A stretch of 63,995 nt of DNA, counting the filler, from Hausera hauseri (lineage: Eukaryota), in assembly GCA_046269625.1 (NCBI GenBank). It is 12 parts of 12 records of this genome, joined end to end, with 100 filler letters (N's around TTAATTAATTAA, not from the genome) between each part and the next. Parts side by side here need not be neighbours in the genome. Positions count along the whole stretch, not along the records: positions 39,374 to 43,622 come from JBJURY010677217.1; positions 43,723 to 49,131 come from JBJURY010260732.1; 10 more parts are not named here. One strand, given 5' to 3'. This document shows positions 1 through 63,995 of this stretch, one piece after another; the first letter of the stretch is position 1, and each line of letters opens with the position of its first letter. The position numbers were made by a program, and so were the translations under genes. The notes beneath the pieces are model-generated. The model worked only from the letters and a program-made list of their open reading frames with translations. It had not been told where the DNA came from and ran no database searches.

Positions 1-751
1 GAAGTTCGTAAAGAAATTGTCGGCTGCTATGGATCCAGACTCAAAATTTATAAACGAGATGTATGAGTTAGTCTATTTGTTGGTAGAAATGGAGGAGATT
101 AGTGATGAGAGGATGGGGCAATTGATGCCCAAGGTACAGAAAGTAAAAGAAACATGTATTAAAACAAAACAACGAGCAACAAGGTTAAATGAACTAACGA
201 GAGAGCTCGAGGTCTACTGAAACAAATCTGATTTTACTGAATCAGAGATCAAAAATAAACGAGAATTTGTGCAAAAATGGCAAAGAGATGTAATTATTGA
301 ATTAGTGGATTATCACCAAAAAGATTTATCGATTCTAACGAATTAGGCGAGTTACTGACAATGATTCAGTATGCCTATGAAAACGGCATAGGTTTCCAAA
401 CCACGTAAATGAAAGAAATACAACCAAGATTAAAAGAAATTAGTGAAAACGTGAAACGAACGAATACAGCCTTAGTAGACTATGGACTTCGACGCAATAC
501 TTGCCGAAAAACCTGTGACTCCAGTGCAACTAAACTAGATAGAAACTTCTCCGCAGGACAGGAGATTCAATGTGGAGATGCTTCTGGATTCAGCTTTAAA
601 TGAAAAAGATTCAATTGAATTAATTAATTTAAATATTACTGAAAGCAAGTTAAAACAACTTATTCCCACCTTAGTTAAATTATCTAGCGAAAACACGATC
701 TATAGTACGGTGTCGAAACTTTTGATAAGGCAATACGCTAAAATCTTGAGG

Positions 752-992
752 ACTAAACTTGAAGTGACGATAAAAGTAATGGTATCATCCGAATGGATGG
801 CCGAAAAAAAATGCGAATTAACTACATATTCCTATGTAAGAGACGTAAGAGAATGGCTATTGAACAACGGCGGAACAAGCGAGTTAAATTATAGATTTTA
901 CTTTAGAGGTAGAATACTCGACGACCTGGAGCACCTATTAGATATCGTGATTATCCCAAACGAAACAAATCGAATAATATCAGTAATAGCTA
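752..992 (+). pseudogene. Ubiquitin-like (beta-grasp) domain within the retroelement ORF
   Basis: LEVTIKV...SYVRDVREWL...NYRFYFRGRILDDLEHLLDIVI...RIISVI parallels ubiquitin MQIFVK...TIENVKAKI...[21 protein letters not shown]...TLHLV; no C-terminal GG. Confidence 0.65.
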
Positions 993-1707
993 ACGAACAG
1001 ACGAAAGAGGAAGCCACGCGTAATGCTAAGACAGAGCAGTGCGTCGGACAAATCATGGGAGTTCTAGATGCTGCAATGTATTTTGAGTATTTATAAACAG
1101 ATGAAAATACGGAACAATACGACATGAATTTAGTACCATTGGGTGAAACGACCACTAAGGTATTAAAGCCAAAACGTTCAGTAGGTAGGCAGAAGAAAAC
1201 GTCAGAAGAAGTAGATTATAATGGCGAATTGATTAGAGAGCTGAGGCAGATGTTGACTCCGACTCTCAATACAAATAATGAGGAATTAAGCGAGTTAATG
1301 AAAAATTTAATACGAATTGTAAATTATTCAAGCCTTCGAGGTGATGTATTAGATGATAAAGAAAAGATAATATTCGATGCAGCTAAGATGATGCGAAAGT
1401 TCGCGTTTCAAACTATCGAAAAGTAACTTAACCGATGAGTCGGTAATCGATAAGATTATGGTAGAAAACACCAATGAGGAGTTGAGAAAAGTGTTATTAT
1501 ATTTAGCTATTAAGATAAATCCTAATCGAGAGAACGAAATTAATAAGGCTATAAGCTTAGCACGGAAAGCAGCAAGAAGAATGCCTTGCGAAGTAAATTG
1601 GGCAAGACTGTTTGATAAGGAAGAGGACAAACGAAACAACAATAAACTCGACTATATGTTACGCAACCTGAAAACGTCGGACGTTGAAGGTCGAAAGAAT
1701 GAATCAA

Positions 1708-3520
1708 ACTGGCTAATTAACTTGCTCACATTAATGATGCTACTAAAGCATATAGGCGCTGTAACCGTCTATGATTGCGGTAAGTTTAAATTAGGACAGA
1801 GATTCCTTGATGGATCTGGAAGTATGCGAGGATGCCAGACAGCACAAACTGGAAACGAGAGAAAAGTTACTTCCTGTATCAACAAGAATTGGTATCGTTA
1901 GATGGAGTGGAGTGCATGCTGAAACGATCGCGTAGTATTTTCCACTGTGGACTAGTACACGGACACTCCTCCATAGTCAAGCCAACTACTCCTATAATTC
2001 CGATGAATTTAGAGCGTCAACATTGCAAACAAGCTAAGGCAACCGGAAGAATACAATGGGACAGCATGCAATTGGAAATGCAACCCGGAAAAATAATCAG
2101 AGCATACAAAGTAGTAGCTGGAAGGCTGGTTATGCATAGCGGACATTGTAATGGAGCAGAATACGATACCGGAAAAGGATTAGAATCAAACGTGGTAGTT
2201 GTGGATTTCTACGAATAAAAAATGCGATCACAGAAGGTAATGTTCCAGTGTCACGAAGTTATACACAGAATCAGAGATGCCATTTACAAGACGGAACCCG
2301 TGCTTTTAGGAGTTCGGTTATAATATGGGAACGTCCTCGAAGAAATTGTAATTTTATTAAAATTAAAGAACTCAAGTTCAATGAAACTACAGGAAACAGA
2401 TATATGGACAAATCAGAAACTAATTCGAGGACACGTAAGGATGTCAGAACACTCTACACCTACTATACTAATTTCGGATCAGCATGAATTGAAATTTATT
2501 AAAAAAGAGATGATGTCTCGTTGTGATGTAGTGATGTTTACTATGAATTATGAAGCGTTTTCCGTAGCGGAAACAGAAATAAACGGAAAAACTTATAAGG
2601 TAGAAACACAAGATGTACGTATTGAAGATTACCTAAAAAATACAGATGATTTCTACTATAAAGGACAAGTCGGAATAACGGAATTATATCACAAAATGAT
2701 AATTAATGACTGCAAATTGGATATGAAAATCATGAGAACTAAAATGGCGCTTATATATGCAAACCCAGAATTGGCTTCTCCAATAATTCCTGAGAGAAGA
2801 AATTTTCGGTCGAGTAACAGGCGAAGTACCTGTTCGAATGCGAAGAGAGAAGTACCCATCAACGTGCAAAAAAACGTTGCATTCAGGAACGTCCTGTCAT
2901 TTATCAAAATATTCCAAGGTTAGCTACACCGTTGACAAGAGTGTTATTGGATAACGCTACCCAACCGACTATCCTTAAGAATTGTAAGACAAACTTAGGA
3001 GAGCCTATGTTTAGGCGAAGTAAAACAGACTGGGTTAGTTTGACAAATAGAGGCATCACAGCCGCTCCGAATAAATTAACAGGGACTAATCTTGCAAAAG
3101 GGATTACAGACGACAAATTTCAAGACACCTCCTCGAAAGGAATATACAGGCCAAAAGAAATCGAAGCCTTCAGACAATTTCTCGATTTTCCGGGACAGAG
3201 GACACATGAATTAAACCGAGCCATGGCCTCTGTAGTAGACGACACGGATATCAAGCTAAATGGGAATCTTTACTCGACATAAACCATTATCAACGAGTAA
3301 CAACCGAAATACTTTACAAAATGTGGGGAAGACAGGCTGCATCCGGATTCTTAGCGATATATTTCCTGATACAGATGATTAAAGCAGCCATCCAAGCAGT
3401 AGTAAATGGCTATAAGATATTTACTTTGACTGGATTTTCATGTAAAATACTAACGGCGATAATAACGCCCTTTAGAAAATTCTTAAAGGCATATGAAGAG
3501 AATAAATGGAAATCGGACGT
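1708..3520 (+). pseudogene. env: Chuvirus-like (class III, gB-like) envelope glycoprotein, frameshifted
   Basis: Internal signal WLINLLTLMMLLKHIGA then VYDCG; ECMLKRSRSIFHCGLVHGHSSIV; VAG...GHCNGAEYDTGKGLESNVVV; C-terminal MWG...ASGFLAIYFLIQMIK..I..VVNGYKIFTLTGFS membrane region, matching the motif layout of chuvirus-type glycoproteins. Confidence 0.8.
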
Positions 3521-4169
3521 AGAACGCCATGTTGGATATTATCACCGTAAACAAAATGGAAGGCCTACGTTTCCGTACAAGCGGAAATTCATACAGCATA
3601 ATACTCAAAAAAATAATTCAGATGATGACGAGCCTAAGGGAGGAGAAGCACTTTCAGGAATAAACCGATATAAAGCATACTCTGTCATTAAAACGCCGTT
3701 GCCTATGCTACCTCCCACCGCCCCATGTTGCGAAGATTGTGACAAACAATCCATGAGTTCGTATCATACAGAAATCTATATAAGGACAATTAATGTAGAA
3801 GACCTTTATGAAGGAACGAATCGTTATGGGATCTTACGTAAAATGTATACCGACAATCCACGGATAATCCCAAGATGTTGTATTCACCGAGAGAATCTAA
3901 AAATATCGAAGCTAGATCAACGGTTTGGGACAACCCGAGATTAAAAACCTTTCAGAACACCAAACTACATACTAACAATCGAGAACCGCTAATTAGTACT
4001 CACGAAATGGCGGAATTAAGAATCGAAAATAATGAATTATATTCAAAAGAAGAATTAAAACAGCTATCGGAAAACCTAGCATCCGTCCAAGAAGTACGAA
4101 TCAACGGACACAAAATATCAGTGAATAAACGTTCGAAAATAGCATCAAACCGTTTCGGGACAATAATAG

Positions 4170-4371
4170 AAGGAAGACACTTCGCTAAAATAACTATCGC
4201 AGATTGGGACGTTTATGCCTTAATCGATACAAGATCGGAAATGTCTTACATTAAAAATGATTCGATACCTAACACACTACGAGGAAAACTATACCCTCCA
4301 TCCGCGAAAGATCCAGGAAGTACAGGAGCTTTTGGTCAAATGTCAAAACCAATGTTTAAATGGAACCCAGA
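4170..4371 (+). pseudogene. Retropepsin aspartic protease, N-terminal part (active site DTG decayed to DTR)
   Basis: AKITIADWDVYALIDTRSEMSYI in ORF 3875-4423; truncated by contig end. Confidence 0.75.
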
Positions 4372-4471
4372 NNNNNNNNNNNNNNNNNNNNNNNNNNNNN
4401 NNNNNNNNNNNNNNNTTAATTAATTAANNNNNNNNNNNNNNNNNNNNNNNNNNNNNNNNNNNNNNNNNNNN
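4372..4471. other. Artificial contig linker (first of 11; others at 12364, 17458, 22330, 30166, 34891, 39274, 43623, 49132, 54496, 59826; 100 bp each)
   Basis: N44-TTAATTAATTAA-N44, giving stops in all six frames, identical at every site. Confidence 0.98.

Positions 4472-4473
<2 letters not shown>

Positions 4474-4502
<29 letters not shown>
4474..4502. repeat. (GT)n microsatellite
   Basis: Perfect GT run at contig start. Confidence 0.95.
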
Positions 4503-4505
<3 letters not shown>

Positions 4506-4669
4506 AGCTTTTCCTAGTGAATTCATCAGTGTGTGTATATTATGACAAAATTTGTATTTGTGAACCTGTTTTGAACAGAATCAAACAAATGTTCATTTAC
4601 TACAAGTACGTTTTTATACACTCAGAACCCTAGTGTGACATAATACTATCCACTTCTCTGTGTATTCAG

Positions 4670-4771
4670 GTGTGTGACTCGGACACCATGCTGGACCCTG
4701 CTTGTTCAGTGGAAATGGTGAAGGTGCTGGAGGAAGATCCCATGGTGGGAGGAGTCGGGGGAGATGTGCAG
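4670..4771 (+). CDS. HAS2: Single internal exon of vertebrate-type hyaluronan synthase 2
   Basis: ttcAG|102 bp|GTac exon encoding [34 protein letters not shown], nearly identical to vertebrate HAS2 ([34 protein letters not shown]). Confidence 0.9.
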
Positions 4772-4888
4772 GTACATTTCCATACCGTTGATGTCAGATA
4801 CTAAAAATTATAGTGGCCTTATACTGTTGCCCCTGGTGATGGTAAAAAATATTTTGTTTCGCAATTTAGTTACATCATCGCTACCGCG

Positions 4889-5171
4889 TTAATGGATCAT
4901 CCATACAAATGCTCCAATTCCAGTCAATTGTGTGTTAGTGCCTCGTGTGTGACTTGTACAATATATGAATAAAAGTTTTTTGTTAATTTTGTTTAAAATA
5001 ATAAACAGATTTGCAACTTTATGATTTTGAATTTTCAAGTTACGCGCCATCTTTTTTTCACATTGAAGTTTTATTTTCGTTTAAACATTTTTTTAGATGT
5101 TATGATGTTTTGATTTTGGCTCCTAATAGCTCTTTCACTCTATCTATGGATATTCTAGCTACAACTTCTCA
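4889..5171 (+). repeat. LTR-like direct repeat, copy A
   Basis: About 280 bp clearly homologous to 11354-11634; contains AATAAA; ends in TCA; followed by a PBS. Confidence 0.75.
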
Positions 5172-5173
5172 AT

Positions 5174-5184
5174 TGGTGTCAGAA
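5174..5184 (+). promoter_or_regulatory. Primer-binding site, tRNA-Leu-like
   Basis: TGGTGTCAGAA two bases after the LTR-terminal CA, complementary to the ...TTCTGACACCA 3' end of tRNA-Leu. Confidence 0.65.
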
Positions 5185-5185
5185 A

Positions 5186-8100
5186 TTCTACCTGAAAAGA
5201 AAATTGAATTAGATAATTCTTCTCATTCGCCTGTTCTTACATCATATGTCATTGATGAATTTTATGATATGATTAAGAATTTCTATGATAAACATTCAAT
5301 ATACAATTCGGCTATTCATATATACAGTTTGTATGAGGTTGATCTCAACACATCACAGAATGGACCTTGTTGTCAATTTCGTAACGGATATACATCACAA
5401 ACGATATCATGCGCCGATGAGACTTATTCAGTGTCGATATGTGGCAATGCCGATGCATCTCTAATTTTATCACCTCTTGTCGTTTACAAGGCAGAGAAAT
5501 TAACCGAATTCTTCACACAACATCTCGAATATCACATTGAATATCAGAGTACACCAGGTAACATTTTCGTTTTAGTTTTTACAAAACTATTGTTTGATAA
5601 TTGATTGTACATGGCCGATAAAAAAATAAACGATGTTTTAGTGAGTTGTATCAGACAATTGCTAATAAACTGTGAACCAATAATACGGGATGCAGATTCC
5701 ATACAATCAATTCGGGAGTCACTTTAACGACTTGAGGAAAATGACATGCATTTTTACAAATACGAATTGATAAAACTATTAAAAAGTCAATTGAACGAAA
5801 AATTGGGAAAGCATAATAATGAAACGATTGAACAATATCCAGCAAATCGCTCAGATTTGAATCATGTTGAAATAATTGATAACATGACATCGAAGCACAT
5901 TTATTCATCAGAATATTTGAAGCTTACTAAGAAATTGAAGTCGGTTGTTACTCTAGCTTCGGAAAATCTAATAAGTCAATATCATGTAGAAATCGGGAAC
6001 AAGTCGAAATCTATAAGTGATGTTTGGGAAAGCTTGGTAAATAAGTTTACTCCATATTTTCGCCAATATTCTTCTAATTTTAAGCAGTCCCAACAAAAAG
6101 CACTGGCAATTTTTAACGATAGCAATTTATTTTCTATTCAATCTTGCGATGTGAACTCTTCTTCATGTAGCTTATTTAATCACAATAGTGGTGTATTTTT
6201 GAATCAAGCCGAGCTATAAAACTTAGCTGCGGATTTACGTGAAAAAAAGAAAAATTTTGAGATAAAACAAAATGCTCTATCAAAGTTGCTTAAAATACCC
6301 GTTGTTGACATTCAGTGTGGCAAGTACTAGAACCTGAGCTAATTGATTGTCTTAATGAACCTGAATTACACAGCCAAACAATTAAATTTGTTGCAAAGGC
6401 TTTTTATCAACTCCAAGCAATGCCAGATCTCTTTATTGTACCCTAGCTTGTCACCTAGGGTCAGTTTTCAAAGCAAAAGGTTCTCAAATGCAAGCTTTGA
6501 AAAAGGGTTTGGGTATTCGACATTTGAGCACACAAAAAATGTTAATTTGACTCCGTCTCATGAATGAATTTCAGCAAATTCTATACACTTTTGGGTCAAA
6601 TATTTAAAAAAATTTTTTGAAGACATTATGGATTCTACTTTGAGATTACTGTCAATTAATGGGAAGTCTATGTATGAACAGAAGCTTAGTCCTATTTATT
6701 ATTTGTCAATCATTGATCCAAAAGCGGACTGGATTGTTAAGTGGACTAACGGCACTTATAGTCTGAATCCTCTATTGAGGTATTTGGAAAAGTACAAATT
6801 ACTGGTGGAAAATGCTTCTGATTGCCTTTCAAAAGCTTTTACTGAGGACAGTTATGATTACGACTTTACTTCGGATCCATGTAAATTAAATGAATTCTTT
6901 TATTCATCTGCTCGCCGCAATTATCTTTATTTTCTGTACTCTCTTAGCGTCATTAATAGAATGTTATTGTACAGAAGTTATAGAAATTCATTATCAAGTG
7001 TGCTCTCAGAAACGAACAATACAATTTCATCTTTGGCAATGTCTTTATTAGTATTTTGGTTTAGACAGCCACAGTATACAACATCCGACTTGGATCGTCA
7101 TTCAGTTTGTACAGCAATTTTGAAAACTTTTGTTCAGGATAAAAAACATGCGTTGAATGCTTCTGTAATAGGCAATTTATTAATGAAATATTTCAATTTT
7201 TACCGCTACTTTCACGTCAGAATGATGAACTTACCTCTTTGGAAAATAATGAACATAGTTTATGCCAAATTTCTGAATTTTTCTCCGAAATGATTCAATA
7301 TAAAGAATTTCGGATACTTTTCCTTCGTAATCCTAACAAATTTAAGTCCTTATTCCATCGTTTCTCTATTTGGCAAAACCATCCGCTGTAATGTGAATGA
7401 AAATCCGGCAATATCATGTAACTTATTAATGAAGATAATATCATTTATTCGCCAATTCTATAATGGTTCGATTGAAGTACATTCAGTTTGGGCCTTAAAT
7501 ATTCATGAAGACATTATAAACGAATGGAATGATGCTATGTTGGAAAGAAATCACTGTGAAACACCAACTACAAACAATGCAAATAATAAATGTTTTCACT
7601 TGATACCTTGGAAAGAATGACTCTCACAACATTTATTATTATTAGCAAAGACGACGCGGAATGTTATATTTAGAAAAACATTAGGCAATAGCTATTTCTT
7701 TTCAGAAACTTTTAAACCATACCAAACCAAATCTTAGAGAGAGACAAATTTTCCATATCTTCGAAACGTTAATTATCAACCATTTTGCCAGTACAACAAC
7801 TAGCATTGAATATTTGGTATCAAATGGAGTAATTCAGAGTTTGTTAATGAAGATTTGGTCAGCTACAGAATATGACCATGATGATCTACCAAAATATCAA
7901 TGTATAGTGTGGCCTACTCAGGGAATAGATATGTTTTCATTAAAGCCCTTAGTTACATTGATTGCTATTCATTCATCATATTCATCTTTATACAAAATGG
8001 TTGCTGGACGAAAACTGTCACAAGAATCTAGTTACACCTTATGTGAAATTCCAAAAACATTAATTGCCTTCATTGACCAAGTAGTACTTATAAATCGACC

Positions 8101-8440
8101 TTCAGAAATTCATAGTTTATTCAACTATAAATCAAGTTATTTATTAAGATTGTACTGGCTCTCATCAACGATGTACAATTGCGTGTTCACAATTCTTAAA
8201 GTCGCTGTTCAATGTCAGTTTACAAACTTCACAGTAATAGAAACTATATTGGGTCTGTTAACAGCAGCATCTCAACATTTCTCACTCCACCATCAGATCC
8301 ATTTGCATCGCCATCTACAGCTGCAGTTTCTCTTTTGAAAAAAGAATATGTCGATATTATAGACTCAAAAGCTCGAAAAGTCGGATTACTGCTACCAATT
8401 CCCTCTGTAAGTCCTTTGACATTTTATTTTCTAAAATAAG
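5186..8440 (+). pseudogene. Decayed long coding region beginning with a pogo/Tigger DDE_1-like segment; remainder unidentified
   Basis: YSVSICGNADASLILSPLVVYKA...EYQSTPG resembles the DDE_1 motif TVxxCxNAxG..LPPxVVYK; a chain of same-strand ORFs follows (5746-6219, 6628-7293, 7814-8338). Confidence 0.45.
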
Positions 8441-8459
8441 TTTTGTACACTGGTACATT

Positions 8460-11353
8460 GGAGAAGGACCTTTGGGGGGGGAACGGTCACCCCAAAATTT
8501 GGGACCCGCCGCGGCAAGGCTGAGGTCCCGGCCGCCCACCCTGCGCCAGTGGGTCAGACGGCGCTTTTCGCTTTAGCCCTACGACACGCCCCTGGGAACA
8601 CCAACTCTCTACCATAGCATTTACACACTGCGACCATTCACACTTTCATTTCCACCCTACTCCACTTTTCTGATTTCTACTTTACACAACGGATATCTAG
8701 TACCTCTCGCTGGAACTCTACAATCTTCCTCAACCCACATCTGTCTCCACATTCATTTCTGTATCCGTGGTGGCATGGATTTGTCACCCACAATTGACAC
8801 CACGGACAAACTCATTAAACAACAAATCCTCATCATTCACTTACCCAAAAGCGCTTCCAACATCCCTACACAACATACCCTCCTCACACATTCACCTTGC
8901 ACCGAATGCTTTTTCAATAGCCAAAACTCTACTCAAACGTGGTTAAAACTGCACCAATTTTGGCTCCAATCGCAAAACGTCGCCAAATGTTTAGCCAAAG
9001 TCAACAGCTTTTTTTCCACTTACCAGCTTCCATTAGAACTAAAATCACCAATATAATTGATATCCGTCAGCATGCTGACCCATATACACAACTTTATAAT
9101 GTCGTCCTTAAGCTTACTGAGCCTTCAATAGATTCAATCATTCAAATGTTCTTTCACGACAACGCCATTGGCCCTCAAAAGCCTTCTGAATTTCTACGCA
9201 CATCCTTGTCTCACCTCAACATCCTTGGCGTAACTTCTGAACACAGTCCCGTGCTTCTTCGTCGCTATTTCTTAAATGCATTACCCCTTCAAATAAGAGA
9301 TTTGCTAACTGTGGTTGAAGACTCCGCGGCTCTTGACAAGCTAGCCAAACTGGCAGACAAAGCATACGAAGTACTACACTCACATGCAACAGGAACTATC
9401 TCTGAAGCACTGACAACAGATCAACAACAACAAAATGCAATGCTGCAGTAACAAATTGCGCAATTACGCACAGAAAATGAAACATTGCAAAAAACAATCA
9501 ACAACATTAACGACAAACTAAACGCATTAACACTACCTCGACGGGGTTTTTCTAGGCCTGTTTCCTCCTATCTATTTAGTCAACGTCAAATACAGTCGCC
9601 CTCGCCCGTGCGGTCATTAATTTGCTATTATCATAACAAATTTAGCAACAATGCTCAGAAATGCTGCATCGGTTATAAATTTTATTTTCCTAGTTTTAGT
9701 ACATGCAACATTGTTTGCATCTACCACTCAAAGTTTGGCAGAAAAACACAAAAATGCATACCTGGTTGTACCTACGGCACACACAATAAGACCAACACTA
9801 ATAAGCTCACACAAAACAGTAGGCCAAACTCACCAGCTCCAAAAAACTTATTTCGCCGCTAAAACACACGGCAAGTCCTAGCAAAGGCAACAACCAGCAA
9901 AAACATGACCGACACATTTCCTTTGATGTTTTTACGTTGGAAGCAATAGTCATCACTCCAACAAAACAAAACATAAACTCTCTTATAGACACCTGCGCAG
10001 CAATCTCTCAACTGCTACCAACATAACACATACAACACAATTACACTTCACAAAAGCAACTGTTCATTGCGTCCTGTAAACCTTTACAAATCTTTGGAGT
10101 TACGACATTAACATTCACCCTCCCACACATCACAAGCACATTTACATGGAAATTTACAATAGCCAATATACGCACACCTATATTGGGTTCAGACTTTTTA
10201 CCTCACTACAATTTACTTGTAGATTGCAAACAATGTTCCTTAAAGAGCGGAACTAATTTTAATCAAATTAGCAGCATTTCGGTGACCACCCGGGCGATGG
10301 CTTCGAGCAAGTCAATACTAAATAAAACGACTACCGATTTGAATTATTTTTATAATCATTTATTATATAGAAATTTTTATTACGTTGACAAATACGATAT
10401 TGCCAACTGCGTGGCACAGCTGCCAACAGCATCTTCAACACCAACATCCTGCACCAAATACCACCTAGTCGCAACACCTTGCCTACAACTCATACCTCAA
10501 CTGCATCCAGTCACGATGATTCAATACCATCGGATTTGTCATCATTACCTTCTGATTTACATCAATACATTTCGTCCTCCTGCACTCGTCTGTTGCAAAA
10601 GAACAAGTCATTCTTACCACCCCAATCAACCTTTCATCACATACTGACAGCGCATCAAAGATCAATGCAGCAAAAAATCCGCCAGCTATCGCCTCGACGC
10701 AGACAGGCAGTGGAGGCTAAGTTTCTCGACCTTGAAAAATAAGGCATAATTAGAAGATCCAAATTCCCCTGGTCTTCACCACTGCATGCTGTTCCAAAAA
10801 AGATGGCAACTTTCACCCATGCGGCGATTACCGCCAACTTAACAACATAACAACAATGGATTCCTACCCTCTAACATTAATTAACGATATCCTTCACAGG
10901 CTCTATGATTCGACCATTTTTTCCTGCATTGATTTGCACAAAGCATAACACCAAATTCCGGTGGCCCCAGCAGACATTCCGAAAACGGCTGTCATTACAC
11001 CTTTCGGCCTTTTTGAATACCTCTTTATGACTTTTGGACTCCGTAGCGCTTCCCAGACCTTCCAAAGACATATACAGTTCTTTTAGGATTAGACTTCGCC
11101 TATACCTATATTGATGACATCTTAATTGCATTATCTTTCTCGAAGCAGAACTCCGAACACTTACGTTTAATCTTCCAGCGCTTGCATGAATACAACTTGC
11201 AAATTAATTTCTTTAAATGCTCATTTTTTCAACATAAGGTCAACTTTCTAGGACATGTTACTAGCTCCTCAGGACATTCACCTCAGCCAAACCGCATCAC
11301 TCAGCTCAAAAACATGCAACTGCCACGTACATCAACGGAGATGCGTTCTTTCC
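8460..11353 (+). mobile_element. Decayed Ty3/Gypsy element (gag, PR, RT), 3'-truncated
   Basis: Gag DPYTQL...GPQKPSEFL...FLNALP and two Cys/His YH..F....KC knuckles; PR LIDTCAAIS; RT PWSSPLH, DSYPL, FGL, YIDD near 11108; homologous to 59926-62780. Confidence 0.9.
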
Positions 11354-11634
11354 TTAATGGATCAGGCATACAAATGCTGCAATTCCAGTCAATTGTGTGT
11401 TAGTGCATAGTGTGTGGTTTGTACAATATATGAATGAGAGTTTTTTTAATTTTGTTTAAAATAATAAACAGATTTGCAACTTTATGATTTTGATTTTTCA
11501 AGTTACTCGCTATCTTTTTTCACATTAGAGTTTTATTTTCGTTCAAACATTTTTTGGATACTATGATATTTTATGATTTTGACTCCTAATAACTCTGTGA
11601 CTCGATCTATGGATATTCTAGTTACAACTTTTCA
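11354..11634 (+). repeat. LTR-like direct repeat, copy B
   Basis: Diverged copy of 4889-5171; abuts the truncated RT on the left and a PolB fragment on the right. Confidence 0.75.
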
Positions 11635-12363
11635 TGGAGTCCATGTTTAACTGCCTGCAGGAGATTTATGTAGTGGACTACATACCTCTCCCTATTACCC
11701 AGATGACAGAGCAGCTTATTCTGCTTTCAAGGGGGGGGGGAGTTTGCTCACCGGAAGGAAAGGCAGCTGTTGATGCCTTGTGCGGATGGAAGCCGGATAT
11801 TCTATATCCACCTCCAGTATGTAGCCCGTATCTCCACTGGGATCCAGGTCCAGGATAGGGATGTCTTCAGGATCCTCAACCTACTTGGACTTACCATATG
11901 GCAATGTGGCGCTCATTGCCCATCCATACAAGTTGTTGGCATCCATGTATGAAATATATGAGGACTTCTTTGGTGAGTCGTATTCAGACATATACTTGTT
12001 ATTGGCCTCACTATACCGGTGAATGGCTTGGCATATTCCCCCTCTAATGCCTCTTTTGCTCATAAGGATCGTGTCGTAATCCTTAATGATTTACCGCCTG
12101 ATACCGGTATAGCGCAGCATTGCTGCCCAGCTCATCCCTGGAGCCGTGAAGAAATGAGCCGCATCCAAAGTATGACTCTTCATTGTGACATCCCTGAAAC
12201 ATTCAAAGATATCTGTCAGCAGCAGCACATCGGTTTTGAGATATATATCATTATATTCCCTTAATGTTCTGCATTGGAATGACTGTTAGACGTTCTGAGC
12301 ATATTGGTAGTTCTAATTATCGATATCTCAATCCGACAGCTGGCTGTACTAGTTCCGTTTGGT
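11635..12363 (-). mobile_element. Polinton/adintovirus protein-primed DNA polymerase B fragment
   Basis: RGIRGGICQ...EANNKYM..YD..K.SSYISYMDANNLYGWAMS (ORF 11881-12063); close paralogue of 21640-22329. Confidence 0.9.
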
Positions 12364-12463
12364 NNNNNNNNNNNNNNNNNNNNNNNNNNNNNNNNNNNNN
12401 NNNNNNNTTAATTAATTAANNNNNNNNNNNNNNNNNNNNNNNNNNNNNNNNNNNNNNNNNNNN

Positions 12464-15400
12464 ACTTTTATGGTGTGGTCTTCAATTGTGTGGTCTACCA
12501 TTGTGTGGTCTTCCATGGTGTGGACTTTCCTGGTGTGTTCATTCATTATGTTGATTTTTATGATGTGGTCCTCCGTGGTGTGCTTTTTCACGGTGTAATC
12601 TTTTATGGTTTGGTCTTCCATGATTTGGTTTTCCATGGTGTGGTCTTCCATGGTGTGGTCTTCCATTGTGTGGTCTTTCATGATTTGTTCTTTCATCGTG
12701 TAGTCTTCCATGGTGTTTTCTTCCATGGCCTGGTCTTTCATGGTGTGTTCTTCCATGCCGTTGTCTTCCATTGTGTGGTCTACCATTGTGTGGTCTTCCA
12801 TAGTGTGGTCTTTCCCGGTGTGTTCTTTTATTATGTTGGTTTTCATGATGTGGACCTCCATGGTGTGATCTTTCATGGTGTGGTCTTCCATGGTGTGGTC
12901 TTTCATGGTGTGGTCTTTCATGGTGTGATCCTTCATGGTGTGCTCTTACACGCTGCAATCATTCATGCTGTGGTCTTTCATGTTGTGGTCTTTCATGGTG
13001 TAATCTTTCACGTGTGGTATTCGATGGTGTGGTTTTCCATGGCGTATTTCTCATGGTGTGGTCTTCCATGGTGTGGTCTTTCATGGCGTGGTCTTCCATG
13101 GTATGGTCTTCCTCGGTGTGGTCTTCCATGATGTGGTCTGCCATGCTTTGGTATTCCATGGCGTGGTCGTTCATACTGTGGTCTTCGATGGTGTGGTTTT
13201 TTATTGCGTAATCTTCTTGGTGTGGTCTTTCATCGTGTAGTTTTCCATCGTGTGGACTTCCGTGGTGTTTCCTTCCATGGCGTGGTCTTCCATGGCGCGG
13301 TCTTCCATGGCGTGGTCTTCTATTGTGTGGTCTACCATTGTGTGGTCTTCCATGGTGTGGTCTTTCCTGGTGTGTTCTTTTATTATGTTGGTTTTCATGA
13401 TGTGGTCTTCCATGGTGTGGTCTTCCATTGTGTAGTCTTCCATGGTGTGGTCTTCCATGGAGTGGTCTTCCATGGTGTGGTCTTTCATGGCGTGGTCTTC
13501 CATGGTGTGGTCTTCCTAAGTGTGGTATTTCTCGGTGTGGTCTTCCATGGTGTGATCTTCCATAGTTTGGTTTTTTAAGGTGTCGGCTTCCATGGAGTGG
13601 TCTTCCGCGGTTTGGTATTTCATGGTGTGGTCTTCCATGGTTTGGTTTTTCAAGATGTAATCTTCCATGATGTGGTCTTCCATGCTTTGGTATTTCATGG
13701 CGTGGTCTTTCATACTGTGGTCTTCGATGCTGTGGTTTTTCATTGTGTAATCTTTCTTGGTGTGGTCTTTCATCGTGTAGTCTTCCATCATGTGGTCTTC
13801 CATGGTGTAATCTTTCATGTGTGGTATTCGATAGTGTGGTTTTCCATAGAGTATTTCTCATGGTGTGGTCTTCCATGGTGTGGCCTTCCATGGTGTGGTC
13901 TTCCATGGTGTGGTCTTCCATGGCGTGGTCTTTCATGGTGTGGTCGTCCATGGCGTGGTCTTTCATGGTGTAATCTTTCATGTGTGGTATTCTATGGTGT
14001 GGTTTTCCATGGAGTATTTTTCATGGTGTGGTCTTCCATCGTGTGGCCTTCCATTGTGTGGTCTGCCATCGTGTGGTCTTCCATGTTGTGGTCTTCCATG
14101 GCGTGGTCTTTCATGGTGTGGTCTTCCATGGCGTGGACTTTCATGGTGTAATCTTTCATATGTGGTATTCGATGGTGTGGTTTTTCATTGTGTAATCTTT
14201 CTTGGTGTGGTCTTTCATCGTGTAGTCTTCCATCCTGTGGTCTTCCATGGTGTAATCTTTCATGTGTGGTATTCGATAGTGTGCTTTTCCATGGAGTATT
14301 TCTCATAATGTGGTCTTCCATGGTGTGGCCTTCCATGGTGTGGTCTTCCATGGTGTGGTCTTCCATGGTGTAGTCTTCCATGGCGTGGTCTTTCATGGTG
14401 TGGTCTTCCATGGCGTGGTCTTTTATGGTGTAATCTTTCATGTGTGGTATTCTATGGTGTGGTTTTCCATGGAGTATTTCTCATGGTGTGGTCTTCCATC
14501 GTGTGGCCTTCCATGGTGTGGTCTGCCATCGTGTGGTCTTCCATGTTGTGTTATTCCATGGCGTGGTCTTTCATGGTGTGATCTTTCATGGCGTGGTCTT
14601 TCATGGTGTAATCATTCATTTGTAGTATTCGATGGTGTGGTTTTCCATGGAGTATTTCTCATGGTGTGGTCTTTTATCGTGTGGTCTTTCATGGCGTGGT
14701 CTTCTATGGTATGGTCTTCCATGGTGTGGTCTTCCATGGTGTGGTCTTCCATAGTTTGGTCCTCCATGATGTGCACTTACACGCTGTAATCATTCATGGT
14801 GTGGTCTTCCATTGCCTGCTCTTCAATGGTGTAATCTTCCATGGTGTGGTATATTATTATGTGGTCTTCCATGGTGTAATCTTTCACGATGTGGTCCTCC
14901 ATGGTGTGGTCTTCGATGTAGTGGTCTTCCATGGTGTGGTCTTCCATGGTGTGGTCTTCCATGGTGTGGTCTTCCATGGTTTGGTTTCTCAAGGTGTCGT
15001 CTTCCATAGAGTAGTTTTCCGCGGTTTGGTATTCCATGGTGTGGTCTTTTATACTGTGCGCTTCGATGGTGTGGTTTATCATTGTGTAATCTTTCATGGT
15101 GCGGTATTTCATTGTGTGATCTTTCAAAGTGTTTTCTTCCATGGTGTGGTCCTCCACAGTGTGCTCTTACACGCTGCAATTATTCATGCTGTGGTCCTCC
15201 ATGGTGTGGTATTTCATGGTGTGGTCTTCTATGGTGTGGTCTACCATTGTGTGGTCTTTCATGGTGTAATCTTACATGATGTGGTCCCTCATGGGGTAGT
15301 CTTCCATGGTGTGGTCTTCCATGGTGTGGTCCTCCATGGTGTTATCTTACACGCTGCAATCATTCATGCTGTGGTCTTCCATGGTGTCGTCTTTCATGGT

Positions 15401-16601
15401 TTGCTTTTCCATGGTGTGGTCTTCCTAGATGTGGTCTTCCACGGTGTGGTCTTGCATGGTGTGGTCTTCCATGGTTTGGTTTTTCAAGGTGTGGTCTTCC
15501 ATGGTGTGGTCTTCCATGGTGTGGTCTTTCATTGTGTGGTTTTCCATGGTGTAATTTTCCATTGTGTGGTCTTTCATGGTGTGCTCTTACACGCTGCAAT
15601 CATTCATGCTGTGGTCCTCCATGGTGTAGTCTTTCATGGTGTGGTCTTCTATGGTGTGGTTTACCATTGTGTGGTCTTTCACGGTGTGATCCTACATGAT
15701 GTGGTCCTTCATGGTGTGGTCCTCCATGGTGTGGTCTTCCATGGTGTGGTCATCCACGGTGTGCTCTTACACGCTGCAATTATTCATGCTATGGTCCTGC
15801 ATGGTGTGGTATTATATGTTGTGGTCTTCTATGGTGTGGTCTTCCATCGTGTGGTCTTTCCCGGTGTGTTCTTCCATTATGTTGGTTCTCATGATGTGGT
15901 CCTCCATGGTGTAGTCTTTTATGGTGTGGTTTTCTATGGTGTGGTCTTTCATGGTGTGGTCTTCCATGGTGTGGTCTTCCATGGTGTGTTCTTCCATGGT
16001 GTGGTCTACCATTGTGTGGTCTTTCATGGTGTAATCTTTCATGATATGGTCCTCCATTGTGTGGTCTTTCACGATGTCATCTTCCATGGTGTGGTCTTCC
16101 TAGGTGTGGTCTTTCACGGTGTGGTCTTCCATGGTTTGGTTTTTCAAAGTGTGGACTTCCATGGTGTGGTATTTCGTGTTGTGTTCTTCCATGGTGTAAT
16201 CATTCATGGTGTGGTCTTTCATGGTGTGGTCTTTCATGGTGTAAACTTTTATGGTGTGGTCTTCCATGGTGTGGTATTTCATGCTGTGGTGCTCCTTGTT
16301 GCAATCGTCTAAGGCGTAGTCTTGCAAGGTGAGGTCTTTTATTGTATGATCTTTCATCGTGTTTTCTTTTATGGTGTGGTCTTCCATTGTGTGGTCTACC
16401 ATTGTGTGGTCTTCATGGTGTGGACATTCCTAGTGTGTTCTTTCATTATTTAGGTTTTCATGATGTGGTCCTCCATGGTGTACTCTTTCTCGGTGTAATC
16501 TTTCATGTTGCGGTCTTCCATGGTGTGGTCTTCCATGGTGTGGTCTTCCATGATTTGGTTTTTCAAGGTGTCGTCTTCCATGGAGTGGTCTTCCGCGGTT
16601 T
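12464..16601. repeat. About 4.1-kb minisatellite, 15-bp unit CATGGTGTGGTCTTC, with higher-order variant blocks
   Basis: Reads HGVVF / MVWSS / WCGLP on + and MEDHT / RPHHG on -; variant blocks such as TTACACGCTGCAAT recur. Confidence 0.97.
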
Positions 16602-16989
16602 GAGTGCGCCTGAGACATGGGATCGAGTACTGCCCGTGACTCACATAGCGCCCAGGCCCCCTGCACGTGCAGATGTCTCCGGCACTGTCTAGGTTTTTGT
16701 AACTGAACTGTCGTCTGAACCTTCTCATTCTTTAGATAAGGACAGTCAGTAGGCTCGGCCAACGGACACCTCCCCTGACCAAGTGCAGGAAGAGTCGCCA
16801 GAACCCTGTATTTCCTAACAATGAGCATTCAGTGAGCTGTTTGAATTCGACATGTTAGAATGGCATTTACGCAACAGAAAAACCCAACGAGCTAATTAAC
16901 AGGATGATATCTGATCTTAGCGAGTCTATCAGCTTTCTCACTGAAACTGATGATTGTCTGGCCTGGTATCCACTGCATACATACATTCA

Positions 16990-17270
16990 CACCATCAGCA
17001 TCATCATCAGGTGACACGCTGTGAAGCGTAGGTCGTCACGGATGTCCATCTCTCGTGATTCCTGGTGTCTTCAATCATCTCTGCTGATGAGTTACTTTGG
17101 AGCCCATTCATGCAAACTATCCAGACACTTCATTCTCTGCCGCCCACTCCTTCTATTTCCTGGTATTTTGCCTGTGTGACCAAGTTCTGTAAGGCTTCTC
17201 TTTTTAAAACATTCACACCATATAGGCTTCTAATTTTGTGGCATATTTCTTGTACCTTCTAACTGGTGTC
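16990..17270 (-). mobile_element. 3' end of an RTE-clade LINE with (TGA)n tail
   Basis: Minus strand with frameshifts: REALQNLVT/TGKIPGNRRSGRQRMKCLDSL...AEMIEDTRNHERW...RVT* followed by TGATGATGA. Confidence 0.7.
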
Positions 17271-17272
17271 AT

Positions 17273-17457
17273 GGACCCGCGGTGGCGTTGCGGTTAGTGC
17301 GCTCGTCTGCCGATCACGTGGTTACGGTTTCAATACCAGCTGTGGGCACTGAATTTTTATTAAATCAAAACGGCTCGAGAGGCCCACCCAGCTTCAAAAA
17401 TGGGTACCGGAGAAATTCTCTGGGAAAGTAAAGGCGGCCTGGCGTTATGCTGACAAC
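17273..17457 (+). mobile_element. tRNA-derived SINE with Nin/Deu-type central domain (truncated by contig end)
   Basis: A-box TGGCGTTGCGG, B-box GGTTTCAATACC, then GGCCCACCCAGC...AATGGGTACCGG...GTAAAGGCGGCC.GGCGT..TGCTGAC core. Confidence 0.75.
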
Positions 17458-17557
17458 NNNNNNNNNNNNNNNNNNNNNNNNNNNNNNNNNNNNNNNNNNN
17501 NTTAATTAATTAANNNNNNNNNNNNNNNNNNNNNNNNNNNNNNNNNNNNNNNNNNNN

Positions 17558-18960
17558 TATCGAATTTCCGATAATCCAAATATTGATGAATAGCACTAGG
17601 CAACGGGTGAAATCGGTAACACACGTGATGCTGTATGTGAATGTGCAGTTAGAATTTAAACCGGTTGATTGGTTTTCGAATAATTCTCAAGTGGGACCGA
17701 ACCGCCACAGGTCTTTCCGCTATAAATTTTAAATCAATAATAAAAATATTGCACATATACTGGCAGGTGCAGTACTTGATGTACTTTCGATCGGTGCAAA
17801 ACTTGAGTGTGTTGTGCTCTTGAATACGGTTACCAGGGTACTTTTTCACTTTGCATATTTTGGTCATTGTGCAGCGTAACAGTGATGGAATTGATCGGGG
17901 TCAAGTGCAGGTGTATAGAGCACATCGAGATGCACCTTGATATGTAGTATGCAGTGCAAAAACATGTGTGCATGTGTGCAAAAATCGATAATATCGAATT
18001 TCCCATATTTCCAATATGAATGATTAAGACATGTGACCGAGTGCATTCGAAAGGAAACATGGTGTAGTATATGTGTGTGCAGTTAGAATTTAAATATATC
18101 GATCAGATTTCGATTAATATCGATCCAAAGTAAAAAATGGTCATACATTCAATAGGTTTTTCAAGCCTAGAGAAGCAAAATTCGATATAACATTGAGCGG
18201 GGACAAATAGGAAATTGACTACGGCAAACTCGAATCTCGAGGGGAAAACTCAAAATTCGAAATTTTGGAGCTCGAAAATCGAAGTTCGAACTATTCGAAA
18301 AATCTAGCAGCGGGAATCAATTTCTCGTATACGAAAACCCCTTGAACATAAAAATTAGTCCATGAAAATGTACTATATAGGCATAAAATCAATATTTCGA
18401 AATAAGCGAAATGTGCATTTTAAGCGCAGTGAAGCGGAAATCGACAAATGTAATAGCGGGCAAGATAAGAAAGCATATATGCCGAATACGAATCCAATGT
18501 TAGATGATCGAAAACATTATTAGAACTCGACGAATTATCTATTCGAACTCGAATATTCGTTCTGTCATGCATTATTCGAAGAATCAGATGAAGGCATTCA
18601 AATCTCCATTTTGGAAAACCTATATAGCAATAAATATTAGTGCGGTGCAGTGCATTGCTGTGTACAAAAATAAGGTTTTTCCAATATGCTAAAAGTGCTT
18701 AATAAATGCTAAGTCATTTTTATATAGATTAAGCAACTTAGGTGATTTTGAAGGTAAAGAAAACTGAAATCAATAAATCTTTAAGCGCACATCGAGAGGA
18801 AAGCATATATGGCGATTACGAATCTGGTATTAGATGATCGAAAACATTATTCTAAATCGATTAACTATCGATTCGAATTCGAATATTCGATAAAGCATGC
18901 ATTATTCGAAGAATCAGACGACGGCATTCGAAAACCAATGGTCGAAAACGTATTATAATA
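17558..18960. repeat. Non-coding region with two pairs of diverged direct repeats (about 17558-17680/17990-18110 and 18460-18600/18795-18935)
   Basis: Shared blocks tatcgaatttcc...gtgcagttagaatttaaa and gaaagcatatatg...ttagatgatcgaaaacattatt...gcattattcgaagaatcaga. Confidence 0.7.
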
Positions 18961-19211
18961 TGGCGCCGCCACATATTTAAATCACTTGATGCATTAAAAC
19001 AAACGCACGATGTTGACAATACAACATATTGGCAACAATATGCGGTGTACAATTTACCCCACCATTAAAATTATTTCCTTACATGGTTTTGCTTTACTGC
19101 ATCAAAATTATTTCCGTACATGTGTTTTGTTTTACTGCATAAATTATCAAAATTAGACAGCGCACGTTGACCTAGCTATATTTTTCATTATTTCCAAATT
19201 CACTTCCGAGA

Positions 19212-19860
19212 ATGGTAAGTTTTCTTCTTATTTGTGCTCATAAAATAATTGCTTTGTTTAGATGTGCAAACTTTACCGAGAGTGCTTGGCTCCAATCCAT
19301 GAGCCGGAAAATTGCCATAGTATTATGAAGAAATACTTTGGCCATAAGTTCAACAGGATTTAATATTATATATGCCCTACATGTGAGGTAGTGTGCAGGA
19401 CAGGGTACAAGGAATTCTACAATGTCCATGAACAGCACTTGATATCCTTTGCCAAGTGGAAAAAACAAATATTCAGTACCAATATGCCAATAACGTTTTT
19501 CATTCCAAAGGAAAACCAAAGTGCAGTTTATATGTGTATTGCACATGTACAATACATAACCCTGAGAATTGTCACAATACCATGAGGAACTATTATGGCC
19601 ACAAATTTAATAGGATCCTCTATTATATTTGCCCAGGATGTCAGACTGTATGTGATGGACAATACATACAGTTCTATGAAGATTACAAGCATCATTTGAC
19701 TAACTTTGCATCAAAGTCCAAGAAGGTCATATTTAATGAGCATAGACCAGTTGTACATTCCGCAATACAGCCAGATGCAGCAGTACAGTCTGCATTACAG
19801 CCTGCAGCAGTACATCGATATTCAGGATTAAAACGCCAATCAGGTCCATCAGATGCATGA
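19212..19860 (+). pseudogene. ORF with two tandem Cys/His-rich modules upstream of PolB; probable 47-nt intron right after the ATG
   Basis: ATG|GTAAGT...TTTAG (19215-19261); modules CKLYRECLAPIHEPENCH..MKKYFGHKFNRI*YYICPTCEVVC and CSLYVYCTCTIHNPENCH..MRNYYGHKFNRILYYICPGCQTVC. Confidence 0.6.
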
Positions 19861-19926
19861 GGCTCAACAGGCATAGCGGTTCCGCCTAAAAGCCAAAGAC
19901 AGCGGCCAGTTGATGCTGCTGCATTA

Positions 19927-22329
19927 ATGAAAAAAGTCCGCAAATATGCCACTGATGCAGCTGTGCAAAGAACCATCAAGGAGTTCCTGGAAGATGCAAA
20001 GGAAGAAACAGAGGGGATCCTCCAGGACAATATGACTGAGCTCAAGTCCCTTAAGGTTAATATAAAACTTGAGGCCACAAATGTCAATGTCGATGCCGAA
20101 GAATCAAATAGGGCCTTCAAGACCAAAAATAGGCCCATATTTAAAAACACAAATATAGCTAAATGGCTGCATGAAGAGCATACAAAGCTGATTCGTAAAG
20201 CCGATGAGAGCCAGGATAAAAAGAGTGAATGGGCTCTGTCAACCATCAAGAGACTGCTTACATATGTACACAGATACTCCCCCATGCAAGGCAGTTCATG
20301 TATACAGCTTCCGAAATGTATAGCTAATAAAAAAGTATGCATCAATGTCCTTAATAATGACAACAAGTGCTTCATGTATGCCATTTTATGTAAACTCGTA
20401 CGGGATCAAAAACATGCAGCAGATCGAATTTGGCTATATAAGGATGTGCAGCACAACTATTGCTTCCAGCATATCCCTTTCCTGCCATCCATAGATGAGA
20501 TTGCGAAGGTCAGTCGAATCAACAGCATATCAATTAACATCTTTGGATTGGATGAGGAAGATAAATTCTATCCCCTGTAGATATGCAATGTTGAATTGGA
20601 AGATCATAGGGTGAAAACAGGCATTTCATCTGGATAAAGATGTTTGAGCTTCTAGTCAGATCCCAAATTATGAAACATAAGGAAAGAATCGAAATATGTA
20701 AACGATGCTTGTCTCATTTCAGCGGCAAGTTAACTGTGGAGAAGTTGAAGGAGCACAAGATGTACTGTAACAACAATTACTGTGTAAGGCCAGAATTCTC
20801 CGAGGAAGACTATATTGAATTCAAGGAGTTTGAGAAGAAGATCAAGTTCCCAATAGTTATCTATTGCCACTTTGAGGTTACTCTGCGTCCAGTTCAGAGT
20901 TGCAGCCATAATCCTCAACATAGCAGCACACCGGCATACCAATATCATGAACTCTCATCGTATTGCTTTTATGTCAAAGGACTTGACATTAAACCATTTC
21001 TATTCAGAGGTCCAGGTAAAGTAGCATATTTCATGAAACGACTTGAAGACATGGCTCATAGGCTTGAAAACATTCATCAGCCGCATAAGTATAACATGAG
21101 CATGTCGTAGCAGCAAGAAGATGAATGGCGCAAGGCAACAACATGTTACTTGTGCTACAAACCCTTCACCAAGGATAATCATAAAGTCAAGGTTCACTGC
21201 CATTTTACAGGTGCATATCGGAGCGCAGCATGCAATAACTGCAATCGTTGCTGCCAAATATGTACATATGTGCCTGTAGTGTTCCATAATCTCAGTAACT
21301 ATAATTCCAACTTCATTGTTCGGGAACTGGACAACATTGATGGGAACAGTGATGTGATTCCAAATAGTGAGGAGAAGTACATCACCTTCACGAAGCATGT
21401 GGGCCGCACCAGACTTCGATTCATAAACAGCTTCCGCTTCATGAGCTCGTCACTGGATAGTTTAGTGAAGAACCTCCCTGCAGAAGAACTCAAGGAGACA
21501 AAGCGGTTCTTTCTCACTAACTTTGACCTAGTCAACAGGAAAGGAGTGTTTACCTACGACTACATAACATCATGGGAAACACTGAATGAGACCTTATTAC
21601 CGCCCAAGGATGGCTTTTATAGCCAGTTATCGGACTGTGATATCAGTAATAAGGACTACCAGCATGCTCAGAATGTATGACATGCATTCCAATGCCTAAT
21701 AATAGGGGAATACAGTGATATTTACCTCAAGATGAACGTGCTGCTTCTGACAGACGTCTTTGATAGTTTCGGGGATGTTACGATAAAGAGCCAAGCATTC
21801 TATCTGGCTCATTTCGTTACGGCTCCACGAATAAGCTGGGCAGCTATGCTGAGATATACCGGCATAAGGCTGCAGATCATTAAGGATTATGATATGATCC
21901 TTATGATCGAGAGGCATTAGAGGCGGAATATGCCAGGCCATTCACCAGTATAGCGAGGCCAACAAGTATATGGCCGAATACAACTCAACAAAGGAATCAT
22001 CATATATATCATACCTGGGTGCCAACAACTTGTATAAATGGGCAATGAGCGACCCATTGCCAAATAACTTCAAAAGGGTCAAGAATCCTGAAAACATCCG
22101 TATATTGGACCTAGATCCCAATGGAGATACGGGATACATACTGGAGGTAGACATGGAATATCCGGCTTCTATCCATACAAGGCATTAATAGCTGCCTTTC
22201 CTCCCTGAGAGCATGTCTCTGCCTCATGGAAAGCATAGGAAACTGCTCTGTGATCTGGGTAATAAGGAGAGGTATGTAGTCCACTACATCAATCTCCAGC
22301 AGGCAGTTAGACATGGACTTCGTATTACC
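19927..22329 (+). mobile_element. Polinton/adintovirus protein-primed PolB with endonuclease-VII-like insert, pseudogenised
   Basis: GSSCIQLP...CINVLNNDNKCFMYAI; ICKRCL; IYCHFE (ExoI-like); C..C...KVKVHCHFTGAYRSAACNNCN; VVFHNLSNYN; FINSFRFMSSSLDSL; RKGVFTYDY; ANNLYKWAMS; several in-frame stops. Confidence 0.93.
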
Positions 22330-25223
22330 NNNNNNNNNNNNNNNNNNNNNNNNNNNNNNNNNNNNNNNNNNNNTTAATTAATTAANNNNNNNNNNNNNNN
22401 NNNNNNNNNNNNNNNNNNNNNNNNNNNNNGAAATAATTAGTACTTTGGAAAAATTCTTATTAAAAAAAAAGCAATTATTAAGGGTCTATGATTTAAAATA
22501 GCTGTTAACTTCCAGTTAGAAATTAAAACGCTGAAGACTTATACTACAATTAGTGAATGGCATGCGTCAGCCAAATGGTGTTGAAGCATTGGAAAACAGA
22601 AGTACGTTAGGGTGATGAAAGAAAAACATTTTACTTGTGACACTTTTCAATTAAGGATATTAAAAAGATCAAGGAATAAAAATAGGCATTAACTTGCCTG
22701 TTTTAAGAAGGAGAATGGTGTAAAGTTGCCGCAAAATGAAACCAGTTTATAGCAAAAATAGTATGTAATGATAAATAGATTGGTGGAAATCTTAATTTGA
22801 ATGCATTATGTGACATATGAGAAAAATTGGATCAACACACAGTTATAAAAGACAACAAGAAAAAATGAAGTATTCAAATTTACAATCTTTGAAAATACGT
22901 ATTTCCTTTATTAGTTGAGAACATAATTAATTGATATTAACCCGCTCACTATTAATTAGGATTTAATAGGACATATGGGGTATGCTTCAGGGTGGCATTA
23001 GACTACCAACAAGGTAATAAAGCACTAAAGATATCAACTTTGGAATTGTATGAATGTGCCACATGATATTAAAACATTAGTTGTATAGAAAACTGAAGTG
23101 AGTGAGGGGATTAAAGGAAATTTGAAATGACTTACTTCGCTTTTTAAAAAGGTAAATAAATGGATTCAACAAATAAAAATAAACGATACCAAGCCTCTTT
23201 TTAACATGAAAAAACAAAGATCAACACTGATGAATTATTTACTAAAAGTAAAAGAGAAAGGAAATGAAGTATTTAAATATGCAGTCATTAAAACTGAATA
23301 AAAACAGAAATAGTATGTTCTATGCTAAAAGAAATATATCTACTCGCTAGTAAGTTGGGTAATAATAAGACATAGTTAATTAGACTATATACTAAACAAT
23401 GCAAATAAAGAGGAAAAACAAATGTTAAATATATAGACGAATGTCAATAACATTTGAAAAAAGCAGTTCAATAAAGGTAATGTCATTACTTTACCATATC
23501 ACTCGTAGATATGTTTAGAAGTGGTTAAAAGCCAAGTCCAAGATAGAGTTATTTGGCGCGAAAAACTTTTAGATGCTATAACTCAGAGGATTTTGAGGTT
23601 GTAGCGACGAAATTTGCACCATAAAAAGGTCATCGGTCGAGCATTCTATTGATTGTAGCAGTTTGTTATTAAATACAGGGTAGCTTCACTTATGAGAATA
23701 TATAGAACAATGACTTCAACGTGGAACAACACCGCAGGAAATGACGTGATGAAAAACGTCCTGATGAAAGTTGTTCATATTGATAGTAACAATGCTGACG
23801 TAGAATATTAAGGATCCATGAACAGTAGTTTGGACAGAATGGTGATTTTAGTCCAAAAATCGGTCTAGGCGAAAAGGAGTATTTTTCTTACTTAAATAAA
23901 TCGTAGAACCACAGATTGATGATTTTTCGAAGAGAACGTCTGGCGATAATATGATATAAAGGTTGAGCCCAGTAGATACAAACTTTGAGCGACGCACTCG
24001 TCGAAAAATACTAAAGGAATAGAAACTCGCCGTTCCGCAAACGCGGAAGCCGCGTACTTAGCTCTGTTACAGAGCGTCCGCACAGATGTACTGTATTGAT
24101 TGTTCCATCACTTTTTTTGAGTAACTGTGTCTTCCAATTTATTAGAAATAAAGTGACATTTGTACAATTATATTTGAGTGAATAAGGAATTTTAAGAAGC
24201 ATCACCTTCATCAAAGTAATTAACTTTCGAGAAGCCACACATTCAAGATGAGTGTTCGTACTTGTCAATTTTCGTAAGAATGGAAATATGAAATTTTGCT
24301 TGCAACGATTTCTATAATATAGAGCAGAATGTTTGATATACATACCCGGAAAGTCAGAGTGAATTGAGAAGAGGGAAATTTTTTAATTTATGTAAACTTT
24401 CTCTTCACATGTCACAAACACAGGATTGGTTTAGGGCTCAAATTTTAAAAATTCAGATTGTCTTTAACATTCAAAGCTTTACCTAAAAGTTATCATAAAA
24501 GTTAAGAGCTTTGAGTCTTTTTTAAAATTACAGGGATATTATAAAAATATACTTCCTACAGAACATAGTAAAAATGTGTGCTTACTGAATGAAGAAACCT
24601 AATTGTCTCTTTTTCCAACAGCAACAGTTCAGAGATGCTAATCCGTTCAGAATCATAAATAAGATCTACGGTTGTTTTTTAATCATATTATATTATGAAT
24701 TTCTGAAAATATACTTCAAAAAATAGATGAAAAATGGATAAGTGAAATATAGTTTCCCTCTTCAAAATACGAATTTGGCAAAAGTATTCTAATAATACCT
24801 TGGTCACAGAGCAATAATCCTGGTATTCACCTATTTTTCATCTAAATTCAGTCTATTCTGTGGCTTATCGTAATCATTTAAGTATGAATATCTTTCTTCT
24901 ATATATAATCCACAATGTTCGCATTTTTATTTTTAAGTCTAAATGCATGAAAATTTCATCGGTTAAATGAAGGCCGTTCTATACTAAAAGCACACCAGTT
25001 ACATGTCATAGGAACATAACTACAAAATAAGTCATTTCTTAAATTTTATAATATTATTTGGTGACTAGGAAACAACAAGAGGAGATGCCACTTTTGAGTA
25101 TGTTTAAGACAAACAGATACATAAAATCCTTTACAGGTGGATACCTAAATTTCAATCTCTCTCAAAGATGCAACATCCAGACTCAACATGTTGGATATTG
25201 AAAATTCTGCCATATACAAAATG

Positions 25224-27652
25224 TTACATAATTGCACATAAATTTGATATTTCTACACCTTTAGACACAGGAGGTAAAACTTGAAACTTTGAACCAGCTG
25301 TAGGTGGAGGAAATTCAATATCTTCAGATTCATCACCTGATTTTGTAGGAACATTTTCAGTGAGACTAAATGCTGGAGAGTGTTCATTTATATTGCCTGA
25401 ATTGGCAGGTGGAATGTCAGTATTCTTGTCTAAATTTCCATTGTCCATTTCAGAATTCTTATTGATTTTACCACTCTCTGCTTCTTTTTCTGTTGGTTCT
25501 TCTTCTATAATGCATTCAGTTGCTACATCTTCAAATTGCATTACTTCATCAGTATTTTTTTCATGGCTCTTGATAACGCAGTCTGACGGTTGAGCGTCTG
25601 CTGCTTTTTTTTTAATTAAATCTACAGAGTCTCTTTTATTATCATGCTCCAACTCTTCTTCAATTTCTTCTTTTACATCACATGCGAATTCTTCTTTTAT
25701 ATTGCTGTCTGTCTCTTCTGTTTCCATTTTTGCATCAGGATTTAGGTCTTCCACTTCAATTTCAACAGCACTGGCCGATTCATCAAATGACATCTCAGAG
25801 TCATTAGCAGTAGTTTCATTAGCGTTTTTGTAATCTTCATAACAAGCAGGATGATAAGCCTGGTCATCATGTTTAACAGCATTTCGTAAATGCCAGTTTT
25901 CTTCTTCTTCTTCCCAAAATAGCTCAAAATCTTCTGCGCATACAGCACATTTTTCAGAGCTACATTCACTACATGCTACGCTGGAAACATTTTCTGGTAC
26001 TTCTTCTGTTTGTTCAACATTATCCTGAAGTTCAAAATAACTTGGAGCTCTCTCATCAACATCATCAAATTCTTTAAACTCAGTCCAGTCCTTAATTTCG
26101 TGAAACCAACTACGAGAAAACGTTTTATTAGTACCATGTTTTTCTCTTCGAGTTCTCCTAAAATGCCAGTCCAGATGGCGACTATACTGTTCACTTTCTG
26201 TTGCCTTGAACCTCATGCCACAAGTAGCACATTGTGAACCACTATATATAGCTGCAATAACTCCAGAATGAAACTTTTTCAAACACTCAGAATCGAATGT
26301 AATTTCAGGAATTGTTTCCTTCTTGGGAGGCTCCTCCTCGTCTTCCTGTTTTTTAGATTCAGATGACGTCGCTTCAACAGAGTTGGGTGTAGAAGTAGCT
26401 GAACTATTCCCAATGAGTCCAGCAGCTTTTAGCTTTTTCATAAATAATTGCATATCATCTGTAATTACAGAAGATATTTCTGTTGTACTTACTGGCACAG
26501 GAGACAAATTAGGCACATTTACAGGAACTGCGTACGTGGGTAGTGCAGAAACAGCAGTGAATCTAGGTACTGGCACAGGAGCAGCTAATCTAATGACTGA
26601 CTCTAATGGTCGCAGATTCAAAATTGTAGCAGCAGGTTGAGGTGGCGGCAATAAAGGTGTTGACACAGTTGTGTTATTGTATCGCACAGCTACTGGCTTT
26701 CGAAGAGTAGGTGCCATGGAACTAGTGTTTGGTACAACACTAAAAAACGGAGGAATAGGAGGTGGAGACAGTCTTGGAATAGTTCCTGCCTTTACTGCAT
26801 TTAACTCAGTAGGGACAACTGCAAATTCATTTGCACTATGCTTTCGAAGAGAAAATGGCACATTAGTTGGAGGCAAAGGCATGGGATGTCGTTCCTTTGA
26901 AGGAAACTTCGTCAAAGGTGTATCAATACCCCTGAAAGCTGGCCCAAACTTAGCAGCACTAGTAGTATATATTGGTGATCTTGGCGGTGATACAGAAAAT
27001 CTGTCAATACTCTGCTTTGCTGGGAATGGAGATGGTTTCAGGGGAGCAGATTTTAATTTCTTCTTTTTATTTATATCTGCGTCAAATTCATGTGAATTTT
27101 GAAGACTGCAGGGTCGCTTTTTTCCTGTAGAATATGTTGCAGTAGATGCTGCATGCTCGTTTATAGACAGACGTGGATCTCTGATAGTCATATTTTGTGT
27201 ACTGATGGCGAAAACTTCGGATTTGCATAAACAGATGATTGAGCAAGAATTGGCCATGCTGAATCCAAACAAAGTATGCATTTATCAAGCTGCAACAAAA
27301 CAGCATTCGGGAATAATCCAGTCCATGTTGAACGTAATTTGTATAGACGACGTCTAGTTTCTTCATCGGCCTGCTCAAATACAGATGTAAACACTGGAAC
27401 GAGATGCTTGCTAAACAGTGAAATATAGAATTTTCCAATATTCTTCACAATCGAATCCACTAGATATAGGCGAGGAAGCTTAATCATAGGAGTGGCCGAA
27501 TTGATATCATCTACTATAGTTTGGACTATCACTCCTGCGTGAACAGCATTTTCTTCGGCTAACATTGTCAGCATATTAATATGCGGTTTACTATTGAAAG
27601 TTAGTTCAGACAACGAAGATCGATACTCCTCGGCTATATCAGTAATTTCCAT
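25224..27652 (-). CDS. PCF11: Pre-mRNA cleavage factor Pcf11; intronless, one frameshift near 27190-27220
   Basis: CID domain (EYRSSLSELTFNSKPHINMLTMLAEEN...KLPRLYLVDSIVKN...LRSTW); RDPR motif; zinc fingers QCATCGMRF...HLDWHFR...SRSWF and CAVCAEDF...YHPAC; C-terminal CAIM. Confidence 0.93.
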
Positions 27653-28423
27653 GTTATTCGAAGTGCTTCGAATAAATTACGCCAATGTAATAATGCTGCA
27701 AAATGTCCAGAAAACCGGATGATACCAAGAAAAGCACCTCAGACTTTCAATACACTATTTAATATCATCCCCAAAATAATATCGACTTTCTCTACGCAAA
27801 CTAGCATCACAACTCAAACCGTCACATTAAACCATAATACATCTAACTTCATCCTTGTCGACTGGTTGCTTTTCACCCTTCTCATTGATGTGCCATCACA
27901 TTTACCTGTTCCATTTGGTGGTCTGACACTCAGTGACTACTGCTATTCAATTCTATGGATCATTGTGTATGGGTACGGTTCGATTTCTATTGATCATTGA
28001 CAAAGCATTCTTTGCTCTTTGTCTATTGGCTACTCCTATTCAATTCCAAGGTTTGTTTATTGTACCATTATGGTTCTATTGTCCCGACTGATTTCTTTTT
28101 TCACACTTGCCGTATGTGCTTCCAAACATCTACCGCACCATAAAAGAAAGCATATAACTCTGGGGTGAGGCGCTAAAAACACAGCGGAATCGAACGATCC
28201 ACCTCATGTGCATTAGTCCATTGTGGATCGTAAGTATTCACTTTCAAGTGTTCTTTTTCAAGATCTATTCAAAATTTCTTTGGTGTTTTATTCCTATCTA
28301 CCATCTATTATTGACATTGCATTTTATGAAAATATTTGAGATGTATCATTTTTTTTTTCAATAGAAAGACAATTCAAATACTTCTCAATCTGCAATGACC
28401 AGCAACTAGTGTGAACACATTAC

Positions 28424-28449
28424 TTTTTTTTTTTTTTTTTTTTTTTTTT
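28424..28449. repeat. Poly(T) tract
   Basis: About 26 consecutive T next to a Gypsy pol fragment. Confidence 0.9.
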
Positions 28450-28830
28450 GCTTGGGGTAATATTTTTTGCACGAACTGATGGGCTAAATTTATTACTGGT
28501 TTAAGTACATCTGTTTAGCCAAGTGTCCTATACGATTTTCAAAATGCCCGGTATTTATTCATTAATAATTTAGTGAATTGTTCTGCATCCGCTGTCTTCA
28601 AATGTGATAAATGAAAATCTGTCTCTGGTAGTTCATTTTTCCGTAATTGCAGTATTTGTTCCCTAGAGATATCGTAATCTTGTACATTATTTATATTTGC
28701 GGTTGGGTGTTCCTTATTCTCGTTTTGAATATCTTCCATGATTATTTCTTCCACTTCCGCTATTTTCATTTTTTTATTTAAGGTTATCGCCTTATTTGTG
28801 GGATTGTGTATTATCACATTGATCATGTTT
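28450..28830 (-). mobile_element. Gypsy pol fragment (dUTPase-like remnant to pre-RT linker)
   Basis: VIIHNPTNKAITLNKKMKIAEV...HLSHL.....QFTKLL.KYRAF...LG.TDV. Confidence 0.6.
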
Positions 28831-30284
28831 TTTTTTTCACTGCCGGAGAACAGTAGCTCACCAAGAATAATCTTGGTTTGGAGCTATTTGCACTGTTCCC
28901 GGAGGGGAAAACCCCTTTTTATTTGAAATAACATAAAAATACAGATACAACAAAACATCAATACATATACAACAATAAAAAGAAATGCAGTTAATATAGA
29001 TAACACTACTAAAAGTAAAGATATAAGAATAAAAGTTCAGATGCAACAATATGATAGAATGCAGTTAAAGGCAGTATAAGGAAAATGAAATTGTGCTCAA
29101 GAATTGAGAATGGTAGTAGAGAACATAAAAATCCTCCGTAAGACAAGAGAGCCCAGTAGCAGCCGGGCAGTTCAAAATTGGCATGATAACAAAATAGCAG
29201 GCCATAAATTGGCAAAGCAAAATAGAGTGACTTACATTATTAATGATAAAAAGCATACAGATATATATAAATGTAATTACAAAAGAAAGCAGTGTATGAG
29301 AGAGAAGAAAGGTAACTTTGTTTACCAGTGAATAACTAAATTCTTGTGATAAATATATGCACTACAGTTAAAATCAAGTCAGAATAGCAATTCATACAAT
29401 GGAATAGCAGTCAATTACTCTGTCACATTCAGCACTTTGTTCGGCTGAGAAAATAGCAAAAGGCAGAAACACTGAATGGCAGAAATAGAAATCAATGGTT
29501 AAGGAAAAATTAAAACGTTAATAACTTTACAAAAAAGCGAGATTAAAACAAAAAGGCAAAAAAAAATCAAACCTTAACGTCGAAGCTTTTCGGGAGGGGA
29601 AGAACTATCCCCCTAGTCAAAATTAAAAAGTTTTTTTTTCATTTAAACATGAAGTTTATGAGGTATTTAGATAACAAACACAATCACACAGGCAAAAACA
29701 CTGTGCCCACCTATATGCCTTTCAGCACTGGGGATAAAAATATCAGACAGGAGAGAACTGGGCTGTATTTGTGATTCAGACTGTAGTTTAGTTTAAAAGT
29801 AATAACATCCTTGAACATACTCATTTTACTAAACTTTTCTCATTCTAAAATTTGTGTTTCCACAGATTTTTTTCCGTGTTGTTTTTCTGAACAAGGCTAC
29901 ACATACTTGATGTTTTTTAAGACCTTGTCACTGTCTGTCTGTATAATCTGCCAGGATCCATCTCACCATCTGCCTCCTTCTTCATCTGTCTGCTCTTTTC
30001 TTTCACTTTGTTGATGTCATAGTTCCTCTCCAGTATTTTATCAGGGCTGTTTGCATCCGGTGGGCTTTGTCTGTGCATCCCTACATCTCGTCTCGTTAAC
30101 TTCAGTATTTGTTCCCATGTTGCTCTATTTACAAATCTAGTTTAGATTAGAAACACCTAAAGAAANNNNNNNNNNNNNNNNNNNNNNNNNNNNNNNNNNN
30201 NNNNNNNNNTTAATTAATTAANNNNNNNNNNNNNNNNNNNNNNNNNNNNNNNNNNNNNNNNNNNNGCCTTCAACAGCCGGTACA

Positions 30285-33200
30285 GGCAGGCCTAGGAAAA
30301 CGAGTTTACTCACGTAGAGTTATAGCCGGTAAAATATGGCCCGGATATGGTGGAGCATGTAAAGGAGAAAGCATGATGATAAATGGACAAAAAATCCGCT
30401 GTAGTACAAATAGAAGATTTTACTGTCACCATAAAAAATATAAAGTAAACTTTGATGCAATTATAGGAAAAATGTTAAACGCACTATCTTGTACATATTC
30501 TGATGGAGTGTGTACATAGGGGAATCTACCCTAGTTTGGGAAAACACGGTCGTAATATGTCCACTATCTTTCGTTAAACAAGTATCTTTGTACGAAATGC
30601 AAGGTAATTTATATTATGATGACGAATACCAATAACCTGTACATAACTATAATATAAGTTTACCTACCCCACGAACCTTAAAACAGACCACTTCTTGGAA
30701 AGTCTTAATGTCATCCAGAGACAAAGATGGAATCGTACTGGCACGCAAATGAGCAGTATCGACTTGTGGATCGAATGCAGTTTATTCTACATCTTATGAA
30801 GACTTATTCGTAACAAAAGAAACCTTAGGGAATACAGGAAAGCTACCAACTGAAGATATAAAGTGGTACTTATACACGAATAATAAGATAGATTATATTT
30901 ATCACACGGCAAAAAGGAATTTAGTTGAGTTGTATAACATGATGGTATTAAGATATTGTAAAATCACTCAAAAATTGAATCAGAACGACGTAATACTAGC
31001 TATAGAATTTCGTGAACATATTGCTTTAATTATGGGATATCGTCCTGGAACATTTGATAGAGTACAGGGCGAAACATTCCATGTGTATCAATGCCCTCCG
31101 ATGGAGGTAACCCCAATAACAAGCACAAGACAAAATTGTACGAATGAATTAATTGTTCAGTATAATGATAAAAACATAAATAAAATTGGATATGTGGATC
31201 CTATTACTCGAAAATTATTGTTACCTACTGAAATTAGCTTTACAACATGTTATAAATATTTCTATCCAGCTTTTAAGCTTAATGACGGAAGGTGGATTAA
31301 AACACGCCCACCAATTATGATGAACATACCACACACGATTGAGTTATTACCAATGGATAAAGGTATGCAGTTTAAAGTAAATAGAGAACTCCCCACCAGT
31401 GGATTGTATTAATTAACAGACTTGGAAGCAGTAAGAAAACAAGTGTTATTCCAGAATATCCGAAAAAAGGTTACCACAGAATTTGTATATACTGTTACAA
31501 AAGGATCAGGTGGTATACCTAATTATGGAATATTACTCCCAATCGACTATTTAGAAAGAACATCTAAAAAGATCCTTTATGACTTTTGGAATAAATTCCT
31601 TATTTTTGGTCAAGTTATATCTGGAGTCTTTGGGATATATGTTATAATTACTGCCATAATGGTTATATTAAGACAGATAGGAACTGCTAGGAATATAAAG
31701 AAAGTACGTGGTTTTACATGGCAAATTATGTTTGGATGTTTTCCTTCAATGCCTCAATCAGTATTAATGTACTGGCATGCAAAGAAACTTGACAAATTAA
31801 GAAAAGAACTTCGTTTAGCCCCAGAGTTAGAACAACAGTTATAAGCTTTTATTAAGTTAACAGTGGAAGAATATCTAGTTAAATATAAATTATTAAGAAA
31901 GAAAGCTAGACAACACTCCGAGCTAGAAGCGCCCACATACTTCAAACCCGAATTTATTAATGAATTCCCAGAATACCCTGATTACAGAGAAATAAAGGTC
32001 ACGTCCAATGGCAAGATATTTAGATGAATGTACCTGTTTACCAAATACTGCTTATCCACCTAATGTCCTCCGACAATATAATACCGCTAACACTCGACGG
32101 AATAATACAAAATTCATTTTATGACCAAAACCAATACAACAACAGGAAATAACCCTTATGTTCAAGTACTATTTAATGGATTAAACATTATGGTACTACT
32201 AGATACCGGTGCATCCGTGTCAATGATTCGACATTCATACATAACTGACGTTCAAAAGGAAACAATCATGCCTAGTGATATACTAATAGCAGCAGCCAAT
32301 TCTACACAAGTACAATTTCTAGGAAAAATAAACATCAAAATAAGAATCAATGATAATCTACACACCATAACCCTGTTTGTGGTGGATGATAAAACATTGC
32401 CAGTACCCTTAGTAATAGGAATGGACGTATTATCTCAAATCTTCGGACTCTCAATGGATCTATCAACCAAAACCCTTAAATACACGATGACCAACTTGCC
32501 AATTGAGGTAATCAGCATGACCTTGACTCATGACGTTATTATCAAACCACAACAACAAATAGTGGTACTGCTAACGATACCATCGCAATACCACAAGCAA
32601 ACTTGTATGTTTGAACCGAATTTATATAATAATGAAAAATATGAGATCCTACAATATCCCCTATTTATACCAAAAGGAGTGCAAAATTTGAAATTGTCAA
32701 TGGAAAGCATTAATAAAAAGGCAATCAAGTTACGACAAAACCTTAACCTAGGACAATTACAACCGGTTAAAATATGCACAGCAACGTTCTTAGTAGAAGA
32801 TGAAAATATCAAATTTAAAGACTGTGAATTTACTTTATATCAATTAAAAAAACGATTGCAGTTATTCCACAAATATAAAGATATTATAGCTATGAATGAT
32901 AACGATATTGGCAGAACTAACGTAATTAAACATTATATAATCACAGAGAACACCTATCCTATGAAAAAAAATCCGTATAGAATGGCTGAAGTCAAGAAAG
33001 AAGAATGCGATAGACAAATAGCACAAATGGTGGAACACGGTATTATCAGACCGAGTTTCTCACCATGGACATCCCCAGTAGTATTATTGCAGAAGAAAGA
33101 TGGAGCACAACGATTCTGTGTAGATTTTAGAGCAGTAAATAATGTTATGAAGAAAGATAATTATCCATTACCAAAGATAGATGAGATGCTTACAGCTTTG

Positions 33201-34890
33201 AGAAATGCCGTGATATTCACCACCTTGGATTTGCAGTGTGAATTTTTGCAAGTCGAAGTTGCCGAGGAAGATAAGCAAAAAACAGCCTTTACTAGCGGAA
33301 CTAGATTATGGTAATTTAATGTTATGATTTTGGTTTGACAGGAGGACCTGCCACGTTTCAAAGATGTATGAATTTTGCATTGTAAGGAGTAACCTGTTGT
33401 ATGGTTTATATAGACGATGTAATAATATTTTCTGAAAACTTCAAACAACACTTAATGGACAATTTACAAGTATTTGAGAGACTGAAACATGATCATTTAA
33501 AAATCAAATTGAAAAAATGTGAATTTGCTAAAAATACTGTCACTTTCCTCGGACACATACTGTCGAGTAAAGGAATTCAACCTAATTCTAGAAATGTAGA
33601 GAAACTTAAGAAATTAAACCACCCAACTGTCTTAAGGAGTTAAAAAGACTGTTAGGAATGGCCAATTATTACAGGAAATTTGTATATAATTTCGCAAATA
33701 TAGTTAAACCATTAGTAGAATTAGTCAAGAAAGAAACAACATAAAATTGGGAAGAAACACATCAGAGTGCATTTGAGATTTTAAAACAAATTCTTACTTC
33801 ACCTCCAATATTACAATTTCCTGATCCCAAATATCCTTATGAAATAATGACCGATGTCAGCGGTTACGCTATATGAGCAGTCTTAGGACAATGCGTTCCC
33901 GACAGACCTCGTGAAGGAATAATAGCTTGCCTCAGTAAAACGTTAAGTGAAACACAACGTAGATGGTCTACAATCGAGCGAGAATGCTATGTGATAGTAT
34001 ATGCTCTACGATATTTCAGATATTATATAACTGGACGAGAAATAATTTTATACACCGATCAAAAACCCTTACAATAGTTAATGAAACAACGGGATACCAG
34101 CCGAAAATGAATGAAATTGGCTGCAGAAATCCAGGATTTACAGATATCAATAAAATACTGACAAGGAAAAGGTAACGCTAATGCAGATTTCCTATCAAGA
34201 CTTTAGGAAACTGATATTGATCAAGAGTATAACAATCACACCAACTTCGATTACGATGATACGCAGGATTTAAAGGAACATTATTCGCAGAAAGTTCATT
34301 TAAGTATACCCAAAGCAACACGAAAGAAACACACTAAGGATACAGACCAATTTATAAGTATAATTATACAAACACTGAACAAAGATAATCAACGAAATGC
34401 AAAACAAAGTGACTACAAGGATCCGTTAGTGGAAGACATCTTATATGAGTATTACAAAATGATCGACTTAATTCAGACCATGATAGATAAGGTAGACAAT
34501 GCGGAATTCAACGAAGAGATGCATATATTCTTATCCATACCAATTACACACGAAGCTATAGCTAAAGAACAAGCAAAGGATGAGAAAATTTGTAAAATCC
34601 GCCCTAGCCTAAACAAAGAAGGGAGCAAAAATAAATATAAAATGGAAAGGGGAAATATCTACTATCAAGAAAGTGAAGACTTACTCATGGTTGTGCCAAA
34701 AACACATGCGTGCAAAACTTTTATTACATTATCATGACGGACAAATTGGAGGACATCGAGGTTATAAAGCTACATTAGGCAGACATAAACAAAAATATTA
34801 CTGGCCAAAGATAGCGGATGATATAAAAGATTGCTGTACAAATTGTCAAGTTTGTTCAAAGAGAAGAGGAAATTTTCAAGCAAGAAAAAC
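30285..34890 (+). mobile_element. Decayed 'env-before-pol' Gypsy-type retroelement, copy 2 (glycoprotein, TM, PR, dUTPase-like, RT, RNase H, integrase HHCC)
   Basis: Glycoprotein (GETFHVYQCPPMEV...QNCTNEL...YVDPITR; FWNKFLIFGQVISGVFGIYVI) at 30285-31844; PR LLDTGASVS; RT SPWTSPVVL, RFCVDFR, YIDD; RNase H TDVS and WSTIEREC; IN YHDGQIGGH...YYWP...CQVC. ORFs starting 30930, 31422 and 32121 share one frame. Confidence 0.88.
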
Positions 34891-34990
34891 NNNNNNNNNN
34901 NNNNNNNNNNNNNNNNNNNNNNNNNNNNNNNNNNTTAATTAATTAANNNNNNNNNNNNNNNNNNNNNNNNNNNNNNNNNNNNNNNNNNNN

Positions 34991-35620
34991 TTCTTTTTAT
35001 TGAAATAGTGTGGGAAATTTTCTTTTTGGCCTTCAAATCAAAATGTTCTATGAAATTCAATGGAATTAATGTAAAATTTATTGAATCAATGAATCTAATA
35101 TTTAAATCTTTATTTTTAATTTTTCAATGTTATTTTGTTTCCTGATATTATTTGACTTGAACTTTATTGAAGGCTAACCATCTTAAAATAAGTTGCATGT
35201 CATAACCTTTTCCATAATGAGGTATGAATATTTAACCTGTAAAATTACGGTTAATAAAGTGCATAATCTGCCAACTGTATCTTTTTTATTCAATAATTTG
35301 TTTCATTTGATCGTTCATTTGAATTTCTGTTTCTGAATCTTTGTCAGCAACTGTAAATGATTCATCCGTAATTGTATATAAAATATTTTGATATGAATCG
35401 TACAGAAACACAATAATTCATATGATGAAATTGTTCATTTACTGATGCTTCAAAATCATAAAATATGTATTTGTCAGAATATTTAAATGATTTAACTGGT
35501 TTTATAACACTGATGATTTGTTCCAATTGGATATTATTCAAAACATAAGTAACAAGTTTTATGATTACATTTATGATTTTTTGGTAAATTGTGAGACATG
35601 TTTCCTCTAGGTCTTAAATG
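34991..35620 (-). mobile_element. Fragment of a second Polinton/Maverick PolB lineage (exonuclease region)
   Basis: Minus strand KYIFYDFEAS, FIPHYGKGYDMQLI, NIRFIDSINF; lacks the endonuclease VII insert. Confidence 0.75.
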
Positions 35621-35849
35621 AATGGCGACTTTTATGCTTCGAAGTTTTGCTGAAGCTTCGCCACTATTGAAAAAAATAATAAAATGGTTAGTCGACCCTA
35701 AGCAGCCATCTCATAAATCATAAGAGAATCCACAAGGTGTAAAAACCTGCACAATCCATGCTGAACGTGTATTATTCGTAAACGTTTACTAAGCAATTAT
35801 CGGATACAAAATTACTCGACACTACCCAACACATCAGCATTCATGGATA

Positions 35850-36990
35850 AAAATGTTAAACTCTCCACAGTATTTCGAAAATGCGTCACTGTATTGTCCG
35901 TTGTTGAGAAGACCATTTTGGATGCGGCCGATGTGGCTGGAATGCACAAGAATACGATGCTTGCTTGACTGACCACCAATAGAGTGGATCACCGTCTTGT
36001 GCCAGAGCCTTCTCTACCCAGTAACTATCGCATTCTTCTTTCATGCAACTGTTTGAGCCAGTAGAATCTTCCTCCTCTCCAAGTAGGATATCCCATGCAT
36101 TCATTTCCCTCTTCTGCTTCTTTTGACCCGGTCCACTCGCAATGCCATTTTCGTCTTCAGTTTGTCACTCTCTTTAGCACACGCGGACAATCTGGGATTT
36201 CACCAAATGAGAGAGATAGTTCAGTCCCTTGTGGCGGAAATCCAAAGCTGAGGATAGGATAAAGGGATGAAGGGTTAATTGTATTCATCATCCAACGGAC
36301 TTATAGTTGACGCTTCATTTCCTCTTACATTATTAATAGAAGACAGCTCATTTCCAGATGGGGTTAGTGTCAGCCTTATTCACAGAAAGATAGCATATAC
36401 ATAGGACAAGGACATGTGTTGCTCCGAGCAGAAGAAAGTTGTTGCAACCTCTAATGGTTTGAAAATCTGTACTAGTTCTCTAATCAACTCTTATTGATCA
36501 GGGTTGAGATCCAGATTGCGATGATCTCGATTTGAGGTGATCTCCATATTCCTTAGAACCTGCAGACGGTGCCGAGGTATTCTTGATGTCAGCTGCTCCT
36601 TTGCCAAAATAGAATTAGCAGTGGTACTATGTTTGAAGTGTCCCACCAATTTTCGGAATGCAGAAATGTGTTCCTGAATTTCAGGCACATTCCTGGACAA
36701 CAAGTTGCAGAGTATGAGCTATACATAGAACATTTAACCATGTTTTACAGGCCATTTCTTCAAAAAGGTAGTTCGTTCGTCTTTGTGACATTTCTTGCTC
36801 TATCGTGAACAACAACACTTTTTCTCGTGGGAGTTCACGCTTTTCCACTAGGACGGAGAGCATTTGGTTAGCGAGGTTTTCTGTTGAATGCTTCTCATCA
36901 GTGTTCTTGGTCTGCAAAACACGATCTCATTTTCCATTCCTTGTCAATGAAGTGGGCTGTAATGGTGATAAATGATTCCATGCTGTAGAT
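35850..36990 (-). mobile_element. hAT (ZBED1/4-like) transposase pseudogene
   Basis: ITITAHFIDKEW, EKHSTENLA, CIAHTLQLVV, RKLVGHFKHS, DPLYWW, CIPATSAAS..VFS dimerisation domain. Confidence 0.88.
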
Positions 36991-37009
36991 TGTACAAGCG
37001 TCTCACTCA

Positions 37010-38820
37010 CAAATATGAGGAAATTTTTTATTCACAAAAATACACGCAAAAAATCCATTCAAACTTATGTCTCTCAGTCTCTGGAATTATGATACAATCA
37101 CAATCTTCTAATTTCTTCATGTCAATTGAAAGAGTTAGCTGGCCCTTGGTGGATCTGGGAGCTGGATCCTGGTTCACTGAGTCTTGAGGTCTTGGCTTAT
37201 GGAGATCTGAAAAACAGGTCCAGAGTTAACTGTTTTTCTCTTTTCTTAAGCAGCAACCTGAAGTGATGAATGGCTTTTTTATCGAAGAGATCCCGACCTC
37301 AGTTTATTTCAGCCAAATTTGGGTGCCAATCATTGATAGTGTTCCTGACTTTTTCCATTTTGAGCAATTCCTTTATGGCTGTTGAATACATAGAATCCTT
37401 TGTGATTTCCTCTCCATCTTCAGAGAAATCCTACTGGACTTCCTTAGCTTCTTCATCAGCGTAGGCTTGCAGCTCCTCTAGAGTGAGAGGTTCATCATGA
37501 TTAAGGATTAGCTCCTCCACACAATACTCATCCACACCCATATACAAATCCTTGTCTGTGGCACCAATATCCTTGATCAAATGTCCATCATCATTGGTTA
37601 GCTCCTCTTGCTTGAATTTAGGAACAAGAGGTCTCCATGCAGCATTCAGAACTTTTAAGGTAACTTGCTCCCAAGCCGTGTGGATCAAAATGATGGCCTC
37701 CACAATATCAAACTTATCTTTCCAAAATTGCTTGATAGTCATTTCAGTGTTGGAGAATTGTCACTTCTCAAAACAGTTCCTAAAGAGGGCCCTTGTGTAA
37801 AGCTTCTTAAAATTAGCACTCACTTGTTGATCCATGGGCTGTAGCAAGGAGGTGATATTAGGAGGTAGGCACAAGACTTTTGGCCAGGAAAATTTGTGTT
37901 ACAATGACTATTCCATGTCTTTTGCATTGTCCAGTAGCAGGGGCGCTTTCATGGGCAGGTTATTCTCTTCCAGGTAACTTTTGACAGAATGAGCAAACAC
38001 TTCCAATATCCATTCCTTGAAGACACTCTGAGTCACCCATGCTTTGGCATTGGAGCTCCAAAACACTGGAAGCTTTGATTTGCTAATGTTCTTCTTTTTC
38101 AAAGGTCTAGAATTTTCTGCACTGCAGTTAGCATCTAAAAGAAGGGTCAGCCCGTCATTTATTGGTTTCATACTTGGTATCTTTTTCTCCTCTTTGGTGA
38201 TGTATGAGAGATTTGGCATCTTTTTCCAGAAGAGGCCAGTTTTATCAGCATTGAACATCTGTTGTGGACAATATCCATAAGTCTTCACCATAGCCTGAAA
38301 CTCTAGCAAACTTTTTGGCTGCAATTATATCAGCAGAACCCCAAACTCATCATGCATAATAACACTATGGATGTCAGTTATCTTGATGAATCGATAGAAG
38401 CAACCTCTGTTAGCTACGTTCATCCTCAGAATCTGCATCAAGTGGTTCTTCCTTTTCATTGAATTTTTTCTTCAAGTTCTTGCAGATCACCCCTGCCTTC
38501 TCACAAATGTGTTCTTGGCTTGTAGGATCTCCCTTCATCAACCTTTCATTTATCCAGATCATGAGCATCTATTCGATCTAATCTATCAAGGGTTACCTCT
38601 GACAAATGAGCTTGCACACCCCCTTAACCACCTTAGCCTCCTTTATTTGGTCCTTCTTGATAAGAATAGTCTGAACAGTGTTTTATGAAGGCCCTATTTC
38701 TCGGAAAGATCCGCTTGGTTTGCTCCTTTTTCAAATTTCTAGATTATTTCTTTCTTCGTTTCAAATGGAAATTACAGTCCTAGATATACTATTATCACTT
38801 TCAGGTTTCTTTGGACCCAT
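37010..38820 (-). mobile_element. Tigger/pogo (TIGD1-like) transposase pseudogene
   Basis: MGPKK start; QMFNADKTGLFWKKMP; LPVFWSSNAKAWVT; LLLDNA; LPPNITSLLQPMDQ; FWK.KFDI...I..AW. Confidence 0.92.
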
Positions 38821-39373
38821 TTTCAAAAATATGCCTAATTCGAAGTAAAAATTGCTTGTAACTAATAAACAAAAAGAACTTATTCTACAAAACCACAAAC
38901 CTCTAATTCTGATAGGCGATCAAACAAAAGCAACATGCGCCAATAATTAAAGACAATGATTACTAATCTGAACAGTGACAACTAATAAAACAGATTATTC
39001 AGAAATTAAATTACCTTATTGCTTTTGTATAATATGTACAATGACTCCTATTAGTTCTATTTATGAGTTTACTTATTTTTATAATTGCTGCTGTTACATT
39101 CGCATTTATCCATACATTGTGTAAAAATTACTAAAACGCGCATTACCGTTCTAGAATTGCCCAAATTCTCATAATGCACACAATATACACGTATTTTAAG
39201 TATATAACATGAAATTCGTTACCGTAGAAATAAAGACGTTTATCAGAGGGCATATTTTTGGATCGTAGCTAAGNNNNNNNNNNNNNNNNNNNNNNNNNNN
39301 NNNNNNNNNNNNNNNNNTTAATTAATTAANNNNNNNNNNNNNNNNNNNNNNNNNNNNNNNNNNNNNNNNNNNN

Positions 39374-40058
39374 AAGTAGGAGTCATATCGCCCCAACCTT
39401 ACTAGATGTCGTATGAAGCGGCTCCGCTGCAATAGCTCCCGTACCGTCAGAAAGTTCGAGTAAGACCGGTACGGGGCTCGCTTGTCGGTGTTGCGGCGTC
39501 GTTTTCCACGGGAGACGGCGTCTCGCCGGGTCGGGCATGGCTGCTCTGGCTCGAAGGTTGAAACTGGACTGTTACCCGGGCCCCGTGTTCTCGGAAGTTC
39601 TGGTATGGACCGTTTAGGTATCCGGTATCCTGATGTAAAATTAATGACTTTGTTGACTCTCGGTTTCGAAGTGATTGCCGTACCTTGTTTCCGAGTGATA
39701 GGTTCACCGATTTTCGGTTTGACGGGGGCGGCATAGACTTAATTGACTTCTCCGTCGTTCGATCCTTTCCAATTGTATTAAACGTTTCCGACATTAATGT
39801 AGAGATGTTTTTATATAATTCTGATCGTTTTTAAACTGTGCATTCAAACAAATGGATTTGAATCCACAGATTTTGATTGTTAGTTTTTTATTTATTACAA
39901 GTGATGGTTAATTCTGCACTTGTGATCCCGATTTTTAATTTTTCTATAAAGTATTTTTGTATGTTAGAAAATTTGATTTTGGTATACATTATTTGACAGA
40001 ATCCGTGATATTAAATTGTGATTTTAAATTTCATGTTATTGTAAGTTGGGACCTTACA
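39374..40058 (-). mobile_element. LTR-like end (TGTAAGG...) carrying the start of a conserved ORF; homologue of 49232-50695
   Basis: Same terminus, same three hairpins and peptide SGYRIPKRS...RAPYRSYSNFLTVRELLQRSRFIRHLV (frameshifted relative to annotated ORF 39447-39794). Confidence 0.75.
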
Positions 40059-40175
40059 ACTACTATAAGATAATTCATATCGTCCATCTTCATATTAATT
40101 CTATATGCCCCTCATATTTGCATTAATGTTTTTATATGTTGGTTTGCAAAGCCTCAACACAACCAACATATAAAT

Positions 40176-40192
40176 TGGTGCCCCGAATGAGG
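40176..40192 (+). promoter_or_regulatory. Primer-binding site, elongator tRNA-Met-like
   Basis: ...caaca tataaat TGGTGCCCCGAATGAGG versus expected TGGTGCCCCGTGTGAGG. Confidence 0.65.
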
Positions 40193-40402
40193 AAATTACT
40201 TATCTCACCTGGGAATATAACTGTGATTTTGTTAATAAGAGAGATATTAAATAAGTTAAAGTAGAAAATTATAAATTTATAAATAACAGATGATAAAACT
40301 ACCTATAATAACTTCAAAGTCGATAAATGTTAATTCTTGGAATAATAGCGTTACTAGAATTGCCCAAGTTTAACCTTGAATAACCCTGCATAATTAATAT
40401 TA

Positions 40403-40588
40403 ATGAGAATATTCGTAGATACCAAATGCAGTCCCGAAAAATGCAAGATCTGCTTTAATTCGTTGGGAAGGAAATATGTCCTATTCTGATGCATACATAT
40501 TATGTGCATCAGTTGTGAAGATCAATTGCTCAGGAGAAACCAATCCTGCGCCTTTTGTCGAAGGAAGATGACGAGTTATCAATGTTGA
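40403..40588 (+). pseudogene. RING finger (C3HC4) mini-ORF, one internal stop
   Basis: MRIFVDTKCSPEKCKICFNSLGRKYVLF*CIHIMCISCEDQLLRRNQSCAFCRRK. Confidence 0.75.
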
Positions 40589-40964
40589 GAAACTACTTGG
40601 GTAGTACTGTCTGATGATGACGACAATCAGGAACAGAATGAAATAATATTGGTGGGTGAAAACGGCATGTTGCTTGGATTACCCTGACTTATCCGATCAT
40701 GTTAATATATTTGAAATATACAGTGTTTTATTGATCTGTTGGAAAGATAATAGATAATAATAAGATTGGAATTAATTGTAGTTCACCATCTTAATTATAA
40801 TGGAATGAAAGTCGGATAATATTAGTACAGTCCGGATACCTTACTAGCAAAGTGTTTAATTCAAAGGGATGACTGATGAACCTATCAAGGGATCAAAGAT
40901 ACGCCCAATATGCGGATGCAGCATTAAATGGAAGAAAGAAATTCCAAAACTGATGTGAGGAAAC

Positions 40965-41589
40965 GTTATTTTATTGCGACAATTGTTTCAAACTAATAGG
41001 AACAGAATCAATAAACACGATTGAAGGACAGATTTTATGCCCATTGTGCACACTAACTGACGAGGATATAGAGAGGTAGAAAGAATGAACGAGACGACAA
41101 ATGTTAATTAGAGTAAATAAAAGAATACCAAAGAAAATATAAATATTACACAATATCGAAATATTAAATAAATACTGAAGAACGTATTGAATAATACATG
41201 TTTTGTTTAAAAGATCGATGGGGCGATCAAAAAGGCTGAATGAATGGGAAATAGATATATCCAAGTGATTTAGAGAACATAAATACCGTAAAGATAAAAT
41301 ACAATAATGCCAAAATAATACGCTAATTAAAATATTTTTTATAATCTGTTCATTATGTCAGAAATATACAGCAGCAACGGAAGTGGGGCAGAAACAATGC
41401 CCTGTATGCAAATTAATAGCAAAATTGGACACGAACAGGGACCAGTTCGAATGTGGCTACTGCGGAGAGATAATCAGGTTGGACATTGCTACCATAAATG
41501 AGAACTATCTACTCTTTTGCCCAATTTGTGCGTTAACTCCCGCAGACCTTGAAGAACTAGATATATTGTTTGAATTAAATGAATTATGA
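40965..41589 (+). pseudogene. Two paralogous C4 zinc-finger modules
   Basis: FYCDNCFKLI...ILCPLCTLTDEDIE (about 40968-41075) and FECGYCGEII...LFCPICALTPADLEE (ORF 41383-41589). Confidence 0.65.
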
Positions 41590-41712
41590 TAGAACGTGTA
41601 ACATTTAATAAATGTCTAAAGTATAATCACTGAAGTAGAGTTGTTAGTTGGTGTATAAAAATATTATAGAACTACTCCACTAATAAGGCAACTAAATACT
41701 TATATTTTACAG

Positions 41713-41975
41713 ATGCTTGCCACATCTGCTTGGAAGATTTGACAGTGGAGCGAACGACTTTGCCATGCAAACACCACTGTTGCCAACTCTGTATATTTAC
41801 GTGTCTATCAGAACAAACTGCTTGTCCATGTTGTAGAATAACATGCGCCCTTTGTTTAATATGCCTTAATTTGGTGGCGTTACCCTAGCAATACTCCCCT
41901 GTCGACATGCCTTTACCAAGATTCCATAATTAAGCACTTAGAAATCAATCAGTTTTGTCCTTCACGCTACAAATA
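41713..41975 (+). pseudogene. Tandem pair of RING fingers
   Basis: CHICLEDLTVERTTLPCKHHCCQLCIFTCLSEQTACPCCR, then frameshifted CLICLN...ILPCRHAF.QDSIIKHLEINQFCP; preceded by acceptor-like ttttacAG. Confidence 0.75.
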
Positions 41976-42347
41976 CGCGAATTTTTATTTTCTGGTAGAA
42001 CTGATTATTTACGTGGATACCGAAAACCGAGCGTCAATAAGCCTCATAATAGATGAAGACGAGGACGAATCGCCGGACAAATGGAGAAACCCCAGGCTAT
42101 TCATGATTACTGGCTTATAAATAAGGAGATTTTTCTGTATAACCAATTATTGTATATCTAAATTGTCAATAAAAATTAATAAAGTCGCCTTGCTCTTGAA
42201 AGGATTTAATGTCGATTTTGTTAAGATTTTCCTTGCCTATTATGCAGAAGGCATACCTTATCATATGGATTTCAAGTCCGTTTCCACTCCCGTCAAATCA
42301 CCTACTCAACCTATAACCCACAAGGAGCATTCGCACCCATCGGAACA

Positions 42348-42529
42348 CCTTGTGCAATCTGCTTGAACCCCTATTCAATGGATCCTGTGGAACGGACCAC
42401 CTGTAAACATAAATTTTGCCGATCTTGCTTAAAAGAGTGGTTCCTAACATCAACTTCCTGTCCGTTATGTCGAGCGTACAATAGGCTATTTCGAAGTGGA
42501 AATGAATACTTTACTATTCGAAAATTATA
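42348..42529 (+). pseudogene. RING finger (C3HC4)
   Basis: PCAICLNPYSMDPVERTTCKHKFCRSCLKEWFLTSTSCPLCRAY. Confidence 0.85.
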
Positions 42530-42766
42530 AATACAATGTTATTTTTAGAAGTTGTTTAATTACACGGGAGGAGGCACATAAGGGTGTAAAATAATTACTT
42601 AGTTGGTCGAAAACCTACGACAATATTTAGAGTTGTTTGTCAATAGAATAATTTATTAAACATCAAAGTTAAAACCAGTTTCGTTTTAGTCCAAATGCAA
42701 ATGATCAAATGCACTGAATATGAAACACCAAGACTATATGCATGTTAGGAATTATCCCAATCAAAC

Positions 42767-43477
42767 ATGATAGGGTACTTACGATATTATAGAAATAGGC
42801 AAAATGGACCAGCTGCATTTATCAGAAGAACAATAGATTATACCAAGATGAAAGTAGTTGACGACTCAACGAGAGATACCCAGACGAGGAAAATATTATT
42901 CTTGAGCCATCCGAATGTATCCGTTCCGGGAGAGTTAGCCCAGTTGTATGCGAACACCGAATTATTTCGAAAATTAGCTAGACAAATAAAATGCCTGTAT
43001 TGCCAAGGAGACTTCCTTTATGAGTCTACGAAAGATCAACCAAAAAGGACTCATAAGAATTTATCCCACCTGCCCTTATCTATTAACACTAATGTTAATA
43101 ACATGCAATTAACAGATAATTTTTCTAAACCGGATATAGACAAAGACATCGAATATGGCACGACAATACCAGTGCGAATGATTTATTCAACGGATAATAC
43201 AGTAGAAGAAAACTTATACCTAATTTCAAATACAGTCCATAAAAGAAAGTCAACCTTTAAAGGAAACAAAAATATTGAACATTTACCTAAACAAGGACTA
43301 ACACTAATTTCAAGAGATCAGTATGTAAAATGTACGATATACTTAAAAGAAACCTGTTTACTGGAAAATATCGAAAATAGATGCACAAATATACTGCATA
43401 CCATCAAATGCAATTATTCAATATATAAAATCCCCGAAGACACATTAAAAAACGATGCCGAATACAATCTTATATAG
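42767..43477 (+). CDS. Unidentified 236-aa ORF downstream of the RING cluster
   Basis: Open frame in AT-rich DNA, codon style like the retroelement ORFs; no motif recognised. Confidence 0.4.
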   Translation: MIGYLRYYRNRQNGPAAFIRRTIDYTKMKVVDDSTRDTQTRKILFLSHPNVSVPGELAQLYANTELFRKLARQIKCLYCQGDFLYESTKDQPKRTHKNLSHLPLSINTNVNNMQLTDNFSKPDIDKDIEYGTTIPVRMIYSTDNTVEENLYLISNTVHKRKSTFKGNKNIEHLPKQGLTLISRDQYVKCTIYLKETCLLENIENRCTNILHTIKCNYSIYKIPEDTLKNDAEYNLI

Positions 43478-44192
43478 GAAACCTTTGCGAAAGTTATCAA
43501 GAAAGTCCAGTAGCCGTATCAACAATAGCCCGACATCCTACAAAGCGCGAAAATGTTCAATATATCAAACACCAAAGAGATCCAACAAGATTGGTCTCCA
43601 AGTACATTCGAACTACTTCAGANNNNNNNNNNNNNNNNNNNNNNNNNNNNNNNNNNNNNNNNNNNNTTAATTAATTAANNNNNNNNNNNNNNNNNNNNNN
43701 NNNNNNNNNNNNNNNNNNNNNNAAGCCGTCACAGCACTAAAAGGACGTGCGAACAATCCAACGTGCCGACTAAATATACGGATCGAGGAAATTTCACGAT
43801 AAAATATTGAATTTCAATATAAACATGGTAATAAACATGACGCTGACGTACTATCAAGGTTAAAAACAAGGACAAGTGCAATAACAACCATGAAGAAAAC
43901 TCAACTTGAAGAAATAATGGACCGACAACGAGCATTGGCATTGGATAAAGCAATCAAAATTTCAACTGAACAAAAGAAAGATAAGGATATAAAACAAATT
44001 ACAGAGTTTGTGGAAAATGACAACGCCAAAAAAATCACCAACTACGAAAACATTTACAAAGACACGGTCATAAGTATTGTGTAACAGGAGACAAAAGCCA
44101 TGAAGACGTGCTATACTATGAACGAAAGGGACGCAAATTAGTAGTCATACCAAAGGGATTACTCACAGAGGTACTAATAGCCGAACACGATT

Positions 44193-46863
44193 TGTACTTG
44201 GCCGTGTTGAAGAACGTATGTAAGATAAAATTCCATATTATTTTCAATTTCATTTATCCTATACCAACATATAAATATCTGAAGGTGTCAGTTCGATGGC
44301 GGTTCGATTACAGAAGTAATCTGCGTCTTTACTTAAATAGAGTTATCTCATAAATGTTTCCTCCTTAATTTCTCAAAATCTTGTCATGCTTCTACGATAT
44401 TTTCTTTTCTTTATTCTATTTCATCACTGTATGTATGTCAATAATTTTCTGAACATACCTACATACAAATAACAGTATGAGTATTTGGTTAATGGTATAT
44501 GAATATTTGTACAATAAACCTTCCTTCTTTTCTCTTTTTTTATTTATACTAAAATCCTTCAATTCATTTATATTTAAGCCTTTAATATTTAATTGAATTT
44601 ATCATATCCACGGTTCATTCAAATTCTTTAATATTGCTAATTTCATCTCTCTACATCTATTATCTGAGGAGTCTAAAACTTATTTACCCAGATGAGAACA
44701 TTTAACATCCACTGAGACGTCAGATTCGTAACTTACACCTCACATGTCGCTCCTTCTTTTTATATACGTCCCAAACACAACCTATTTTGTTGATAATTAA
44801 TTAAATTTTTATTCTCCTTCTATGTTCTTGATAACAACATTTTATATTGTTTTAAGACTCCACAGTGATACAATCGTCATTATTCTACTACCCTTTAGGT
44901 CGTACAACCTCTAATACTAGTCAATGAATGATTTATCAATTTCAAACTTGAGCTTTCCTTACTCGCTATTTTCATCGTATTTGCCTGTGTATAAATATAT
45001 ACATATCATTTTTTAATGAATACATACTTTATTCTATATATAACAATTCATACAACCAATATAATCAACAATATCTATGCAAATTCTACAATAAAAAATG
45101 TAATACTTTCATAACTCAATTATTCACTTTTCTGCTACCTTGATTATTCCCATTTCCTGCCATACTACTTCAGAATCTTCCAGTGTTCCAACTTACTGAG
45201 CTGACCTCGATTAATATAGAAACCAACATCGATTCGAATTCATCAAAAATCAACATCAATTAATATCTATCTGGAATCATGAGAAGCGTTTCGGCCTTCT
45301 GGTTTATTAGTCATTAATTTGGTCATCCATAGCACATCATGTCTTTTGTTCCACATCCGTAAACATTTATTCATCGAATAATTGGTGATCATTATTGACT
45401 CTGAAACTATATTGGCTACATACTTCATTATAAAACAGAGAAACTCCTGTTCGTACATACATATAATTTCATATTAAAATCATTTATTAAATGACAAAGA
45501 CTATACATCAATAACAATAATCATTACGATAAATATATTTGAATACTCAATTAACCATTATATTACCATTAAACTCATCATTGATGGAAACGGATATGCT
45601 TTCTCCTCAAGTACTCATTTCGTAATTCCTGTTTTCTGTATCAATTCGTCGTTACAATTTAATGGAAGTCTCCCTTCTGTTAATATAAATAACAAAATCT
45701 TCGCTATTAAGTACCTACTCTGTATGGACCTTCTTCTGGATTATAATTAATAATGCTGAGTTATGCGAAGTATTCGATGCAATTAAGATCTCAAAATTAC
45801 TTTAGTTGTCACTACAAAATTAGAATAATATACGCTGGCAAAGATTCATATACTCACCAAGCTATGTATTCTAAATACTGAGAACGGTATCTCAACAATT
45901 TACAAATTATTGTATGATAAAACTTTTTTGTGTGTTTTATGTTTGGTGTTCTTGCTTATATAGTGATCATAACCACTTCATAATTAGTTGTCAATATTCA
46001 AATTTGATTTATCATTCATAACTATAATTTTCTAAATTAGCCGTTACTCACTTCTTTTAACTATTCATATTTAGTCATAAGATGTATCAATTTTCTAAAT
46101 AGGTTCTTGTTAATCTTCAAATTCAAAAAATACCTAGCAGCTACTGAACCATTAATTGTTCAAGATAATTGTTAACCTTTAATATGATATTAAACTTAAA
46201 ATCAAAATGTTTTTCAAATATTCATTTCATTTATCACTCTCCTTTGGTCCCATGGTAATCATGGTCAAAATCGCTCTTTTCCATATTCAACTATTTATCG
46301 TTTATTACACCTCTTGGTTAACAAACAACCTCATAAGTGTCAGTTATAAAAAGGTGTGGCCAATCACATAGGCTTAACATAGTAATGAAAAGAAAGATTA
46401 AAAGTTCAAAATAAAAGAATGTATTTACAGTATTCCATAAAAATATTTATATTTCAAATTGTCACATTGTTCAGTAGGCATTAAAGAAATAAAATGTTCA
46501 ATATTCAAATCAAAATGTTCAATTTTGTTGAATCTCAACAAAAATCAGAATGTTCAACGTTCACATTTCTGAATCATCAAAAGATGGTTGTTAAGCTGGT
46601 TGTTTGGTTGTTAAGCTGGTTGTTGGCTGGTTGTTTGGTTGTTAAAGAGTTGTTTGGTTGTTAAGCTGGTTGTTTGGTTTGGTTGTTAAGCTAATTGTTT
46701 GGTTGTTAAGCTAATTGTTTGGTTTGGTTGTTTGGTTGTTTGATTGTTAAGCTGGTTGTTTGGTTTGGTTGTTTGGTTGTTAAGGAGTTGTTTGGTTGTT
46801 AAGCTGGTTTTTTGGTTTGGTTGTTTGGTTGTTTGGTTGCTAAGGATCCTCAACAGCCGGGCA
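44193..46863. mobile_element. About 2.7-kb AT-rich insertion splitting the integrase HHCC motif, with imperfect inverted termini
   Basis: Left TGTACTTGGCCGTGTTGAAG; right (rc) TGCCCGGCTGTTGAGG; related terminus CTTCAACAGCCGGTACA at 30268-30284. Confidence 0.6.
46585..46840. repeat. Compound tandem repeat (GGTTGTTT / GGTTGTTAAGCT / GGTTT units)
   Basis: Direct inspection. Confidence 0.9.
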
Positions 46864-49231
46864 TATGTTTTGGAAGAAGACATTAGAAAGAATATTAAAT
46901 ACATATTACTGGCCCAGCGTATACATCGATATGAAAAACTGGGTAAGCGCTTGTGAAGTATGCGCTACCAAACAGCAAAAAGTTACATTGCTGACCTAAA
47001 TCCAATAAATGTACCGGAAAGACCAACACAAGCAATGCCCATGGATATCGTAGGACCTTTACCTACAACTCACAAAAGTAACAAATACATCCTGATGCGT
47101 ATAGACCTATTAACCCACTTCGTCGAATTAATGGCATTAGTGGATCAAAAAGCCCAAACCATGGCAAAAGCCGTAGTAAGGAAGATTATCTGTAGATGTG
47201 GACCTCCCGAACAGATTTTAACGAACTGAAGAAGAAACTTTACGAGTGAATTATTAGATAAAATTACCAATATATTTGAAATTTAACGATTAGACACAAC
47301 AGCTTATCACCCCAATGTAATGGAATGGTCGAACGCATGAACGCGACAGTTATACAAATCTTGTCGACAGTAGTCGCAAAATACCAGAAGGATTGGCATG
47401 AATTTCTAGGAGGTACACAATTTGCTATCAATACTACACCACATCTTGCGACCGGATTTAGTCCATTTTTTATAATGTACGGTAGAGAAGCCATACTACC
47501 AACAGACCTAGGGATGATACCGTATACGACAAAAACAGAAGACTTAAATCAAAATTTTGTCGAAGTGTTACAAACGAGATTCCGGAAGTGTTGGGAAGTA
47601 GAAAAAAAATTGTCTCAAGAGTATCAAAAACAATTTAAGAAACAATAGGACAGGAAGACTAAACCACATAATTTAGAACAAAGAAATTTGGTTTATGTAC
47701 ATTACCCAGTAGTCAAGAAAGGTACATCTTTGAAGCTCACTCAAACTAGAAGAAAACCTTATCAGTTATCAGAACCACGCCGACCACGATTTATATTAAC
47801 GAAAATGGCAAGGAAGAAGTCGTTTCAATAAAAAGAGTGGTTAAAACAGGAATAAAACGAAATAAACGCTATAACTTACGTTCAAGTAAAGAAAATCCAG
47901 GTCAAAGAAAGAAAGAAAAGAAAGCGTCATCTATAGTAACCCGGCCAATATTGTATGCACAGATAATCATTGCACTATTGCTAATAACTTCATATATGCC
48001 AAAGGTAAAGACAATGGATAATGGATATAGTAAACGATATCCACGGAGTTGTGCCATATTTTCCAACTGAAAAAGATCAACATGCAGAAAGGCGAAAATA
48101 TATAGAATTTACAGTCGATTATAGTCCACAATATGGATTGGAACAAACCATGCGCCTGGTTTAAGGCAACTGAATCCCTTAAAAACCACATGAAATTTCA
48201 AATAATATTTGTAGATCAAGTCAATACTGCAATGAGGACATGTAATTTTCCGTATCGAGCCTATCAAAAATGTTGCAAATTAGAATTCGGACGAACATAT
48301 AAATATAATTTAAAATGTTCTATTGTAATATGACCGGAGCTCAGGCCTACATAAACACCGAAATAAAAATGCCTCAGAGTAACGATGCAAATGAAGCTAA
48401 GACGGACGATATAGACCGGAATACCGATCCGTTTAAGAGACTTCTAGATTACAACATTACTGGATTCTCTAAAGACGTTAAAAAATGATGCTTTCAAATT
48501 AAGATCAAAATCGAGTTGCCAGTAGACAGACAAATTTCCATTCGATTCGTACCATCAAATTCATCGACACTCTCAGCGAAATATTGCTATACTGCACAGA
48601 AACGGAACAATCCATGTTGTGAATTGCCACTGGTATACGAGTTCCAGGTACATTTCGATCTGTATAATACTTACCCAAACGACCCAAGCACCTGTTTAAG
48701 AGGATATCGTCCAAAAGTCGGAATATGGGAAATTTCGTTCTCAAAAACCACGAGAAAACCATCGACCACACCAACCACAACTATTACTACTAATATTGCG
48801 ACCTCGAGCAAAATGCCCGAGAGAGAATTAGAAAATATACCTATTAAATTTTTGGTACGGCATAATAAAATGGTATTTTACGTTAAAGAAACTTTGGGCT
48901 ACGAAGTTAAAATTGAGTGCCGCACTTTGCATGCCAACCAAATTGTAATCTTAAGAAAGAATAGTCAGGAAATTGAATGCTAATCCCTACAATCACTGAA
49001 TGACTATATAATTCAAATTACTGCAGATGGTAAGAGACATAAAACTTTTACAGTACGAACTCTAAACAACAAAGTTCAAGAAATGCAATATAAGGGTACT
49101 AGTACTCAAAATGCGATTACCACGAAAAATTNNNNNNNNNNNNNNNNNNNNNNNNNNNNNNNNNNNNNNNNNNNNTTAATTAATTAANNNNNNNNNNNNN
49201 NNNNNNNNNNNNNNNNNNNNNNNNNNNNNNN

Positions 49232-50695
49232 GTAGTGATTTTCTGATTGACAGCCGTGCTGGAAGTGTTCTCAGCGGAAATTGTGTGATCACGTTTAGTG
49301 ATGTGAGTATTTGGGGCCGGATTATTGTCGACGGCACTAGTGATTGTATGCACCGGATGAATATCTATGGTTCTGTCCGAAAGGGACGTGTGTGCGGTAA
49401 CCGCTGCCACCATTTTAGTAAATCTATTCTTTACCAAAAAATAACACGTGAACAAGACAAGAAATAAACAAAATAAATAATGTTTGGAAAGTTTATTTAT
49501 GTCCATAGGTTCATCCAGGGAAATGTACGATTCGTCCGTGTCCGTGGAAGATAAAGCCGGGTCGTTTCTGGAACCGTGTCGGAAATCTGTCGGAGCATCG
49601 TCCGAGCCGGAATCGGTTGGTACTGTTCTTGTCATCTGTCGTCGGCGACGACGACACGGTATTGGCGAGTCCTGCGAGCTTGCGATCCCCCGACGTTTCG
49701 GGATTAGCCGACTCTCGGAGGGAGCCAATGACTCGTACAGTCGGTCGGTTGCTGTCATCAACCGCAGGAATATAGGGAGGAAGACCGCCGAGTCAAATAG
49801 ACGACGGTTGCCTCCATCCTGGTAGAACCGGTTGAGCAGGTTGGCTGGAAGAGAGTAAGGATCGTCTCTTTCCAGGCTGACCAGGTGCTTTATGAAGCGA
49901 CTCCTTTGAAGGAGTTCCCGTACCGTCAAGAAGTCCGAATAGGACCGATACGGGGTTCGCTTGTGAGTCTGTCGAGGTTTGCTGACTAAAGCAGCGTGTC
50001 TCTCGTTTGGGCAGGACTGTTCCTGACCGGTGGGAGTACTTGGAATGCTATCTTGGTTCGGTATTCCCGTCGGTTTCGACCGTTTAGGGATACGGTATCC
50101 TGATGGCAAGTTGGTCATCCCATTGATTTCGGTTGTGGAAGTGACTGGAGTGCCTAGCTTCGGCGTTATCGGTTTGTCGGTTTTCGGTTTGGTCGATTCA
50201 CAACGGTTGTTTACAGCATCGGATAGTGCGGCTGTGTTGTTTTTCCGGACTATGGGTTCTCCGGGTTTCGCTATAACTGCAACGTGGTTCCTTCTTTGGG
50301 TTCCTGTCATCGCCTTCATGTTCTTGGTATCGTGACTTGGTACGGACATCGTTCGCTTATTTTTATTCACTGCGTTTTCTTTTTTTTTGAATTATTCTGT
50401 TCAATCTCTGAACTGTGGATTCAAACAAAAGATTAAATCCACAGATCTTGATTGTTTTTTTATTTGTTACAAGTGCTGGTCGCTTCAGCACTTGTAATCA
50501 TGATTTTATTTTTTCTATTTGTATTTTTGTATTTGGGATTTTTAAATTTTTTGTAGTTTCGTGGGTTTTATTAATTTGAACATGAATCCGTGATTTTAGC
50601 TTTTGTTTGCTGTTGGTTATATTTTTAAATTTTAAGATTGGGATTTTTAATGTAGGCGAATTAAGTTTGGTATTTTTGTAAGGTGGAACCTTACA
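49232..50695 (-). mobile_element. Long LTR-like sequence containing an ORF of at least 380 codons (50370 to contig end)
   Basis: Minus strand purine tract then TGTAAGG; ORF with basic/disordered N-part, conserved RTPYRSYSDFLTVRELLQRSRFIKHLV core and hydrophobic YLFCLFLVLFTCYFLV; homologue at 39374-40058. Confidence 0.7.
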
Positions 50696-50696
50696 A

Positions 50697-50713
50697 GGCT
50701 CCCCCGCCTGAAA
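50697..50713 (-). promoter_or_regulatory. Polypurine tract (PPT)
   Basis: tttcAGGCGGGGGAGcc-t-TGTAAGG on the minus strand, ending where homology with the other copy begins. Confidence 0.6.
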
Positions 50714-52265
50714 ATTAAATTGAAAGCATCCGTTGATTTCAATTTTATATTTTACAGTAAAGGGTTAATTTTTTGAACATGTTAATGAATTTTGAGTTAA
50801 CTGAGAATTTTAAATTAACTAATAAGTTTTGCTATTATATTCTAAGGTACCTTTTATGAGCTTGTCATAGAATATTATAACATGAAATACAGTTTCAATT
50901 GAAAAATTTTACATTTGTTGTTTTAGTAAATAATAAGATACATTTAGCATACAATTATTAATATCTACGTGCTTTTAATAAATGTAAGTTAGATTTTTCA
51001 ATATTAGAATTTACTTCAATTATAAAATCTAGACTCATAATATTCATTTGAATAAAATTGTTAGAAAAGTGCGTAATTCATGTGTATTTTGGTTCCATAC
51101 GGAGGGAATATTTCTGCAGGAAGTAACAATATAGAAGTATAACATTGTGAAACCAGTTACATAGGATGTATGACTACGCGACAAAATTAAATTTTTGAAA
51201 CATTTATAGAATTTTTGATTTCTTAAATGTAATCGGTTTATGTAGAATTCAGGCCTGATTAAATTTAGCAGAGTATGAATATGCGCTATTCAACTACATA
51301 GGAAATTCTCAGTAAATCGGAAATAATTTGTTTTAATATTTATTGTTTATTTAAAATTTTTAAATTTTAGGTTTCAAAACTAAACGAATTGAATCGGTTT
51401 TTGTTTTGCCGTTGTAAAAAACATTTTTTAATATTCAGGACAGATAATTTTACTCGAGAATTACTTTTTATTACTTCATATGAAGTGAATAAGGTTAAAG
51501 TTTGGATCTAAAGTTTGTTCGTAGTTAGAAATGAAAAGTTTTAGACGAAGTGCTTTACACTTTTAGTAATTATTATAAAATTTTTTTAGTATTAATAATC
51601 GTTAAACGCTTTATAAAATCTTAGTCCTTATTATCTGGTACTTGGATTTTTTGTAATTGTACTACATTTTTCGTGTGGAAAATTTTGAAAAATTCCATAA
51701 TTGAAATTATCTCTTGTTGAGTGTTTATGGAACCTTGTAATGATGTTGTAAAGTTAAACAAAAACATTCAACAACAGTTACTGAACTTTATAATCTCGCT
51801 GTATAACAAATGCGACAATGATTTACACGATTTTACAGTATAATAATAAAATTACGCAATCTTTAATTAATTGCAAGTATACTTAAATTCATAACTGGTT
51901 TTCTGCTCATCATCATGTAACTGAAATACGCAATAATTGAAATTCCAAATTGGCTAAATGTGTTTAGGGTTTAAATTACTATTTTACATATTTGAGTTAC
52001 AGGGTGATCAGAATTAACAATTTTTTAACAAAACCAATTAAATATTTAAGAATTCACAAACACTGAATAAATTACTAAAGTATAGAGTTTCTAAAATGTA
52101 ATTGATATAAATAACTAATTTGTTTTTTTACTGTTTGTCTAGCCGTTAATACATTTTCATATTTTTGAAATGTTCCCGGATTCTCAACAATATTCCATTT
52201 TGTTTGTTTTATTACGCATTTTGGCAAAAAGTTTAAAAATACCTGACGGTCTGTTTTACTAGACA

Positions 52266-52638
52266 ATGGATTCAAATGATTTAAAATTTCTCACGGAACC
52301 AATTCGAGCATTTATTCGGGATTTTGCATATGCAATTAAGGAACGGAATATTATTCATATAGAAAATTATTACAAAATTGAGTAATAATAGTTTTAAATT
52401 TTATGCGAGAATTTTACTTTCATTAGATTTCCAAAATTGACGGAAAAGTATTTCAAAAGCACATCATGACCACCAATCTTTATAATTTCTACGATAGTGA
52501 ACGATGACCAGACATTTTTGATTTTGTACCAGGAAATGTACTATCGTCATTTGTATGCCCATGTGTCTAATTCTATATCGCTGAAAGATGGCATTGCATC
52601 ATATTACAATTATTGCGACTTGTTTAACATGATTTTAA
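52266..52638 (+). pseudogene. EIF3L: eIF3 subunit L N-terminal fragment, 45-nt intron (52382-52426), premature stop
   Basis: FPKLTEKYFKSTS*PP...NDDQTFLILYQEMYYRHLYAHV...ASYYNYCDLFNMIL versus conserved KLTERFFK.TPWP...FLILYKELYYRHIYA...ESYYNYCNLFNYIL. Confidence 0.85.
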
Positions 52639-52639
52639 G

Positions 52640-53496
52640 ATAATGGATATCGTCTGACAAATCTCGGCTATGATTATTTGGCGTTGAATAAATTTTTGAA
52701 ATCGGGCATTGTTTCAGATTTAAGTTTGTTTCAGATTATTGGAACCGGAAAAGAGTCTGATATTTATGTTGGACTTTCCGGTCAAAAAACCGAAGCCAAT
52801 TATTCGTTACCAGTTGATATTCCAATCGTTTTAAAATTCCACCGACTTGGTCGAACGTCGTTTAAGCAAGTAAAGAATAAAAGAGAATACAAAACTGGAA
52901 ACAAATGTTCATGGTTATATATGAATCGGTTGTCGTCAACTCGGGAGTATGTTACGATGAAAGTTAGTTGATTATTGATTTCATTTTACATGACCGTTAA
53001 TACTAACAGTTAAAATATTTTGATTTCCATTGGTTAAAGTTATGAAAAATATTTTGATTTATATTTTTACATTGTCCCATTTTTGATTAACTTTCCTGAT
53101 GATCAATACTCTGTCGAATCTTTTCAGCTTAGAAGTCACTCACACACAAGCATTATGGCAATATAATTGAAAATTTTTAAGGAACTTCACAACGCCGGAT
53201 TCCCGTACCATTGCCTATTTTTTACAATCGCGGATCATTAGTCATGGAATATATCGGCAACAGCATACCGTTATTTAAATTTTCCAAATCTGTTTTGGAG
53301 AGTGGTGCTGCTGTCGTTTTGTATCGTCAGGCCATAAAATTACTGATGGATATGGCCAAAAATGGTCTTGTTCATGGGGATTTGAATGAGTTTAATTTAC
53401 TGGTGAGAACGAACTGTGACATTGATATAAATATGCCGAAAAATGACGACAGTGCAGGAAGTGTTGTTGAGGATAATGAAGAGAGTGAACAGTCGT
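52640..53496 (+). pseudogene. RIOK2: RIO2 kinase internal fragment (exons about 52640-52962 and 53182-53496), frameshift near 53205
   Basis: GYRLTNLGYDYLAL...IGTGKESDIY...LKFHRLGRTSF...SWLYMNRLS; GFP/VP...VMEY...GLVHGDLNEFN; GT-AG intron 52963-53181. Confidence 0.9.
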
Positions 53497-53994
53497 GTAA
53501 GTATAGGCATAACTAATGAGTCATTAGTGACTGTTGATAATCAATTGCTAATGTATTGTTGGTGGATAATTTTCTGTTGAAAAACATGCACCATTTTCCT
53601 TTGCTGTATTCTGTACTACACTAAAATTATAAAGTTCATTAACGGGGTTTTGCGCCAAAAATTTATACTCAAGGAAACGCATTTTACTGTAAATCTGGCA
53701 TAGTCTGAGAGGCGTGTAAAATATAATGTTTTTAGAGGTCTAATATTGTTCATAATTTTTGAAACTTTATGAAGAAAGTCATTGAGCGTATACGGCATGT
53801 CATTCTTTGAATTTGAGGACGGCAGTAACGCAAATGCATGCGCTGGGAACAGTCACAGTGCATTCTAGTGGTTGTGGATTTGGTAGAGGGCTCGAGTGCG
53901 TTGGCATTGCGTTGGCCAAGATGCACCTTTTCTGTTATGCTGAGTTTGGCAGATTTTATAACGTTTATAAACTCGAGACTGTGTACACTGCGAG

Positions 53995-54375
53995 GCTGCA
54001 TGGGGCGCACTCGTCACCTATAAAAAATGGCATGTGAGCGCCGGTTTCGGTCCTGTGGGTTTGATTCCCACCTGTCTTATTGTGGCGTTTGTGCCATATG
54101 CAGCCAAGCGCGTCTGTGAATGGTGTCGAGGTAGTATATGTCGATAACTTGGCCAGTTGCGCATAACGCAACCTGGTAGTGTAATAACGGCTGTTAAGTA
54201 GTCCGTCAAGTATTTTTAGTTGATAGATGTCAGGGTTCTTAGCGAACTTCTAATGCTTCGTCCGGTTGCATGTAGCATGTGCGTCGCTTATTAAAAGCGG
54301 TATGGGCGAGTGCCGATTCGGTACTGTGGGTTTGATCCCCACCTGCTTTAATGCGACGTTAATGCTGCATGTGAT
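53995..54375. repeat. Diverged direct repeat, period about 271 bp, each copy with a tRNA T-arm-like stem-loop
   Basis: GTGGG-TTTGATT-CCCAC (54055-54071) and GTGGG-TTTGATC-CCCAC (54326-54342) in homologous context. Confidence 0.6.
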
Positions 54376-54595
54376 CGGGTACTCTTTCTTTCGATCTTGT
54401 AGGGTTTCACTGTAGTCGAGGTATCTTTGATGCACTCCTGGTGCGACTTGATACCGGTGCGGCTGGGATTTGGGTTCGTATTGTCGTACGTTCCGNNNNN
54501 NNNNNNNNNNNNNNNNNNNNNNNNNNNNNNNNNNNNNNNTTAATTAATTAANNNNNNNNNNNNNNNNNNNNNNNNNNNNNNNNNNNNNNNNNNNN

Positions 54596-57500
54596 ATTTT
54601 ATTATCGGTGCTGATACATTCGCCTTTTGATCTCGTCAAAAGCATCCTGGTTTTCTTCTGTCCACTACCATTTTTGGTTCTTCCTTAATAGCTTATATTA
54701 AGGCTGGTTAATTTCTGCAAAGTCAGCTATAAAGGTAGCACAAAATCCTCTCAATCCTAACCAAGTTTTCATCTCGTGCACGTTAGTTCGAGGGGGATAT
54801 TCCAATATTTTAAATATTAAATCAGGGCTGGTTGATATACCTTGGTGAGAAACAACAAATCCAACGTATCTAACTTCCTTCTTGCACCATTCATATTTTC
54901 TCGGATTTAACTTTAATGTTGCGAGCCTGATGCGATCAAATACTTCTTTTAAATCTACTAAATGTGCCGACCATGTCTTAGATGCGATTAGAATGTCGTT
55001 AATGTATGATAATCTTCGTACTCCTTTTAATATTAACGAATAAATTCTTGGAAGAAGGTGGGTGCTGTTTTCAAACCAAACGGCACACGTGTAAATTGAT
55101 AAACCCCTGTATGCGTCTTAAACGCGGTTTCCAACCGATCTTCTTCAGCCATGGGGATTTTCCAAAAACCACTTTGTAAATCTAACGTGGTACAGTATTT
55201 ACAATCTTTCAGTTCGTCTATAATGTCTCGTATTTGAGGTATCTGATAGGCATGATTTATCAAATGCTTATTTAATGTAACATAGTTAACACACAAACGG
55301 TATTTTGTCGTTTTAGCTTTTTTGGCCATAACTATTGGAGAGGGCCATAGCGATTGACTAGGCTCTATGATACCCTTGTCTAATATTGCTTGAATTGGCT
55401 CCTCAACTTCCTTTTGTAGTGCTTTTGAAGGGGGTACCATTTGGTATAGGTTGCCGCAATAAATCTATTTCTTTTCCTGTTAATGGGTCGATCATAAATG
55501 ATAGTTTGAATTTAACGAAATTGGTTCGTCCGATGTCCGTTTTATCTTTGGCAAAAATGTCCAAAATACTCAAAAATAAGATCGGAAAAGTTTTCTAGAT
55601 AACCATCTGATAGATTTTTCTTAGCTTTGCGAGAACGACATCAAGTTCATCTTCATCCTTTTCTTTTCCTTTGATTGATATGGCTGCGGTTTTACTATTG
55701 TATTCGTCATGAAGAATTGTTTCAAGGGCCCGTCCGAGTTTCATCTTTGTGAATAATGTGACGTATTTAAGGGTCGGATTTAAAACTTCAATAGGGATAG
55801 TTCCTTCGACTACGTTAACACAATACTGTGGCAGTATAAGCCCATTTTGAATAATTTTCGGTACAAACTCGATTATACTATTATCTGAGAAGACCGTTCT
55901 GGCATGTATGACCATTCTAGAATTGGGTGGTATTTTCTAAACGTGTCCTACGCAGATGTCTGCTTTATCGTAGGTAAGAGGAATATTTTCATTATTAAGG
56001 CAAATTGATTCAGATTGTAGATTTATGTGTACACCTTGTAAATTTCGTAACACGTTCATCTTTAGGATGCATCTTGGATCTAGGGTGGTAATTACATCTA
56101 AGGTTATTTTGAATCTTTTTCCACAAATCCATGGTTCGCATTTCCAATATCCATAGGGTTTGCTGCATTGCTGGAAGGCTGAATTGGTACCATGTGAGTC
56201 TTTGGTGGATAATTTTATTTGAGATTGTAATTCTTCTGGAATTGCCTTTTTCGCTATTAACGCTACATTAGCTCCGGTATCCGCCATAGCATTTAAATTA
56301 AAAGTACCAAAATGAACTGTTGTGTGGGGTCGATTATCTCTTAATAATTCGTGAAAAGTTAATACATCGTTGTAATCATCTATATGAGGTTCCATGAAGG
56401 TCTAACTGGCTGAACAGTATCTAGTTGTTCCGTTAGCTAATATGACCGTCAGACTTTCCACTGATTGTGTATCATTTTCTGACCCTTTTGATTTGTTTTT
56501 GAGTTCAGTCAAATCTGGGTAACAGCTTAAATATTTTGATGTTGTTTGTTGTACATTACTGGATTCAGTTGTTGGAATTATATATTGGGATTTCCTGTCA
56601 GGTTGAGCTTCTCTTGATCTGTTTGCTGGATGGTAGGGTACCTGCGGTATCATGCCCAATTTAGGTGATATTGGTAACGTTACTCGATTATTTTCCATAT
56701 TTCGCGTAATAATGGATTGACGTATCTCGTCCTGAGAGTACTTGGGTAAGTTACATAATTTTATGTAATCTTCTTTCTTTGCGTAAGGATCTGTTAAGTA
56801 TTTCAGATTAGATAATTTACAAATAGGCATTGTTTTACTCTCATATGATGCAGCAGGTAATTTTTGCATATTGTTTCTCTTTGGTTTCATAAATTTGATT
56901 TTTCTCCTCTTATCCTTAGGAATTCCTGTTGTGGAATATTATCCAGGGGTATTACCGTCATCTGAACTTGATGAGGTATCCTTTGGTAATAGTTTCTACT
57001 ACTTGTAGTAAACATGTTTTTCTAATTTACCTCGCCATTGTTTCTCATGGTAGGCTTTGATGAATTTGCCAATCAGAGAAAATAAAACGCCTATTATACT
57101 CAACGATAATCCCGTTAGATGGTAAATCTCATAAGCATTTAGCACAGAGTTGATACAGACATTTAAAGTTTGTATAATAAAATAGATTGACAGAAATCTT
57201 GATGCTACTTGGCCGAATCTTAAGAATCCTCCCCACATTTTGTATCACAAATTCGAGACGATTTTGGTATAGGCATCCGGCGTCCATAATCGATCCTATT
57301 TCCCTTCTCCTGCTGTGTTGTCAATTACGCAGTGTATTCCTCGATTTACTATTTGTTCTCTCTGTCTCGAATATGCCAAAAACTTTACAAATGAATTGAT
57401 GTCTTTCTTGCTATACAATGCTGACTTGGATACGTCAGTAAACATGTTGGTTTCAGTCGCATGTTTCAGATTTGGCATCGTTAATTTATTTGGTTTTTCT

Positions 57501-59530
57501 TTGACTCTATCGCGATCCTGTAGTATAATCAAAAGATCTTGGTTATCATACTTGATTAATGGCTTATTTAGTGCTGAACAATTTTGGATTTCAGTAGGTA
57601 TTGTATGTGATGCCAGAAGCACTCTGAGGATTGGTTGCACGTATCAAATTTCTTCATTATATTTGACAAGTATTTCAGAGTAACACGGGGAACCCGTAAT
57701 TAATGGTAATTCTAAACGTTTACATATATATGTATGTAGCACCTCTCCTAAAATCTGCCCTGGATTCCTTCTCCAAATGGGAAAATTATCGTTATCATTT
57801 CCGAGTTAGACGCATAATTGGCTAAGCGATTTCTTAGAGTTTCAAAGTTAACTTTGCAAAAGTTTTGAATTGTTTCAGAATATATTTTCTCAATTGTTCT
57901 ATGAATCAAATAGAACAAAAAATCATCTCTGTTTGCAATATAATCAGCAATGTTTACTAACTGAGCCTTATTAGTAGGCGAATTATCAGCACCTTTGATT
58001 TCCTTTTCTGATATAAAATGTTTGTCGTAATTCGTACTAAATACTTGTTATCCACACTTTGTAATCGCATCTTGTTGATTAAATTTGACTCCTCCTGTAA
58101 TATCCTTGGATATTNNNNNNNNNNGTTTTTACTTTGGGAATGACTTGAATATTAGTATGTTCAGAAGTGGTCTTATAGTGCCGTGAGTAACGTTTTCCCG
58201 TAGTTACATTAAATTCTCCCCTTCGTATTTGTACTAATGTACAATCATAACTTGTTGGCAATTTCCAAACTATTGTGGATGTTTTTAGCTTGCAGAAGAA
58301 TGCGTCCATCATTGTATTTATACTAGTTTCAAAAATATAAGTATTATCCTTAATCTCAGCTTATATTGGTCGTGTACTACAATACTTGCTTCGACACCTT
58401 TACCGGTATCAAAATTTCCTTCTCTACAATTACCTTTTTCATCTTTATAACCAGCGATCCATATTTCTTGTTGGGTTACTTGTCCTCTTATTGAGGTCAA
58501 CAAAATGTCATCCCATTTCAACTGCAGGGTTTCTCCCGCATCTCTACAATATGTAAGGTTAACTGACACATATTTAGGCATATTGGTTGGCTTAATATAA
58601 GAGTCATGATCTAGGTGACCGCAGTGAGAAATGGTACGGGATACGCGCAGTGAAAATTCCACTCCTTTTATGTGTAACATAGTTTTGTCGTAGTAAATAT
58701 ACAAATTTTGCGTTTGAGTCTCCAATTTCCTTGGAAGGGCATCCGAACAAGATTGTAGATCCATCAAGGAGTAGTAGTTTCCCCGCATATATTTGGTCGC
58801 AATAATATGCCAATATAGTTCCTGTCCTTTAAAAATTTGTGAATAGTACCAACAAGAGTAGAATAAATTGTAAAAATGTTCCGTTATGTTTTACGCCATC
58901 ACTCTTCTGGACTTCTTCCTGTATTTGATTTGACATTTTCTCCATAATAATGCGAACTATTTCTTCTTGAGATGCATTTTGAGTTATTTCAAATATAGCT
59001 TTCTCTATGTTTGTCTGTTCTACTTCGGATTGCATTTCCTTCCCATTTTGTAAAAACAAATCACTCCATTTTCTTTACAGCTGAATAACAGATTTGCTGG
59101 CGAGAATTATTTTACCGGTTGTAATTTTAAATTCGGCTTTGCTGGGTGTTTCTAATATCAGTAACAATGTCACCTTTTCGAGTATTAAGCGGGATAGTGT
59201 TTCGAGGATTAGCTGTATAATATCATTATTGTTTAAGTTTTCCCATTCTGAATTTTTCTTAAGAATTTTTATAAATTTTAGTTGCTCTTTAACTCGTTTC
59301 TTCCATTTTTAGATCCAGAGTTTATTGGATCCTTTCCAGTCTCTATGTAATATATTTCTCTACCTAGTTTCTTCACTTCTTTGTATTCTTTATACAAGTT
59401 TGGGGTTTCATAATCCATCATTTGAGTAACAAAATTCCTGACAATAGTTATTTATATAGAATAAGTAAGTAAATCAGTTCAGATTTTATTTAAACGTGTT
59501 TGAAATTGCACTAGTTTTGGTGTCAATAAT
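54596..59530 (-). mobile_element. Decayed 'env-before-pol' Gypsy-type retroelement, copy 3 (helical region, signal, glycoprotein, TM, linker, PR, dUTPase-like, RT)
   Basis: FLQFILLLLVLF..AYYCD; VSRTISHCGHLDHDS; GNCREGNFDTGKGVEASIVV; WGGFLRFGQVAS TM; MADTGANVA; RT SLWPSPIV, YRLCVNY, LDLQSGFW, VPFGLKTAP. ORFs starting 59059, 58813, 58312, 57640, 57238, 56890, 56395 and 55915 share one frame. Confidence 0.9.
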
Positions 59531-59574
59531 CTTTTAAATATATCTCATTACTGTATACACTGAACTGGCAGCAC

Positions 59575-59825
59575 AAAACTTGGCCGCGTTGACGCTCGAT
59601 CCCGGCGCGGTCTCGTATCGAGCGGAAATCAAGTCGTGTGTGGCACTGCGGCAGTCCTTCATCGACGCGAAGGACCAACTTCCCGAAGTGTCACGGCAGC
59701 GCGACGCGATGCGGATGTTGATCGATCGTGAATTGGCCATACTGCGTCCCGTTTGGACTCACGACGATTTGCGGGCCTTCTCCGTGGACATGGCCACGCG
59801 GGCGGAGATTGACCGCCTGATCAAG
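59575..59825 (+). other. GC-rich coding-like fragment of different composition fused to the AT-rich element
   Basis: Abrupt composition shift near 59575; open frame to contig end; no motif recognised. Confidence 0.5.
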
Positions 59826-59925
59826 NNNNNNNNNNNNNNNNNNNNNNNNNNNNNNNNNNNNNNNNNNNNTTAATTAATTAANNNNNNNNNNNNNNNNNNN
59901 NNNNNNNNNNNNNNNNNNNNNNNNN

Positions 59926-62780
59926 TTGCATTTGTCGAAATTGATTTCGGGATTATGATGGTTAAGACGTTGGAATATTGCGCGAAGGTGTTCTTCGTGT
60001 TCTTTGGCGAAAGATGAAACTACTAAAATATCATCGATATAAAGGTGTGCAAAAGGGAAATTTGCAAGAATTGAATCGATGTGGCGCTGAAAAGTTTATG
60101 CGGAATTTCTCAAACCAAATGGCATAAATAGGTATTCGTAGAGACCAAAAAAAGTAGTTATTACAGTTTTTTCTATGTCTTCGGGTGCTACCGGTATTTG
60201 ATGGTATGCTTTAGCTAAATCAATTGTTGAATAGATGGTGGTTGAATTAAGGCGATGTAAGATATTCTTGATGAGTGGTAAAGGATATGCGTCCATGATA
60301 TTCAAGTTATTCAGTTGTCGGTAGTCACCGCATGGTCCAAAAGTACCGTCCTTTTTGTACAACGTGTAAAGGTGATGACCAAGGAGATTTAGAACGGCTT
60401 ACTATGCCGGAACTTTCTTGTTCTACAAATTCTGCTTCTACGGCCTGTCTTCGACGAGGTGGCAAAGGCCGTACTTTTTGGCGTATCGGACGTTGGTGCT
60501 GTGTGGCTATGTGGTGTAAAATGCTGTTTGCGGGAGTAAAAGTACGATTTTTTTTAAGTACGCGTAAACATGATTTGTTGACGAATTGCTGTAACGTTGT
60601 AGGTAGCTGTGAGAGATTCGATGAAAGTGGTGAAACGGTTTGGGTAGTAGCGGATGCAATTTGTGAGTTGTTAGGTAATGTGCAGTCAAGTGGTATTTTG
60701 TGTAATATGGTTGAATTGAAGATGGTGTTGAATAAAGTTACTTTGCTGAATGGAACCATGTTGGTGGCAGTACCACACTCATCGACATCAAATCTCGATC
60801 GTATATCCATATTATTGTTTAAAAATTTACGAATGGAATTATTGTTATAAAAAATAGAATTATTCATTGACTTTCCCAGGATTGACTTCCGCCCCCCGGT
60901 CAACTGCGCAGTAGTCGAAACGCAATTTACATGTCCAGAAATGTCGCCAACGGTGCCTCTCCTCAAACACCGCTGACTGCAGTGAATCAGTAAGTTGTAG
61001 TGTGTGAGAAAGTCAGATCCAAGAATTGCCGACTGGACGTTAGCGATTGTGAACGTCCAGTGGAAAGTTGAAAGAAAATTCGGCAGAGTGAATGATAATT
61101 TAGTCGTATCAGAAATGTGCAGCGGTTAGCCTGAAGCAGTGTATAAGTGTTTGATATTGAATGGAGTATTTTGTGCGGGAAAAGTTGATGGTACTAAAGA
61201 AATTGCTGCACCTGTATCGATGAGAAAGTCAGTAGATTTTGTTGATGGGGCAGTGATTGCAGCCTTTAAAGTAAAGACTGCAAAAGAGACGTGTCGGCGT
61301 ACAGAATCTGAAGCAGAGCCTTTTCCAGAGTTTGTCGTGATCTCTAACGGCGAACTTAGTTTTTTTGAAAAAATAAACTTGGACGACTGTGAGAAGTGAA
61401 GGCAGTACGCCCGTCGTTCGTATTAGATTTGAAGGTACAGCCGGGGATACATTTACGTGCTTGATTTTTGAATCTTGCATGGTAAGTGCAAACAACGGTG
61501 TTCGAGGAAAAATTCTTGTTATAAAATTGGCACCCCAGGCCGCACTTCTGGGCATTAGTGTTGAATCTTCTGTGGTAATAGCAGATCGATGAACGCGCAG
61601 GCGATGGTGAGCAGCTTCGTGACGTAGAACGGGTACGGGCAGCGGCAAAACTCCCCGTCCGGACAAAGACAGTTCATTTTATTTAGTATTGATGTTGCTG
61701 ATTGTTGCCTGCAATGCAATATTTTCAGAACGTAGCTGATTAAGCTGTTGTTCTATGCATGTATTGTTGTTAGTTGCAACTGCTGCTAAAATAACTGATG
61801 GAGAATTTACATGTAGGACATCGTGTGTCCTATCAGCTAACTCGGCCAATTTTTCAAGCGGTGTGGAATCCCCCACCACGGTAAGGAGGGCCCGGATTTG
61901 AATAGGTAGGGCATTAAGAAAATAGTGGCGCAGAAGATCTGGGTTGTGCTCCTTAGTGACGCCAAGAGTACGTAAGTGAGCTAACGAGATGCGTAGGAAG
62001 TCACTGAGTTTTTGTGTCCCCATTGCATTTTCATTAAAGGAACGTTGCATTATGGAGTCGATTGATGGTTTTGTCTGTTTTAATACAGCATCGAATAATT
62101 GGGTATAAGGGTCATGGTGTTGAAAGATGTCTAGTAAGTTATGGATTGAGGCTTTTATGGAGTTTGGGAGAAGATAAAGTAGGCTATGGGCTTTGGATAA
62201 GGAGTCTGTGATACTGTTGGACTGTAATCAGAGTTGATGGAAGTGGAGGCACGTTTTTCTGGACTTTTCTTTATCTATGAAGTAGTCAGTGCAATGTGGA
62301 GAAGTATTGATAGGATTTTTGTCGGTTGAAGTAGGTGTATGATTTGGTCTGGTGTAGTAGAAAAAGGGTATTTCCTTTTTTGTGGTGGTTGTATCCGTGG
62401 TATCAATGGTTGGCGAAGTGTTCATGCCACCACTGATACGGCAATGTATGATGAAGCAAGTGTGATTTGAGAAAGGAGGTAGAGTTCCGTTGAGATGTAT
62501 GATAGCGCCGTTTTGATTGAGGTAAAAGTCGGGAGAATTAAGTAAGGAAGAAATGCAGGTCTGAAGGGTGAGAATGTGTGGATGTGTTGTATTTAGTGTG
62601 TAGATATGTATATTGTTAAAAAAGAAAATGGATGTGGCAGCAGTGGTGCACCTGGGGGCATAATGTGTGGCCGACGTCGAAGGCGCCGTACGACCGACCG
62701 GCGCAGGGTTGGCGGTTGGAACCTCCGCCCCGATGGGGCGGGCACCAAAATGCAGGGTACCCGAGTTTCCCCTCAAACTG
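59926..62780 (-). mobile_element. Decayed Ty3/Gypsy element (gag, PR, RT), same family as 8460-11353
   Basis: SPTIDTTD gag start; LLRHYFLNALP; LIDTGAAIS; PWSSPLHVV, GDYRQLN, DAYPLP, MPFGLRN, YIDD. Confidence 0.92.
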
Positions 62781-62859
62781 CGCAACATCGGAATGCTGTC
62801 GGGTATAGATGTTTGGGATATTTGATTAAGATTTCGAATTCCGTCAGAAATTTGATAAA

Positions 62860-63995
62860 AATGTGAATAATTCATAGTTGGTTTCATTAATTTTTCGGTC
62901 CACCACATAAGGGCCAGAAAACTGAGCATGTAGACTTGAACCGGACAAAGGGAGCAAAACCAATACTTTTTCACCTGCGTTAAAGCTTCGACTGACAGAT
63001 TTTTTATCAAAACGAATTTTCATTTTTGACTGAGATTTGGACAGATTTTCTTTAGGCAACTTGCACACGTGGAAAAAGATATTCTCTGAAGTTGCTAACA
63101 TAATCCAACACATTATGTTCAGTTTGAGGTGACTCTGATAACCATTTTTCTTTAAGAAGACGAAGCGGTCCACGCACAGTGTGTCCAAAAACGAGATCAG
63201 CTTGGCTAAAACCCAGTGACTCCTGTGAAGTTTCGCGGACAGCAAAAAGTAACAGAGGAAGACCCTCATCCCATTCTCTACCAGATTCTATGCAATATTT
63301 GCTCAGCATAGACTTCAAGGTTTGGTAAAATCTTTCCAGTGCGCCTTGAGATTCTGGGTGGTACGGGCTGTAGGTTTGATGTTTTATTTTTAGGATTTTT
63401 AGAACTTGTGCAAATATTTTAGACATGAAATTTGTGCCTTGGTCTGTCTGGATTATTTTTGGAAGCCCAAAAGTAGAAAAGAACTTGGTGAGGGATTTCA
63501 CAATATTCTTAACTTTTAATGTGCGTAATGGAATAGCTTCTGGGAAACGAGTTGCTGCACACAGGATTGTCAGAATATACTGATTACCATACTTTGTTTT
63601 TGGCAAGGGGCCAACACAATCCAAAATAACTCCCTTAAAAAGTTCACCAAGCACAGGTATAGGATACAGGGGCGCAGTTGGTACTAACTGATTTGGCTTC
63701 CCTACAACTTGATGTGTGGCAAGAACAACAGTATTTTACAACATCAGATTTTAATCTGGGCCAAAAAAAGTTTCTTAATATGCGGTGCTATGTTTTCTTT
63801 ACACCAAGATGTCCAGCTAAACTGGAGTCATGCCAGAATTAAGATCTGAGGTCTGTATTCACTTGGCATCACCACCTGATCAACTCTGTGAGTGTCACCT
63901 GAGTCTGGGGACCAGCGTCTCATCAGAACACCGTTTTCAACGAAATACTATTCTATGGCTACAACAGAAGAAAAACATGATTCTAGAGAACAATC
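62860..63995 (-). mobile_element. Gypsy integrase of a different family, of a type common in teleosts
   Basis: AGHLGVKKT, CHTCQVVGKPNQ, DCVGPLP, TRFPEAIPLR, QTDQGTNF, YHPESQGALER, QFSGPYVV. Confidence 0.9.

Follow-up and report, generated by a model that had tools for sequence, protein, structure and literature searches.

The segment at 752..992 of the analyzed window, a 63,995-nucleotide stretch of Hausera hauseri DNA assembled from 12 short contigs with N linkers between them, is under purifying selection and is real coding sequence of a retroelement, not a private insertion. Sequence comparisons, together with low-confidence structure models, make it likely that this segment folds as a diverged ubiquitin-like (beta-grasp) domain. 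The explanation that best accounts for our observations, and that we regard as probable, is that the segment represents a selected, integral part of the pre-env region of an abundant gypsy-type element, likely ubiquitin-like in fold, which would serve as a docking module in the cytosol.

The first contig (positions 1 to 4371, hereafter contig 1) is a broken fragment of a gypsy-type retroelement in which env lies ahead of the protease, in the order domain, signal-like stretch, env, protease (Table 1). Four env pieces between 1811 and about 3510 match PF24664 in the order of the profile (E 1.2e-10, 1.1e-3, 5e-10, and 1.5e-9), and a hydrophobic stretch near 3350-3500 provides the membrane anchor, such that the signal, ectodomain, and anchor of a gB/chuvirus-type fusion glycoprotein are all found. 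The protease call is based on similarity to 55940-56401 of the window, which itself matches RVP at E 2.9e-5. Neither a Gag capsid nor a zinc knuckle was recognized in the region upstream of the domain-bearing ORF, and length differences occur near 483-550 among contigs aligned to this element. Single-sequence searches of Pfam and the PDB with the region between the domain and env returned no family or structure matches. A WARL motif near 1600 had prompted a Bcl-2-like reading of that region, which found no support in searches; a capsid p24 match in the same searches (E 1.1) is within noise.

Table 1. Coordinates of the contig 1 element and of the other env-bearing elements in the window
Feature	Position	Strand	Remarks
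Upstream part of the same coding region, broken, charged, probably helical	2..538	+	Runs off the left end of the contig
ORF piece bearing the domain	539..1096	+	First ATG 578; stop 1094-1096 absent from most aligned contigs
Likely ubiquitin-like (beta-grasp) domain, integral, without C-terminal Gly-Gly	752..992	+	Similarity leads, models, selection
Core motif RFYFRGRILDD	893..925	+	Tyr at 899-901 in the register of ubiquitin Ile44
Region between domain and env, probably helical, in two frames (1097-1426; 1392 onward)	1097..1712	+	
Hydrophobic signal-like stretch before the env ectodomain	1713..1763	+	Kyte-Doolittle mean 1.76
Broken gB/chuvirus-type envelope glycoprotein, several frames, membrane anchor at end	1764..3510	+	PF24664 Monjiviricetes_fusion
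PTAP late-domain-like motif behind the env anchor	3714..3725	+	One short motif in the coding frame
Start of retropepsin-like protease	4170..4369	+	blastp E 1.9e-4 to 55940-56401; contig ends here
Second gypsy-type family, gB/chuvirus-type env, protease, RT	30266-34890	+	Contig begins inside env
Third gypsy-type family, gB/chuvirus-type env, protease, RT	54596-59825	-	Contig ends at about the domain position

Selection was assessed on contigs of X1, the one public run found to contain the stretch, which may be the source of the window itself and thus does not provide independent support. No RNA dataset was listed as containing the stretch, a result that carries no information about expression. 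Across the full 30 bins of contig 1, 12,463 X1 contigs aligned, 9,930 of them less than 95% alike, which fits a large, divergent, and abundant repeat family; the summed depth is not a copy number. The interval 722-1021 is covered by 875 aligned contigs with no indel rows and one low-depth joint, and the contigs listed cross both edges of the segment. We examined 40 of 42 difference rows and, using a 90% cut of our own choosing, classified 28 as variable in the family and 12 as nearly private to the contig 1 copy. In the frame of the ORF, 22 of the 28 family-variable rows are synonymous, versus an expected share of 0.29 (binomial P 9e-8, with rows that are not independent events); the corresponding counts for the other two plus-strand frames are 9 and 2. 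Among the differences nearly private to the contig 1 copy, 1/12 is synonymous, and this copy is decaying. Within 881-931, the stretch with the core motif, none of the rows listed (40 of 42) is nonsynonymous. No direct repeat longer than 5 nt flanks the segment, and the base composition shows no step there. Because of the synonymous excess and the absence of indel rows, flanking repeat, and compositional step, the segment behaves as a constrained coding part of the family. A separate insertion with its own TSD, which the initial annotation had named as one of the outcomes that would overturn its reading, is contradicted by the lack of such a repeat and by the family-wide presence of the segment.

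The initial annotation had placed the core motif in an ORF at 572-1096, in frame with flanking ORFs and one frameshift away from the env signal peptide. The motif is indeed present and the ORF exists, but it spans 539-1096, and position 572 is not its start codon. The frame relationship stands inasmuch as 2-220, 539-1096, and 1097-1426 are all in frame 2; nevertheless, 11 frame-2 stops lie between 218 and 536, and therefore, in the contig 1 copy, no uninterrupted frame connects 17-220 with the segment. The piece that carries the signal-like stretch (1392-1901) is one frame over, as had been proposed. Among the aligned contigs, 12 length-difference rows were found at or near frame junctions, including near 1396 and 3847. 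Together with the absence of the stop at 1094-1096 from most of these contigs, they suggest, short of proof, a single long frame that starts upstream of the domain and continues across env as far as the protease. Only 11% of the depth is concerned in the row near 1396, and an ATG at 1458 could begin a separate env ORF.

Similarity to ubiquitin was detected by several methods, all below their usual thresholds. In a Pfam search with the segment, ubiquitin was the sole match (E 0.18), and since its 12.1 bits fall short of the curated cut-off of 25.4, the segment is not filed as a member of PF00240. When the ORF was scanned with Pfam in nine sliding windows, two of them also matched ubiquitin. Of 47 unrelated 80-residue control windows, 13 gave Pfam matches at E 0.2 or better; 4 to 6 were set aside as real, leaving 7 to 9 with spurious matches, none of them to ubiquitin; the E value of the segment falls within this noise. 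An ESM search with residues 65-160 returned four named family sets, all ubiquitin or Rad60-SLD (0.87-0.90), with 122-134 of 256 shared features versus 170 typical for true family members; with the whole ORF the score was 0.79 or less. A comparison with 82 ubiquitins taken from viral contigs gave a local score of 34 against one of them, over 55 gapless residues with 9 identities, which was reached by 78/5000 shuffles and exceeded by 6/1086 ORFs of the window. An HMM built from the same 82 proteins scored the segment at 2.4 bits.

The pattern of residues expected of a beta-grasp core was found in a gapless register with ubiquitin 16-62, in which 11 of 12 hydrophobic positions and both glycines are matched. 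No other register among 18,648 in the window has both glycines along with 11 or more of these hydrophobic positions, and none of 20,000 shuffles produced one in this post-hoc test; a summed form of the pattern test was unexceptional (26 registers; 3777/20,000 shuffles). Two single-sequence AlphaFold runs yielded strand-strand-helix-strand in the expected order, with pLDDT of 44-46 and an unfolded C-terminal third. When both low-confidence models were used for fold searches, no structure was matched at E 0.001 or better or with a Z of at least 5, a result that speaks neither for nor against the fold. The similarity leads respond to the same residues and hence are not independent of each other. 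A phmmer search of the PDB retrieved no ubiquitin-like chain, and word-based searches with the ORF, an env piece, and the segment retrieved no homologues. HMMER over 1.84 billion representatives gave four matches, all to long repeat proteins with summed scores that we judged spurious, and searches for the locus in metagenome and viral contigs found no homologue.

A SUMO/ubiquitin-like domain ahead of this type of env has already been published for the planarian Burro/GYPSM1 elements. In these giant gypsy-like LTR retrotransposons, a single giant ORF encodes Gag, a Ubi2/SUMO-like domain (PF11976), a BCL2-like domain, and an in-frame mononegavirus-type env, followed by pol; they exceed 25 kb, possess LTRs and a Gag with CCHC knuckles, and carry a dUTPase-like domain between protease and RT (Arkhipova and Yushenova 2019, PMC6431247). 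The contig 1 element shares with Burro a domain, here likely ubiquitin-like, upstream of a mononegavirus-type env, an env upstream of the protease, and very many copies, some decaying with stops and frameshifts. Unlike in Burro, no BCL2-like match was found between domain and env in single-sequence Pfam and PDB searches, which are weak. Gag, LTRs, RT, and the full size of the element lie beyond the ends of the 4371-nt contig. On balance, we favor a Burro-like polyprotein in which the domain is continuous with env, although the contig 1 copy is broken and, in the two other env-bearing elements, the stops that separate env from the protease are ambiguous.

Gypsy elements with the order GAG-ENV-POL and an HSV/gB-type env have been reported from Nematoda, Bryozoa, and Platyhelminthes (Chary and Hayashi 2026, PMC13524379). 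The contig 1 element similarly has a gB/chuvirus-type env before pol, and differs from these intact errantiviruses in that its copy is broken; "ubiquitin" occurs 0 times in the available main text and seven supplementary files of that article, long cells excepted. Thus, the contig 1 element resembles Burro and the gB-type errantiviruses in layout, and its membership in Burro is not established. Bdelloid LTR retrotransposons, like this element, combine a gypsy-type backbone with family-specific cargo, there in the form of captured accessory enzymes encoded by a separate ORF3 behind pol (PMC5408684); the available text of that article contains "ubiquitin" 0 times. Troyka elements were set aside as a comparison, being devoid of env (PMC12440569). 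A literature search on ubiquitin-like domains in retrotransposons returned only unrelated work; its wording misses Burro ("Ubi2/SUMO-like"), and so absence from print is not implied. As for integral ubiquitin-like domains in general (PF00240 and PF11976, Rad60-SLD), the segment shares with them the hydrophobic-core register, the two glycines, a length of about 80 residues, and the lack of a C-terminal Gly-Gly; it departs from them in scoring below the curated thresholds, in its Tyr at the Ile44 position, and in having a fold that is only predicted.

The main challenge to a ubiquitin-like fold is that the element might instead conserve here an alpha/beta domain of a different fold, whose likeness to ubiquitin arose by chance. 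The Pfam, ESM, and HMM scores are all subthreshold, the pairwise score is matched by some shuffled sequences, and the AlphaFold models are unreliable, as this explanation would predict. We nevertheless consider it unlikely, if worth keeping in view, because the hydrophobic-plus-glycine register is unique in the window, Pfam and ESM both name the ubiquitin clan, the order of secondary-structure elements agrees with that of ubiquitin, and Burro offers a precedent. The initial annotation had also proposed a module that is integral to its protein rather than conjugatable, noting the absence of GG. The ORF contains a single GG, which is internal (869-874), and no C-terminal Gly-Gly. Without a terminal Gly-Gly, ubiquitin-type conjugation or cutting is impossible. 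The integral module is the best reading in view of this feature, the selection, the family-wide presence, and the precedent, while the fold itself is unproven. As the domain precedes the signal-like stretch, it would be cytosolic, and may dock host factors there instead of serving as a conjugated tag.

What such a docking module might do can be narrowed by the Ile44 position. The residue in that register is a Tyr with no variant row among those listed, and the equivalents of L8 and V70 have no confident alignment. The initial annotation had invoked a budding or proteasome-binding function, i.e., a built-in ubiquitin that recruits ESCRT or binds the proteasome. Ubiquitin fused to Gag can indeed substitute for a late domain, in a manner that requires L8 and I44 (PMC2958808), and the element has an env, with a domain that would face the cytosol; the Tyr is at odds with that requirement, however, and the PTAP behind env would be a conventional ESCRT handle. 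These two features weaken the proposal, which we regard as doubtful, and because of them we prefer a docking or decoy role over a built-in budding signal. Our leading single guess, offered tentatively, is an adaptor or decoy for host ubiquitin/SUMO-pathway proteins that would bind its partners elsewhere than at the canonical Ile44 patch. It also seems improbable, to about the same degree as the budding function, that an env-before-pol gypsy lineage outside planarians independently captured the domain as a cytosolic ubiquitin mimic whose remodelled Tyr patch steers host trafficking or budding. Pestivirus polyproteins carry ubiquitin insertions, and the location of the domain inside a probable polyprotein might similarly point to a cleavage signal for host deubiquitinases, or else the segment could be a separate insertion in the contig 1 copy. 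This reading is largely refuted and very improbable, given the missing C-terminal Gly-Gly, the family-wide constraint, and the absence of a target-site repeat and of a compositional step.

The domain had been described as possibly lineage-specific as it was not recognized in another copy. The env pieces of the two other env-bearing contigs are about 27-39% identical to that of contig 1 (30-39% for the third element), and therefore these contigs represent other families, not copies. Both elements have RVT_1 and an unassigned insert between protease and RT; one other contig has a dUTPase match at E 0.017, and a three-sequence profile found no dUTPase in the PDB. In contig 1 the signal-like stretch follows the domain at a distance of 721-961 nt. 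At an equal distance in the third element, about 59600-59840, there is GC-rich DNA (GC content rising from 0.22 to 0.58-0.61), and the interval extends past the contig end. The claim of lineage specificity has no basis, since the third element is cut off there and the contig of the second begins inside env; Burro elements, moreover, carry such a domain. The contig of the third element closes with an abrupt switch to GC-rich sequence (59525-59825, 0.47-0.61), either a foreign insert or a misassembly. This element also has a YPDL late-domain-like motif behind env in the coding frame (56510-56521, minus strand). With the PTAP of contig 1, two of the three elements that bear an env have such a motif following it; both motifs are short and may be due to chance.

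If the fold is true, a family with measured purifying selection joins the short list of retroelements with ubiquitin-like cargo before env, which would suggest that the layout of Burro is more than an isolated case, and the small, unbroken 80-residue domain would be suited to binding assays. The element belongs to a kind of system that is already known, and the functional roles are proposals.

Several other features of the window were noted. A hyaluronan-synthase-like exon (4670-4771, plus strand; PDB HAS1, E 1.9e-7) lies beside a GT microsatellite. Its contig also carries a gypsy element and an intron-poor BROMI gene, and may be chimeric or derive from mixed DNA. Neighboring contigs carry divergent, intron-poor PCF11, RIO2, and BROMI genes, which points to an animal as the host. 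In the contig at 39374-43622, several RING-like ORFs rich in Cys and His (41308-42527) are broken, and BIR is weakly matched (E 0.028); the ORF adjoining them resembles 49234-50391 with 54% identity. RING and BIR are cargo of Burro. A 15-nt tandem repeat makes up a whole contig (12464-17457) and leaves long frames open on both strands. Finally, fragments at 19861-22329 (plus strand) and 11745-12348 (minus strand) are common to two contigs and, judged by eye, resemble a Polinton/Maverick-type protein-primed DNA polymerase.

Follow-up and report, generated by a model that had tools for sequence, protein, structure and literature searches.

A contig of 4,249 bp from Hausera hauseri is, in our judgement, probably a decayed fossil of a long terminal repeat (LTR) family equipped with an E3-type accessory cassette, in which the primer-binding site (PBS) and the main ORF are conserved while the leader is variable. 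What has been preserved would be the 5' part, in a decayed state, of a repeated element, likely of LTR type, with five RING/zinc-ribbon genes ahead of a longer ORF.

The window, that is, the whole stretch of DNA analysed (63,995 nucleotides), is composed of 12 unrelated contigs separated by N-spacers, the contig in question occupying positions 39374-43622. Animal host genes (PCF11, RIO2 and BROMI) are found on other contigs of the window, the best matches of PCF11 being spider sequences at 56-62% (11 matches, 72 candidates), which makes an arthropod-like invertebrate the probable host. The features of the contig are the following:

39374-40059, minus strand: repeat B, a decayed ORF with a terminal hairpin (40039-40059), outside the cassette
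40060-40175, plus strand: LTR-end (U5-like) remnant of 116 bp, z -2.35, with CAACA ending at 40168
40176-40193, plus strand: PBS of 18 nt, Met-type tRNA 3' end including CCA, adjoining the LTR end
40403-40687, plus strand: mini-gene R1, a C3HC4 RING (40442-40558) and, behind it, an acidic SIM-like motif (40601-40624), with stops at 40487 and 40586
40869-41079, plus strand: mini-gene zfA, a C4 zinc-ribbon, frameshifted
41308-41589, plus strand: mini-gene zfB, a multi-CxxC zinc-ribbon paralogous to zfA, with its ATG (41355) in a different frame
41707-42120, plus strand: R2+R3 block, comprising an acceptor-like site, RING2 (41718-41834), a degenerate RING3 (~41844-41967) and a SIM-like motif (42043-42069)
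42265-42594, plus strand: mini-gene R4, a C3HC4 RING (42351-42470) which retains its eight ligands but does not share the frame of the ATG
42749-43622, plus strand: beginning of a long ORF, widely repeated and cut off by the contig end, with a BIR-like site (~42983-43082) followed by a beta-rich region

The primer-binding site and its LTR-like flank

The PBS at 40176 is the sole exact match within the window, and the 12-mer starting there exactly complements a tRNA end placed under 'others' in the rows of PMC13524379 supplement 1 that were available, being identical at 10 of 12 positions to the Met_CAU ends in those rows. Under an order-0 model, the contig would match one of about 170 such tRNA ends exactly, a number estimated from row numbers, with a probability of approximately 0.015. 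Bases 13-18 presumably extend the match into the T-stem of elongator tRNA-Met. The first-pass annotation had proposed a Met-type PBS at this position, and its recurrence among many different flanks demonstrates that the site is real and not due to chance. In fact, when 53 contigs of sequencing run X1 were aligned over 40000-40330, depth reached ~340 over 40156-40195 only, compared with 15-30 on either side. This sharp peak of ~40 bp corresponds to the LTR end plus the PBS, since the last 15-20 bases of the LTR end climb into it and it stops 2 bases past the 18-nt site. A variant base inside the PBS is common to 23 contigs, and loose ends depart before 40159-40162 and behind 40194 into unrelated sequence. 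Such a conserved 40-bp core of LTR end and PBS in varied flanks is what is expected from related LTR subfamilies. Moreover, the PBS is joined to the leader in at least one single contig, short and of low depth. Here and below, read-contig depth, joints and flanks are all taken from run X1, which is possibly the source of the assembly itself, and summed contig depth is not equivalent to copy number.

A tRNA gene or a SINE was considered as the source of the PBS and rejected, since unrelated sequence lies on both sides of the peak and the loose end downstream of it does not read as a T-loop; CCA is present, and ARAGORN gave no tRNA in the window. Scanning with the PBS pattern returned no matches in viral contigs and two in metagenomes, both of them chance bacterial ones.

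On the 5' side, the element meets repeat B, which is also present on the contig at 49232-54495. Both copies agree through the terminal hairpin and diverge beyond it, their changes falling mostly in third codon positions (21/35 and 19/37), and in run X1 other copies of the hairpin continue into yet another flank. Since the shared repeat ends at the hairpin, and positions 40060-40071 have no coverage in run X1, the LTR-like stretch is to be regarded as a 116-bp remnant cut by repeat B. Of the LTR-like end previously described, the CA-type terminus holds, CAACA ending 7 nt upstream of the PBS, but what precedes it is a truncated piece with no TG start, its 5' part having been cut off by repeat B. 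A perfect 14-bp stem (40131-40144/40161-40174) is located within the remnant, just 5' of the PBS. The window contains no second copy of the remnant.

The RING and zinc-ribbon cassette

CxxC pairs and RING patterns behind the PBS are confined almost entirely to one strand. Over 40176-43622, CxxC occurs 20 times on the plus strand versus once on the minus strand, and full RING patterns three times versus none, while 300 shuffles of the same stretch yielded a mean of 2.2 CxxC (maximum 8) and no RING pattern. By base composition, the cassette divides into five coding blocks (R1, zfA, zfB, R2+R3 and R4) with 37-41% GC, the AT-rich spacers of the first-pass annotation having 24-30%. An ATG lies close to the beginning of each block, which also has a stop codon, and all five are broken in the present copy by a stop or a frameshift.

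Three of the four RINGs initially annotated are sound, showing eight ligands at RING spacing and Pfam matches above the cut-off: RING1 (zf-C3HC4_3, E 4e-8, only with the internal stop read as X), RING2 (zf-C3HC4, E 3e-5) and RING4 (zf-RING_2, E 1e-11). RING3, on the other hand, is a frameshifted remnant: only 5 of the 8 ligands are visible, scattered across three frames, and its third-frame pieces have no Pfam match. The two C4 fingers (40968 and 41383) were found to be paralogues of each other, but neither zfA nor zfB matches a Pfam family above the cut-off; for zfB, double-zinc-ribbon entries of the Atlas are leads at 0.90 only. With the ligands held fixed, RING2 is related to RING4 (p 0.002), and the score between zfA and zfB was reached by 0/2000 ligand-fixed shuffles; RING1 is no closer than chance to RING2 or RING4 (p 0.24 and 0.15). 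The paralogy of both pairs implies that the cassette grew partly by internal duplication.

The depth of the cassette in run X1 is 0-53, with no coverage at 41078-41361, and its parts appear in the same order in other contigs. Among the joints listed (15 of 21), zfB adjoins RING2 with other spacers in 3 single contigs, and in 2 RING4 is linked to sequence that precedes the long ORF or lies within it. All these joints are short, each on an individual contig of low depth (sides of 22-59 bases), and support the order weakly. As regards expression signals, the plus strand of the cassette has a single TTACAG, TTTCAG or TTGCAG, namely the acceptor-like TTACAG at 41707-41712. AATAAA is found downstream of three mini-genes, an arrangement more in keeping with separate transcription units than with a single genomic RNA, although A-rich spacers yield this hexamer easily. 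RNF4 constructs appear among the top PDB matches of RING4 and RING1, which reflects generic RING likeness.

A hydrophobic-then-acidic, SIM-like motif was observed 3' of RING1 (40601) and of RING3 (42043). Under a strict SIM-acidic pattern, composed after the motifs had been noticed, exactly two occurrences are obtained, each just behind a RING, a count reached in 0/500 shuffles, and none is found in ten other ORFs (2,964 aa). With a looser pattern there is no significance, two occurrences being reached in 22% of shuffles. A stop separates RING1 from its motif, and frameshifts separate RING3 from its own. These putative motifs should be taken as a lead rather than a result.

The long ORF and the possible body of the element

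From 42782 to the end of the contig, depth in run X1 lies at 140-460, of the same order as that of the PBS peak, and as many as 43 variant contigs occur at one site. This similarity, together with the much lower depth of the cassette, is in agreement with a core that is conserved and a leader that varies. The long ORF first noted at 42767 can be retained as a widely repeated ORF (42749-43622) running off the contig, although its 242-codon frame is probably a patchwork of frames. Within it, a BIR-like Cx2C-x16-H..C site, read across a frameshift with X, aligns with the C-terminal half of BIR domains; its Pfam E-value (0.021) is below the cut-off, and 29 of the 31 PDB matches listed are BIRs (best E 0.17). 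An N-terminal BIR half was sought in another frame and gave no BIR match. The models of the long ORF (pLDDT 31 and 46) were not usable, and a UBL reading of 43130-43474, made by eye, found no support, with those same values and no fold match at E <= 0.001. No homologues of the long ORF were found among 121 candidates or 103 longer candidates, the Atlas, PDB and PHROGs gave no match to it, and no relative was found in IMG/VR (0/30 stretches). Pfam detected neither retrotrans_gag nor CCHC knuckles in 42749-43622, and MATH, ankyrin, SUMO-like and BCL2 domains had no match on the available part of the element.

The proposal of a retroelement with a 5' accessory region is partly supported, by the recurrence of the PBS and by the cassette order in other contigs, but not by any gag, pol, env or second LTR, nor by a polypurine tract or target site duplication, on the contig at 39374-43622, which covers 3.4 kb behind the PBS. 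It had also been suggested that this could be the 5' end of an env-first, UBL-bearing family. A Monjiviricetes-type fusion gene is indeed present on three contigs of the window (1-4371, 30266-34890 and 54596-59825), with a protease or RT 3' of it according to Pfam in the last two and by position only in 1-4371, whose UBL reaches E 0.18 only. The comparison of contig 39374-43622 with these env-first contigs gave no link by tblastx, E 1.5 by blastp and no sequence overlap, so that the suggested connection found no support. Since no matching PBS is present on them, they may nonetheless be joined to it beyond the contig ends. A GAG-ENV-POL order with a gB-type env has been published for nematodes, bryozoans and flatworms (PMC13524379, excerpts). 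The gene order of these errantivirus-like elements is that of the three env-first contigs, with no sequence link to contig 39374-43622, and the words 'RING', 'zinc finger' and 'ubiquitin' have no occurrences in the available main text of the paper.

Alternative readings, known systems and a possible role

Some of the observations above could also be accommodated by other origins. A real PBS with no gag motif in the 3.4 kb behind it is also what a non-autonomous (LARD-like) derivative would show, in which RING/BIR cargo is carried between LTRs, with no gag-pol of its own, and moved in trans, and such cargo carriers have been described (PMC6431247, in part). Nevertheless, the long ORF, which is cut by the contig end, is repeated to the same extent as the PBS, and Burro-type elements are themselves endowed with very long leaders and polyproteins (same excerpts), so we consider this origin rather unlikely. 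The tandem one-exon genes, with ATG, stop and AATAAA of their own, resemble as well the gene rows of DNA viruses. Large invertebrate DNA viruses commonly carry RING and BIR genes, which counts in favour of a fragment of such a virus, or of a Polinton-like element, whose tandem RING, zinc-finger and IAP-like genes landed or were captured behind an LTR/PBS in one or a few loci, both being mere neighbours; the second PDB match of RING1 is, moreover, a herpesvirus RING, at a weak E of 1.6e-4. However, other contigs retain the PBS plus leader and the cassette order, IMG/VR holds no relative, and no DNA-virus core gene occurs on contig 39374-43622, all of which makes a viral fragment improbable.

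Host sequences, either exons of a RING family or tandem pseudogenes, with the PBS supplied by an unrelated nested element, would account for the one good splice acceptor ahead of RING2 and for RING cores which resemble those of ordinary cellular RINGs. But no GTAAG donor exists on the plus strand of the cassette, every gene contains stops or frameshifts, many diverged copies are present, and the cassette lies directly downstream of the PBS on the same strand, so that a host origin appears very unlikely. In particular, the layout is unlike that of exons of a single host gene, the case which the first-pass annotation had named as contrary to its own proposal and which was not borne out.

If the LTR family with an accessory cassette is retained as the preferred reading, it has to be placed among known elements. 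In doing so, it should be considered that the AIR1 label often marks CCHC knuckles and not a true RING. According to the available parts of PMC6431247, Burro/GYPSM1, a giant planarian gypsy element, contains BIR, MATH, SUMO-like and BCL2 domains and an AIR1 'RING Zn-finger' motif, together with upstream accessory ORFs and an env between gag and pol, and its interference with host ubiquitination has already been proposed. It is the closest known system, both sharing accessory ORFs upstream of the main ORF (five mini-genes in our case). As far as those parts describe it, Burro differs in that its domains lie mostly in one polyprotein, whereas separate and duplicated C3HC4 and zinc-ribbon mini-genes are found here behind the PBS, and in that its main ORF begins with gag and CCHC knuckles, whereas no gag is seen on the available part of the present element. 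Its hosts, moreover, are planarians, and an arthropod-like host is probable here. Extra ORFs in the rotifer LTR elements Vesta and Juno (PMC5408684) and the captured host-type domain of the arthropod LTR retrotransposon Copia-MBD (PMC6673714) represent a comparable acquisition of host-type domains; in the excerpts available, however, one extra ORF or domain is involved in each case, located mainly 3' of pol or within the polyprotein, in contrast to an E3 cassette that occupies the leader and has undergone duplication. Troyka was rejected as a relative, its termini being CG..CG in the part of PMC12440569 at hand versus the CA-type end found here, and in the available literature on Tor elements RING is mentioned 0 times. 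Burro is thus already an example of an LTR element in which domains related to ubiquitin and apoptosis are combined with accessory ORFs on the upstream side and an env ahead of pol (PMC6431247, in part). For stand-alone C3HC4 mini-genes behind the PBS of an LTR element, no case appeared in the literature listings searched; the upstream ORFs of Burro may be treated in the supplements of its original paper.

Regarding function, E3 activity can only be deduced, given that the present copy is decayed. Splicing or internal initiation may have provided the RNAs for the mini-genes, whose likely products were ubiquitin ligases and adaptors for the removal of host silencing or defence proteins; the RINGs would have recruited E2 enzymes. 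Through the acidic SIM-like motifs located 3' of RING1 and RING3, these ligases could have been directed to SUMOylated chromatin factors in the manner of ICP0, the HSV-1 protein which acts as a STUbL (PMC3174244, excerpts). ICP0 and RNF4-type STUbLs combine a RING with SUMO-interaction-like motifs against SUMO-dependent repression (same source); no homology to them extends past the RING core, and the genes described here differ in having one SIM-like motif per gene and a retroelement context. The BIR-like ORF would be the head of the main polyprotein, with gag and pol past the contig end, as in Burro-type giants. Ubiquitination of host repressors, possibly SUMOylated ones, is accordingly proposed as the role that the cassette may have had.

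A bolder version of this proposal can be put forward tentatively, as doubtful as it must be at this stage: a giant invertebrate LTR/endogenous-retrovirus family with an accordion-like, fast-evolving leader of SUMO-targeted E3 ligases and zinc-ribbon adaptors and a BIR-headed polyprotein, which might represent a counterpart of ICP0 directed against SUMO-dependent piRNA/heterochromatin silencing. The participation of SUMO in piRNA silencing has been described for Su(var)2-10 (bioRxiv 533091, in part). The present evidence consists of one broken 5' fragment. The usual view of animal LTR retrotransposons is that they passively undergo piRNA and SUMO-linked silencing; should the proposal be true, a duplicating set of E3 ligases encoded by the element itself would constitute an active counter-defence, and the idea that Burro tinkers with ubiquitination would become testable through small, separate genes.

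Inverted repeat beside the primer-binding site

A perfect 14-bp inverted repeat (40131-40174) lies directly upstream of the Met-type tRNA primer-binding site (PBS); its inner 32 bases read as TG...CA, with TATA at either flank of these, and its right arm alone is common to most other copies. The bases immediately upstream of the PBS are matched 14/14 at 44263-44276 (E 0.1), where no PBS follows, a match which is probably due to chance.

Repeat B and host genes

The repeat truncating the LTR-like end and one host gene were delimited as follows:

39374-40059 and 49232-50690, ORF on minus strand: repeat B, unclassified repeat
25227-27676, minus strand: PCF11 gene, in a pair of long open frames of 685 codons and 162 codons

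Repeat B runs from a terminal hairpin (8-9-bp stem) through an AT-rich leader into the minus-strand ORF, which is open for 386 codons on the contig starting at 49232, shows changes biased to third positions and gave no match in Pfam or PHROG. Its depth in a single sequencing run (X1) is very high around 39456.

The PCF11 gene is nearly intronless. Coding pieces of BROMI (TBC1D32) at 5005-8338 are interspersed with gypsy-like fragments and a direct repeat of 285 bp, whose copies at 4889-5171 and 11354-11634 are 89% identical.

Other elements in the window

A long, degenerate tandem array of a 15-bp unit occupies 12464-16600, giving rise to His/Val/Gly-rich open frames. At 19861-21680 lies a decayed Polinton/adintovirus-like DNA polymerase B fragment, accompanied by an endonuclease-VII-like zinc motif (weak Pfam matches). 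Three mutually diverged, decayed gypsy-like elements (1-4371, 30266-34890 and 54596-59825) carry env before pol, and the env of all three is a Monjiviricetes-type fusion gene; in the first, positions 758-1000, ahead of env, show a weak likeness to ubiquitin (E 0.18).

Follow-up and report, generated by a model that had tools for sequence, protein, structure and literature searches.

A probable Ty3/gypsy long terminal repeat with a long, evidently protein-coding frame open into gag in Hausera hauseri

In the copia element Ty1, Gag begins inside the 5' LTR and a few of its codons lie in the LTR, while MMTV sag and lentiviral nef are U3 genes that are expressed from the 3' LTR and stop short of the poly(A) site. 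An N-terminally extended Gag with an accessory function exists in MLV (glyco-Gag), and in pestiviruses with ubiquitin insertions host cleavage after the ubiquitin GG releases the downstream protein. DIRS/Ngaro elements have no tRNA primer-binding site (PBS) or polypurine tract (PPT) beside their repeats. LTRs are generally treated as non-coding, and annotation pipelines seek extra ORFs between the LTRs only; in the available sections of PMC7264820 and PMC3485330 the extra ORFs of LTR retrotransposons are placed in the internal region. For CsRn1-like elements, LTR termini TGT...AAA or TGT...ATA are given in the accessible part of PMC2582038 and the clade motif MSYYAMA in that of PMC3601003, which also describes a poly(A) signal near the LTR end and a short U5 as usual in animal Metaviridae LTRs, with R often short. 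In the MDG1 group, the accessible text of one preprint reports two orphan accessory ORFs, sORF1 and sORF2, which lie upstream of gag and evolve under purifying selection, sORF1 being helical, nuclear and expressed from its own short polyadenylated transcript (bioRxiv 10.1101/2025.03.14.642691).

The window analysed here, the whole stretch of 63,995 nucleotides from Hausera hauseri, consists of small contigs in a row, separated by N44-TTAATTAATTAA-N44 linkers. Fragments of PCF11, eIF3L and RIOK2 mark this DNA as eukaryotic, and the types of retroelement present suggest an invertebrate animal. At the left end of the contig 49232-54495 (49232 being the contig end) lies an LTR of a multi-copy element, with a long open frame, referred to as copy A; a homologue, copy B, occupies the left end of the contig 39374-43622. 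Contigs assembled from five of eight listed public runs (X1-X5) were compared with copy A. About 73% of this LTR codes for a protein that has no family or fold match and that is under selection across families.

This locus shares with the CsRn1 clade (CsRn1, PwRn1, AgCR), as presented in the available parts of PMC2582038, PMC3601003 and PMC3630058, the LTR termini (TGT at 50695, AAA at 49416-49414) and the 3' motif YYAMA; the CX2HX9CX3C Gag of the clade is represented here by the closest relative, the protein P0002, and by two gags of the window, copy A ending before that region. It differs from the clade in LTR length (1,282 bp, where the table rows in those parts give 146-383 bp and the training mean is 330 bp) and in its PBS, which in the clade is complementary to tRNA-Trp (TGGTGAG/CCCCGT/A) and here reads TGGTGGCAGCGGT; since the PBS is not of the tRNA-Trp type, we call the element CsRn1-like, not CsRn1. 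Neither a 312-codon LTR frame nor a ubiquitin-like domain in Gag (found here in the relative) is mentioned in the available parts of these three papers. The MDG1-group sORF1 and sORF2, at ~110 and ~70 residues, are separate ORFs in the accessible text (bioRxiv 10.1101/2025.03.14.642691), whereas here LTR sequence is fused to gag; ORF0 of Retrosat2, in the available part of PMC3485330, is likewise an orphan ORF upstream of gag under purifying selection, but it is described there as a separate ORF and not as part of an LTR.

The open-access text searched, with Repbase, GyDB and most subscription journals outside it, contained no gypsy LTR coding for ~300 residues in frame with gag. As in Ty1, the Gag frame here comes from the LTR and the PBS falls within the coding frame; however, Ty1 has few LTR codons, whereas this gypsy LTR has 312, with a conserved domain of their own. 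As with sag and nef, the coding sequence would be duplicated in both LTRs, but the frame here lacks a stop and joins gag, and no sequence or fold link of sag or nef to the LTR protein was found. MLV glyco-Gag and the pestivirus ubiquitin insertions may be regarded as functional analogies only to the leader and the ubiquitin-like domain with its GG discussed below. The LTR differs from DIRS/Ngaro repeats in having both a PBS and a PPT.

The features that define the LTR are the following:
49414..50695, minus strand: LTR, 1,282 bp, TGTAAGG...TTTACTAAA
50699..50709, minus strand: polypurine tract AGGCGGGGGAG, read from the sequence, 3 nt before the LTR; absent before copy B
49400..49412, minus strand: primer-binding site TGGTGGCAGCGGT, one base after the LTR, overlapping ATG 49413
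50696..50790, minus strand: remnant of the 3' internal region, ~95 bp, upper limit approximate, low-depth DNA beyond
39374..40058, minus strand: copy B, a diverged LTR that lacks a PPT and is truncated by the contig end after its first 685 bp

An earlier note on this DNA had described an apparent LTR, with a PPT followed by TGTAAGG at 50695, and a homologue at 39374-40058 that starts at the same TGTAAGG and has no PPT. These observations are correct (AGGCGGGGGAG at 50709-50699 and TGTAAGG at 50695, both on the minus strand; no purine tract before copy B), and the LTR itself is borne out by contig ends at 50695 and 49414, by flanks without a PBS and by the TGT...AAA termini. At the left end, an X1 contig of depth 207 begins exactly at 50695, and at the right end an X1 contig of depth 244 stops exactly at 49414, the DNA flanking the LTR having a depth of 10-59 in this run. 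Two contigs (one X1, one X3) continue beyond 49414 into DNA that is not a PBS, as expected of 3' or solo LTRs, and an X5 contig (49395-49621, 2 differences) passes from the ORF tail through U5 into the PBS. The left LTR end thus occurs with a PPT in copy A and without one in copy B, and the right end is PBS-linked in copy A and X5 and free of a PBS in X1 and X3. The contig breaks at both ends, together with the non-PBS right flanks, indicate that the repeat unit is TGT...AAA, 1,282 bp. Summed contig depth, which is not a copy number, is higher over the ORF core and hairpins than over the gag start by a factor of 1.9-2.1 in X1, 2.8-2.9 in X3 and 1.3-1.5 in X2; the roughly twofold value in X1 is what two LTRs per element would give, a weak argument for the same reason. 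The PBS string TGGTGGCAGCGGT has a single exact match within the whole window, has 0 differences in public-run contigs from a related family with a non-alignable U5 and presumably matches tRNA-Leu; a literature search with this string returned unrelated papers only.

The locus thus shows a bounded repeat with and without an internal region, a PBS after and a PPT before the LTR, and gag after the PBS, as in Ty3/gypsy elements, and we conclude with high confidence that 49414-50695 is an LTR; copy B is a 5' or solo LTR. In copy A, the PPT and the PBS flank one and the same LTR, and internal DNA upstream of it amounts to ~95 bp only: the X1 depth is 9264 in the bin 50674-50776 versus 10-59 across the next 15 bins, loose ends occur in X3 and X4 at 50719 and 50793, and the remnant (50696-50790) contains a weak hairpin (z -2.1). 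The junction between the LTR start and the low-depth DNA is bridged by no contig among those listed. This arrangement is either a remnant of a tandem element or a collapsed assembly. The earlier note was also right that no pol lies upstream of the PPT; no full-length element, with both LTRs on one element, was found in the contigs compared, and no related loci appeared in viral or JGI metagenome contigs searched with the ORF alignment and with the gag alignment. A reading of the terminal 'ACT' as a decayed 'ACA' was rejected, related contigs having it too and the repeat ending at AAA, as were ORF-less LTR variants, the X2 joint 49420-50403 including an unknown stretch. Read on the element strand, the two right flanks observed both open with GTTG, and the left flank of copy B (40059-40064) ends in AGT before TGT; these letters, from three flanks only, point to a possible target preference.

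Most of this LTR is occupied by a single frame:
49234..50349, minus strand: open frame of 372 codons up to where the contig ends, of which 312 lie in the LTR and 60 in gag

On the minus strand, stop codons are absent from the frame between 50391 and the contig end (49232), and its first ATG is at 50349, so that the coding part of the LTR is 936 bp. The earlier note had placed an ORF of more than 1.1 kb within the LTR, beginning about 325 bp inside it. Its length stands, with 372 codons from ATG 50349 and a stop-free run of equal length in 0/1000 shuffles of 49417-50391; its location stands for 312 codons, the last 60 being outside the LTR, at the start of gag. Over the 29-codon core, where about 14 synonymous and 4 replacement codon differences between copies A and B had been counted, we find 16 and 4, distributed 7/2/15 over the three codon positions. 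The proposed purifying selection is confirmed by a dN/dS of 0.15 over all 111 alignable codons (0.27 over 75 N-terminal codons), and in a six-frame comparison identity is highest in the ORF frame (29/36 residues; runner-up 23/35). Copy B has an ATG (39794) at a position equal to that of copy A, and its frame is broken near 39730.

Variants among the public contigs were pooled from all 26 rows of one contig comparison and 40 of the 109 rows of another, rows outside the ORF frame being dropped; these variants are not independent of each other, which limits the following counts. Taken singly, 13/21 are synonymous in the core (expected 0.26, p 5e-4) and 8/15 in the tail, residues 223-312 (expected 0.23, p 0.01), while those listed in the gag start (2 synonymous, 6 replacement; n=8) show no synonymous bias. 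No row reports an insertion or deletion in 49395-49830 in 4/4 runs. Synonymous sites are near saturation between the families compared. Taken together, the LTR frame is almost certainly protein-coding.

Two parts of the encoded protein are conserved:
50083..50100, minus strand: GYRIPK motif, residues 84-89, invariant in 3/3 homologues
49684..49953, minus strand: conserved core, residues 133-222, four helices predicted, no fold match

Residues 1-132 are basic and of low complexity, and C-terminal of the core there are an RRRRR patch and an acidic tail. The core model, built from three sequences, is of modest confidence (pLDDT 66, pTM 0.46). A full HMMER scan of 1.84 billion proteins returned 2 matches, P0001 and P0002, the latter being the gag-start match; P0001 (213 residues) is 50% identical over residues 81-222 and 61% over the aligned core. 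Two word-index protein searches gave no match and P0001 alone, respectively. The LTR protein has no match in Pfam, PHROGs or PDB sequences, nor do residues 120-240 in the ESM Atlas. Foldlike matches to the core model reach at best E 2.1 in BFVD and E 6.0 in PDB, and the best VIA result (Z 5.0, rmsd 2.8, 61 aligned) is background for a helical model. Based on its composition, including a basic and disordered start, and on the analogues MDG1 sORF1 and Cer1 CERV, one tentative guess is that the protein could be an accessory factor that is nuclear or binds RNA, with the RNA of the element itself as its target.

Several further elements of the LTR bear on how this frame may be expressed:
50677..50695, minus strand: terminal hairpin at the LTR start, 19 nt (z -4.35 in copy A, -2.95 in copy B)
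50467..50497, minus strand: conserved hairpin 1, 12-bp stem, variable loop
50459..50464, minus strand: AATAAA between hairpins 1 and 2, also in copy B
50414..50445, minus strand: conserved hairpin 2, 12-bp stem
49492..49497, minus strand: AATAAA close to the end of the LTR, a candidate poly(A) signal
49432..49479, minus strand: T-rich downstream tract, encoding a hydrophobic stretch, residues 291-306

The LTR head upstream of ATG 50349, about 345 bp, is AT-rich. Hairpins 1 and 2 considered jointly (50497-50414) have z -8.19 in copy A and -2.99 in copy B, and a common X1 variant, 50482, falls in the loop of hairpin 1. The AATAAA at 50459-50464 is a candidate upstream poly(A) signal; its surroundings are 49% A, so that it could be there by chance. 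Near the other end of the LTR, 49463-49497 is kept in a related family (X2, X5) with 4 differences in 35 nt, both sides having diverged. An AATAAA with a T-rich tract after it is the arrangement given for animal Metaviridae LTRs. Features of the interval 49232..50713 that the earlier note lacks are the candidate poly(A) signal (49497), the end of the LTR (49414) and the PBS with the gag start (49413/49412). The possible transmembrane (TM) segment of that note is not sustained: it corresponds to the T-rich tract after AATAAA (49417-49509 is 47% T), where a second frame is equally hydrophobic (best 15-residue window 2.82 vs 2.77), and it was discarded as evidence by itself. The best 19-residue hydropathy is 1.71, and the LTR protein is far longer than small TM fusogens (sORF2/FAST-like), which are short proteins with a single TM helix next to a polybasic region. 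Compared with MDG1 sORF2, as described in the accessible part of the preprint (bioRxiv 10.1101/2025.03.14.642691), the LTR protein has no TM support beyond base composition. Residues 291-306 would be hydrophobic if translated but do not count as evidence of a membrane anchor.

The frame extends from the LTR into gag:
49232..49413, minus strand: gag start, cut by the contig end

From ATG 50349 there is no stop across the LTR end and the PBS into gag, and an X1 contig covering 49414-49568 has 0 differences, hence its frame is likewise open. The earlier note had named, as a refutation, a gag-like first ORF following a short LTR and PBS; this case does not apply, since the PBS is found after the ORF core, but the ORF is in frame with gag. 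The gag start is 46% identical to P0002 residues 129-200 (72 columns, E 3e-15); P0002 matches the last 45-60 residues of the frame only, the match beginning at Met 49413. This ATG, which overlaps the PBS, is itself conserved and could be a real gag start. P0002 is a Gag, in view of its weak DUF7041 hit (E 1e-4, below the curated cut-off), its two CX2HX9CX3C motifs and its likeness to two further gags of the window; no further relatives of P0002 were found.

Three lines of evidence weakly suggest that the frame shared with gag is kept. In a related family (X2, X3), whose core has 20 differences in 115 nt, the spacing between core and PBS is 258-259 nt instead of 225-226, a gain of 33 nt that keeps the frame. 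In P0002 the frame stays open over the 128 codons that precede the Met overlapping its PBS, for which the chance probability is 8e-5 to 2e-3 at 35-50% GC; the likeness of these 128 residues to the LTR-encoded leader is confined to the last ~20. The third line is given by the tail variants described above. A stop-free T-rich tract is cheap, with a probability of 0.10-0.23 for 31 codons at ordinary composition.

P0002 also contains, at residues 270-347, a ubiquitin/SUMO fold (Foldseek probability 1.00, best E 3.5e-4; VIA best Z 7.4, rmsd 2.5, 70 aligned) that ends in LKGG ahead of the capsid part, and GG is present in the matching column of the two window gags (8595-8786, plus strand; 62414-62632, minus strand). 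This fold is seen in the relative, not in copy A. With its GG in front of the capsid part, such a fold would provide a site for removing a leader, and its presence in the Gag of the relative suggests that a retrotransposon Gag is processed by a host protease; in the literature searched, we found no description of such processing in the CsRn1-like clade.

How the LTR frame is expressed is much less firm than its LTR status or its coding status. We favour, at about an even chance, a Gag leader encoded by the LTR, made by translation from the 5' LTR and probably removed by cleavage. The element would be a CsRn1-like Ty3/gypsy retrotransposon with a 1,282-bp LTR and a promoter in the AT-rich first 345 bp, which would put hairpins 1 and 2 and the ORF in R/U5 of the genomic RNA. 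Ribosomes would start at ATG 50349 and read into gag, producing a leader of roughly 310 residues; a host deubiquitinase-type protease, as imagined from P0002 only, may cut after GG and free the capsid from the leader, and reverse transcription would leave a copy of the ORF in the 3' LTR as a by-product. If the ORF is in R/U5, the minus-strand strong-stop DNA would be ~1 kb long and solo LTRs would spread an intact gene. Against this leader count the frameshift of copy B, the length of P0001, which ends at 213 residues shortly after the core, and the one-in-three chance that a length difference such as the 33 nt keeps the frame. The mostly unrelated upstream part of P0002, the possibility that ATG 49413 is the true gag start and the lack of synonymous bias among the gag-start variants also speak against it.

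The same observations bear on a less likely alternative, in which 5', 3' and solo LTRs alike would yield a short LTR-internal transcript, running from the AT-rich head to the poly(A) site after 49497, and from it a free-standing accessory protein. Being in frame with gag would then be secondary, and this proposal is compatible with a Gag leader. It accounts for the AATAAA and T-rich tract kept at the nucleotide level in the related family and for the 213 residues of P0001 (if P0001 ends by a stop, the protein would be free-standing in its family), and it has a precedent in the short polyadenylated transcript of an MDG1-group accessory ORF, as far as the accessible preprint text goes (bioRxiv 10.1101/2025.03.14.642691). 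In the family of copy A, however, the frame reaches the LTR end without a stop, so that termination would need either a family-specific stop or, as a speculation with which the codon positions agree, a stop that the poly(A) tail completes after cleavage within the TAT codon at 49479 (13-14 nt past the hexamer). The open upstream frame of P0002 is left unexplained.

The earlier note placed the ORF in U3, and a U3 gene of the MMTV sag or lentiviral nef type, expressed from the 3' LTR only, through an RNA that is spliced or has an internal start, and with its promoter situated downstream of the ORF, would agree with the position of the ORF within the repeat and with the poly(A) signal near the LTR end and short U5 usual in animal Metaviridae (available part of PMC3601003). 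This is unlikely: neither copy A nor the X1 contig has a stop before the poly(A) site, so that a gene of the U3 type expressed from the 3' LTR would lack a stop codon; the DNA directly upstream of 49497 is coding, with synonymous bias, and the AT-rich, hairpin-bearing, promoter-like part sits upstream of the ORF. A combination of two products, in which an invertebrate gypsy lineage would have brought an entire accessory gene into the transcribed portion of its LTR, appears rather improbable. One product would be a read-through Gag fusion from the 5' LTR, cleaved by the host after the GG of the ubiquitin-like domain, and the other a free protein that any LTR can make, with a poly(A)-completed stop; if true, every solo LTR would be a self-contained protein-making gene.

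That the repeat is no LTR at all, belonging instead to a tyrosine-recombinase retroelement with split repeats or to a DNA transposon, or arising from unrelated repeats through chimeric assembly, is very improbable. In favour of this reading, one copy is flanked by both PPT and PBS with only ~95 bp of internal DNA ahead of it, no pol is seen, both right flanks begin with four identical letters and the contig 49232-54495 has an eIF3L exon abutting an internal RIOK2 exon, but the termini, PPT, PBS and CHCC-type gag all fit a gypsy LTR, the link from ORF tail through U5 to PBS recurs in X5 and core-PBS links occur in X2 and X3. The DIRS-like element that the earlier note had envisaged is contradicted by the PBS and PPT beside the repeat.

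The remainder of the window contains other features. In the contig 49232-54495, in which no Rfam family or tRNA was detected, an eIF3L exon (human residues 134-168, E 1.6e-8) and an internal RIOK2 exon (residues 71-166) adjoin at 52533-52968 on the same strand with zero gap, as a result of rearrangement, nesting or misassembly. At the far end of this contig, 54012-54089 and 54282-54360 are two diverged copies (76%) of a GC-richer 80-bp repeat with no tRNA or Rfam match. Decayed env-like frames of the Monjiviricetes fusion glycoprotein family occur at 1811-2215, 30753-31409 and 58321-58890 (E 1e-10, 3e-27 and 5e-7), in contigs that also carry protease- or RT-like frames. After an integrase fragment (46957-47645), the interval 47750-48983 contains broken frames and a signal-like hydrophobic stretch, with no Pfam match, and is possibly an unrelated env-like or accessory ORF. 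A degenerate tandem array of 4.1 kb with long open frames spans 12465-16602, and a PCF11 gene is located at 25227-27676.

Follow-up and report, generated by a model that had tools for sequence, protein, structure and literature searches.

Decayed Ty3/gypsy retroelements of Hausera hauseri with a gB-type envelope encoded ahead of protease and reverse transcriptase, likely of the Burro/GYPSM1 type

Three contigs from the genome of Hausera hauseri carry decayed LTR retroelements of the Ty3/gypsy group, which likely belong to the Burro/GYPSM1 type. In the intact relatives of these elements a single frame codes for Gag, an envelope of gB type (env), protease (PR), RT, RNase H (RH) and integrase (IN), and threading through the ER membrane is predicted for the resulting polyprotein; we assign this reading a probability of roughly 80%. 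The stretch of DNA analysed, hereafter the window, is 63,995 nucleotides long and consists of 12 contigs joined by N spacers, those with the three copies being 4-5 kb in length. The copies themselves are dead, and both the domain order and the single open reading frame (ORF) are found in the intact relatives, whose length varies between about 2600 and 4800 aa.

A Pfam search recovered collinear pieces of Monjiviricetes_fusion (PF24664) upstream of the protease in all three contigs, in agreement with a preliminary description of this DNA, and the protease is followed by RT in copies 2 and 3 and further by RNase H and an integrase zinc finger in copy 2. Copy 1 (plus strand) comprises a helical and ubiquitin-like (Ubl) module upstream of env (644..1000), a signal, gB-type env ectodomain and TM with several breaks (1725..3560; PF24664, hydropathy and env tree), in which the PF24664 pieces span 1811-3500 (E = 1e-10, 1e-3, 5e-10 and 2e-9), and, at the contig end, a degenerate retropepsin (4180..4369) that had no Pfam match and only weakly resembled the profile made from relatives (E = 0.006; 0.08 for the domain). 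Copy 2 (plus strand) starts with a gB-type env and TM (30268..31790; PF24664 at 30753-31790, E = 3e-27 and 4e-12), N-terminally cut by the contig start and 66% identical to the related protein P0004, and proceeds with several breaks through PR (Pfam, E = 2e-8), spacer, RT, RNase H and integrase zinc finger (32154..34885; Pfam, tblastn and relatives-only profile), i.e. in the Ty3/gypsy-type Pol order PR-RT-RH-IN that its relatives also possess.

Copy 3 lies on the minus strand and is composed of an upstream helical coding region (58890..59310), an internal signal-peptide-like segment (58838..58882; hydropathy 2.3 over 15 residues) in the place of the pre-env signal of relatives, a putative gB/chuvirus-type class III env ectodomain and TM with stops and frame switches (57000..58800; PF24664 at 58780-57040, E = 5e-7, 1e-4, 5e-3 and 3e-11, as well as tblastn and env tree), a TM-to-protease linker (56345..57001), a retropepsin (56040..56344; RVP, E = 2e-5 to 3e-5, and relatives-only profile, E = 2e-12), a PR-RT spacer (55700..55960) and a Ty3/gypsy-type RT that has one internal frame switch and reaches the contig end (54617..55422; RVT_1, E = 7e-16 and 7e-8). 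Its env is collinear with those of intact relatives in tblastn. The internal signal proposed earlier was recovered by hydropathy before env in copies 1 and 3, the N-terminus of copy 2 being cut off; the region previously described as dUTPase-like is indeed present as a spacer alignable with the spacers of relatives, but yielded no Pfam or PDB match, so that a dUTPase was not confirmed. No LTRs, sought as direct repeats of at least 30 bases, were detected in the three window contigs and the related loci L001-L003, most of which are cut by contig ends.

The frame relations are best preserved in copy 3, where one frame extends from 57796 to 55457 (mid-env to PR-RT spacer) with 9 stops in 780 codons. 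The linker between TM and PR holds 4 stops in 219 codons of the env frame, as opposed to 13 and 19 in the two alternative frames and 15 expected (P about 5e-4), and because of this shortage of stops in the env frame relative to the others we regard the linker as formerly coding and broken, as originally described, by point stops only. A single frame from the upstream region onwards, as had been proposed, applies only to this part of the copy, since a different frame holds the ectodomain pieces at ~58800-58350 and 58110-57780 as well as the first half of RT, and a 10-N gap coincides with one of the switches. In copy 2 env and PR do share a frame, but stops cluster at 32022-32150 (5 in 43 codons of the env-PR frame versus 1 in each other frame), so that it is locally broken there; in copy 1 the ORFs that hold TM and PR do not share a frame, and frame switches occur in copies 1 and 2 as well as in the N-terminal half of the copy 3 env. 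Such broken copies, two of them without a clean single frame between TM and PR, could suggest that chuvirus-like glycoprotein genes were inserted by chance before, or nested with, ordinary gypsy elements. We consider this extremely improbable, as it is refuted by the intact single ORFs of L001, L003, P0007, P0008, P0016, P0019 and P0154, and as one env clade runs through the whole family; in addition, contigs of sequencing run X1 that represent variants of copy 3 extend equally over env, linker, PR and RT. In total 3084 contigs of this run map on copy 3, filling 28 of 30 bins and mostly less than 95% alike, as expected for a multicopy family.

The intact relatives carry env before, and in frame with, PR and RT. 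Among the 19 best hits of an env profile derived from the window, 12 have a protease after env in one protein, five continue from env-PR into RT, and four, to which P0154 (4844 aa) is added, comprise RT, RH and IN. At the DNA level, L003 is a single ORF of 2693 codons with the order gag-CCHC-env-PR-RT-RH-IN and L001 a single ORF of at least 3426 codons from env through integrase, and env stands in frame between gag and pol within one polyprotein in L003, P0007, P0010, P0012, P0014 and P0019. A conserved stop or LTR between env and PR was found in none of the relatives examined, and no intact relative examined from the env clade has env after IN. The remaining seven hits lack a protease and terminate within env or soon behind it; P0004, to which copy 2 is most closely related, ends about 30 residues past the TM, which either a stop or a contig end may produce. 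This protein initially hinted at a stop directly behind the TM, a reading set aside since 12 of the 19 hits and two loci read through.

A strict 1:1:1 ratio of Gag, Env and Pol is unusual for LTR elements. Hence the ORF might be continuous and the working products nevertheless derive from spliced or prematurely ended messages, most Gag and Pol then bypassing the membrane and Env-tethered Pol being a minor form, to which the in-frame stop of L002 between its Bcl-2-like domain and the env signal, as well as the ends of P0004, P0013 and P0015 shortly after the TM, could be related. We hold this to be unlikely, given that the copy 3 linker has kept the env frame, that TM-PR linkers of widely differing length are open in 12 proteins and two loci, and that L001, which is 70% identical to P0013, reads on beyond the TM; the polyprotein remains our preferred reading.

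As for the nature of the env, the model of P0013 (mean pLDDT 80.7, with a 48-residue helix) matches herpes gB in Foldseek with E = 3.7e-14 (TM 0.31-0.42), and the env profile matches gB in the PDB (E = 1e-3). The modelled env of this relative is thus predicted to have the class III, gB-type five-domain fold, and by homology the window envs are assigned to the class III fusogens too, as the preliminary description had anticipated. All three window envs form one clade with all 15 envs of the group in the tree, apart from 27 other glycoproteins (FastTree support 0.98), in which copy 1 is sister to copy 3 (0.99); the Pfam scan took in 26 of the 150 env matches listed, and the env tree 27 others or overlapping ones. 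Within this single genome the copies share only 21-33% env protein identity and blastn between them gave no match, which bears out the earlier view of an old lineage instead of nested insertions. DNA scans with single proteins found no match in viral, metagenome or genome contigs, nor did an alignment-based scan of viral contigs. BEL/Pao elements carry env at their 3' end; P0074, with DUF5641 before env and a position outside the window env clade, fits this type. The RT tree (13 rows, 3 of 10 branches starred, no named references) and the IN tree give no firm placement, and in the weak RT tree L004, an element with an F-type env after IN, falls among the elements studied here.

Upstream of env, two accessory modules recur. 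The helical and Ubl module of copy 1 was recognised by a profile to which no window sequence contributed (E = 3e-8, top score among 852 tiles), this profile matches Ubl domains in the PDB, and the module is present in L001, L002, P0004, P0007, P0010 and copy 1, the ubiquitin of L002 being detected by Pfam as well (E = 2e-4). A Bcl-2-like domain directly precedes env in L001, L002, P0004, P0005 and P0013. That of L002 gave an HMM match (E = 9e-4), and in VIA proteins with the Bcl-2 fold occupy each of its first 35 rows (Z 12.1 to 6.8, unrelated chains from 5.7); the best match (Z 12.1, rmsd 3.1, 128 aligned) lies below the caution level of about 13 that the tool gives for helical bundles, with a best Foldseek E of 6e-3. 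In copies 1 and 3 the Bcl-2-like profile reaches E = 0.59 and 0.84 only, yet these are the two best of 852 tiles. The Bcl-2-like region of P0004 had no Atlas match, the protein search with the N-terminus of P0005 was empty, and neither P0005 nor the upstream ORF of copy 1, each used as a single sequence, retrieved anything relevant from the PDB. The upstream helical region described earlier stands for copy 1, as helical plus Ubl module, while in copy 3 neither the Ubl nor the Bcl-2-like profile is significant; a Ubl reading of the latter region, plausible by eye, was without profile support. No capsid is recognisable upstream in the window copies, as already stated in the preliminary description, but since the ORF of relatives includes gag/CCHC, this is best explained by contig truncation, by which gag was probably lost from the copy 3 upstream region.

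A further fragment, absent from the preliminary description, lies at 46847..49131 (plus strand; tblastn) and is composed of an integrase, a signal-like segment (47948-47992, hydropathy 2.3) and an ectodomain cut by the contig end, which includes a module with an FN3-like motif (48903-49046; E = 1.7e-4 with the profile of the relatives' module, best of 852 tiles); its integrase has no resolved placement in the IN tree. In all six relatives that run beyond integrase (L001, L003, P0007, P0008, P0016 and P0154), the enzyme is followed by a hydrophobic signal and one more domain, and four of these six domains have the motif L-x-P/S-x-T/E-x-Y in common. Such modules had no Pfam match; in the Atlas, FN3 leads scored 0.90-0.92 with a low recognition value, and in the PDB fibronectin (E 0.9-1.8) ranked behind a dsRNA-binding domain (E 0.01), hence an FN3-like nature of the ectodomain is possible, as a lead only. 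In addition, L001 has an extra signal-ectodomain module between its proteases, and tandem proteases reach up to seven Pfam stretches in P0154.

These arrangements, with topology derived from hydropathy only, suggest the following course for the polyprotein. Gag and the accessory modules (Ubl, Bcl-2-like) would be made in the cytosol until the internal signal directs the ectodomain of env to the lumen, with signal peptidase cutting behind the signal, which may stay as a C-terminal membrane anchor of the Gag/Bcl-2 part, similar to the tail anchor of cellular Bcl-2. The env TM would return the chain to the cytosol, so that PR-RT-RH-IN would at first form the cytosolic tail of Env and Pol would be tethered to the membrane; a second signal past integrase could export one more ectodomain, and the proteases of the element would release the enzymes. 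Gag, Env and Pol would thereby begin at a common membrane, from which they could bud jointly. It is possible, albeit somewhat doubtful, that Burro-like elements are two-glycoprotein retroviruses produced from one multi-pass polyprotein, with a gB-type fusogen before Pol and, after integrase, where env usually sits, a separate and probably FN3-like membrane protein as attachment protein, Pol being anchored in the membrane by both of its ends until the tandem proteases release it, and the env signal serving as tail anchor of the Bcl-2-like domain. The relation of the proposed attachment protein to the fusogen would then correspond to that of gD/gH to gB in herpesviruses, and binding and fusion would be split as in these viruses, within a single retroelement polyprotein.

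Env-before-pol layouts in one frame are already known. Nematode NERVs reportedly possess a continuous gag-env-pro-pol ORF. These elements (Sacco et al. 2022) resemble the present ones in having env before pol in a metavirus, as far as they are covered in the consulted parts of PMC13524379 (Chary and Hayashi, eLife 2026), where GAG-ENV-POL order with a gB-type env is given for Nematoda, Bryozoa and Platyhelminthes and such elements are described as non-monophyletic. This non-monophyly, together with the RT tree, leaves room for a GAG-ENV-POL lineage of separate origin (similar to nematode NERVs, or bryozoan), not related to Burro and with a convergent layout. We judge this quite improbable: by eye, the env rows of nematode C2 and Bryozoa in the supplement look unlike the window family (of nematode C1, one of 19 rows was compared), whereas six flatworm C1a rows (domain I-II; Schmidtea) share its motifs, and the order Ubl, Bcl-2, env is that of Burro in the relevant section of PMC6431247 (Arkhipova and Yushenova 2019). 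The 'ancient errantiviruses' of Platyhelminthes C1a (Smed_errantivirus_1-6) likewise have a gB-type class III env before pol, but GAG, ENV and POL are treated there as ordered ORFs, and the main text of PMC13524379, as available to us, does not contain 'fused', 'polyprotein', 'in-frame', 'Burro', 'ubiquitin', 'Bcl-2' or 'fibronectin'. Anakin-type BEL/Pao elements, which carry a chuvirus glycoprotein (Kojima 2025, as far as consulted), and the Atlas belpaovirus share a captured RNA-virus-like glycoprotein in an LTR element and differ in being BEL/Pao, not gypsy.

Closest in layout is the planarian Burro/GYPSM1, a giant element (>30 kb) with a dUTPase-like domain between PR and RT, in which env is in frame between gag and pol. 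According to the section on Burro in PMC6431247, its polyprotein includes gag with CCHC knuckles, Ubi/SUMO-like and BCL2-like domains, an env matching mononegavirus fusion proteins, PR-RT-RH-IN and ankyrin repeats (Burro1, 4873 aa), with decayed fragments in a related species; BURRO1 RNA is expressed in planarians after smedwi-2 knockdown (excerpt of PMC8532177). The relatives studied here agree with this in the single polyprotein, in the order gag-Ubl-Bcl-2-env-PR-RT-RH-IN and, for P0154, in ankyrin repeats and a similar length (4844 aa); Pfam did not detect MATH, Smc, AIR1 or BIR in these relatives. Membership of the window copies in this group is therefore likely, judged from architecture and the by-eye match and not from Burro sequence. 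The layout, in print since 2019, is accordingly not the novelty it first appeared to be. The extra signal-ectodomain(-TM) modules, including the post-integrase one, and the tandem proteases of the relatives are mentioned neither in the section of PMC6431247 on Burro nor in the consulted main text of PMC13524379 nor in the literature recovered by our searches, so that these recurring traits seem undescribed, although earlier Burro/NERV papers may describe the module. To the known Burro-like layout our study adds decayed members, a diverse family whose envs are 21-33% identical within one genome, and several compact intact relatives of 2600-3400 aa.

The genome sampled by the window is AT-rich and animal-like, and its 12 contigs are separated by N spacers. 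The host genes present (BROMI, PCF11 and RIO2) are on contigs other than those with the three broken, env-bearing retroelements, namely copy 1 (1-4371, plus strand), copy 2 (30285-34890, plus strand) and copy 3 (54596-59530, minus strand). On each of these three contigs, pieces matching the Pfam family Monjiviricetes_fusion are collinear and followed by a protease (PR), which bears out the order env, protease and, where present, reverse transcriptase (RT) of the preliminary description. The protease of copy 1 is a weak, degenerate match; RT follows the protease in copies 2 and 3, with RNase H (RH) and an integrase (IN) zinc finger also in copy 2, and in copies 1 and 3 env has a hydrophobic signal-like segment in front of it.

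In copy 3, a single frame of 780 codons, broken by 9 stops, extends between 57796 and 55457. Over the 219 codons of the linker between the transmembrane segment (TM) and PR, the env frame shows 4 stops where 15 are expected (P about 5e-4), while the other frames have 13 and 19; from this low stop count we infer that the linker was once translated in frame with env. The frame thought to be shared along this copy thus stands for that stretch, but it switches in the N-terminal half of env and in RT. Similarly, the in-frame join of env and PR claimed for the copies holds for the linker of copy 3 but not throughout: since the linker of copy 2 loses the frame locally (5 stops within 43 codons, 32022-32150) and the TM and PR ORFs of copy 1 are in differing frames, the window by itself supports the fusion in copy 3 only.

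Intact relatives extend this picture. The window env pieces were combined with the relative protein P0004 into a profile, which was searched against 1.84 billion proteins, and 12 of the 19 best matches possess a protease after env within one protein (RT is also present in five, RNase H and integrase in four), while seven end inside env or shortly past it. One cluster member, P0154 (4844 aa), combines env, seven Pfam protease stretches, ankyrin, RT, RH and IN. Three metagenome loci (L001-L003) were obtained from 593 pattern matches. L003 is one ORF of 2693 codons with the order gag-CCHC-signal-env-TM-PR-RT-RH-IN-signal-ectodomain-TM, and L001 one ORF of at least 3426 codons with an open 5' end; these single ORFs, running from env to IN, confirm that env is fused in-frame to pol in intact relatives. 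L002 encodes gag-CCHC, a ubiquitin-like module (Ubl) and a Bcl-2-like domain, then, after a single in-frame stop, an env interrupted by the contig end; the stop (3058-3060), placed after the Bcl-2-like domain and before the env signal, is either a lesion or a read-through site. Past its polyprotein, L001 harbours an accessory gene, a separate ORF of 496 aa (10617-12107) matching DEDDh-type exonucleases (RNase_T, E 1.4e-5). Gag, not recognised upstream of env in the window copies, was located ahead of env in the same ORF of relatives (Gag or CCHC in L003, P0007, P0010, P0012, P0014 and P0019), and because it lies about 230 to 700 residues upstream there, truncation best accounts for the lack of gag on the window contigs, which are short.

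The supposed class III fusogen was corroborated by the predicted fold of a relative and by sequence. The model of relative P0013 (97 sequences, mean pLDDT 80.7) matches herpesvirus gB at a Foldseek E of 3.7e-14, with gB as every match listed, and the env profile matches gB at E 1e-3. Directly upstream of the env signal, L001, L002, P0004, P0005 and P0013 share a helical domain that is Bcl-2-like: its profile matches Bcl-2 (E 9e-4), all Foldseek rows are of the Bcl-2 family (E 6e-3 and weaker), and the top 35 VIA rows are all of Bcl-2 fold, from Z 12.1 (rmsd 3.1, 128 aligned) to 6.8, with unrelated chains below them at 5.7. Among 852 window tiles, this profile placed the sites anticipated in copies 1 and 3 first and second, though at E 0.59 and 0.84. 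The Ubl module lies farther upstream in L001, L002, P0004, P0007 and P0010, and in copy 1 at 644-1000 (E 3e-8, with a profile from which window sequence was left out); upstream of env in copy 3, neither the Ubl nor the Bcl-2-like profile gave a significant match.

All six relatives that reach past integrase carry a hydrophobic signal there as well as another domain, with a TM in most. L001 has another such signal-ectodomain-TM module between its proteases (aa 1581-1780), and P0154 an extra hydrophobic segment between protease domains (aa 2086-2170). Three to eight retropepsin-like motifs per polyprotein, some past integrase, occur in P0154, P0010, P0005 and P0008; matches to ankyrin and C2H2 zinc fingers were also seen in P0154. 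The post-integrase domains of four relatives have in common a short motif, which we take to be typical of FN3 domains. An FN3 fold is only a lead for this module, with Atlas values of 0.90-0.92 at low recognition and weak, mixed PDB matches; a Pfam scan of the modules gave no match. With the module profile, the best of the 852 window tiles (E 1.7e-4) falls in contig 43723-49131, which the preliminary description had passed over. There, integrase is followed by a signal-like segment, by ectodomain pieces that contain Cys and by a stalk rich in Thr (46847-49131, plus strand); the whole is probably the 3' portion of a further Burro-like copy, a link that this profile match suggests.

Given the domain order and single ORF established for the relatives, and their folds in predicted models, a scheme of membrane threading can be drawn from hydropathy and from what is generally known of viral polyproteins. 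Gag and the accessory modules would be cytosolic, and the internal signal, about 20-75 residues past a GGW motif in five relatives (L001, L002, P0004, P0005 and P0013), would start the gB ectodomain on its way across the membrane and, after cleavage, remain as a C-terminal anchor on the Gag/Bcl-2 part. The env TM would bring the chain back to the cytosol, making PR-RT-RH-IN a tail of Env; in L001 the inter-protease module would take it across the membrane one more time ahead of RT. The second signal, past integrase, would export one further ectodomain, and the proteases would free the enzymes. The main rival is that separate products arise instead, through splicing or early stops. A threaded polyprotein, if true, would collect all components on one membrane. 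That the elements have two glycoproteins, a gB-type fusogen before Pol and a second membrane protein after integrase, is a tentative and rather doubtful reading.

The three copies and their relatives form one old family, as had been proposed: in a 45-row tree of env sequences, those of the three window copies and 15 relatives constitute one clade (FastTree support 0.98), outside of which are 27 other, mostly stand-alone glycoproteins of about 650 aa. Within the clade, copy 1 is sister to copy 3 (0.99), and copy 2 groups with P0004. In the sequence contig set of run X1, which may be the source data, 3084 contigs lay on copy 3 over 28 of 30 bins, 2588 of them less than 95% alike, which fits a multicopy family. 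Next to this copy, at 59531-59825, GC rises from 35% to 56% and run X1 cover is absent; this is probably a foreign or chimeric contig end, not element sequence. RT and IN trees, both built on rows without named references, gave no firm placement. In the RT tree, the comparison element L004 sits among env-first elements on a long branch; its single 2386-aa ORF (948-8108) reads gag-PR-RT-RH-IN-env, the env being of F type (Baculo_F, E 2e-11) and joined on behind integrase. The window also has other gypsy-type gag/PR/RT/IN fragments, at 8921-11400 (plus strand) and 59926-63835 (minus strand), in which env was not matched, and their RTs cluster (100/100) separately from the env-first elements.

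Further contents of the window include, at 42225-43474 (plus strand), a RING finger (E 1e-11) with a weak BIR-like match (E 0.03) behind it, either a host IAP-like gene or, because BIR and RING motifs are reported in Burro, an accessory ORF. The BROMI/TBC1D32-like gene at 5602-8338 (plus strand) has in-frame stops and frame switches that could reflect a pseudogene, short introns or assembly errors. Long pentapeptide-repeat-like ORFs at 12464-16830 (plus strand, with long open frames on the minus strand too) may be a DNA tandem repeat, and pieces at 19861-21680 (plus strand) show weak similarity both to type B DNA polymerase (E 2.5e-4) and to endonuclease VII (E 7e-4), a combination as in Polinton-like elements.

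A continuous gag-env-pro-pol ORF was reportedly found by Sacco et al. in 2022. The env-first layout, whose earlier reporting the preliminary description left open, is already described in the Burro section of Arkhipova and Yushenova (2019, PMC6431247) and in the main text of Chary and Hayashi (PMC13524379). For planarian Burro/GYPSM1, the former gives a 4873-aa ORF with gag, CCHC knuckles, Ubi/SUMO-like and BCL2-like domains, an env matching mononegavirus fusion proteins and, continuing in the same ORF, PR, dUTPase-like, RT, RH, IN and ankyrin; the latter reports, from Nematoda, Bryozoa and Platyhelminthes, elements of GAG-ENV-POL order whose env is of gB type. Within those two portions and in literature searches (which did not extend to Grohme 2018, Jurka 2007, Sacco 2022 or the eLife figures) no description of post-integrase modules or tandem proteases was found, and these may be new. 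Six Schmidtea rows of the flatworm env group C1a (PMC13524379) have motifs in common with the window env family, by eye only. By architecture and by this visual likeness of env, the window copies are likely decayed new members of the Burro-like GAG-ENV-POL gypsy elements.
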